NCBI GenBank assembly: GCA_036562215.1
Contig: DATCKO010000153.1
Location: forward strand, 1-42,569
Direction of reading: 5' to 3'
DNA length: 42,569 bases
Source: Haloplasmataceae bacterium
GTDB taxonomy: Bacteria; Bacillota_I; Bacilli_A; Haloplasmatales; Haloplasmataceae
The first letter of the stretch is position 1; each line of letters opens with the position of its first letter. Below, in pieces: positions 1 through 42,569 of this stretch. The notes beneath the pieces were generated by a model. That model was given only the letters and a program-made list of their open reading frames with translations. It searched no databases and was not told where the DNA came from. Both the position numbers and the translations under genes were made by a program.

Positions 1-69
1 ATATTTAATTGTATATCTTTGTTTTTTATTGTAAAATTATTTTAAAAGTGCGATATGGGGAGTGATTTT

Positions 70-3000
70 ATGGAACTGCTCAATAATAGATATCGGATCA
101 TTAAACATTTATATCAAAATAATTTATATAATTCCTACTTAATAAATGATTTATGGGAAGATAATCATATAATGCAACTTAATATATTGAATCTTGATAA
201 TATACATAAAAGTATTATTGATTTTTATTCAGATGAATTTATTAAACTCATAAATTATAATAATGAAAATATCGTGCAAATTTATAATTTTAATGTAATT
301 TCACATATCGATAATAAAAAAGCTAATCGAGAGCAATATTTCTATACTTGTGAATATATAGAAAACCCTTTAAATATATTAGATTATACTAAAAATTTTG
401 ATCTTAATGATTTAATGAATCTCTTTATCAAATTATGTAATATCATTAATTACTTAAATTTACGTGGTCATATTTATGAAGCTTTGAATATAAACAATAT
501 CTATATTATAAAAAAAGATAATGAATATCAAATAAAAATAAAAGATATTGCGACTAAAATACTAGAGAAAAATGCTTTTATTAATGAAAACCCTGATGAT
601 AAATACTTTATGTCACCAAAATATCTCTCTGGTGAAGCTCCGTCTTTTAAACATGATTTATATTCTTTAGCAGTTGTGTTATTGACCCTATTAAGTCGCA
701 ATTGTAATTTTAAGGCTAATCCAAAAGATAACCTTAATATGTTTATAGAAGATCTCAATAACCATAAAATCAATCGCTTTAATGAAGAAGAAATTAATAC
801 CATAAATAAATTGTATCCACTATTGAAAAAGATTATTTATCTAGAAGATGATGATGCTTTTAGAAATCTAACCCGCTTCCGGATAACCTTAAATGAGCAA
901 CTTGGAACTGATTATACATATAAACATCAAAATGAGTATAGTAAGATTAACTTCCATTTAAAAATAATTGGTCGTGATAAAGAGGTAAATAAAATCTTAC
1001 ATAATTATGATAACATGCTCAAGTATAATCCATTTACCAGAGTATACTTAGTCCAAGGAGAAATGGGTACGGGTAAAACTAGATTTTTAGAAGAGATTAA
1101 ATTTCGTTTCGAACTTAAAAAAGCTAATCTTTATTATAGTTTCAGTTTAAGCAGTTTAAATGAAAGCAGCGACAAAATGTGGGTTGATATTTTAAGAAAG
1201 TTAATCCTAGAAACTGATACAGAGATTATTGAAAAATATGAAGCTGAATTAGCAAAATTTTTCCCAGATATTGTGGATAGAAATAATTTAAATAAAGAAC
1301 GTATAGAAGAACATCAAACTAAGTACCGTTTATTAAATCGTATTGCTAGTTTTATAAGTGAAAGTGTCAAAAACAAACCTACTGTTTTTATAATTGATAA
1401 TCTAGACTTAGCTAATGAGTTTACTCTAGATACATTCTCTTATTTATACTCAAAAGTAATTTGTAATGAAAAAGTTATCTTTATTTTTTCATATAATGAA
1501 AATTCTATCTTTAATAACCCTATGTTTGCCCGTTTTATATCAACCATACGATACAAAAAAGACTGGGAATTGGTTCCAATTACTAATCTTAACCATACTC
1601 AATCGGGAGAACTAATTAAAAGCATACTTGATATTTTTTATACACCTGTAAAACTAACTGAAAAAATTTATTCCCAATCTTATGGAAATCCACTATTTAT
1701 TAGTGAAGTAATTAAAGACCTATATAATCGCAAGATTCTTTTTGTGGATAATAATACTGGTATTTGGCATCTAGATTTACCAGAAGATGATTTAGACTAT
1801 AAATTACTAATAATACCAAATACTATTGAGCAGGCTGTTTTAAATCAACTAAAGGATATTGATGAAATAAGTCATGATATTCTAAAAACCATGTCCATCT
1901 TTCCAAATCCGATTTCTGTTGATGATATTGCTTATTTTATTGATAAGGATCTAAAAGAAATTAACTATTATATTCAAGAACTTATTAAAAAAGGTATTAT
2001 TTCCAAGTTAGTCGGTATATCAGAAAACCTTTATACTATTAATAATAAAGTCCTTAAAGATATTATTTACGATAGAATAGAACCTGAAGAAAGAGTTAAT
2101 AAACATTATCTAGTTACACAAATGTTAGAACAAAAAGCAGAAATAAACATTGATGATTTAATTTATCATTATGAAAGAGCTAATAATAAAGAGAAATTAA
2201 TTGAATATTGTTTAAAAAATGCTCAGATAATGCATGATAGCAGAAATTATCATGAAGAAGTTAATAATTTAAAGAAAGCATTAGTATATATTGATAAAGA
2301 TTTTGATATTACAGAAGTTAATATTCGAATAGGTATTATCTATTACAATATTAGTCAAGATAATCTAGCCATTAACTATTTCCTAGAAGCAGAAAAATAT
2401 GCCTTAAAAACTAACAATATCAAACATCTTATCGATATCAATAGTAATTTAGCTAAAATTTACATAGGACTAAATGATATTACCGAAGGAGAAAAACGAC
2501 TAATAACTACTCGTAGTTTATTAGATCAATATGATTATTTTGAAGCAGAGTTAGAATATAAATTTACCCTAGCTTTTAAGCTTCGCCAAGAAAAGCAATT
2601 TGATAAGAGTATAAGTTATTTAGATGAGATAATTGCCCAAGCTGATGATTATCCTTTAATAAAAGCTAATTGTTTTAGAACCAAGGCTTTAATTTATCAA
2701 ATTGGTGATAAGATTTCTGAAGCATTAGAATTATATGAAGAAGCAATCAAATTGTTTGAAAATACTGGTAACATAAGAGGTTCTTTAAGTTGTTTAAATA
2801 ATACAGGTGCCATCTATAGTGATATCTATCAAAATACTGAAAAAGCTCTAAAATATTATTTAAAAGTTAAAGATTTTAGTGAAGAATATAATATCGAACT
2901 TTATGGTTTAATCGCACTAATTAACATTGCTTGTATTCATGAACTACGAAATAATAATAAGTTAGCCTATGATTACTTCAAACAATCATTAGAAATTGCC

Positions 3001-5499
3001 TTGCAAGGTAATTATAATAATGAAGTTTTCTTCATTTACAATATGCTTACTAAAACCTGTATTAGGTTAAATAAATATTCTGAAGCATATCAATATCATA
3101 ATCTAATTTTACAAGAAATTGAAAAATCTTCTTACCAAAGTCTTGATATCTATGAATTTTATAAAGCAAGTGCTGATTTATATTATGCTTTTGGCGATTT
3201 TGTTAAAGCTCAAGAGTTTATTAAAAAGACAACTGAGTTTTATGAAAGTGGAGTAAGTTATGAACAGTTCCTATATACAATTCAATTAAGTATAATAAAC
3301 TTACGATTAAAAGATGAATACGAAACTGATATACAAGATATTATTAAAACCAGTCAAAAGTTTATATCACCAGATTTAAAAGTATTAACTTTAAGTAATG
3401 CGGCAATAGCTTTAGGAGAAAGAAAAGACTATAAAAACGCTCGCTTATTATTAAAAGAAATTAAAGAATCTTTAACAAATAAATTACATGAAGAAATTTT
3501 AGCTAAATATTATGTAGCTCTAGGTATTAATGATTTAGAAAATAAGACATCTGATTATTTACAAGAAGCTCTTAATTTAGCAAAGAATCTCGGAAATAAA
3601 GTATTAGTTGCCCAGATTTCAACCTTAATTGGTGATTATTATTATTCCATCGATAATTATTACCAAGCAGTTAGTTTTTACATTGAAGCTTGGGAACTTC
3701 TTAAGGAATTAATTAACGATGTACCTAAAGAATTTAAATTGACATTTATTAATAGTTATAAGTACGCTCGTATCTTTTATCGTATTAAATATATTTGTTA
3801 TATCATTATTGATAATAATACAATTTCTAATACCGATATTGAAGAAACATTTAATAAATATGATGTAAAATCTTTAGAAGAATTGAACTCCATTTTAAAC
3901 ATCGATTTAACTAAACAATTTATGAACAATAAAGATTTCATGGAGTTTGTTTGTCAGCAATATATTGCCAATCTACCAAATCAAAAAAGTGATATTACCG
4001 AAGTAATATCCCAATTAAGTAATAATACCGTAAGTAACATTGAATTATTGCTTAATTACTTAGCTGCAGCTACTTTAGCTACAAATGGTTTCTTGGCTTT
4101 AGAAAACAATAAAAATGATTTTAATATAATATCAGCATTAAATGATAAGTATAAGATTCCGAATAACAGATATCTTTTTGAAAAAGCTAAGCAATCATTA
4201 GAACCTATTTGTGTTTCTAAAAACATGACCACAAATAATATCGATGGTAATATCTTTTCTGATGATGTTAAAGCGTACTTGTGTATACCTATTACTAGTA
4301 ACCTATTCCAAAATAATTCTGATACATCAATTATTGAAGATGCGAATAGTATTATAGGTTATTTATATTTAGAGTCCGACCGGGTTATTAATAATTTTAA
4401 TGAAGCTGGATTAAAAAAATGTCTCGATGTCATAAACTTTCTCGCTTTACTTATAGAAAAACATCAATTAATTATTGATGCTTCTATTGATAAGTTGACC
4501 GGAGCACTCACAAGAAAATACCTTGAAAATACAATAAAAAGAGCGATTATTAACGCTAACATAAATAAGTCTGTTTTCAGTATTATCATGTACGATTTAG
4601 ATAATTTCAAAAATATCAACGACCGCTTTGGTCATCAAACAGGTGATGAAGTATTAGCATCCATATCACGTATTGTTCTAAACAATATTGACAAAACAGC
4701 ATCAATTGGTAGATATGGTGGTGAGGAATTTATTATTATCCTCCCTGGGGTAGATAGTAGAGAAGCCTATTCTATCGCCGAAGACTTACGCATTAAAATA
4801 TCCAAAGAAGGTATTTTAAGTGACAAAGCTGAAGTTACTGTAAGTATGGGAATCGCCACATACCCAAAACATGGACAAACCATGGATGAATTATTCGAAA
4901 AAGTTGACCAAGCACTATACCATGGAAAAGAAACTGGTAAGAATAGGTGTTTTATATGGAATGAAAAATTTTCCCATAGTAAAACAAAAACTAAGGACAA
5001 GCTAACTGGTATTATTTCTGGAAACACTGTTCAAGATGCTAGAAACATGCTAGCAATCGTTGAGTTAATTCAATTAACTAATAAAAATATTGCTAAAGAG
5101 TCTAAGATTTATCAATTTTTAGGTCGAGCTATAGAGATTATTGATGCTCAGTATGGTTATTTATTGTTAATAGATAATAATCAAATAATCCACAAATATG
5201 CAAGACAAGCACAAAAAGAAGAGTGGTTAAAAAATATTAATATTAATCAAAAAATAATTAATTCAGTTTTAGAAAGTAAACAAGGGGTTTATTTAATTGA
5301 TTGGGATGATATTGGCAAACAAGATTTAATCACAGGACTTCCAGAATGGGATTCCATTCTCATAATTCCAGTTTTCGTGAAAGATGAAATTAAAGCCATC
5401 TTGTATTTTACCGTATCAACCCGAGAAAAAGAGTTTAGTATTAATGAATATAATTTTATTAATATATTAAGCGATTTAATACCCCCAATCCTACCATAA
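70..5499 (+). CDS. Giant multidomain signalling protein: degenerate Ser/Thr-kinase-like domain, AAA/STAND P-loop NTPase, TPR-like repeats, GAF-like, GGDEF diguanylate cyclase, C-terminal GAF
   Basis: Uninterrupted ORF (track 55..5499). GGGGAG at 57-62 lies 7 nt before the ATG at 70 and there is no SD before ATG 55, so 70 is preferred. Kinase-like blocks are recognisable (YFMSPKYLSGE, HDLYSLAVVLLTLLS). The Gly-loop, VAIK Lys, HRD (GHIYEALNINN) and DFG (KDIA) are all substituted. Walker A GEMGTGKT is at nt 1057-1080, with Walker-B-like VFIIDNLDLA. GGDEF hallmarks: DLDNFKNINDRFGHQTGDE and RYGGEEF (nt 4717-4731). Confidence 0.8.
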   Translation: MELLNNRYRIIKHLYQNNLYNSYLINDLWEDNHIMQLNILNLDNIHKSIIDFYSDEFIKLINYNNENIVQIYNFNVISHIDNKKANREQYFYTCEYIENPLNILDYTKNFDLNDLMNLFIKLCNIINYLNLRGHIYEALNINNIYIIKKDNEYQIKIKDIATKILEKNAFINENPDDKYFMSPKYLSGEAPSFKHDLYSLAVVLLTLLSRNCNFKANPKDNLNMFIEDLNNHKINRFNEEEINTINKLYPLLKKIIYLEDDDAFRNLTRFRITLNEQLGTDYTYKHQNEYSKINFHLKIIGRDKEVNKILHNYDNMLKYNPFTRVYLVQGEMGTGKTRFLEEIKFRFELKKANLYYSFSLSSLNESSDKMWVDILRKLILETDTEIIEKYEAELAKFFPDIVDRNNLNKERIEEHQTKYRLLNRIASFISESVKNKPTVFIIDNLDLANEFTLDTFSYLYSKVICNEKVIFIFSYNENSIFNNPMFARFISTIRYKKDWELVPITNLNHTQSGELIKSILDIFYTPVKLTEKIYSQSYGNPLFISEVIKDLYNRKILFVDNNTGIWHLDLPEDDLDYKLLIIPNTIEQAVLNQLKDIDEISHDILKTMSIFPNPISVDDIAYFIDKDLKEINYYIQELIKKGIISKLVGISENLYTINNKVLKDIIYDRIEPEERVNKHYLVTQMLEQKAEINIDDLIYHYERANNKEKLIEYCLKNAQIMHDSRNYHEEVNNLKKALVYIDKDFDITEVNIRIGIIYYNISQDNLAINYFLEAEKYALKTNNIKHLIDINSNLAKIYIGLNDITEGEKRLITTRSLLDQYDYFEAELEYKFTLAFKLRQEKQFDKSISYLDEIIAQADDYPLIKANCFRTKALIYQIGDKISEALELYEEAIKLFENTGNIRGSLSCLNNTGAIYSDIYQNTEKALKYYLKVKDFSEEYNIELYGLIALINIACIHELRNNNKLAYDYFKQSLEIALQGNYNNEVFFIYNMLTKTCIRLNKYSEAYQYHNLILQEIEKSSYQSLDIYEFYKASADLYYAFGDFVKAQEFIKKTTEFYESGVSYEQFLYTIQLSIINLRLKDEYETDIQDIIKTSQKFISPDLKVLTLSNAAIALGERKDYKNARLLLKEIKESLTNKLHEEILAKYYVALGINDLENKTSDYLQEALNLAKNLGNKVLVAQISTLIGDYYYSIDNYYQAVSFYIEAWELLKELINDVPKEFKLTFINSYKYARIFYRIKYICYIIIDNNTISNTDIEETFNKYDVKSLEELNSILNIDLTKQFMNNKDFMEFVCQQYIANLPNQKSDITEVISQLSNNTVSNIELLLNYLAAATLATNGFLALENNKNDFNIISALNDKYKIPNNRYLFEKAKQSLEPICVSKNMTTNNIDGNIFSDDVKAYLCIPITSNLFQNNSDTSIIEDANSIIGYLYLESDRVINNFNEAGLKKCLDVINFLALLIEKHQLIIDASIDKLTGALTRKYLENTIKRAIINANINKSVFSIIMYDLDNFKNINDRFGHQTGDEVLASISRIVLNNIDKTASIGRYGGEEFIIILPGVDSREAYSIAEDLRIKISKEGILSDKAEVTVSMGIATYPKHGQTMDELFEKVDQALYHGKETGKNRCFIWNEKFSHSKTKTKDKLTGIISGNTVQDARNMLAIVELIQLTNKNIAKESKIYQFLGRAIEIIDAQYGYLLLIDNNQIIHKYARQAQKEEWLKNININQKIINSVLESKQGVYLIDWDDIGKQDLITGLPEWDSILIIPVFVKDEIKAILYFTVSTREKEFSINEYNFINILSDLIPPILP

Positions 5500-5506
5500 T
5501 AAAGTT

Positions 5507-5539
5507 AAAAGACTTGGGTCAAAAAATCCCAAGTCTTTT
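5507..5539. terminator. Bidirectional intrinsic terminator between convergent genes
   Basis: 12-bp perfect stem AAAAGACTTGGG / CCCAAGTCTTTT with a 9-nt loop. A-run and T-run arms give a U-tract on either strand. It sits between the stop at 5499 (+) and the stop at 5543 (-). Confidence 0.75.
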
Positions 5540-5542
5540 AAT

Positions 5543-6157
5543 TTACTTTATCCATCCCACTCTCTTTGCCCATTCCAGACGTCTTTTTTGTCTTTCATTA
5601 TATGATAAATTAGGTTTTTCATTATATTCTTTCGCTAACTCTCTCATTCTATTAATAGCATCTTGTAATGGAGGTAACCCAACTTGCTTACGATATATAT
5701 CAACATTATCCTCATCTTCAATTTTCCAAGGACTCAATTCATCATTTTCATCATAATCAAACTGTGTACCATATTTTTGGGGACGCATTTCAAAATAACA
5801 AATTCGATCATATAAAACTGCTACTTCGCTCGGATAGATATCTTTATTTTGGGCTAACTCCATTAGTATTGGGACACTTATTCTTTGCAGTTCTGGACAT
5901 GATATCGCATTCTGAAGAATAGTCCACGCTGATAAGCTTGCTTCATAACCGACTTTTTTTACCGTAGGCCAGCCCATCTCATATATTATACTTAATAGTC
6001 TTTGAGCATTTTCTTGGTGTATTTTTTCCAAATCAGGATTATATTCTTCTGCAAGATTATTACTCTTATATAACTTCTCTTGCATAGATAAATCCTTTTT
6101 AACCATGTCGATTAATTCTCTGGCTATTTCGGAAAAATCATTATTCAGAATTATCAC
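5543..6157 (-). CDS. Hypothetical protein, DUF6624-like (last gene of the fhs-folD-purB transcription unit)
   Basis: 204-aa ORF. By-eye resemblance to the DUF6624 pattern (GWPT..VG..AS.SAW.ILQ ... LYDR ... PQKYGTQ). The start is uncertain: GTG at 6157 is embedded in AAGAGGTG with no spacing, and the next in-frame ATG is at 6106. Confidence 0.55.
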   Translation of the reverse strand: MIILNNDFSEIARELIDMVKKDLSMQEKLYKSNNLAEEYNPDLEKIHQENAQRLLSIIYEMGWPTVKKVGYEASLSAWTILQNAISCPELQRISVPILMELAQNKDIYPSEVAVLYDRICYFEMRPQKYGTQFDYDENDELSPWKIEDEDNVDIYRKQVGLPPLQDAINRMRELAKEYNEKPNLSYNERQKRRLEWAKRVGWIK

Positions 6158-6205
6158 CTCTTATGTTTAAGTATATTCTCCTAAACATATGATGATGACA
6201 AATAC

Positions 6206-7498
6206 TTACAATCCAAGTTTTTCAAAAACTTCATCCACTGCTTTTAAATGATAAGAAATATTAAAGCAATCGTCAATCTCTTTTGTAGATAGATACTTAG
6301 TAATTTCATTATCGTTAATTAATAAATTTTTAAAAGCTATATTTTTTTGGTAGGCTTCAATGGCTTTTGGTTGTACTAAATCATAAGCTTCTTCTCGAGA
6401 AAGACCTTTATCAACTAATTTTAACAATACTCTTTGCGAAAAAATAACACCGTTAGTAAGGTAAATATTTTGCTCCATTCTATTTTCAAAAACTACTAAA
6501 TTTTCCAGAATCTTAGCAAAACGATTCAACATATAATCAAGTAAAATGGTAGCATCAGGCATAATAATTCTCTCCACCGAAGAATGACTGATATCTCTTT
6601 CATGCCAAAGAGGAATATCCTCAAAAATTGGAATAATATAACCTCTCATGACGCGAGCACATCCTGAGATATTTTCAGACCCTATAGGATTACGTTTATG
6701 AGGCATAGCTGATGAACCTTTTTGCTTTATATCAAAATACTCTTCAACTTCCCTAATTTCAGTTCTTTGCAAGTGTCTTATTTCTGTTGCCATTTTTTCT
6801 AAAGTTGTTGCAATTAAGGCTAAGGTAGTAATATAAAAGGCATGTCGATCTCGTTGAAGTGTTTGTGTAGAAATTTTAGCTGCGTTAATACCTAGTTTAG
6901 AACATACATATTCCTCAACAAAGATAGGAATATTAGCATGGGTTCCCACAGCACCAGACATCTTACCTATTTCAATATCTCTTCTTGCAAAATCAAAGCG
7001 TTTTAAGTTACGCTCCATTTCTGCATACCATAAAGCTAATTTCATACCAAAAGTCGTAATTTCAGCATGGATACCATGGGTTCTTCCGATTTGAACAGTG
7101 TGTTTATATTTAAGAGCTTTAGCTTTAAGTATTTCAATTATTCTTAGTATATTATCTCTTAGTAAATCATTAACTTGCTTATATATATATCCATATGCTG
7201 TATCAACAATATCAGTAGAAGTTAAGCCATAGTGAATCCATTTTTTTTCTTCTCCTAAAGTTTCACTAACTGCTCTAGTAAAAGCAATGACATCATGCTT
7301 AGTTTCAATTTCTAACTCCTTAATCCTCTCAATACTAAATGAAGCTTTTTGAGCTATTAACTCTACATCTTCCATAGGTATAATACCGAGTTTCCCCCAC
7401 GCTTCACAAGCAAGAATTTCACATTTTAACCAAGCTTGATATTTTGCTTTTTCACTCCAAAGGGAACTCATTTCTTTTCTACTATACCTATCAATCAT
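6206..7498 (-). CDS. purB: Adenylosuccinate lyase
   Basis: [23 protein letters not shown]-terminus and the [10 protein letters not shown] signature. GGAGG lies 7 nt upstream of the second ATG (7498); the track start is 7501. Confidence 0.93.
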
Positions 7499-7515
7499 CA
7501 TTAACCTCCATTAAT

Positions 7516-8367
7516 TTACTTAACTAATCTTTTCGCTGCTTCTAAAGTATTTTCTAGTAACATGGTAATTGTCATTGGTCCTACACCACCAGGCACAGGT
7601 GTAATATATCCCGCTACCGATAAGGCATTATCATAATCAACATCACCACATAGTTTATCAACAACACGATTTACACCTACATCAATGACAATAGCTCCTG
7701 GTTTTATCATATCAGCTGTAACAAATCGAGGTTTACCGATTGCAGCTACTAAAATATCAGCTTCTTTTGTGTAGGATTTCAAATCTTTAGTACGAGAATG
7801 ACAAATAGTCACAGTAGCATTTTCACGAAGTAATAATTGACTGACAGGTTTGCCAACAATATTACTTCTACCAATTACTACAGCATGTTTACCATTAATA
7901 TCAATATTTGTTTCTTTAATCATGCGAATAATTCCTGCAGGTGTACAAGGTAAAAAGCATTCTTCATTAAGAAGCATTTTTCCTACATTGATAGGACTAA
8001 AACCATCAACGTCCTTCTTTACACTTATAGTATTAATGATTTTGTTTTCTGAGATATGTTTTGGTAATGGTAATTGTACTAATATACCATGAACACTATC
8101 ATCTTGGTTCAACTTTTCGATTTCCTGAATGAGTTCATTCTCGGAAATATCTTCCGGAAGCTTGATTAAAGTTGATTTCATATCAGTTTGTTCACAGCCT
8201 TTTTGTTTACCTCTAACATAAGAGACACTAGCTGGATTATCACCAACTAGAATTACCACAAGATGCGGAACAACTTGTTTTTCAGCAATAAACTGATTTA
8301 CTCTAACTTTTAAATCAGCACGTATTTTATCAGCTAATTCTTTACCACTAATTACTATAGCACTCAT
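7516..8367 (-). CDS. folD: Bifunctional 5,10-methylene-THF dehydrogenase / methenyl-THF cyclohydrolase
   Basis: [17 protein letters not shown] and PGGVGPMT motifs. SD AAAGGAGAGG lies upstream of the ATG. Confidence 0.93.
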
Positions 8368-8394
8368 ATTTTCCTCTCCTTTATCTTAACAAAT

Positions 8395-8421
8395 AAATGA
8401 AGTCTAGATTAGACTTCATTT
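8395..8421 (-). terminator. Perfect 12-bp hairpin overlapping the aminotransferase stop codon (internal attenuator or processing site within the operon)
   Basis: AAATGAAGTCTA-GAT-TAGACTTCATTT. On the minus-strand RNA it is followed by AUUUGUU. The TGA stop (8416-8418) lies inside the 3' arm. Confidence 0.4.
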
Positions 8422-9507
8422 ATTATATTTAATTGCCTTAAATTCAAGTATTTTATCTATTAAATCATCAATATCTTCATTAGTAAACTCACTCAATATA
8501 CCAATTCGTAACATTTTATCAGTATATTTTCCTTGTCCTTTTGAAACAGATATATCATAACGATTATCTAAGAAATCCACTAAATCTGGAATATCGTAAT
8601 TACTATTAGCAAGTACAGGAACTAAGACATTACCTTTTATGTTTTCATCTTTAATAAACAATTCAAAACCAATTTCTTGTACTTTACTTTCAATATATTT
8701 ACGTAAATCACTTTTTTCTTTAATAATGTTATCTATTCCTTTTTCTAACAAGGAATTTAAAGCTATATCTAAAGCTAGTACTAAAGAAATACTTGGAGTA
8801 TATGGATTTTGACCTTTTTTATAATATTCAATATATTTTTGATAATCCCAATAGTATTTAGGGATATTCGATAAACTTAATCTAGACTTAGCTTTTTCAG
8901 ATAGAGCTACAAAAGCTAAACCTGGAGGTAATAGAAAACCTTTTTGACTTGATGCTAAGGCACAATCGACATGCCACTTATCAAAATAGAATGGATGATG
9001 TATCATGCCACTAATACAATCTGTAATAAGTAAGGCGCTGGTAGTATGTACAAATTCTCCTAATTTCTCAATATCATTTAGTACCCCTGTTGAGGTTTCA
9101 TGGTAAGTTACAAAAACACCTTTGATATTAGGATATTTTTGGAATATATCTTTTACATCTTGTAAATTATAGGTTTTCCCCCATTCATAATCTAAAGAAT
9201 GAACATTTAAACCATAGATTTTACATAATGCGATAAAACGCTCACCAAAAAATCCTGTATTAATTACTAAAACCTCATCACCTTGGGAAAATAAATTAAT
9301 GACACTAGATTCCATAGCACCAGTACCAGATGAAGTTAATATTAAGACATCTTCATTGGTAACAAAGATTTTTTGCAGTTTTTCAGTAACCCTAAATAAA
9401 ATATTTTTATAATCATTCATTCTATGATGTATGATATCTTTCGATAATTGAATGCGAATATACTGTGGTATATTACCTGGTCCTGGAGTAAATAGTTTCT
9501 TTGACAT
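8416..9507 (-). CDS. PLP-dependent class V aminotransferase (serine-pyruvate/alanine-glyoxylate or phosphoserine aminotransferase-like)
   Basis: Class V fold pattern: SSGTGAMES, and SSQKGFLLPPG containing the PLP lysine. AAGAGGTG sits before ATG 9507, whereas the track start 9516 is a GTG inside the SD. Confidence 0.8.
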   Translation of the reverse strand: MSKKLFTPGPGNIPQYIRIQLSKDIIHHRMNDYKNILFRVTEKLQKIFVTNEDVLILTSSGTGAMESSVINLFSQGDEVLVINTGFFGERFIALCKIYGLNVHSLDYEWGKTYNLQDVKDIFQKYPNIKGVFVTYHETSTGVLNDIEKLGEFVHTTSALLITDCISGMIHHPFYFDKWHVDCALASSQKGFLLPPGLAFVALSEKAKSRLSLSNIPKYYWDYQKYIEYYKKGQNPYTPSISLVLALDIALNSLLEKGIDNIIKEKSDLRKYIESKVQEIGFELFIKDENIKGNVLVPVLANSNYDIPDLVDFLDNRYDISVSKGQGKYTDKMLRIGILSEFTNEDIDDLIDKILEFKAIKYNK

Positions 9508-9532
9508 ACTAACCACCTCTTAAAATGAAATA

Positions 9533-11209
9533 TTAGAACAATCCCGTAGCATTTCCTTTTTCATCAATATCCATAGCCATTGCTGCAGGAACTTTAGGCA
9601 ATCCAGGCATCGTTAATACCGTACCTGTTAAAGCAACTAGGAAGCCTGCACCAATTGAAGGTCTAAATTCTCTAACGGTAATATGGTAATTACGAGGTCT
9701 ACCAAATTTTTTCGGATCATCACTTAATGAGTTTTGTGTTTTTGCCATACAGATAGGTAATTTACCCCATCCTAATGCTTCATACTCAGCCATTTGCTTT
9801 TTGGCTTCTGTTGTAAATTCTACACCATTAGCACCATAAACTTTTGTAGCGATAGTTTCGATTTTCTTTGTGATAGAATCATTTAAATCATATAAATAAT
9901 CAAATTTGTTATCTGGATTATTATCAATGACTTCAATAACTCTTTTGGCAAGCTCTATTCCACCTTGACCACCGAATTCCCATACTTCTGACATTTCAAT
10001 TGGATGATTATTTTCTTTACACCAATTTAAAAGAGCTTGGACTTCATCATTAGTATCAGCAACAAATTTATTTAAAGCAATAACATAAGGTAAATTATAT
10101 TGCTTAATGGTATCAATATGTTTTTCCAAGTTTTCAATACCTTTTATAACTGCTTCCACATTTTCTTCTTTTAAATTTTGTTTATTTACACCACCATGCA
10201 TTTTTAAAGCACGAATAGTAGCAACAATGACAACAGCACTTGGTTTAAGATTAGCAATTCGACATTTAATATCGAAGAATTTTTCTGCTCCTAAATCAGC
10301 ACCGAATCCAGCTTCAGTCACAACATAATCAGCTAACTTTAATCCTAATTTCGTAGCGATAATAGAGTTACAACCATGAGCAATATTTGCAAAAGGTCCA
10401 CCATGTACTAATACTGGGGTATTTTCCACTGTTTGGACTAAATTAGGTTTTATCGCATCTTTTAACAATAATGTTAAAGCACCTTCAACCTTTAAATCAC
10501 CAACAGTAACAGGTTGTTTATCATAGTTATAACCAATAACAATCTTAGCTAAACGATTCTTTAAATCAGTTAAGTCTTTAGATAAACATAATACAGCCAT
10601 TATTTCTGAAGCAACGGTGATATTAAAACCATCAGCTCGCATAATACCATTTACACTGCTTCCTCCACCAATTATTACTTCACGTAATGCCCGGTCATTG
10701 ATATCAACACAACGTTTAAAAGTTATGTTCTTTGGATCAATACGTAATTCATTACCTTGATAAATGTGATTATCTATTAAAGCTGCTAATGTATTGTTAG
10801 CAGTAGTAATAGCATGTATGTCTCCTGTAAAATGTAAATTTAAGTCTTCCATAGGAACTACTTGGGCGTATCCTCCACCGGCTGCACCACCTTTTACTCC
10901 CATAACTGGTCCTAAAGATGGTTCTCTTAAAGCAATAATCGCTTTTTTATTTAATTTTGCAAAAGCTTCACCTAATCCTACGGTAGTAGTAGATTTACCT
11001 TCGCCTGCTGGAGTCGGAGTGATTGCTGTTACTAGTATGAGTTTTCCATCTTTTTTATCCTTCAACTTATTAAACAAATCAAGTGATAATTTTGCTTTGT
11101 ATTTTCCGTATAGTTCAATATCATCATCACTTATCCCAAGACTTTCAGCAATTTTTTGAATAGGTTGTAATTTAGCTTCTTGAGCAATTTCTAAATCTGT
11201 TTTATACAT
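9533..11209 (-). CDS. fhs: Formate-tetrahydrofolate ligase
   Basis: [16 protein letters not shown]-loop and full-length similarity to Fhs. SD TAGGAGGG lies upstream. Confidence 0.95.
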
Positions 11210-11297
11210 TTTATCCCTCCTAATTTTTTAAAGGAACATTCTAAAGAGTGTTCCTCACATAAAAAGCAAAAATATTCCAATGGAAATATCCATTTCT

Positions 11298-11326
11298 ATT
11301 TTAAAGCGTTATCATAATTTTTGCAA
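11298..11326 (-). promoter_or_regulatory. Putative sigma-A promoter of the fhs operon
   Basis: Minus strand: TTGCAA (11321-11326), 17-nt spacer, TAAAAT (11298-11303), about 85 nt upstream of the fhs ATG. Confidence 0.5.
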
Positions 11327-11440
11327 GTTGAATTTTTACAATATAGATAGAATTAGGAAAACATAACAACATTTTAGCTCTAAACCTTTACTACATCTAT
11401 TATAATTATTATAATAAATATAAAATGATGGGAGGATTAG

Positions 11441-11980
11441 ATGAATACCAATAAAATAACATATTCGGGATTTCTTATTGCACTAGGAGTATTATTACCA
11501 ATTATTTTCCATTTTATACCAGGAAATATAGGACCAATATTGTTACCTATTCATTATGCATCATTTTTAGCAGGTGGTTTTTTTGGACCATATATCGGCA
11601 TGCTAGTTGGTTTATTAACACCAATAATAAGTATTTTTCTTACAGGTATGCCCAATTTCCCAGTTATTATCTATATAACTTTTGAGACCATAATGTACGG
11701 TTTAATATTTGGCTATATATATTATAAGAAACACCTAAATATTTATCTTGCTTTGATTACTGCGATGCTCATAGGAAGAATAGTTAATATCTTGGGAAAT
11801 TATCTTGTTTCAGAAATTATTTTTTATGACATTGCTAAACCTTTTATTTTTATAAATATTCTAAATAACCTTACCTTAGGACTAATAGGAGCAATTATGC
11901 AAATTATTATTATACCACTCGTTATTAATAGAGTTAATATAAGTTTAGCAAATATCAATATTTTTAAGAAGGAAAAATAA
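11441..11980 (+). CDS. ECF transporter S component (substrate-capture subunit, substrate unknown)
   Basis: 179 aa, about 6 TM. The pattern LPIHYASFLAGGFFGP..G...GLLTPIIS..LTGMP ... MLIGRI is typical of the ECF_trnsprt family. SD GGGAGG lies upstream. No ECF A/T genes are nearby. Confidence 0.72.
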   Translation: MNTNKITYSGFLIALGVLLPIIFHFIPGNIGPILLPIHYASFLAGGFFGPYIGMLVGLLTPIISIFLTGMPNFPVIIYITFETIMYGLIFGYIYYKKHLNIYLALITAMLIGRIVNILGNYLVSEIIFYDIAKPFIFINILNNLTLGLIGAIMQIIIIPLVINRVNISLANINIFKKEK

Positions 11981-12376
11981 ATGTTAGAATATCTTAAACC
12001 TGATAAAACTTGTATCCTTATAAATAATAATGAAATTATCTTTTCATCAAAAGAAAATGGTATTATACCATTAGTTAAATATATTTATTATAATGGTCTA
12101 CCTAAAACCAATACGATTCTAATTGATAAAGTTATTGGTATGGCCATTGCTAATGTAGTTGTTTTTAGTCAAATTACAACGGTCTTTACTAATATTATCT
12201 CTAAACCCGCTTTAGACTTCCTAATTAAGCATGGAGTTGATGTCCATTACACTATTTTAGTAGAAAATATCCTTAGATATGATAAAACCGATATCTGTCC
12301 CATAGAAAAAAGGGTTTTAACCCTTAATAATCCTAATGAAGTAGTAGAATTATTGTATCAAATAGTAATTAAGTAA
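11981..12376 (+). CDS. DUF1893 (TM1506-like) domain protein
   Basis: 131 aa. NGIIPL, DKVIGMAIAN and a CPIE motif match the DUF1893 pattern. The ATG immediately follows the stop of the S-component gene (TAAATG), which suggests translational coupling. Confidence 0.65.
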   Translation: MLEYLKPDKTCILINNNEIIFSSKENGIIPLVKYIYYNGLPKTNTILIDKVIGMAIANVVVFSQITTVFTNIISKPALDFLIKHGVDVHYTILVENILRYDKTDICPIEKRVLTLNNPNEVVELLYQIVIK

Positions 12377-12407
12377 AAAAGTTATCCACAAATTGTGGAT
12401 AACTTTT
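12377..12407. terminator. Bidirectional terminator hairpin made of two perfect inverted DnaA boxes
   Basis: 14-bp stem AAAAGTTATCCACA / TGTGGATAACTTTT with loop AAT. TTATCCACA is at 12382-12390 and TGTGGATAA at 12394-12402. It lies between the DUF1893 stop (12376) and the purA stop (12413). Confidence 0.8.
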
Positions 12408-12412
12408 ATTAT

Positions 12413-15120
<2,708 letters not shown>

Positions 15121-15142
15121 TATTGTGCCTCCCAATTATAAA

Positions 15143-15160
15143 GTGCACCTATAGGTGCAC
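15143..15160 (-). terminator. Hairpin downstream of zupT (probable terminator)
   Basis: GTGCACC-TATA-GGTGCAC, followed on the minus strand by TTTATAATT. Confidence 0.4.
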
Positions 15161-15231
15161 ATTTTTATAATAACATTTCCCACTTTTATTATAACGAAAG
15201 ATAATCTTATTTTAAAGTGTTTTTGCTTAAA

Positions 15232-16041
15232 TTAACCTAAAGCCACATCTAAGGTCATCATAACCGCAAAGCCCATAATGGCACCAAGGGTTGCAATTTT
15301 AGCTTCCTTATTGGATTTTGATTCTGGAATTAGCTCTTCTACAACAACATAAATCATTGCCCCCGCAGCAAATGATAAGGCATAAGGGAGAATATTTTTC
15401 ATAGTAATAACTAATAATGCACCAATTATCCCAGAAATTGGTTCAACTATACCTGATAATTGCCCATACCAAAAACTTTTCCTTCTTGACATTCCATCTC
15501 TTCTTAAAGGTATACTAACAGCTGCCCCCTCAGGAAAGTTTTGTAATCCAATTCCAATTACTAGAGCTATGGCTGAATACAATGTTGCTCCATCTAAACC
15601 TAATTTAACTGCACCAAATGCTACCCCAACAGCTAAACCTTCAGGAATGTTATGTAGGGTAATAGCTAATACTAGTAAGACACTTCTTTGCCAGCTGGTC
15701 TTAACTCCTTCTTTCTGTTTTAGTTCATTATCAGCATGTAGATGTGGTAAAAAAATATCAATTACCAACAGAAAACCAGCTCCGAGTAGAAAACCAATTA
15801 AGGCTGGTAAAAAGGCAATATTCCCATTTGCTTCAGCTATTTCAATGGCGGGGAGTAATAATGACCAAAACGAAGCTGCTATCATGACTCCAGCACCAAA
15901 ACCTAACATCATATCTAATATTTCTTTTTTAACATTTTTGAAAAAGAAAACTAAAGATGCTCCACTTGCGGTTAATAAATATGTAAATAATGTTCCAAAC
16001 AGTGCTAGGATAGGTGCACTGAGATTATTTAACCATTCCAC
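15232..16041 (-). CDS. zupT: ZIP-family zinc transporter
   Basis: HNIPEGLAVG and QNFPEGAAVS motifs in a multi-TM protein. GGAG lies 8 nt before GTG 16041, whereas the track GTG 16050 abuts the SD. Confidence 0.85.
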   Translation of the reverse strand: MEWLNNLSAPILALFGTLFTYLLTASGASLVFFFKNVKKEILDMMLGFGAGVMIAASFWSLLLPAIEIAEANGNIAFLPALIGFLLGAGFLLVIDIFLPHLHADNELKQKEGVKTSWQRSVLLVLAITLHNIPEGLAVGVAFGAVKLGLDGATLYSAIALVIGIGLQNFPEGAAVSIPLRRDGMSRRKSFWYGQLSGIVEPISGIIGALLVITMKNILPYALSFAAGAMIYVVVEELIPESKSNKEAKIATLGAIMGFAVMMTLDVALG

Positions 16042-16113
16042 ATTTATCACTCCATTATTATTATATCTGTTAGTGATTAATTGGTTATGAGTGATTGTGA
16101 AATAGGCTTTCTA

Positions 16114-16980
16114 CTAGATAATGTCTTGGGCTTTATTCCCACATCCAAAAATCTCAATCTTTTCTTTAACTACTTCAATAATGGCATTGGCACTTACGCC
16201 AATAATTTTTCGTGGATCATAAACCTTTTTATCATCTTCAAGAAGTTTACGTAAGGTATTAGTAAAAGCTATTTGATTTTCGGTATTAACATTTATTTTA
16301 CATGTACCACAACTTATGGCCTTTTTAATTTGTTCATCAGGAATCCCTGTACCTCCGTGTAAAACTAAAGGAATATTGGTCGCTTTTTTAATAGCTTCCA
16401 TTTCTATAAAACCAAGTTTTGGTTCTCCGATATAAGGACCATGTACTGAACCTAAAGCTGGTGCTAAGCAATCAATATTTGTTTCATTTACTAAGAGTAC
16501 ACATTCCTTTAAATCAGCATATTTTATACCACCAATAATTCCATCTTCATTACCACCAACTGTACCAATCTCAGCTTCAACAGTTACTCCTCGAGAATGA
16601 GCATATTCTACTACTTTTTTGGTTTCTCTGATATTATCATCAATTGGATGATGTGAACCATCATACATCACAGAAGTGAATCCGCAATCAATAGCATTTT
16701 TGACCTTTTCAAAGGTTGTTCCATGATCTAAATGAAGTGAAACTGGAATAGTAATTTGTAAATCAATAATTAACCCTTTCACCATATTTACAATAGTTAA
16801 AAATCCGCCCATGTACTTAGCAGCACCTTCTGATACTCCTAGAATTACGGGAGCCTTTTTCGCTTCAGCTGCTAATAGAATTGCTTTTGTCCATTCTAAA
16901 TTATTAATATTAAATTGCCCCACAGCATATTTACCATCTTTTGCTTTTTGTAACATTATTTTCATATTTACTAATGACAT
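16114..16980 (-). CDS. fba: Class II fructose-1,6-bisphosphate aldolase
   Basis: [18 protein letters not shown] and a [11 protein letters not shown]-terminus. SD AAGGAG lies upstream. Confidence 0.9.
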
Positions 16981-16992
16981 ATAATATACTCC

Positions 16993-18579
16993 TTACTTCT
17001 TGTTTATCTTTTTTATAGCACTAGCTATAAACTCGCTAAATAATGGGTGAGGTCTATTAGGACGAGATATAAACTCTGGATGAAACTGACATGCAATAAA
17101 GAATGGATGATTATCTAATTCAATAATTTCTACTAAATTCGTATGAGGATTAATCCCTGAAAATATCATTCCCTTTTCTTCTAAAATTATTTTATATTGA
17201 TTGTTGAATCCATAACGATGACGATGTCTTTCTTTAATATATTGTTTTTGATAAGCATTATAAGCTAATGTATTCTCTTTTATTTCACACTCCTGTAATC
17301 CTAGTCTTAAACTATCTTGATTAGGTAAATGTTCAATAATAGGATGCGGAGTATTTGGCTCAAATTCTGTAGAAGTAGCTTGACTTAGATTTGCGACATT
17401 ACGAGCATATTCAATAATTGCTAATTGCATACCTAAGCAAATTCCCAAGAAAGGTATTCTATTTTCTCGAGCATACTTAATAGCTTTAATCTTTCCATTA
17501 ATAGCTCTTATTCCAAATCCTCCAGGAACCAAAATACCATCGACATCACCTAAAAATTCTGTAATATTATCGTCATCTAAAACTTCAGCATCAATCCATT
17601 TAATATTTACATTAGCTCGATAGTGAGCTCCAGCATGTTTAAGAGATTCACTTACTGATAAATAGGCATCTTTTAACTGTACGTATTTACCTACCAAAGC
17701 AATGGTAACTTCTTTATCTGAATTTTTAATATTTTGAATAAGTTTAGACCATTGAGAAAGATCAATCTCTTTAGTTTCTAATTGTAAATGTTTACACACA
17801 TATTGATCTAAACCTTGATTATGTAAACTTAAAACCACTTCATAAAGGATTTCCTCATCTCTTGATTCAATAACAGCTTCCTTATCAACATCACAAAATA
17901 AAGCTATCTTATCTTTTACATCCTCATTAATTGGTACTTCTGTTCTTAAAACAATAATATCAGGATTAATTCCTAACGATCTTAATTCTTTAACACTGTG
18001 TTGTGTAGGTTTAGTTTTAATTTCACCTGCAACTCGTAAATAGGGTACTAGGGTATTATGGATATAACAAGTATTATGAAAGCCTATATCTCTTCGCATT
18101 TGTCGAGCAGCTTCTAAAAAAGGTAAAGACTCTATATCTCCAACTGTTCCACCAATTTCGGTAATTACAACATCAGCTTGACTATCCTTGGCTACTTGTA
18201 ATAATTTATCTTTTATTTCATTGGTGATATGGGGTATTACTTGTACTGTTCGGCCTAAATATTCACCGTTTCTCTCTTTATTTATGACAGCCTGATAAAT
18301 TTTTCCAGTTGTAATATTAGCATCTTTAGTTAAACTTTCATCAATAAAACGTTCATAATGACCTAAATCTAAATCCGTTTCTGCACCATCGTCAGTTACA
18401 AAAACTTCACCATGTTGATATGGACTCATGGTTCCTGGATCAATGTTAATATAAGGATCAAATTTTTGCATAAAAACTTTTAAGCCACGGTCCTTTAATA
18501 ACCTTCCTAATGATGCTGCGGTAATTCCTTTACCAAGCGATGAAACTACTCCTCCTGTCACAAATATAAACTTCGTCAT
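16993..18579 (-). CDS. pyrG: CTP synthase
   Basis: [20 protein letters not shown]-terminus and the GICLGMQ glutaminase Cys. GGAGGTG sits before ATG 18579. The track start 18657 would run through the leader terminator. Confidence 0.95.
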
Positions 18580-18625
18580 GGTTACACCTCCGATAATATT
18601 ACATTTATTAATTTTGGTAATTTTC

Positions 18626-18672
18626 AAAAAAAAATGCTTTCCTTTTAAGGAAAGCAATATTTTAGAGTGCCC
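18626..18672 (-). promoter_or_regulatory. pyrG 5' leader: GGGC initially transcribed sequence plus intrinsic terminator (reiterative-transcription attenuator type)
   Basis: Minus strand: GGGCAC begins 7 nt after the -10. The hairpin is UGCUUUCCUU / AAGGAAAGCA (18635-18656), followed by a 9-U tract (18626-18634). The 5' arm is pyrimidine-rich (CUUUCCUU). Confidence 0.7.
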
Positions 18673-18678
18673 TTAATA

Positions 18679-18707
18679 ATATTATCAGAAATGATAGTTA
18701 AACACAA
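18679..18707 (-). promoter_or_regulatory. pyrG promoter
   Basis: Minus strand: TTGTGT (18702-18707), 17-nt spacer, TAATAT (18679-18684). Confidence 0.55.
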
Positions 18708-18722
18708 CTTATTTTTTAAAAA

Positions 18723-19121
18723 TTATGTCAAATCATCTTCATCATCATCATAATCTTCTTCATAATCATCATCGATATCATCATCATCGAAATCTTCTTC
18801 TTCTTCCTCATCTTCCATTTCTTCATCATCGATATCAGCTAAATCATCTTCATCATCTTCGTAGACAAATTGATTTTCGTAGACTTCAAATTTTTGTCTT
18901 GTTTTTAAATCCCATTTATCACCACTAACATTCACAAATTTTCCACTAAGAGTTAAGTCAGCATAAAAACGAGTAATTTTTTGTCTTAATTCTTCTTCTG
19001 ACATCCCCATTAATTCACTAACTTCTTGTGCTATTTTGCGAAATGATTGTGGTGTTTTTTTTCTTTGCATTAACTGTTCTGCTACTTCTAACATAGACAT
19101 ATTAGAGTAATTGTAAGTCAT
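18723..19121 (-). CDS. rpoE: RNA polymerase delta subunit
   Basis: N-terminal HARE-HTH-like region (MLEVAEQLMQRKKTPQSFRKIAQEV) and a long Asp/Glu tail. AGGAGG sits before ATG 19121. The track start 19169 overlaps argS. Confidence 0.88.
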   Translation of the reverse strand: MTYNYSNMSMLEVAEQLMQRKKTPQSFRKIAQEVSELMGMSEEELRQKITRFYADLTLSGKFVNVSGDKWDLKTRQKFEVYENQFVYEDDEDDLADIDDEEMEDEEEEEDFDDDDIDDDYEEDYDDDEDDLT

Positions 19122-19143
19122 AATAAGTCCTCCTATTTTCAAT

Positions 19144-20799
19144 TTACATATTTTCCGGTGCACTAACACCTATTAAATTCAATGCGTTTCTTAAAGTAAT
19201 TTGCGTAGCTTTAACAAACGCTAACATTTGTTCTGTTTTCTCAATATCCTCTTCATTAATAACCTTTTCAGCATTATAAAAACTATGAAAAGCTTGTGCT
19301 AAATCATTTATGTAATTTACTATAAAATGAGGAGCTCTTTTTAAAGCACTTTGCGCAACTACCATAGGGAAATCAATAAGTTCTTTCAAAACATTTATAG
19401 CCTTTTCCCCAGTTATATGTGAATAAATATCTTCTCTAGCAATATTTAATTTTTTTTCTTGAGCTTGTTTCATAATACTACAGATTCGCGCATGAGCATA
19501 TTGGGCATAGAATACTGGGTTTTCATTAGATTTTTTAGTAGCTAAATCGATATCAAAGTCCATTTGTGAATCTCCACTTCGCATCGCAAAGAAATAACGC
19601 GTAGCATCTACTCCTACTTCTTCAATTAAATCACGAATAGTAATAGCTTTTCCAGAACGTTTAGACATTTTATATTCTTGATTATCTTTAATCAAACGAA
19701 CCATTTGTATTATTAATACTTCTAATTTTTCAATATCACCTGATAAACAGGCAATACTTGCTTTTAATCGTGGAACATAACCATGATGATCTGCGCCTAA
19801 AATATCAATCAATTTGTCATATCCACGTTCTAACTTATCAATATGATATGCGATATCAGGAGTTAGATATGTCAAAGTATTGTCACTTTTTCGTAAAACA
19901 CGATCTTTATCATCACCAAAAGCAGTTGATCTAAACCAAGTCGCTCCATCTTGAACATAAACATAACCGGTTTTATTTAATTTATTAATGGCTTCATCTA
20001 CCTTATTATCGTCATATAAACTTTGCTCACTAGTCCAAATATCAAAATGAACATTAAAATCCTCTAAATCTCTTTTAATTTTGTTTAGTTCATACTTTTT
20101 CGCAAATTCACGAAATATCTGATAGCGTTCATTTGATTCTTCTAAATATTTATCTCCATATAAGGCAACTAATTCTTTGGCAATGTCAATAATATCATGT
20201 CCATAATAGCCATCTTCTGGCATAGTCACATTTTTCCCCAATAATTCTTCATATCTACATATGGTTGATAAGGTAAGATTATGAATTTGTTTACCAGCAT
20301 CATTAATATAATACTCTCTTGTTACATTATATCCTGCTTTTTCTAATATCCGACATAATGAATCACCAATAACAGCACCCCTAGCATGTCCTAGGTGCAA
20401 ATCTCCTGTTGGATTTGCTGACACAAACTCCACATTTACTTTTATATTTTTACCTATATCTGATTTTCCGTATTCTTCATCAAGCGAAATTATTTCATTA
20501 ATAATTTTAGTGATAAATGATGTTTCAATAAAGAAATTAATAAACCCTGGACCAGCTACTTCCACCTTTTCTACATTATATTCTTTATGATTAAATCTGT
20601 CGACTATTTCTTGGGCTATTTGTTTTGGTGATTTTCGAAAAGTTTTTGCTAGTTGCATCGCACAATTAGTAGAAAAATCTCCATTAGCTTTATCTTTTGG
20701 TTCTTCTAAAATAACATCATAATCTTCACAGCCCATTTCCCTAATAATATCTTTCAAATGGGCCTTAATATCTTCTTGCAACTTGATTACCTTATTCAT
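19144..20799 (-). CDS. argS: Arginyl-tRNA synthetase (core enzyme, own SD and ATG)
   Basis: HIGH motif (SANPTGDLHLGHARG) and KMSKS motif (MSKRSG). AAGGAG lies 8 nt before ATG 20799. The ORF has no upstream stop and continues in frame to 21261. Confidence 0.9.
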   Translation of the reverse strand: MNKVIKLQEDIKAHLKDIIREMGCEDYDVILEEPKDKANGDFSTNCAMQLAKTFRKSPKQIAQEIVDRFNHKEYNVEKVEVAGPGFINFFIETSFITKIINEIISLDEEYGKSDIGKNIKVNVEFVSANPTGDLHLGHARGAVIGDSLCRILEKAGYNVTREYYINDAGKQIHNLTLSTICRYEELLGKNVTMPEDGYYGHDIIDIAKELVALYGDKYLEESNERYQIFREFAKKYELNKIKRDLEDFNVHFDIWTSEQSLYDDNKVDEAINKLNKTGYVYVQDGATWFRSTAFGDDKDRVLRKSDNTLTYLTPDIAYHIDKLERGYDKLIDILGADHHGYVPRLKASIACLSGDIEKLEVLIIQMVRLIKDNQEYKMSKRSGKAITIRDLIEEVGVDATRYFFAMRSGDSQMDFDIDLATKKSNENPVFYAQYAHARICSIMKQAQEKKLNIAREDIYSHITGEKAINVLKELIDFPMVVAQSALKRAPHFIVNYINDLAQAFHSFYNAEKVINEEDIEKTEQMLAFVKATQITLRNALNLIGVSAPENM

Positions 20800-21210
20800 T
20801 TTGTCAACTCCTTGTATACTCACATTCATTTGATAATTACTAATAATAGTATTATCAAGTATTATATCATAATTTAGGTAAATGTTATCATCTGTATAAC
20901 AATATTTATTAGTATAAGCAGTTATTTCAGATGATATATACTCATTTTTAAAAAAGCCACTGGTGTATTCATTTTCAATAAATTTTTGTCTCATCTTCAC
21001 AAAACCACTTCGCACAACTACTATCTCTTTATTATCACAGATTAAAGTTAATTGATTATAATCTGGAGAGTTCATTATGGGTTCTTTACACCTGATAAAG
21101 GTTTTTTGATTATGCAAATACCGTGTACCTTCCTCATAAAACTGAATTTCCATTTTTTGACCTTGATTATTTATGACCATTTTGAAGTTAACATTTATTC
21201 TTTCCTTCAT
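20800..21210 (-). CDS. DUF1934 (YwiB-like) domain, in frame with argS and lacking its own stop codon
   Basis: About 137 aa: MKERINVNF..FYEEGTRYLHN..VVVRSGFVKMRQKF..YTSGF..LNYDIIL.. matches the YwiB/DUF1934 beta-barrel pattern. It is linked to the ArgS Met by QGVDK. Candidate starts are ATG 21210 and 21225; the track start 21261 is a TTG. Confidence 0.6.
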
Positions 21211-21323
21211 AAACATCACACTCATGAATCTTAATAAATATAAATTATATTGATTATTCAAAAAAAAGCAATATATTTTTAATAATATAACTATTATTAT
21301 CGCTATTTTTCTTTTTATACATT

Positions 21324-21345
21324 AAAAACCGCAGATAAATCTGCG
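21324..21345 (-). terminator. Intrinsic terminator of the ABC exporter gene
   Basis: Minus strand: CGCAGA-UUUA-UCUGCG followed by GUUUUUAAUG, directly after the stop at 21347. Confidence 0.6.
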
Positions 21346-21346
21346 A

Positions 21347-23059
21347 TTATAAAATAGCTTTATATAGTCTAGCATAATACCCATTACTATTTATTAAATC
21401 TTCGTGTTTTCCTCTTTCTTCAATACCATTTTCATTTAAAACTATTATCTCGTCAACATTCTTCAAAGTAGATAAGCGATGAGCAATAATTATACTTGTT
21501 CGGCCTTCTGCAAGACTTTCTAAGGCCTCTTGAACTAAACGTTCAGTTATATTATCTAAAGCTGAAGTTGCTTCATCTAGTATTAGAATTGGGGGATTTT
21601 TTAAGAACACTCGAGCAATTGCGATCCTTTGCTTTTGTCCTCCTGATAGTTTAACTCCTCTTTCACCGGTCAAAGTGTCATATCCTTTTTCTAAACTCAT
21701 GATAAAGTCATGAATACGAGCTTTTTTGGCAGCTTCTATTACTTCTTCCATGGTTGCATCCGGTTTTCCATAGAGAATATTATCTAATATTGTCCCATAG
21801 AAAATATAAACATCTTGTTGAACATGCCCTATAGCTTTCCTTAAAGTATGTAAATCGTATTTTTTGATATTTACACCATCAATTAGTATTTCTCCTTCAG
21901 TTACGTCATAGAAGCGTGGGATCAACTGTGATATCGTGGTTTTACCTACTCCAGTTTCACCAACTAAACCAATACTTTGACCCTTTTTTATGGAAAAACT
22001 TAAGTTTTGAAATACGAAGTTCTCATTTTTATCGTAGCGAAAACTCACATTTCTAAATTCAATATTACCTTGAGGATTGGTTAAATATATTGGATTAATA
22101 GGGTTTTTTATCTTAGGTTCTATTTTCATAATTTCATAAAATCTTTCAATTCCCGCAATTCCTGTCTGGATTTGTTGAATGGAGTTAATAATACGTCTAA
22201 TAGGCTGAATAGTATAATTAATATATAAAATTGATGAAAATAATACTCCCTCAGAAATATTATCACTATATAATAGATAACCAGCAATTAATAAAATGGC
22301 TAAATTAAAAACATTTATTATAAAATCTGTTCCAGTCGAAAAGATGGTCATCGCTTTATATGCTCCGCCCCAACTATCACGATATTTTGCGTTATTTCTA
22401 CTAAATTTTTGGTACTCATAATCTTCATTAGTAAATGATTGAGATAATCTAATACCACCAATTGAGCTTTCAATTTGCGAATTTATTTCTGCATGTTCTT
22501 TACGTACTTCTCGGAAACCTTCTAACATTGCTTTTCGACGGGCTACCGAAAAAATTAATAGAATAATCACAAATATTAAGGCTGATAAAAACAAACGATA
22601 ATCGTATGTTAACAAAATACCTAACGAACCACCAAGCATTAAAACAGAGATAAAGATATCTTCAGGCACATGGTGACTCATCTCCGCGATATCTCTTAAA
22701 TCAGCAACTAATCGATTCATTATCATACCGGTTTTATTTTCATCAAAATAAGTAAAATTCAAGGTTTCAATTTTCTGAAATAAGTCACTACGCATATCAT
22801 GTTCAATTCTTGTTCCCATAATATGTCCCCAATAGTTCACTATTACTTCTAAGAAAATCTTAAAAATATAAAGACCTAATAATACAGCTGCTACTGTAAG
22901 CATAAGAGACATTTTTTTATTAGGAATATAATCATCGATGAATAAACCAGTGACTAAAGGGAATAGTAAGTCGAGTCCAGCTATTATTAACGCTGCAATC
23001 ATGTCAATAATAAATAAACCTATGTGTTTTTTATAATAGCTAATAAATTTTTTAAACAT
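21347..23059 (-). CDS. ABC transporter, fused permease/ATP-binding protein (MsbA/multidrug-exporter type)
   Basis: N-terminal 6-TM domain. Walker A GETGVGKTT, signature LSGGQKQR, Walker B ILILDEATS. SD TAGGAGG lies upstream. Confidence 0.88.
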   Translation of the reverse strand: MFKKFISYYKKHIGLFIIDMIAALIIAGLDLLFPLVTGLFIDDYIPNKKMSLMLTVAAVLLGLYIFKIFLEVIVNYWGHIMGTRIEHDMRSDLFQKIETLNFTYFDENKTGMIMNRLVADLRDIAEMSHHVPEDIFISVLMLGGSLGILLTYDYRLFLSALIFVIILLIFSVARRKAMLEGFREVRKEHAEINSQIESSIGGIRLSQSFTNEDYEYQKFSRNNAKYRDSWGGAYKAMTIFSTGTDFIINVFNLAILLIAGYLLYSDNISEGVLFSSILYINYTIQPIRRIINSIQQIQTGIAGIERFYEIMKIEPKIKNPINPIYLTNPQGNIEFRNVSFRYDKNENFVFQNLSFSIKKGQSIGLVGETGVGKTTISQLIPRFYDVTEGEILIDGVNIKKYDLHTLRKAIGHVQQDVYIFYGTILDNILYGKPDATMEEVIEAAKKARIHDFIMSLEKGYDTLTGERGVKLSGGQKQRIAIARVFLKNPPILILDEATSALDNITERLVQEALESLAEGRTSIIIAHRLSTLKNVDEIIVLNENGIEERGKHEDLINSNGYYARLYKAIL

Positions 23060-23097
23060 ATATCCTCCTAAAACACAAAAGACAAGTATAACTTGCC

Positions 23098-23295
23098 TTA
23101 AATATCACTATCACTAATAACCTTCTTGAGTTTTCTTTCAAACTCTGACCTTGGCATTAATACACTTCTACCACATTTTAAGCATTTTATTCTAATATCG
23201 GCTCCCATACGAATAATCTGCCATTTATTTTCACCACAAGGATGAGCTTTTTTCATCGTGACGATATCATTAAGTTGAAAAACTTTAGTCTGCAT
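23098..23295 (-). CDS. DUF951 family small protein (YyzM-like)
   Basis: 65 aa. HPCG..W..IRMGADIRIKCLKCGRSV matches the DUF951 pattern. It sits at the conserved position downstream of spo0J. Confidence 0.75.
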   Translation of the reverse strand: MQTKVFQLNDIVTMKKAHPCGENKWQIIRMGADIRIKCLKCGRSVLMPRSEFERKLKKVISDSDI

Positions 23296-23307
23296 TTTTC
23301 CTCCTTG

Positions 23308-24195
23308 TTAGTCAATAAGATTAACAATATCATCTAGATTAAGAATTTTTAATATCCGGTTTAAATCTTCATTACTCACATAATCAATGACGATTTTACC
23401 ACCATGCTCTTTATTAACAATTTTAGTTTGAGTACCTAGTTTTAAGGTTATTTGCTCTTCCAAATAATCTAAATTGGTGTCTCTTTCTATTTTTTTTGAT
23501 TCTTTAATTATAGAAGTAACAACTTCTTCTGATTTTATAAGTTGTTCAAGAGAGCGAACAGATAAATTTTCCTTTTTAATTTTATCAGCTAATTCGATAA
23601 TGCGTTTCTTATCATCAAGACCAGCTAAAATTTTCGCATGACCAAACTCGATTTCTCCTTCGTTTAACATATTTTGAACTGGTTCTGGTAAATTCAAGAC
23701 ACGAAGTACATTAGTAATATGGCTTCTACTTTTTCCAAGACGTATTGCTACTTCTTGTTGGGTCAAATTATATTGCTCTATAAGCATTTTATATGCAAAT
23801 GCTTCTTCTATAACAGTTAAATTCTCTCTTTGGAGATTTTCTAATAAGGCTACTTCAGCCATTACTTGTGGATTAATATCTCTTATGATAGCAGGAATTG
23901 TTTCTTTTCCTAATTTCATTGAAGCCTTAAATCTTCTTTCACCAGCTACTATGTAATAACCAATACCATCATTAATCTTCGTAACAATAATTGGTTGTAA
24001 AACACCATGCTCTTTAATGGAGTTAGCTAATTCTTCTATTTTTTCATCATCAAATTTTTTCCGAGGTTGAAAAGGATTTTTCTTTAATTCTGTTAATCTA
24101 ATTTCCACAATTTGCTCATTATCTTGTTTTGTTTCATCAAAATTTAAATTGTTTTTGAATAAAGCATCAAGACCCTTACCTAATCTACTAGACAT
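23308..24195 (-). CDS. parB: Chromosome partitioning protein ParB/Spo0J
   Basis: ParB box GERRFKA and HTH LGKSRSHITNVLRVLNL. It overlaps the 3' end of soj by 8 nt. Confidence 0.92.
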   Translation of the reverse strand: MSSRLGKGLDALFKNNLNFDETKQDNEQIVEIRLTELKKNPFQPRKKFDDEKIEELANSIKEHGVLQPIIVTKINDGIGYYIVAGERRFKASMKLGKETIPAIIRDINPQVMAEVALLENLQRENLTVIEEAFAYKMLIEQYNLTQQEVAIRLGKSRSHITNVLRVLNLPEPVQNMLNEGEIEFGHAKILAGLDDKKRIIELADKIKKENLSVRSLEQLIKSEEVVTSIIKESKKIERDTNLDYLEEQITLKLGTQTKIVNKEHGGKIVIDYVSNEDLNRILKILNLDDIVNLID

Positions 24196-24952
24196 TGTTT
24201 TTCTTCACTTCCTCTGCTAAATCCAAATAGACTTTAGCACCTTTAGATGTTGGAGCATAATCAATAATTGGCAATCCATGTGATGGTGATTCAGCTAGAT
24301 GAACATTGCGGGGAATAATTGTTGAATAAACCTTTTCTCTAAAGAAAGTCTTAACTTCTTTAGTAACCTCAATTCCCAAATTAGTTCTAGCATCGAACAT
24401 CGTTAATAATACGCCTTCTAATGCTAAATTACTATTTAAATATTTTTGTGTTATTCTAATTGTATTCAATAATTGCGTTAACCCTTCAAGGGCATAATAT
24501 TCACATTGTACAGTAATAATAACAGAATCAGCTGCAGTTAAAGCATTAATAGTTAATAACCCCAAAGAAGGTGGACAATCAATAATAATATAATCATATT
24601 TTTCTTTATATTTTCTTATCGCATTGCTTAAACGGTATTCTCGATGTTGTGTTCCAACTAATTGTACTTCAGCACCAGCTAAATCCATTGTAGATGGAAT
24701 AATATCGAGATTATTAAGACGCGTTTTAATTATTATATCATCAGCATTAACTTGATCAATTAAAATATCATATATACTTTTCTTTAAATCGCCTCGATTG
24801 ATACCTATTCCTGTCGTAGCATTACCTTGAGGGTCAATATCAATTATCAATACCTTGTCTCCTAAGCGATTTAGACTAGCGGCTAGATTTATACTTGTAG
24901 TGGTTTTTCCCACGCCACCTTTTTGATTAGCAATCGCAATTATCTTTCCCAT
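24188..24952 (-). CDS. parA: Chromosome partitioning ATPase ParA/Soj
   Basis: Deviant Walker A NQKGGVGKTT. AAGGAG lies 8 nt before ATG 24952; the track start 24970 is a TTG. Confidence 0.93.
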   Translation of the reverse strand: MGKIIAIANQKGGVGKTTTSINLAASLNRLGDKVLIIDIDPQGNATTGIGINRGDLKKSIYDILIDQVNADDIIIKTRLNNLDIIPSTMDLAGAEVQLVGTQHREYRLSNAIRKYKEKYDYIIIDCPPSLGLLTINALTAADSVIITVQCEYYALEGLTQLLNTIRITQKYLNSNLALEGVLLTMFDARTNLGIEVTKEVKTFFREKVYSTIIPRNVHLAESPSHGLPIIDYAPTSKGAKVYLDLAEEVKKNNV

Positions 24953-25022
24953 AATTGATCTCCTTGTCAAAAATTTATATTAATATTTTACCATATTAAT
25001 ATAAGAAAAGATAGTACAAAAC

Positions 25023-25055
25023 AAAAAAAGTTTTCCACCAACTGTGGAAAACTTT
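25023..25055 (-). terminator. noc terminator hairpin containing inverted DnaA-box-like 9-mers
   Basis: AAAGTTTTCCAC-CAACT-GTGGAAAACTTT, followed on the minus strand by a 7-U tract. TTTTCCACC is at 25031-25039 and TGTGGAAAA at 25043-25051. Confidence 0.75.
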
Positions 25056-25071
25056 CGTTTTCTGTTGAATA

Positions 25072-25872
25072 TTATTTAGTCTTTGGAATCTTAATTTGAT
25101 ATATGAAGTATTCTTCGTCCTCTATTTGATTAGTCTCTAATTCTAATCCAGATTGCTCTTTAACCATAAAAATGGCATGATTAATTGTATTTATCGCAAT
25201 TCGGGCATCTTTTGATATTTTACTAATAATTTTACCTTTTGGTTTATCATCTTTATTTAGTAATTTATTAATATAATTTTCTGTTTCTTTAACGGTCATT
25301 TCTTTTTCAATAATTCTTTGTAATACTTTTAGTTGTGTGGCATCATCTTTAAGAACTAATAAGGCTCGAGCATGTCTTTCGGTTATTAATCTATTTAGTA
25401 TCGCGTTTTGTACTTCATCAGGTAAATTTAAAAGACGTACCTTATTAGCAATCGTTGATTGTGATTTACCAATTTTACTTGCTAATTCTTCTTGTTTTAA
25501 ATTATTGATTTCCATTATCGCTTTAAATGCTTTAGCTTCTTCAATCGCGGTTAAATCTTCTCTTTGCAAGTTTTCAATCAATGATACACTAGCTGCTTCA
25601 AAATCATCGAGATTTTTAATTATGGCAGGTATAGTCTCCAAACCTAATAAAAGACAAGCACGATATCGCCTTTCGCCAGCGACTATTTCATATTGCTTAT
25701 TTTCTTTCTGACGAAGAATAATTGGTTGTAATACTCCATGTGTTTTAATTGACTCTGATAACTCTTGAATTTTCTCATCATCAAAGATTGAACGAGGTTG
25801 ACTGTCGTTAGCAACAATTTGTGATAACTTAATATGCTCTATTCTCTCTTTACTACTTGAAAAAAGATTCAT
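25072..25872 (-). CDS. noc: Nucleoid occlusion protein (ParB paralogue)
   Basis: GERRYRA, GKSQSTIANKVRLLNL and the Noc-typical ITERHARAL. It sits at the conserved position upstream of soj. Confidence 0.85.
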   Translation of the reverse strand: MNLFSSSKERIEHIKLSQIVANDSQPRSIFDDEKIQELSESIKTHGVLQPIILRQKENKQYEIVAGERRYRACLLLGLETIPAIIKNLDDFEAASVSLIENLQREDLTAIEEAKAFKAIMEINNLKQEELASKIGKSQSTIANKVRLLNLPDEVQNAILNRLITERHARALLVLKDDATQLKVLQRIIEKEMTVKETENYINKLLNKDDKPKGKIISKISKDARIAINTINHAIFMVKEQSGLELETNQIEDEEYFIYQIKIPKTK

Positions 25873-25893
25873 ATTCTCCTCTCCCCATCTAAA

Positions 25894-27126
25894 TTAATTA
25901 TTATTATCAAGATGTTCTAAATCATTATCGTTTTTTGTACTTGTTTCATATATTTCATTAAAAATATCTTCATTTAATAGGAAAAATTTTAAGATTTCTT
26001 TATCGAACATTTCTTTTGCTTCATTACTGCTTAAATAAGCAACAATCTGTTCATGGCTCAAATTATTGATATAAGGTTTCTCATTACGTAAATGCTCATA
26101 GAAAATCACAAAGCCAATAATTTTATCTTCTAATGACATATCAGGATTCATGAACATAAATTCATAATTTTTGATATAATCAACTTTATTTTCTGTTTGA
26201 TTTTTATAAGTTGTCGACAATATAAAACTATAGAATTTTGTTAATTGGTAAGTTGACATAGTTTCAAAATGATTTAACTCTTTTTTCAATAGATAACTAC
26301 CGAATTTTTTTCCTAAAATTCTTTGTGGATTTTTATACAATTGTAAATCAAAATAACGTTCTAACTTCTTTTGTAAATCATCTCTTATAAAAAAGGAATG
26401 GCTAAATAAATCTAAATATTTAAATAATCTTACTTTTGTATTTTCATTAACATAAGTATCAGTATAATTAACTAATACTCCCTTTTCTTCTAATAAGCGG
26501 TAAATGGTTTCATGATATTTTAGTTCCATTTCTTTTTGTATTTCTAATTTATTATATAAGTCATCTATCTCTTTTTCATTATAAAAAGTTCTTATTGTTT
26601 GTACAGTTAAAATTATTATTAAAATACCTTCGAGTAAATAGGAAAGTAAATATTTTGGATAATTAGGATAATTTACAGGTATAATAGCATCACGGTATTT
26701 AAAATTGATTATCGTACTAAAGATAAAAATTATAAAATAACCTAAACTGACAGCCTTTCTATCTTTAAAAACACTAATGATTGCTGTCGCAAGATAAATG
26801 AGCATATATGTTGCAGGATTTTGAACATTAATAAAAATGTTAATCATGACAACAATCGTACCAATAATTGATATATACATCGCAAGATATAATTGCTCAT
26901 TACTATCTTTATTAATTAAAATAGCATAAGATATTAATAAATTCAAGGCAAAAACTGGGAATACAATGTGTAAAAAGTTTATGAACTTCATTTCATTAAA
27001 GATCAAAATTAATGTCGCAATAAAATTAGAAGCAAAGATAATAGTATTAACGAAAACAATTCTTGTTTTTAAATTGCGCATTTGCTTTTCATAAACTAAT
27101 TCTTTATTTTCATACAAGTAAGACAT
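25894..27126 (-). CDS. Membrane protein: about 6 TM helices, a coiled-coil linker and a cytoplasmic degenerate HD-GYP-like domain
   Basis: 410 aa. Hydrophobic segments span aa 22-178. The tail SLEDKIIGFVIFYEHLRNEKPYINNLSHEQIVAYLSSNEAKEMFDKEILKFFL parallels the HD-GYP C-terminal consensus (IPL.ARIIAVADvyDAlTSdRPYrkAlS.EEA...L....G..FDP.vV.aFL). HD, HHE and GYP residues are absent. SD AGGTGGTGG lies upstream. Confidence 0.6.
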   Translation of the reverse strand: MSYLYENKELVYEKQMRNLKTRIVFVNTIIFASNFIATLILIFNEMKFINFLHIVFPVFALNLLISYAILINKDSNEQLYLAMYISIIGTIVVMINIFINVQNPATYMLIYLATAIISVFKDRKAVSLGYFIIFIFSTIINFKYRDAIIPVNYPNYPKYLLSYLLEGILIIILTVQTIRTFYNEKEIDDLYNKLEIQKEMELKYHETIYRLLEEKGVLVNYTDTYVNENTKVRLFKYLDLFSHSFFIRDDLQKKLERYFDLQLYKNPQRILGKKFGSYLLKKELNHFETMSTYQLTKFYSFILSTTYKNQTENKVDYIKNYEFMFMNPDMSLEDKIIGFVIFYEHLRNEKPYINNLSHEQIVAYLSSNEAKEMFDKEILKFFLLNEDIFNEIYETSTKNDNDLEHLDNNN

Positions 27127-27149
27127 GATACCACCACCTATATTTATTA

Positions 27150-27857
27150 TTATAAAGGTTTGTTTTTTATTTGACTATAGTTTCGTGGATATTTGTTAGG
27201 AGTTTTATCATTTTTCATAAAAATGAATATATTTCTAATACCGCCTGAAAAAGGTAGATTAAACTCTTCCTTTTTGGACAACTTACAACCTAAAATATTA
27301 ATTGCTTTATTAGCTTCTTGTAATTCTTCTTCACCACTTTGTCCTTTCATAGCGATAAAATGTCCTTTTTCTTTTACTAAAGGAATACATATTTCTGCTA
27401 AGATGTTTAGTTTAGCTACCGCTCTAGCCACAACAACATCAAAATATTCTCGTCTATGAGAAACATATTCCTCAGCTCGCATATGAAATGCATCTACATT
27501 CTTTAAATCTAATACTTTAAATAGGTGATGTAAGAAGGTAATTCTTTTGCCTAATGAATCAATAATCGTTACATTAATATCAGGTCTTACTATTTTTATG
27601 GGAATACTAGGAAATCCAGCACCTGAACCCACATCACATAACTTACAGCCATTTTCTAAATCATGATAAAATAATATAGAAAGCGAATCATAAAAGTGTT
27701 TTAAATAAACATCCTCTTTGTTCGTAATAGTGGTGAGATTAGTTATTTCATTATAACTAATCAAGGTTTCATAATAGAGACTAAATTGCTCTAATTGTCG
27801 CTCATTAAGAATTATTCCTTTATCTTGTAAGGCTTTTTTGAATTCATTTTCCTTCAT
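27150..27857 (-). CDS. rsmG: 16S rRNA (guanine527-N7)-methyltransferase
   Basis: SAM motif DVGSGAGFPSIPIKI. ATG 27857 lies just after the mnmG stop (27862), whereas the track start 27896 overlaps mnmG. Confidence 0.9.
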   Translation of the reverse strand: MKENEFKKALQDKGIILNERQLEQFSLYYETLISYNEITNLTTITNKEDVYLKHFYDSLSILFYHDLENGCKLCDVGSGAGFPSIPIKIVRPDINVTIIDSLGKRITFLHHLFKVLDLKNVDAFHMRAEEYVSHRREYFDVVVARAVAKLNILAEICIPLVKEKGHFIAMKGQSGEEELQEANKAINILGCKLSKKEEFNLPFSGGIRNIFIFMKNDKTPNKYPRNYSQIKNKPL

Positions 27858-27861
27858 AAAC

Positions 27862-29742
27862 TTAATCTTCCTTATTATTCCGCTTATATGAATCAATATA
27901 AACCATTAATATCGCTATATCGCTTGGATTTACACCAGAAATTCTTCCGGCTTGTCCAATTGTTAATGGTCTAATCTGATTTAATTTTTGTCTAGCTTCA
28001 ATTGCTAAGTTTGATATTTTATTATAATCAATATCGCTAGGAATTTTCTTTTCCTCTAACTTGCTTAGTTTTTCAACTTGTGAAGTCATTTTTCTGATAT
28101 AACCATCATATTTTATTTGAATTTCTATTTGGTCAATTTCTTCTTTTGTTAAATTACTCTTTTCATTTAATAAGGCCATTATATGATTATAATTAATTTC
28201 CGGACGTTTTAACAAACTTAAGGCATTAACTCCATCTTTCAAAGTGCTAGAATTAATGGAATTTAAATACTCATTTACCTCTGTAGTAGGATTAATTTTT
28301 ATATTAAACAAGCGTTCTTTTTCCCTTTCGATATTCAACATTTTTTGCTTAAATTTGGCATACCGTTCTTCATCAATTAAGCCTAATTGATATCCATATT
28401 CCCGTAAACGAATATCTGCATTATCATGTCTTAGTAAAAGACGGTATTCCGCTCTTGATGTAAGTAGACGATAAGGTTCACTAGTACCTTTGGTTACTAA
28501 GTCATCAATCATTACACCAATATACGCTTCATTACGCTTTAAGATAAATGGTTCTTTCCCTTGTAGTTTTAAGGCAGCATTTATACCAGCCATCAGTCCT
28601 TGACCTGCAGCTTCTTCATACCCACTTGTACCATTAACTTGACCAGCAAAATATAAACCTTTAATTAATTTTGATTCTAGTGTTGGCCATAATTGTCTAG
28701 GGTCTATCGCATCATAATCGATGGCATAGGCATATCGGACGATTTGACAATTTTCTAATCCCGGTATAGTATGAATCATTTCTTCTTGTACTTCTCTAGG
28801 TAAACTTGTCGAAAAACCTTGAACATAGATTTCTGGTATATAAACACTTTCTGGTTCTAGAAAAATCTGATGACGTTCTTTATCTGCAAATCGCACCATC
28901 TTATCCTCAATGGATGGACAATATCTTGGACCTCTACTATCCAAATTTTTAATCGCTCCATACATTGATGATTTTTCTAAATTAGCCATAATAATTCTTT
29001 TGGTTTCATCGGTTGTATAAGTTAAGTAACATGGAATTTGCTTATCTAGAGGTTTAAACTCTGTCGTATCATAACTAAAGGCTAAATACTCCATATCACC
29101 GGGTTGAATTATCGTTTTACTATAATCAATACTATCTATTGCTACTCTTGGTGGTGTACCTGTTTTTAAGCGCATTGTTTTAAAGCCTAATTTTCGTAAA
29201 TTATCTGATAAATTTCGAGATGGTTTTTCATTATCAGGACCACTTTCCCAAGTTTCACTACTTATCATAATACGAGCTTTTAAATAGGTACCTGCAGTCA
29301 AGATAACAATTTTCGCAAAGTATTTTTCCTCGTTCTCTAAAACTATTCCTTTAATTTCATTATTTTCAACTATTAAATCATCAACCATTTCTTCAATAAT
29401 GGTTAAATTTTTTTGCTTAAATAAAGTGTGTTGCATATTTTTTGGATAATCTACTTTATCTGCTTGTGCTCTTAACGCTTGAACCCCAGGACCTTTACCA
29501 GTATTTAATAAACGCATTTGAATCTGGGATTTATCAGCATTCCTACCCATTTCGCCACCTAAAGCATCAATTTCTCTTACCACAATTCCCTTTGCTGGTC
29601 CTCCTATAGATGGATTACATGGCATATGGGCTATTCGGGAGATTTTAGCGGTTACTAACATAGTATTAAAACCCATTCTTGCTGCAGCTAATGCTGCTTC
29701 ACATCCTGCGTGTCCTCCTCCAATTACAATGATGTCTAACAT
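27862..29742 (-). CDS. mnmG: tRNA uridine-5-carboxymethylaminomethyl modification enzyme
   Basis: [20 protein letters not shown] site and full-length GidA similarity. The track start 29769 is a TTG. Confidence 0.93.
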
Positions 29743-29881
29743 GTATAAGGCATCTCCTTTATATAGCAATTTAATTATACATACAATATTATTCTACCAT
29801 AACTTACATAATTTTATCACGACTTATTATTAAAGTAAAATATGTTAATAAAGGATTTTTGCTTACTTATTTACAAGGAAC

Positions 29882-29909
29882 TTGCATTATATGATAATAG
29901 TGTTATAAT
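29882..29909 (+). promoter_or_regulatory. trkAH promoter with extended -10
   Basis: TTGCAT (29882-29887), 16-nt spacer ending in TGT, TATAAT (29904-29909). Confidence 0.6.
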
Positions 29910-30008
29910 GATTAAAAATTCCATTCTTATATAAGAAAGATATATTTTCTTATAATTTATCAGTAAATTGTGTAAAAATAATTATATATATCTAATTTGG
30001 AGGAAAAG

Positions 30009-31364
30009 ATGAGAATAATAATTGTTGGTGTGGGAAAAATAGGTCTTACAATTACCGAAATGCTATCACACGAAGAACATGATATTACCATAATTGATAC
30101 TAATCAAGCCATTGTTCAGAACGTCATAGATACTTACGATGTAAAAGGAGTAGTTGGAAATGGTGCAAGTAATGAAGTATTAATGAACGCTCTAGCACAA
30201 AAATCCGACATCCTTATTGCTTCGACTTCTAGTGATGAAATTAATATTCTAAGTTGTTTAGTAAGCAGAAAATTCGGAGTTAAATATACAATAGCTAGAG
30301 TTCGAAATCCTGAATATTCTAGCCAAATTGATTTTTTTCACAAGGTGTTAGGAATTAGTTTAATTGTCAATCCAGAACTTGAAACAGCTTATGAAATTTA
30401 TCGAATACTCCGTTTTCCACAAGCCTTAAAAATTGATAGTTTTGCCAACGGAAGAGTAGAAATTGCGGAAATGATTGTAAAAAACAACTCTCCATTAGTT
30501 GGTAAATCACTTAGTGAAATACGTAAAGAGTTAGATGTTAATGTATTAATATGTATTGTCGAAAGAAACCAAAGGACTTACATTCCTGATGGAAATTTTA
30601 TTCTACAAGCTAATGATAGAATCTATGTGAACGCTGAAAATTATGAAGTTAACCGGTTTTTTAAAAAAGCTGGTAGTGTGATGAGTAAAGTAAAAACAGT
30701 TATGATAATAGGTGGTAGTAGAATTGCATATTATCTAGCTAAACGATTAGTTAAATCGAAAATTATGGTCAAAATTATTGAAATAGAGAAAAAAAGATGT
30801 GAAGAGTTTTGTAAGCTTTTACCAGAAGTTGATATTATTTGTGGTGAGGGAAGCGATCAAGCACTATTATTTGAAGAAGGTATTGAAAACGTTGATGCTT
30901 TAGTTACTTTAACTGGATATGATGAAGACAATATAATTATTTCTTTATTTGCTCAAACCATAAAGGTTCCAAAGATCATCACCAAAGTTAATCGATATAA
31001 TTTATCTAGTATATTAAAGAAAATTAATTTAGATTCCATTATTACACCAAAAGAAGTTATAGCCAATCAAATTATTCGCTATATCAGGTCATTAGAAAAT
31101 ACAATTGAAAGTGAAGTACGAACACTCTATAAACTTGCTAATAATCAAGTGGAGGCATCAGAATTTTATATATCAGAACCAACTAAGTTTACTGGAATCC
31201 CATTAAAAGACTTAAAATTAAAACCTAATACCTTAATCGCTAGTATCATAAGAGGCAATCAAGTCATTATTCCAAGTGGTCAAGATTATATGCTACCAAA
31301 TGATAGTGTCATTGTGGTTACTAATAATAATTATATTCATAATTTAGAGGATATCATTCTATAA
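30009..31364 (+). CDS. trkA: Potassium uptake protein TrkA (two RCK/NAD-binding modules)
   Basis: Rossmann motifs MRIIIVGVGKIG and VMIIGGSRIA. GGAGG (29999-30003) sits before ATG 30009; the track start is a TTG. Confidence 0.9.
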   Translation: MRIIIVGVGKIGLTITEMLSHEEHDITIIDTNQAIVQNVIDTYDVKGVVGNGASNEVLMNALAQKSDILIASTSSDEINILSCLVSRKFGVKYTIARVRNPEYSSQIDFFHKVLGISLIVNPELETAYEIYRILRFPQALKIDSFANGRVEIAEMIVKNNSPLVGKSLSEIRKELDVNVLICIVERNQRTYIPDGNFILQANDRIYVNAENYEVNRFFKKAGSVMSKVKTVMIIGGSRIAYYLAKRLVKSKIMVKIIEIEKKRCEEFCKLLPEVDIICGEGSDQALLFEEGIENVDALVTLTGYDEDNIIISLFAQTIKVPKIITKVNRYNLSSILKKINLDSIITPKEVIANQIIRYIRSLENTIESEVRTLYKLANNQVEASEFYISEPTKFTGIPLKDLKLKPNTLIASIIRGNQVIIPSGQDYMLPNDSVIVVTNNNYIHNLEDIIL

Positions 31365-32812
31365 TGAATTATCGTATTGTCCTACAGACCCTTGGAAAAA
31401 TTCTTATACTTGAAGCAATTTTATTAATCGTTCCCTTAATTGTCTCTTTCATTTATCATGAAAAACATCTTTATTTACCTTTTATTATTACGATTTTTGT
31501 AACTGCTGTTATTGGTCTTTTACTTGTTTTTTTACTAAAAAAACCTAATAAAATGATCTTTGCTAAAGAAGGATTTGCAATTGTAAGTCTTAGTTGGATA
31601 TTAATCAGTCTTTTTGGTTGTTTACCATTTATATTTAGCAAAGAAATACCAAATTTCTTTAATGCTTTCTTTGAAACAGTTTCAGGTTTTTCTACCACTG
31701 GAGCATCAATTCTTAATAATGTTGAAGATTTAAGTAGAGGATTATTATTTTGGCGTAGTTTTACCATTTGGATAGGGGGTATGGGGATATTAGTATTTGT
31801 TCTAGCATTCCTACCTAATATAAATGAACGAAGTATGTATATACTTAAAGCCGAAAGCCCTGGACCTAAAATTGGTAAATTAGTTTCTAAAACAAAAATA
31901 ACTGCCCGCATTTTATATGGTATTTATATAACCCTATCCATTACTTTAATCATTTTATTAAGTATAGGTGATATGCCCTTATTTGATAGTGTTATTCACG
32001 GTTTATCCACAGCTGGTACGGGTGGCTTTAGTATGAAAAATAATAGTATTGGGGCTTACAATAGTCTATATTCTGAAATAGTCATAACAATATTTATGTT
32101 ACTTTTTTCAACAAATTTTAACCTTTTTTATCTAATTCTCATAGGTCAAAGTAAACAAATATTAAAGAATGAAGAATTCCTTTGGTATTTAGGCATTGTT
32201 TTTATCGCCATCACTATTATTACTCTTAATACATTAAATACCTTTGGCAATATCTTTACTGCATTAAGACATTCATCCTTCCAAGTAGCTTCCATTATTT
32301 CTACTACGGGATTTTCCTCATATGATTTTAATACCTGGCCAACTTTATCAAAATGGGTTATAATAATTTTAATGTTTACTGGTGGTTGTGCTGGAGCAAC
32401 ATGTGGAGGAATAAAAATATCCCGAATTGGTATACTTTTTAAATCAATTATTAATGAAATTAAAATTTCCATACATCCTCGTCAAGTTACAACGATACGA
32501 TATGAAGGTAAACCAGTTGAAAAGCAAATAATTAAAGAAGTATCATCATTTTTTATCGCTTATATCTTTATTTTGCTTATAGGTACTTTGATTATTAGCA
32601 TAGAAAATTATGACCTTGTGACAAATTTTACAACTGTTTTGTCTTGTTTAAGTAATATAGGACCTGGTTTAAGTGCTGTTGGTCCCATGGGAAATTACTC
32701 TATCTTTTCTAGTTTTTCAAAACTATTCTTATCATTTATTATGTTGGCTGGTCGATTAGAAATCTTTCCAATACTAATACTCTTTTCTCCAAAAATGTGG
32801 AAAAAACTATAA
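31364..32812 (+). CDS. trkH: Potassium uptake membrane protein TrkH
   Basis: Multi-TM protein with pore-loop motifs (VSGFSTTGAS, STAGTGGFS, ISTTGFS). Its ATG overlaps the trkA stop (TAATG). Confidence 0.9.
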   Translation: MNYRIVLQTLGKILILEAILLIVPLIVSFIYHEKHLYLPFIITIFVTAVIGLLLVFLLKKPNKMIFAKEGFAIVSLSWILISLFGCLPFIFSKEIPNFFNAFFETVSGFSTTGASILNNVEDLSRGLLFWRSFTIWIGGMGILVFVLAFLPNINERSMYILKAESPGPKIGKLVSKTKITARILYGIYITLSITLIILLSIGDMPLFDSVIHGLSTAGTGGFSMKNNSIGAYNSLYSEIVITIFMLLFSTNFNLFYLILIGQSKQILKNEEFLWYLGIVFIAITIITLNTLNTFGNIFTALRHSSFQVASIISTTGFSSYDFNTWPTLSKWVIIILMFTGGCAGATCGGIKISRIGILFKSIINEIKISIHPRQVTTIRYEGKPVEKQIIKEVSSFFIAYIFILLIGTLIISIENYDLVTNFTTVLSCLSNIGPGLSAVGPMGNYSIFSSFSKLFLSFIMLAGRLEIFPILILFSPKMWKKL

Positions 32813-32814
32813 AA

Positions 32815-32842
32815 AAGACCGTAGTCATAGGACTATGGTCTT
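32815..32842. terminator. Bidirectional terminator between trkH and asnS
   Basis: AAGACCGTAGTC-ATAG-GACTATGGTCTT (one G-U pair), flanked by an A-run and TTTC. Confidence 0.65.
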
Positions 32843-32848
32843 TCTATA

Positions 32849-34237
32849 TTAAAACTCACAATTTTTTGGCGTTCTAGGGAAAGGAATGACATCTCTAATG
32901 TTTTCTACACCTGTTAAATACATTAACATTCTTTCAAAACCTAGACCATAACCAGAGTGTACAACACCACCATATTTACGTAAATCTAAATACCAAGCTA
33001 ATTCATCTTTAGATATTCTTAATTCATCCATACGTTTTTCTAATAATTCTAAACGTTCTTCACGTTGTGAACCTCCAATTAATTCACCAACACCTGGAAC
33101 TAACAAATCACATGCAGCGACGGTCTTTTGATCATCATTTAATCGCATATAAAAAGCTTTAATATCTTTAGGATAATTAATGATGAAGACTGGGGCTTTA
33201 AAATATTCATCGGTTAAATAACGTTCATGTTCACTGGCTAAATCCATACCCCATTTTACTTCATTCTCAAATTGCTTAGGGGCTTTTTTTAATATTTCAA
33301 TGGCTTCTGTATAATCACAACGATAGAATTTACTATTTAATAAATCATGTAAACGATTGATGATTCCTGGTTTAACAAATTTATTAAAAAACTCCATCTC
33401 TTCAGGTGCTTTTTCTAAGACATATCTAATAATATATTTGACCATTTGTTCAGCTATATCCATATTATCATTTAAATCAGCAAAAGCCATTTCTGGTTCT
33501 ATCATCCAAAACTCTGCAGCATGTTTGTAAGTGTTAGAATTTTCAGCTCGGAAAGTAGGTCCAAAAGTATATACATCTCTAAAAGCTAATGCGAAAGCTT
33601 CTGCTTCTAATTGACCAGTAACTGTAAGGTTTGTTGATTTACCAAAGAAATCTTGTGAATAATCCACATTTTTATTTTCATCAAATGGTATGTTTTCTAA
33701 ATCTAATGTTGTAACTTGGAATGTTTCACCTGCTCCTTCAGCATCAGAACCAGTAATTAGTGGTGAATGACAATAAACAAAACCTCTTTCTTGGAAAAAT
33801 TGATGTATCGCATATGCAGTTATGGAACGTACTCTAAAGACAGCACTAAAAAGGTTAGTTCTAGGGCGAAGATGAGCTACCTCACGTAAAAACTCTCGTG
33901 AATGAGGTTTTGGTTGAATTGGATAATCCTCAGGACTATCTCCTAAAAGTTCAATTTCTGTTGCTTTTATTTCAAATAATTGCTTGGCATTTGGTGTTAA
34001 TTCAACTTTACCAATAATCTTTACTGCTGACCCTACACGATACTTTTGAATTTCTTTAAAATTATTCATTTCTTGATCATAAACAACTTGAATGGTTTCA
34101 AAAAAAGTTCCATCATTTACCATTAAGAAACCAAACTGTTTTTGAGCACGATTATTCCTAACCCAACCTGATATCTCAACAATTGTACCTTGGTATTTTT
34201 GAATATCACGGAATAATTGTCTAGTTACTACTTTCAT
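32849..34237 (-). CDS. asnS: Asparaginyl-tRNA synthetase
   Basis: [21 protein letters not shown] and motif 3 [18 protein letters not shown] lies inside the rmuC 3' end, and the two genes overlap by 17 nt. Confidence 0.92.
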
Positions 34238-35450
34238 TATTTTCTTCCTCCTTAAAATCTAATGATATTCTATTTTTATCAATTTCCGCATGTGATAGCG
34301 AGTTAAAATGTTTTTCAATTTTATCTGATGTTATATGCAATTCTTTAACACTTTGTGATACTTGATTAATACTGTTTGATAACTTAGTCCATCGTTCTTT
34401 ATAACGTTTAAATTCTACACCTAATTTATTTAACTCTTCATGAATAAGGGCTGAATACTTATCTCTTTCCATATTTTGTAGTATAACTTGAACAGTTGTT
34501 AATAAAAACATTAATGTTGTAGGTGAAGCTATCCAGACATGAGATTGTTGTGAATAATTAATTAGATCTTGATGATAAGCATTGATTTCAGCAAATATAG
34601 CTTCTGCAGGAACAAACATAATTGCTGAATCAGCTGTTTCATTTGGGATAATATATTTATCTCTAATATCATCAATGTGTTTTTTGACATCTTGTTTAAA
34701 CTTTCTTTCTGATATAAGTATTTCTTCTTTACTGAGATTCTTATCTACCATTCGCTTATAATTTTCTAATGGAAACTTAGAATCAATACAAATATTTCCT
34801 AATGGTTTAGGGGTATATAGTATAGCATCCACAATTTTATCATTAGATAACTTCTTTTGTAATTCATAAATCTTAGTATTATTTTCCCCAAAGGTCGATA
34901 CCATAATTTGTTTTAATTGAATTTCACCATATGCTCCTCTTGCTTTCTTATCTGTTAATACATCTTGTAAAGAAATGATATTAGTAGATAAACTTTCAAT
35001 TTTTTTCTGGGCTTCATCAATCTTGCTGATTCTTTCTAAAATATTATTAAATGTTTGAGTTGTTTTGGCGAAACCTTCATTTAATCGAAATTCTACCTTA
35101 TTATTGATGATTTCCATATTATCTCTTAATTCTTTTTGGAGTCGATTATTAAACTCATATAAATCGGTTTTCATATTATTATGAAAAATTAAGATTTCTC
35201 TAATAGTTTGCTCATTATATTTATTAATGTTTACAAGAATATTTTCTTTTAATCCCGAGAATTCATCTGCTAATGACTTCTGCATATGCATAAATTGTGT
35301 TTGTTCATGAAATTTGAAATCTTTAATTTCATTTGATAAATCTTTATCTTTTTTGTCAGTTTTTAATAATTTAATTAATAAAAATAAACAAATACCAAAG
35401 TTTATCACTACCATGATTAATATAAATCTCTCTATAGTCAAATTAATCAC
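34221..35450 (-). CDS. rmuC: DNA recombination protein RmuC (N-terminal TM anchor)
   Basis: Long coiled-coil followed by [11 protein letters not shown] and the RmuC nuclease-like C-terminal region. The start is uncertain: GTG 35450 lies inside GGGGGTG, and a TTG at 35441 is 5 nt after it. Confidence 0.82.
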
Positions 35451-35471
35451 CCCCTATTTTATTATAAATAT

Positions 35472-35714
35472 AAAAAAAACAGTCAATCGTAGGGACGAAT
35501 GACTGTTATCCGCGGTACCACCCTTATTGTCTTTTAAGACCTCTTTTAGGTATTCCTGTAACGTAGGAAAACGTCTTAGTCTACTAAGTGATAACTTTTC
35601 GGTAAGAAACTCCAAGGTGTTCTTCACTTTTAATCCTGTAATCGGCTCTCATCAACCCGATTTTGCTGTGACAGGGATTTAAAAGTTACTCTCCTCTTCA
35701 AAGTTTTGTAATAT
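35472..35714 (-). promoter_or_regulatory. T-box riboswitch leader, Asn (AAC) specifier
   Basis: Minus strand: Stem I with AGAGUA and paired ACUUUUA/UAAAAGU. The specifier loop GAAGAACA precedes the closing helix CCUU (AAC at 35620-35622). T-box AAGGGUGGUACCGCG is at 35511-35525. The terminator is AACAGUCAUUCGU/ACGAUUGACUGUU plus 8 U (35472-35508). Confidence 0.9.
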
Positions 35715-35720
35715 ACATAT

Positions 35721-35749
35721 TTTATACAATAATAAACTAGCTTTGTCAA
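35721..35749 (-). promoter_or_regulatory. Promoter of the T-box leader
   Basis: Minus strand: TTGACA (35744-35749), 17-nt spacer, TATAAA (35721-35726), directly after the mnmE stop. Confidence 0.7.
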
Positions 35750-37111
35750 CTATTTTCCTAAGCAAAACTTACTAAATAATTCATTAAGCAAGTTATCTTC
35801 CACTTCTTCTCCTAGTATTTCTCCTAAATAAATCCATGCTTCTTTAATATCTATTTCTATCATATCTATTGGTACATTCATTTCTATAGAATCTAAAGCA
35901 TCAGTTAAAGCTTTTTTAGCATTTCTTAATTTAGCTATATGACGACTATTAGATAAGTATGTTAAATCCTTTGTTTTTAGCTCTCCAAGGGCAAAGAGTT
36001 TTTTTATTTCTTTTTCTATTAAAGTTATACTTTCATCATTTAACATTGAAGTTTCAATATAATTTTCTAAATGCGTTTTTTCAATATATGTTGGTAAATC
36101 AGTTTTATTAACAATTATTATTCGTTTTTTATTCTTTGTTAAATCAAGTAAAGCTAAATCATCTTTGGTTAACTTTTCATTATTATTTAAAACTAAAAGA
36201 ATAAGTTCAGCATCATATATTGCTTTTCTAGTTCTTTCTACTCCTATTGCTTCCACAACATCCTTAGTATCTCTTATACCAGCTGTATCAATTAATTCTA
36301 AAGTAATACCACCAATATTAATATAACCTTCAATTAAATCTCTGGTTGTTCCTGCAACATCGGTTACGATAGCTCTTTCTTCACGCATTAATTTATTTAA
36401 TAAACTAGATTTACCAACATTTGGTCTACCTACAATTACCGTTTTAATACCTTCACGTATTATTTTTCCCGTTCTAGCTTTTTCTAATATTTCTTCAATC
36501 TTTAAAATTACTTCAATTATCCGTGGTTTTAGAATTTCATGGGTTATAACAACAGCATCATCATATTCAGGATAATCGATATTTACTTCAATATTAGCTA
36601 AAATACCTAATATTTCTTCCCGCAAATTTCTAATTAAACTTGATACCTTTCCATTTAACCCTTTTAAGGCTACTTGTAAAGATTCTTCAGTTTTAGCGTT
36701 TATTAAATCCATAACAGATTCTGCTTGAGCTAAATCGATTCTTTTGTTGAGAAATGCTCTTTTTGTAAATTCACCTGGTTCAGCTAATCTTGCACCTTGT
36801 GTCAATAAAATTTCTAATACTTTATTTGTGATAAAAATGCCACCGTGACAATTTATCTCAACCACATCTTCTGTAGTATAAGTTCTTGGACTTTTCATAA
36901 CAGAAACTAAAACTTCATCAATAATCGTTTGACTTTCAGGGTCTATAATATGACCATAATGAATGGTATGAGAATTAACTTTCGTTAAATCTTTTCCTTG
37001 GAATATTTTACTTGTAATGTTAATGGCATCGTTACCACTTAAGCGTACAATAGATATAGCACCTTCTCCAATAGCGGTTGATATAGCTACTATTGTATCA
37101 TCAATCATCAT
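35750..37111 (-). CDS. mnmE: tRNA modification GTPase
   Basis: G1 motif GRPNVGKSSLLN and the C-terminal FCLGK tetrapeptide motif. Confidence 0.93.
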   Translation of the reverse strand: MMIDDTIVAISTAIGEGAISIVRLSGNDAINITSKIFQGKDLTKVNSHTIHYGHIIDPESQTIIDEVLVSVMKSPRTYTTEDVVEINCHGGIFITNKVLEILLTQGARLAEPGEFTKRAFLNKRIDLAQAESVMDLINAKTEESLQVALKGLNGKVSSLIRNLREEILGILANIEVNIDYPEYDDAVVITHEILKPRIIEVILKIEEILEKARTGKIIREGIKTVIVGRPNVGKSSLLNKLMREERAIVTDVAGTTRDLIEGYINIGGITLELIDTAGIRDTKDVVEAIGVERTRKAIYDAELILLVLNNNEKLTKDDLALLDLTKNKKRIIIVNKTDLPTYIEKTHLENYIETSMLNDESITLIEKEIKKLFALGELKTKDLTYLSNSRHIAKLRNAKKALTDALDSIEMNVPIDMIEIDIKEAWIYLGEILGEEVEDNLLNELFSKFCLGK

Positions 37112-37136
37112 ATCACCTGCTTATATTTATATTATT

Positions 37137-37166
37137 AAAAATAAAACTGCATTTTATAATGCAGTT
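37137..37166 (-). terminator. Terminator after jag
   Basis: Minus strand: AACUGCAUU-AUAA-AAUGCAGUU followed by UUAUUUUUAAU. Confidence 0.55.
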
Positions 37167-37167
37167 C

Positions 37168-37782
37168 TCATTTTTTTCGTGGTTTTATAACTAAGCAACG
37201 ATTAGGTTCTTCACCTACTGATTCAGTATAAACATCTCGCCAGTCAGCTAATTTCGTATGTACTATTCTTCTTTCATAGGAATTCATTGGATCTAATTTC
37301 ACTTCAATTTTTGTTCTGGCAACTTCTTTAGCAACTTTAGTTGCCAAAATTTCTAATTGGGTTTTTCGTTTTTGCTTATAACCACCAATATCGACTAAGC
37401 AAATCATTTTACTATCTGTATAACGATTAATAACTTGTTTTGTTAAATATTGGATAGCATTTAATGTTTTACCCTCTTTTCCGATTATTAAAGGATTATT
37501 ATCACTATATATATTATATCTAACTTCGTTTTTATTGCTTATTGTTTCAATCTTAGCATCTATTCCCATTGCTTTCATAATATTACTTAAGTAATTACGT
37601 CCTTCTTCTATAGGATTCACATCTAAAGTTACTAAAACACTAATAGAAGAACCAAATCCTAAAAAGCCTTTCTTTTCACTCTTAATGGTAAATTTTAATT
37701 TTTCTAAAGGTTCTTTAAATAATTCCTTGGCTTTACTTTTTACTTCCTCGATGTTTTTACCTTCGATTATCGTTTCTCTCAT
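37168..37782 (-). CDS. jag: RNA-binding protein Jag/KhpB (Jag_N, KH, R3H)
   Basis: KH-type GKEGKTLNAIQYL and R3H YERRIVHTKL. It sits at the conserved position after yidC. Confidence 0.88.
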   Translation of the reverse strand: MRETIIEGKNIEEVKSKAKELFKEPLEKLKFTIKSEKKGFLGFGSSISVLVTLDVNPIEEGRNYLSNIMKAMGIDAKIETISNKNEVRYNIYSDNNPLIIGKEGKTLNAIQYLTKQVINRYTDSKMICLVDIGGYKQKRKTQLEILATKVAKEVARTKIEVKLDPMNSYERRIVHTKLADWRDVYTESVGEEPNRCLVIKPRKK

Positions 37783-37823
37783 TAACAGAACCTCTCCTTC
37801 AAATTAATATATGATACACAAAA

Positions 37824-38672
37824 TTATTTCTTAATTTCGCGATATTTAGCTTTTACAACGTTTTTATCATTATTATCTCTTTTCTTAAATGGTTTCTTAA
37901 AGACGATAATTTGTAATGTTGAATAAATATTACCAAATACCCAGTATAATGATAAAGCTGATGCTTGTGAGAATGAAAAGACAAACATCATTCCTGGCAT
38001 TAACCAAGTCATTGTTTTCATTGTTGAATTGTTTCTAGCTGCAGGATCTAATCCCATCATGGAAATCTTTTGAAGTATATATGCTGTTACACCAACAAGA
38101 AGTGGCAAGAAATAAATTGGCCCTGGTTTTGATAAATCTAGAAATCCTAAAAATAATAAAGTATTTTTTGTATAATTAAAGGTAACTGGTACTTTAACAA
38201 CTGCATTAAACATTGCTAAGAATACTGGCATTTGAATAAATGGCATTAAACATCCAGCAAACATATTGACGTTATTTTCTTTATATAATTGCATTATTTC
38301 GTAATTCATTCGATTACGAGAATCTGGATCGGTTTTTCCCGCATATTTAGCTTGTATCTTTTGCACTTCTGGTTGTATTGACTGCATTTTTGCTGATACA
38401 TCATTAGTTCGTGTATATATAGGTGTTAAAATAGTACGAACAACAATTGTCGTAATTAAAATCCCTAAAGCATATGAGCCAGTTGTGGATGTAAAGAAAT
38501 CAAGTAACCAAGCAAATGGTCTTACAAAAATACTATCCCATACATAATTATAATTTAATGGATATATATCATTCATATTTCCATCGTGATAAATCTTTGC
38601 ACATCCAGATAAGTTAAGTAACATAACTAAAGATAATCCAAAAAACAGTACACGCATTATTTTTTTCTTCAT
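37824..38672 (-). CDS. yidC: Membrane protein insertase YidC/SpoIIIJ (lipoprotein)
   Basis: Lipobox LLNLSGC after a signal peptide. YidC core PFIQMPVFLAMF. Confidence 0.9.
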   Translation of the reverse strand: MKKKIMRVLFFGLSLVMLLNLSGCAKIYHDGNMNDIYPLNYNYVWDSIFVRPFAWLLDFFTSTTGSYALGILITTIVVRTILTPIYTRTNDVSAKMQSIQPEVQKIQAKYAGKTDPDSRNRMNYEIMQLYKENNVNMFAGCLMPFIQMPVFLAMFNAVVKVPVTFNYTKNTLLFLGFLDLSKPGPIYFLPLLVGVTAYILQKISMMGLDPAARNNSTMKTMTWLMPGMMFVFSFSQASALSLYWVFGNIYSTLQIIVFKKPFKKRDNNDKNVVKAKYREIKK

Positions 38673-38681
38673 ATATATACC

Positions 38682-39020
38682 TCACTCTATAATTAATTTC
38701 GCTTTTTTAAACACATCAAACAAGTTTCTATCTATGTCAACAAAATTTAAATCTTTAGTTAGTATTTTTACTATTAATAATATATCATAATTTTTAATAA
38801 TTTCACGATATTTTTGATAAATTATTGCTTTTATTTGTCTTTTTATTTTATTCCTTATAACAGCTTTACCAACTTTTTTACTAATGGAGATCGCAATCCG
38901 AAAATGTTCTAAATTGTTTTCTTTTATATATACAATAAAATATCTGTTAGATATATTTTTTTTCTCAGATATAATTTTTTGTATATAATGATTTTTCTTA
39001 ATTATATACTTTTTTTTCAT
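38682..39020 (-). CDS. rnpA: Ribonuclease P protein component
   Basis: Basic protein with KKVGKAVIRNKIKRQIK (RNR motif), located downstream of rpmH. ATG 39020 is preceded by AGGTGA; the track start 39029 is a GTG. Confidence 0.88.
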   Translation of the reverse strand: MKKKYIIKKNHYIQKIISEKKNISNRYFIVYIKENNLEHFRIAISISKKVGKAVIRNKIKRQIKAIIYQKYREIIKNYDILLIVKILTKDLNFVDIDRNLFDVFKKAKLIIE

Positions 39021-39050
39021 GCATCTCACCTGTTATTAGGTTTAGTTACC

Positions 39051-39081
39051 AAAAAGACCACTGTATCAGTTTCAGTGGCCT
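39051..39081 (-). terminator. Intrinsic terminator/attenuator between rpmH and rnpA
   Basis: Minus-strand RNA: AGGCCACUG-9 nt-CAGUGGUCU (with a G-U pair that would be an A-C mismatch on the plus strand), then UUUU. It abuts the rpmH stop. Confidence 0.6.
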
Positions 39082-39216
39082 TTAAACTGCTAAACGCTCT
39101 CTTCCTTTACTGCGACGTCTCGCTAATACTTTACGTCCATTATGAGTTGCCATACGAGCACGGAAACCATGTGTTTTACTACGTTTTCTTTTATTTGGTT
39201 GATATGTTCTTTTCAT
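39082..39216 (-). CDS. rpmH: 50S ribosomal protein L34 (44 aa, absent from the ORF track)
   Basis: My translation of the minus strand is [51 protein letters not shown] (39224-39230) lies upstream. Confidence 0.95.
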
Positions 39217-39336
39217 GATAATACACCTCCATTAAGAACATGCTAATAAATTATACTTAATTATTAATTAAAAGTCAACATTAAATAAAAATAATAACCT
39301 TATAAAATTTATTAACATATTGTTTAAATCAATGAA

Positions 39337-39494
39337 TGTGGAAATGTAGATAACTAACTTTTATAATATGATGGCTGAATTTTTTATTATGCACCTATGT
39401 TAATTTTTTTCAAAATTAGTAATATTTATACACAATTTGTGGAAAAGTTATCCAATATGGCTATTTTTTTAATAAATTTGTTTATTTTTCCACA
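39337..39494. other. oriC, upstream DnaA-box cluster (rpmH-dnaA intergenic)
   Basis: Six 9-mers, each with at most 2 mismatches to TTATCCACA: TGTGGAAAT 39337-45, TGTAGATAA 39345-53, TTATACACA 39426-34, TGTGGAAAA 39438-46, TTATCCAAT 39448-56, TTTTCCACA 39486-94. Confidence 0.8.
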
Positions 39495-39547
39495 AAAAGA
39501 TAGTAGAATTATGTTAAGTGTAGATATAAGAAGGAGGATTCAGCTTC

Positions 39548-40921
39548 ATGTTTGAACAATATCAAAAATTATGGCAACTAACTCTTCAAAGATTATCATT
39601 AGACTTTGATGAATCAGAGTTTGAAGAAATATTTAAACCTATTAACAAAGTCTATAAATTTCATAAAAACTTATTATATGTAGTTGCTCCTTCGCAATTT
39701 CATAAATCAAGAATTGAATCCTTTCATATTAAACATGTTGTTCGTGTTTTAAATGAAGTCGCTCAAGAATTCTTACAAACAACCGATAATCTAGATATTA
39801 AAATAATTACAGAAGATTTTATAACCAATGATACTACTGTACCAATAACTGGCGTTGATCCTAATATTGATAATATGTATCGCCATAATTTGAAAGCCAT
39901 TTATACATTTGAAAATTATGTAGTTGGCCCAAATAACCGTTTTGCGAACTTAGTCGCTTTACAAGTTGCTAATCAACCTGGAAAAGTCGCAAATCCTCTA
40001 TATATATTTGGAGGAGTAGGTTTAGGTAAAACTCACTTAATGCAAGCTATTGGTAATTTTATATTAGATAATGATCCTAATAAAAAAATTCTTTATGTAA
40101 AAACAGAAGTTTTTATTGAAGATTATGTAAAAAAAATCAAGAATAAGTCTGATGAAGAATTTAAAGAAAAATATGATGATATCGATGTATTATTAATTGA
40201 CGATATTCAATTCTTATCTAAAAAAGAGCAATCACAATTAGAGTTTTTTAAGATCTTTGAAAAGATGCACAATGAAAATAAGCAAATTGTTGTGACTAGT
40301 GATAGGCCAACATTTGAGTTAAAAGATATGATGGATCGTTTAACTTCAAGATTTGAATGGGGCGCTCAAGTAGATATTAAAGAACCTGATTTTAATACAC
40401 GAATAAATATATTAAAAAAGAAGTTAGCTGGAGAAAAAATTGGTTATGAAGACGTTCCTATTGAAATATTAGAGTATATTGCTCAAAACTTTACTAGTAA
40501 TATTCGGATACTTGAAGGAGCTTTAAAAAGAGTATTATTTTACGCAGCCATGATGAATAAAGAAATAACCTTAGATTTGACTAAAGAAGCCTTAAGAGAT
40601 GTTATACCAGAAATAAAGAATATGAAAAATACAGAAATAATCGAAATACAGAAAGCTGTTTGTGAATATTATAATATATCATTAGCTAATTTATTATCCA
40701 ACTCCCGTAAAGCTTGTTTTGTTTTACCAAGACAGATTGCTATGTATTTAGTACGAGAAATAAAAAATGAATCTTACCCTAAGATTGGCCAAGAATTTGG
40801 TGGTAAAGACCATACAACTGTAATGCATTCTATTCAAAAAATTGCTAATTTAAGGATTATTAATAATCAAGTAGATGAAGTTATAAAAATATTAATGGAT
40901 CGAATAAATAATTCTTATTAA
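39548..40921 (+). CDS. dnaA: Chromosomal replication initiator protein DnaA
   Basis: Walker A GGVGLGKTHL, DDIQFL, and C-terminal DNA-binding FGGKDHTTVMHS. Confidence 0.97.
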   Translation: MFEQYQKLWQLTLQRLSLDFDESEFEEIFKPINKVYKFHKNLLYVVAPSQFHKSRIESFHIKHVVRVLNEVAQEFLQTTDNLDIKIITEDFITNDTTVPITGVDPNIDNMYRHNLKAIYTFENYVVGPNNRFANLVALQVANQPGKVANPLYIFGGVGLGKTHLMQAIGNFILDNDPNKKILYVKTEVFIEDYVKKIKNKSDEEFKEKYDDIDVLLIDDIQFLSKKEQSQLEFFKIFEKMHNENKQIVVTSDRPTFELKDMMDRLTSRFEWGAQVDIKEPDFNTRINILKKKLAGEKIGYEDVPIEILEYIAQNFTSNIRILEGALKRVLFYAAMMNKEITLDLTKEALRDVIPEIKNMKNTEIIEIQKAVCEYYNISLANLLSNSRKACFVLPRQIAMYLVREIKNESYPKIGQEFGGKDHTTVMHSIQKIANLRIINNQVDEVIKILMDRINNSY

Positions 40922-40996
40922 TTATAAACATGTTGTTCATTTATATTAACAGACAAAAAATGACAAAATAATTTGTTATAATAGAATAAGTAATTG

Positions 40997-41060
40997 ATAT
41001 CCACTTTTCCACAGCTTAAATAATAGAAATAATTTATTATAAATAAATAATATGGAGGTA
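40997..41060. other. oriC, downstream part (dnaA-dnaN intergenic): DnaA boxes plus a nearly pure A/T candidate unwinding region
   Basis: ATATCCACT (40997-41005) and TTTTCCACA (41005-41013), then GC, then about 40 nt almost exclusively A/T (TTAAATAATAGAAATAATTTATTATAAATAAATAATA). Confidence 0.6.
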
Positions 41061-41067
41061 ATTTCTC

Positions 41068-42195
41068 ATGAAATTTAAAACTGTAAATGCTATTTTTACA
41101 GATGCCATTAATAATGTTAATCGAGCTTTATCGAATAAAACACCGATGCCAATCTTAAAATCAATTAAAATTGATGTTACTAAAAGTGGTTTAACTTTAA
41201 CTGCAAGTGATTCTAATATCACAATTCAACAGTTTCTTCCTTTAGTACATAATAATAAACAAGTTATTATGATTGAAGAAGAAGGTAGTGCTGCAATACC
41301 AGGAAAATTACTGTTTGATGTTTTACGAAAAGCTAATGATGAATATGTTGAAATTTCCATGGTTGAAGATAAATATGTACATATTAGTTTTAAGAATGTT
41401 GATTTCACCTTAAATTGTTTAGATGTAAATGAATATCCAAATATTAATTTAGTGATTTCTGAAAACCCTATAGAACTAGATAGTAATCTATTAAGTGAAG
41501 TTATACGACAAACTGTCATCTCTGTCGCAACTAGTGAAGGTCGTCCAATACTAACGGGAATTAATTTTAAAATAGTTGATAATACACTACATTGTATCGC
41601 AACTGATAGTTATCGTTTATCGGAAAAAATTGTTCCTTTACCTTTAGAATTACCTAATATTAATATAGTTGTACCTGGGAAGAGTTTATTAGAATTAGAA
41701 AAATTACTTCAAACATACCAAGGCAAAGTATATATGCATTTATCTACTAATTTAATAGCTTTCCAAGTTGGTGATATAATCTTTCAATCACGTTTATTAG
41801 ATGGCGTGTATCCAGAAACATCACGTTTAATACCAAAAGAATTTGGTTTAAAAATGGAGTTTAACCGTCAAGAATTAATTGATATTGTCGATCGAGTAAG
41901 TTTACTATCTAGAGAAGGGGCTACAAATATCATAAAACTAGATGTTTATGAAGATAAATCAAAAATATCTTTAGAATCTAATGAAATAGGTAAAGTTGTC
42001 GAAGAAGTACATCCTATATCACAAGAAGGTTCTCTAATAAGAATTGGATTTAATGCTAAGTATCTTTTAGATGCTTTAAAAATTTTAGATGGAGATACTG
42101 TAAAAATTCTATTTACAGGAGAAGTTCGGCCATTTATTATTAAAACCGATGATGATTCAATTACACAATTAATATTACCTGTACGTATTGAATAA
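41068..42195 (+). CDS. dnaN: DNA polymerase III beta sliding clamp
   Basis: 375 aa with full-length DnaN pattern (ILTGINF, ATDSYRL, C-terminal LILPVRI). It follows dnaA. Confidence 0.95.
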   Translation: MKFKTVNAIFTDAINNVNRALSNKTPMPILKSIKIDVTKSGLTLTASDSNITIQQFLPLVHNNKQVIMIEEEGSAAIPGKLLFDVLRKANDEYVEISMVEDKYVHISFKNVDFTLNCLDVNEYPNINLVISENPIELDSNLLSEVIRQTVISVATSEGRPILTGINFKIVDNTLHCIATDSYRLSEKIVPLPLELPNINIVVPGKSLLELEKLLQTYQGKVYMHLSTNLIAFQVGDIIFQSRLLDGVYPETSRLIPKEFGLKMEFNRQELIDIVDRVSLLSREGATNIIKLDVYEDKSKISLESNEIGKVVEEVHPISQEGSLIRIGFNAKYLLDALKILDGDTVKILFTGEVRPFIIKTDDDSITQLILPVRIE

Positions 42196-42250
42196 TGAAC
42201 TTTGTCAAATAGTGTAAAAAAACTTTATGTCTTTGTTTTAAATAACCCCA

Positions 42251-42276
42251 AAAAAACACGAATAATCGTGTTTTTT
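42251..42276 (+). terminator. dnaN terminator
   Basis: AAAAAACACGA-ATAA-TCGTGTTTTTT followed by ATTAT. Confidence 0.7.
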
Positions 42277-42364
42277 ATTATGAAATAATCTTATAAAATC
42301 CTACTAAAATAAGTAATTTTGTGATATAATTAATAGAGTTAGATATCTTTAAAAGGTGATTATA

Positions 42365-42569
42365 ATGAGCAAAAAAGTGGTTATAAATACTGAATACATT
42401 ACATTAGGACAATTATTAAAAATGGAGAATATTATTGAAACAGGTGGCTTAGCTAAGGTCTTTTTAAGTGAGACCGAAGTTTTAGTTAATGGCATTAAAG
42501 AACAAAGAAGAGGAAAGAAACTTTTTCCTGGGGATATCGTTAATATTAAAAATTTAGGAAGTTTTATTA
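42365..42569 (+). CDS. yaaA: S4-domain RNA-binding protein YaaA (3' end cut by the window edge)
   Basis: My translation is MSKKVVINTEYITLGQLLKMENIIETGGLAKVFLSETEVLVNGIKEQRRGKKLFPGDIVNIKNLGSF, closely parallel to B. subtilis YaaA. SD AAAGGTGA lies upstream. It sits at the conserved position after dnaN. Confidence 0.85.
   Translation, partial: MSKKVVINTEYITLGQLLKMENIIETGGLAKVFLSETEVLVNGIKEQRRGKKLFPGDIVNIKNLGSFI

Follow-up and report, generated by a model that had tools for sequence, protein, structure and literature searches.

Diguanylate cyclases are known to be switched on by dimerizing sensor domains, among them REC, PAS, GAF and phytochrome. Catalysis by GGDEF domains requires dimerization (PMC7825114). 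STAND proteins, as described in PMC6468293 and PMC4381067, rest as ADP-bound closed monomers that an inducer converts to ATP-bound multimers; the effector can be at either end of the protein, and autoinhibition is exerted by a TPR sensor and an arm. Within the reach of our literature searches, we found no studied cyclase gated by a STAND ATPase.

We analyzed a gene encoding a protein with both features, located in a 42,569-nucleotide stretch of DNA from a Haloplasmataceae bacterium (the window), and compared the product to several known systems. Like MalT and the PH0952-type STAND proteins (6MFV; PMC6468293 and PMC4381067), it has P-loop, Walker B and GxP motifs in its NOD, then a winged helix, an arm and a TPR-type sensor, and like MalT it has its effector placed after the sensor. 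The output of MalT is a LuxR DNA-binding domain, whereas here it is a GAF-GGDEF-GAF cyclase module, and there is an extra pseudokinase at the N-terminus. TIGR03903 proteins (TOMM system kinase/cyclase fusion) and Leptospira LIC12324 (PMC5100919) also combine a kinase-like domain, an AAA_16 STAND module and a second signaling output, which in those proteins is a class III cyclase or a PP2C phosphatase rather than a GGDEF domain. The NOD matches TIGR03903 positions 477-922 (E 3.4e-16), with 58 bits, far under the cut-off of 706. The same N-terminal order of kinase fold, AAA_16 NOD and TPRs is found in a class of shorter proteins (P0323, P0329, P0360 and P0110) that retain the G-loop, [IL]ALK, HxDxKPxN, DFG and APE motifs and end after the TPRs; in them an active kinase is the output. 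We take M. tuberculosis PknK to be an example of this class. The protein described here instead combines a dead kinase with an added cyclase module. A relative with PK-AAA_16-GAF-SpoIIE architecture (P0120) also differs from it in having intact HRD and DFG motifs. In a Foldseek search with the structure of the C-terminal 544 amino acids, the best matches were the cyclases IsPadC (5LLW) and Dcsbis/PA2771 (4ZMU), which share the sensor GAF/PHY, the long helix and a canonical GGDEF domain. They are dimeric sensors of 340-670 amino acids that lack the STAND, TPR and pseudokinase parts and a second GAF after the GGDEF.

The gene is contained in an uninterrupted open reading frame of 1814 codons (55..5499, + strand), from which residues are numbered below. 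The second ATG, at position 70, is probably the true start. It is preceded by a Shine-Dalgarno sequence, and inspection of the sequence ahead of the ATG at 55 revealed no comparable one. Nearly all relatives have their own residue 1 aligned to residue 6 (M6), and the public gene call on a near-identical contig is 1809 amino acids long. The features are as follows.

57..62, + strand: Shine-Dalgarno sequence GGGGAG, read from the sequence, 7 nt ahead of the ATG at 70
70..5499, + strand: most likely coding sequence, 1809 amino acids plus stop (the ORF as listed starts at 55)
70..924, + strand: pseudokinase with Hanks kinase fold, residues 6-290
952..2082, + strand: STAND NOD (NBD, helical domain, winged helix), residues 300-676
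1057..1080, + strand: Walker A, GEMGTGKT, residues 335-342
1387..1407, + strand: Walker B, FIIDNLD, residues 445-451
1684..1698, + strand: STAND GxP motif, GNPLF, residues 544-548
2083..4014, + strand: arm and TPR-like helical repeat sensor, residues 677-1320
4027..4401, + strand: GAF-A, a divergent middle GAF, residues ~1325-1449
4402..4485, + strand: long linker (signaling) helix from GAF-A to GGDEF, residues 1450-1477
4480..4956, + strand: GGDEF diguanylate cyclase domain, residues 1476-1634
4690..4701, + strand: I-site position, DKTA in place of RxxD, residues 1546-1549
5017..5496, + strand: GAF-B, the terminal GAF, residues 1655-1814

The product is a single, very large, soluble cytoplasmic signaling protein that is self-contained: pseudokinase, AAA_16/STAND NOD, about 640 amino acids of TPR-like helices, GAF, long helix, GGDEF and terminal GAF. 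An earlier note, made from the sequence alone, had parsed the domains in this way, and analyses with Pfam, AlphaFold, Foldseek and hhalign agreed. The motifs it quoted (GEMGTGKT, FIIDN, DLDNFK, NDRFGHQTGD, RYGGEEF, and DKTA at the RxxD position) are all present as written.

The NOD was identified by a match to Pfam AAA_16 (residues 304-466, 48.2 bits, cut-off 32.6), a weak match to HTH_69, and Foldseek searches with its AlphaFold model, which recovered Apaf-1-ADP (1z6t, E 7e-9) and PH0952 (6mfv, E 3e-8). There was no match to any solved STAND protein at the sequence level. We assessed conservation of the motifs in 105 relatives with 25-58% identity. In Walker A, G338, G340 and K341 are invariant, as are D448 of Walker B and G544 of the GxP motif, the motif that touches adenine in PH0952 (PMC6468293); N545 and P546 are found in 100/105 and 104/105 sequences, respectively. 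The protein has the motifs and layout of a STAND NTPase: Walker A, the Walker B Asp and the GxP motif are intact, and the arm and repeat sensor come after an NBD-HD-WHD fold. The earlier call of a STAND-type P-loop holds. The second Walker B residue is N449 (Asn in 72 of the 105 relatives and Asp in 33). Because this residue is Asn, ATP hydrolysis may be slow or absent, and the nucleotide "cycle" could be a one-way or binding-only switch. In the AlphaFold model of the N-terminal 770 amino acids (pTM 0.82, pLDDT 85.4), the pseudokinase and the NOD form one compact unit.

The kinase fold of the N-terminal domain is supported by a match to Pfam Pkinase (residues 45-252, 33.9 bits, cut-off 31.7) and by a Foldseek match of the same model to PknB (TM 0.72-0.74). 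We examined its catalytic residues by aligning the domain with real kinases (phmmer, MAFFT) and by compiling family statistics. The domain has no GxGxxG glycine loop, as judged by a motif check, and N43 occupies the position of the β3 lysine (MQLNIL aligned with VAVKVL). GHIYEALNINN aligns to HRDLKxxN, such that Y141-E-A143 replaces HRD and the His, the catalytic Asp and the Lys have become Tyr, Ala and Asn. The earlier note had all catalytic elements replaced. This is correct for the G-loop, the β3 Lys and the HRD Asp; however, DFG aligns to DIA with its Asp (D164) retained, and the catalytic-loop Asn (N148) is also kept, leaving both metal ligands in place, and the alignment indicates that the αC Glu (E61) is probably retained as well. 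With G-loop, β3 Lys and catalytic Asp all absent, the kinase is dead in the canonical sense, as had been proposed, and it is because of these three losses that we assign the domain as a pseudokinase. On sequence grounds it lies outside the active Hanks-type kinases (PF00069), and the dead state is family-wide: an HRDxKxxN loop is absent from all 217 full-length relatives. Among the 105 relatives, the DFG Asp is found in 99, the catalytic-loop Asn in 86 and the αC Glu in 73. A minority have Lys at the β3 position (20/105) or Asp at the HRD position (24/105). Six kinase-domain residues (N10, R12, Y13, D32, D86 and Y141) are near-invariant and specific to the family.

The sensor region matches Pfam TPR_12 in five stretches (66.6 bits) and has a sub-threshold match to TPR_MalT at residues 953-1174. 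AlphaFold models cover both edges of the region and are helical at each. A weak TPR_MalT match is also common among the relatives.

Both GAF modules described in the earlier note were recovered, by different means. GAF-B was recognized by profile: GAF_2 matched residues 1689-1809, scoring 28.4 bits in a scan of the full-length protein and 34.6 bits (cut-off 28.6) in a scan of the C-terminus alone; it also has an AlphaFold model and conserved motifs specific to the family (IDWD, GxPxW-S and KEF). GAF-A had no Pfam match and was recognized by hhalign comparison to the terminal GAF (probability 95.4%, E 1.7e-8) and by its GAF-like α/β fold in an AlphaFold model (pLDDT 84.6). This model aligns over 355-415 columns to the GAF/PHY-helix-GGDEF cyclases IsPadC and Dcsbis, and its residues 180-207 form the long helix leading to the GGDEF domain. 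There was no precedent among the matched structures for a terminal GAF located after the GGDEF.

The GGDEF domain matches PF00990 at residues 1476-1631 (138.5 bits, cut-off 23.8), TIGR00254 (152.5 bits, cut-off 37.4) and solved GGDEF domains (Foldseek, TM ~0.9). D1514, D1516, N1522, D1531 and G1555-F1559 (GGEEF) are invariant in the 105 relatives, with a single exception that has GGDEF for GGEEF, and the active site is intact in 106/112 further cluster representatives. The base-reading residues N1522 and D1531 are nine residues apart. The combination of this Asp with GGEEF acts as a GTP-specific diguanylate cyclase (PMC6456294). With all catalytic and base-reading residues present, the domain is predicted to be catalytically competent, GTP-specific and a producer of c-di-GMP, consistent with the earlier note. 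DKTA at residues 1546-1549 indeed leaves this protein with no RxxD I-site. The earlier view that output lacks product feedback is reasonable for this protein's own subclade but not for the family at large, in which RxxD is kept in 57/105 relatives of one set and 74/112 of another (~55-65%). Judged by these counts, loss of the I-site is specific to the subclade.

The N-terminal module is common to at least 230 clusters (50% identity), nearly all about 1800 amino acids long with the same layout, from Clostridia, Tissierellia, Bacilli, oral Treponema and the Haloplasmatales-like organism. Members of the family are all automatically named "diguanylate cyclase". Our literature searches found no paper on the architecture or on any family member. 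The earlier note had allowed that this might be a common and already characterized family; it is common and widespread, not a one-off, but uncharacterized. Some genomes have at least two paralogues, and in Treponema a pair of them lies in tandem. In an exhaustive search, the nearest relatives outside the family were the shorter Pkinase-AAA_16-TPR proteins with intact catalytic motifs. It thus seems that the pseudokinase is a former effector, now a regulatory or docking module, that decayed once a new effector, the cyclase, was fused on. If so, the family captures a clear evolutionary step from effector kinase to pseudokinase.

In a comparison to an orthologue that is 58% identical, the best-conserved parts were the NOD (71%), GGDEF (70%) and GAF-B (66%), and the pseudokinase, TPR region and GAF-A were each about 50% identical. 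This is the pattern expected if the switch and output are fixed and the sensors vary. We think it fairly likely that the protein is a MalT-type STAND ATPase switch in which multimerization driven by inducer and ATP unites GGDEF domains for c-di-GMP synthesis. At rest, the NOD would clamp ADP and be kept closed by contacts with the arm and TPR sensor. The pseudokinase probably helps hold the closed state, because it is predicted to pack on the NOD as one compact unit. An inducer from the cytoplasm (small molecule or protein) would bind the TPR superhelix, and GAF-A could provide a second input. Relief of autoinhibition would permit exchange of ADP for ATP and head-to-tail multimerization of the NOD, which would juxtapose the GAF-A, signaling helix and GGDEF of adjacent protomers and allow two GTP-loaded GGDEF domains to form a productive dimer. 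Since the RxxD inhibitory site is absent from this protein and its closest relatives, output in these proteins would be ended by the NTPase cycle, not by product inhibition. The earlier proposal that c-di-GMP output is gated by an NTPase switch fits the architecture; we infer the gating itself, including the nucleotide switching, inducer binding, activation of the cyclase by multimerization, and the roles of the pseudokinase and GAF-B. An antiparallel twofold GGDEF dimer is not the obvious outcome of a head-to-tail STAND ring, and dimers or steric relief might operate instead. The scheme also does not account for GAF-B. Given its size, its rigid conservation and the containment of all parts in one polypeptide, the family offers a clean test of whether nucleotide-driven multimerization can control second-messenger synthesis.

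In a bolder reading, a STAND "signalosome" activates a dinucleotide cyclase by induced proximity, and the family would provide the first example: a prokaryotic, apoptosome-style hub with c-di-GMP output. The retention of both metal ligands and of the family-specific invariant residues is here taken to mean that the pseudokinase is not inert but would be a nucleotide- or metal-binding sensor, or an atypical transferase, linking the switch to a second cellular signal or to a genuine Hanks kinase. We regard this extended version as rather unlikely. Slightly less likely still is that the kinase-like domain is a live atypical enzyme, with a displaced lysine as in WNK or a transferase activity as in SelO, whose autophosphorylation or AMPylation controls the cyclase. 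The frequent conservation of the DFG Asp, catalytic-loop Asn and αC Glu, the six near-invariant residues, and the relatives with a β3 Lys or an HRD-position Asp all point in that direction. However, the G-loop, β3 Lys and catalytic Asp are jointly absent here, the complete catalytic loop is missing from every full-length relative, and the domain ranks with the least conserved parts between orthologues, as would be expected more readily of a scaffold or sensor than of a catalytic site. It is also quite improbable that the protein acts mainly as a scaffold or receptor, with the GGDEF binding GTP or c-di-GMP, or the TPRs localizing other factors. Large TPR arrays are typical platforms for protein-protein interaction, and many GGDEF proteins work through interactions (PMC5635695), but all catalytic GGDEF residues (the Asps that bind metal, the Asn and Asp that read the base, and GG[D/E]EF) are invariant family-wide. 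Receptor-type GGDEF domains have usually decayed at these positions while retaining the I-site, which here is the part that was lost.

The earlier note had also suggested an accessory origin and an Avs-like alarm role, in which the TPRs or pseudokinase would recognize a phage protein, the STAND module would oligomerize, and c-di-GMP would trigger a defense effector. STAND and TPR logic is also that of Avs-type sensors, PADLOC returned weak matches to MkoA (1.4e-7) and PD-T4-6 (7.8e-6), and the paralogues in some genomes, with the Treponema tandem pair, would suit such a role. Nevertheless, we consider it very improbable. The PADLOC matches span the kinase fold alone, and none of the Avs or defense-STAND models matched. 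The locus is about 34 kb from oriC among housekeeping genes (purB, folD, fhs, purA, inositol monophosphatase and nucleobase permeases), and in a related organism the 58%-identical orthologue has the same surroundings (Xan_ur_permease, TMEM164 x2, Xan_ur_permease, Inositol_P, the gene itself, DUF6624). The neighbors there are 36-75% identical, with five of the six at 55-75%, and the divergence of the gene is thus similar to theirs. The N-terminal module had no phage match, and a plasmid search gave four weak matches only, all on megabase-size non-mobilizable replicons. An accessory origin is not supported by these results; the gene is stably inherited with no sign of mobility. At eight loci examined there was no conserved neighbor and no adjacent effector or defense neighborhood, and the protein has no effector beyond the GGDEF. 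Defense genes are expected to vary in architecture, whereas length and architecture are rigidly fixed here in more than 200 clusters. In addition, c-di-GMP is a general lifestyle messenger, and its use as an alarm would collide with normal signaling. The gene shows no sign of being immune or mobile and is not unique, and its interest is moderate and mainly mechanistic.

The gene places predicted c-di-GMP synthesis in a Haloplasmatales-like lineage near Mycoplasmatota, as a stable gene close to the origin. On the extended contig it is flanked by a divergent inositol monophosphatase gene upstream and a convergent DUF6624 gene downstream, in keeping with the earlier remark that no partner gene is visible. 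The gene had also been counted as one of three transcribed against the replication fork. This count is right for transcription units to the left of oriC (the present gene, ECF-S/DUF1893 and trkAH), which together contain five genes.

The large gene (55..5499, +) is a single open reading frame without interruption, and its Pfam and AlphaFold matches agree with the earlier note that one protein joins several domains. Translation most likely begins at the second ATG, at 70, because a GGGGAG ribosome-binding site (57-62) lies 7 nt 5' of this codon, the public gene call on a near-identical contig gives a protein of 1809 aa, and residue 1 of the relatives found in an exhaustive search aligns to query residue 6. 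Residues are numbered here from the ATG at 55.

Pfam and NCBIfam matches, AlphaFold models and a comparison of the profiles of the two GAF modules together give the domain order: pseudokinase, NOD (the NBD-HD-WHD STAND switch), arm/TPR (about 640 aa), GAF-A, helix, GGDEF and GAF-B. The Pfam matches were as follows.

Pfam matches in the large protein
aa 45-252, Pkinase, 33.9 bits (barely above the cut-off of 31.7)
aa 304-466, AAA_16
aa 615-652, winged helix, weak
five stretches, TPR_12
aa 953-1174, MalT-like TPR, sub-threshold
aa 1476-1631, GGDEF, 138.5 bits
aa 1689-1809, GAF_2 (GAF-B), 34.6 bits when scanned alone (cut-off 28.6)

NCBIfam returned a generic GGDEF domain model, and the NOD matched the 'TOMM kinase/cyclase fusion' family far below threshold. 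The middle module, GAF-A, had no Pfam match when scanned alone; it was identified as a GAF domain by hhalign, in which its family profile matched that of GAF-B (95.4% probability, E 1.7e-8), and by the AlphaFold model. A word-index search with GAF-B alone returned one fragment and was uninformative about other contexts of this domain.

The sole match of the NOD and TPR region in a sequence search of the PDB was the TPR of the FLU protein, so structure comparison was needed. We used two AlphaFold models, each built on a 44-sequence alignment and both confident. In the N-terminal model (aa 1-770; pLDDT 85.4, pTM 0.82), the pseudokinase and NOD are predicted to form one compact unit; the first lobe resembled PknB-type kinase domains (TM 0.72-0.74), and the second part resembled ADP-bound Apaf-1 and PH0952 (6MFV), an archaeal homologue of MalT. 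The C-terminal model (aa 1271-1814; pLDDT 84.6) comprised an α/β GAF-like module, a 28-residue helix, the GGDEF domain and a second GAF. Its best alignments were to the GAF/PHY-coiled-coil-GGDEF cyclase IsPadC and the GAF-GGDEF cyclase Dcsbis, and isolated GGDEF domains matched it with a TM of about 0.9. Both by sequence and by fold the protein falls among GGDEF, STAND and GAF proteins, and the HMM scans and structure prediction called for in the earlier note support the kinase fold, AAA_16, TPR, GGDEF and GAF.

More than 100 full-length relatives (1736-1848 aa, 25-58% identity), identical in Pfam content, turned up in a word-index search. With the first 770 aa as query, an exhaustive HMMER search gave 230 clusters at E ≤ 1e-30, counted at the 50% identity level. 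Most of the new top matches in the HMMER search (112 of 139) were 1650-1850 aa long, and 106 of these 112 had both GG[D/E]EF and Walker A. Named members come from Clostridium (estertheticum, tagluense, acetobutylicum and others), Tissierellia, Proteiniborus, Caloranaerobacter, Paucisalibacillus, Acetoanaerobium and oral Treponema, and every source names them just 'diguanylate cyclase'. Two tandem paralogues (1776 and 1768 aa, 10 nt apart) are present in Treponema sp. CP051200.1 (660-5990 and 6001-11307), and several Clostridium genomes have two or more family copies (e.g. P0047 and P0069; P0044 and P0052). When a genome collection was scanned with the large protein alone, nothing came up but an unrelated GGDEF gene in a Methylophilus MAG. 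The overall plan of a kinase-like domain with AAA_16 and a second output is already catalogued, as in a Leptospira PK-AAA_16-GAF-SpoIIE protein (PMC5100919) and TIGR03903. Literature searches turned up no description of a diguanylate cyclase gated by a STAND, of the pseudokinase family or of the whole architecture. The family is populous in databases, uncharacterised and mechanistically interesting, but it is not unique and, in principle, not surprising.

Alignments to real kinases gave the following correspondences.

Kinase motifs and their counterparts in the large protein
Gly-rich loop: none, lost
VAVKVL (β3 Lys): MQLNIL, Asn43 in place of Lys
αC Glu: Glu61, probably kept
HRDLKxxN: YEALNINN, Ala143 in place of the catalytic Asp and Asn in place of Lys
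catalytic-loop Asn: Asn148, kept
DFG: DIA, Asp164 kept

The earlier note's claim that every alignable kinase element is replaced goes slightly too far: it holds for the Gly-rich loop, the β3 Lys and the catalytic Asp, but both metal ligands (Asp164 and Asn148) survive. Canonical phosphotransfer by the domain is still not credible, and the protein does not qualify as an active Hanks kinase. The dead kinase is a family trait and not local decay, because none of the 112 new relatives of 1650-1850 aa has the HRDxKxxN loop. The nearest relatives outside the family are Pkinase-AAA_16-TPR proteins of 1100-1350 aa without GGDEF, and these retain the Gly-rich loop, [IL]ALK, HxD[IL]KPxN, DFG and APE. 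The most parsimonious interpretation is that a kinase once serving as effector turned into a pseudokinase in a lineage that gained a C-terminal cyclase effector.

In the STAND switch, Walker A is GEMGTGKT, and 105 sequences show little or no variation at the Walker B Asp448 and in the GxP motif (G544-N-P). The second Walker B residue is Asn in the large protein and in 72 of 105 relatives, so ATP hydrolysis by the NOD may be slow. In the GGDEF domain, D1514, D1516, N1522, D1531 and GGEEF are invariant in the 105 sequences, with a spacing of 9 residues between the base-reading Asn and Asp. The combination of Asp with GGEEF is the configuration of a GTP-specific diguanylate cyclase (PMC6456294), in line with the competent, GTP-type domain proposed in the earlier note. 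Its proposal that product feedback is missing applies to this protein, in which DKTA occupies the inhibitory site (I-site), but not to the family, since RxxD is present in 57 of 105 members in one set and 74 of 112 in another. Loss of product inhibition is limited to the subclade of the large protein.

Among named sources, those with the MnmG most like that of the window are a 'Mycoplasmatota bacterium' (79%), Haloplasmataceae (77%), Haloplasma contractile (72%) and Turicibacter (67-69%), which points to a Haloplasmatales-like host and not Clostridium. The large gene, about 34 kb left of the replication origin, is read against the direction of the fork. It does belong to one of three such units left of the origin, which together hold five genes. 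Downstream are a convergent DUF6624 gene and then purB, folD, an aminotransferase gene, fhs and purA. The DUF6624 gene (5543-6157, -) is also directly downstream in the orthologous loci (L007 13470-14054; L008 10731-11315) and not in more distant relatives; the 44-nt gap between it and the large gene had no terminator-like hairpin. Upstream of position 1, which the near-identical contig (L001) covers, we found a divergent inositol monophosphatase gene and, beyond it, nucleobase permease genes under riboswitch or PyrR control: a PyrR site and a purine riboswitch (L001 5388-5491 and 8845-8946) precede two Xan_ur_permease genes. The two contigs differ, since an ECF-transporter S-component gene that is intact in the window (11441-11980, 179 aa) is annotated in two pieces (98 and 71 aa) on L001 (21372-21910). 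There is also one SNP just 5' of the large gene.

On two metagenomic contigs, the orthologue P0002 (58% identical) is found at precisely this locus. The neighbours are 36-75% identical between the two loci (five of six, 55-75%), so the large gene and its surroundings have diverged to a similar extent, which points to stable vertical inheritance and not recent acquisition. The N-terminal module had no phage match, and its four weak matches were all on Mb-size non-mobilizable replicons. The accessory origin proposed earlier is therefore not supported. Low G+C (25-28% in the large gene, about 30% in its neighbours) was rejected as a sign of foreign origin, given equally low stretches at 25-28 kb and 37-42 kb (26-27%) and the syntenic locus in the relative. 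Six further loci (from Clostridium sp., C. estertheticum, C. acetobutylicum, Treponema and two MAGs) had no common neighbour.

Passages in PMC6468293 and PMC4381067 describe STAND proteins at rest as closed monomers with bound ADP, locked by contacts of the arm and sensor, which an inducer opens; ADP is exchanged for ATP, and the multimer hubs that form switch on an effector domain located at either terminus. GGDEF domains, according to a passage in PMC7825114, are active only as a pair of GTP-loaded domains. The architecture suggests that the large protein is probably an inducer- and ATP-gated multimerisation switch for c-di-GMP synthesis. Inducer and ATP would gate multimerisation, which would gather the GAF-A-helix-GGDEF modules and turn synthesis on, much as in MalT/PH0952-type STANDs and GAF-helix-GGDEF cyclases. 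Between orthologues, identity is highest in the NOD and GGDEF (about 70%) and lower in the pseudokinase, TPR and GAF-A (about 50%); this supports the model, as a fixed engine with tunable inputs would be expected to show such a pattern.

The architecture also suggests that the pseudokinase is probably an autoinhibitory or docking module. The metal ligands are kept but three catalytic elements are gone, and an atypical enzymatic pseudokinase is unlikely. A role mainly as scaffold or receptor is quite improbable, given the invariant cyclase residues. An immune alarm is very improbable: the protein has the STAND design that led the earlier note to call an Avs-like alarm role conceivable, but PADLOC gave just weak kinase-fold matches and the protein does not qualify as a defence STAND. 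The defence reading was rejected because of where the gene lies, what PADLOC returned and the lack of mobility. The large gene has no evident local partner. In the window and the 10 kb upstream of it, Rfam detected only a T-box, a purine riboswitch and a PyrR site, and no c-di-GMP riboswitch; the other 32 ORFs scanned (of 36 ORFs of at least 100 aa in the window) had no GGDEF, EAL, HD-GYP or PilZ. HD_5/HD (HD-GYP-like) genes near the family loci of C. estertheticum (L004 3808-4926, -) and C. acetobutylicum (L006 13871-14908, -) were rejected as partners: they are two to three genes off, not conserved elsewhere and absent from the window.

The replication origin is within the window, where GC skew flips at about 39 kb.

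Features of the origin region
23308-25872, soj, spo0J and noc-like parB
38682-39029, -, rnpA
39082-39216, -, rpmH
39345-39494, four DnaA-box-like 9-mers with one mismatch each
39548-40921, +, dnaA
41068-42195, +, dnaN

The genes rsmG, mnmG and mnmE are also near the origin/soj region. A 410-aa ORF (25894-27126, -) between noc-like parB and rsmG had no Pfam match above noise and no NCBIfam match. A T-box leader (35488-35710, -; 127.6 bits) is directly followed not by a tRNA synthetase gene but by an RmuC-family ORF (34221-35450) that overlaps asnS (32849-34237) by 17 nt; a gene of this kind is unusual at the head of a unit under T-box control. At 19144-21261 (-), a single ORF runs in frame from DUF1934 (aa 26-146) into arginine-tRNA ligase (aa 162-705) without an intervening stop; this could be a true fusion, or there could be an internal argS start. 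Finally, two exact copies of the DnaA-box 9-mer TTATCCACA, in inverted orientation with a 3-nt spacer (12382-12402), lie within the 36 nt that separate the convergent DUF1893 and purA genes, where they would form a 9-bp hairpin.
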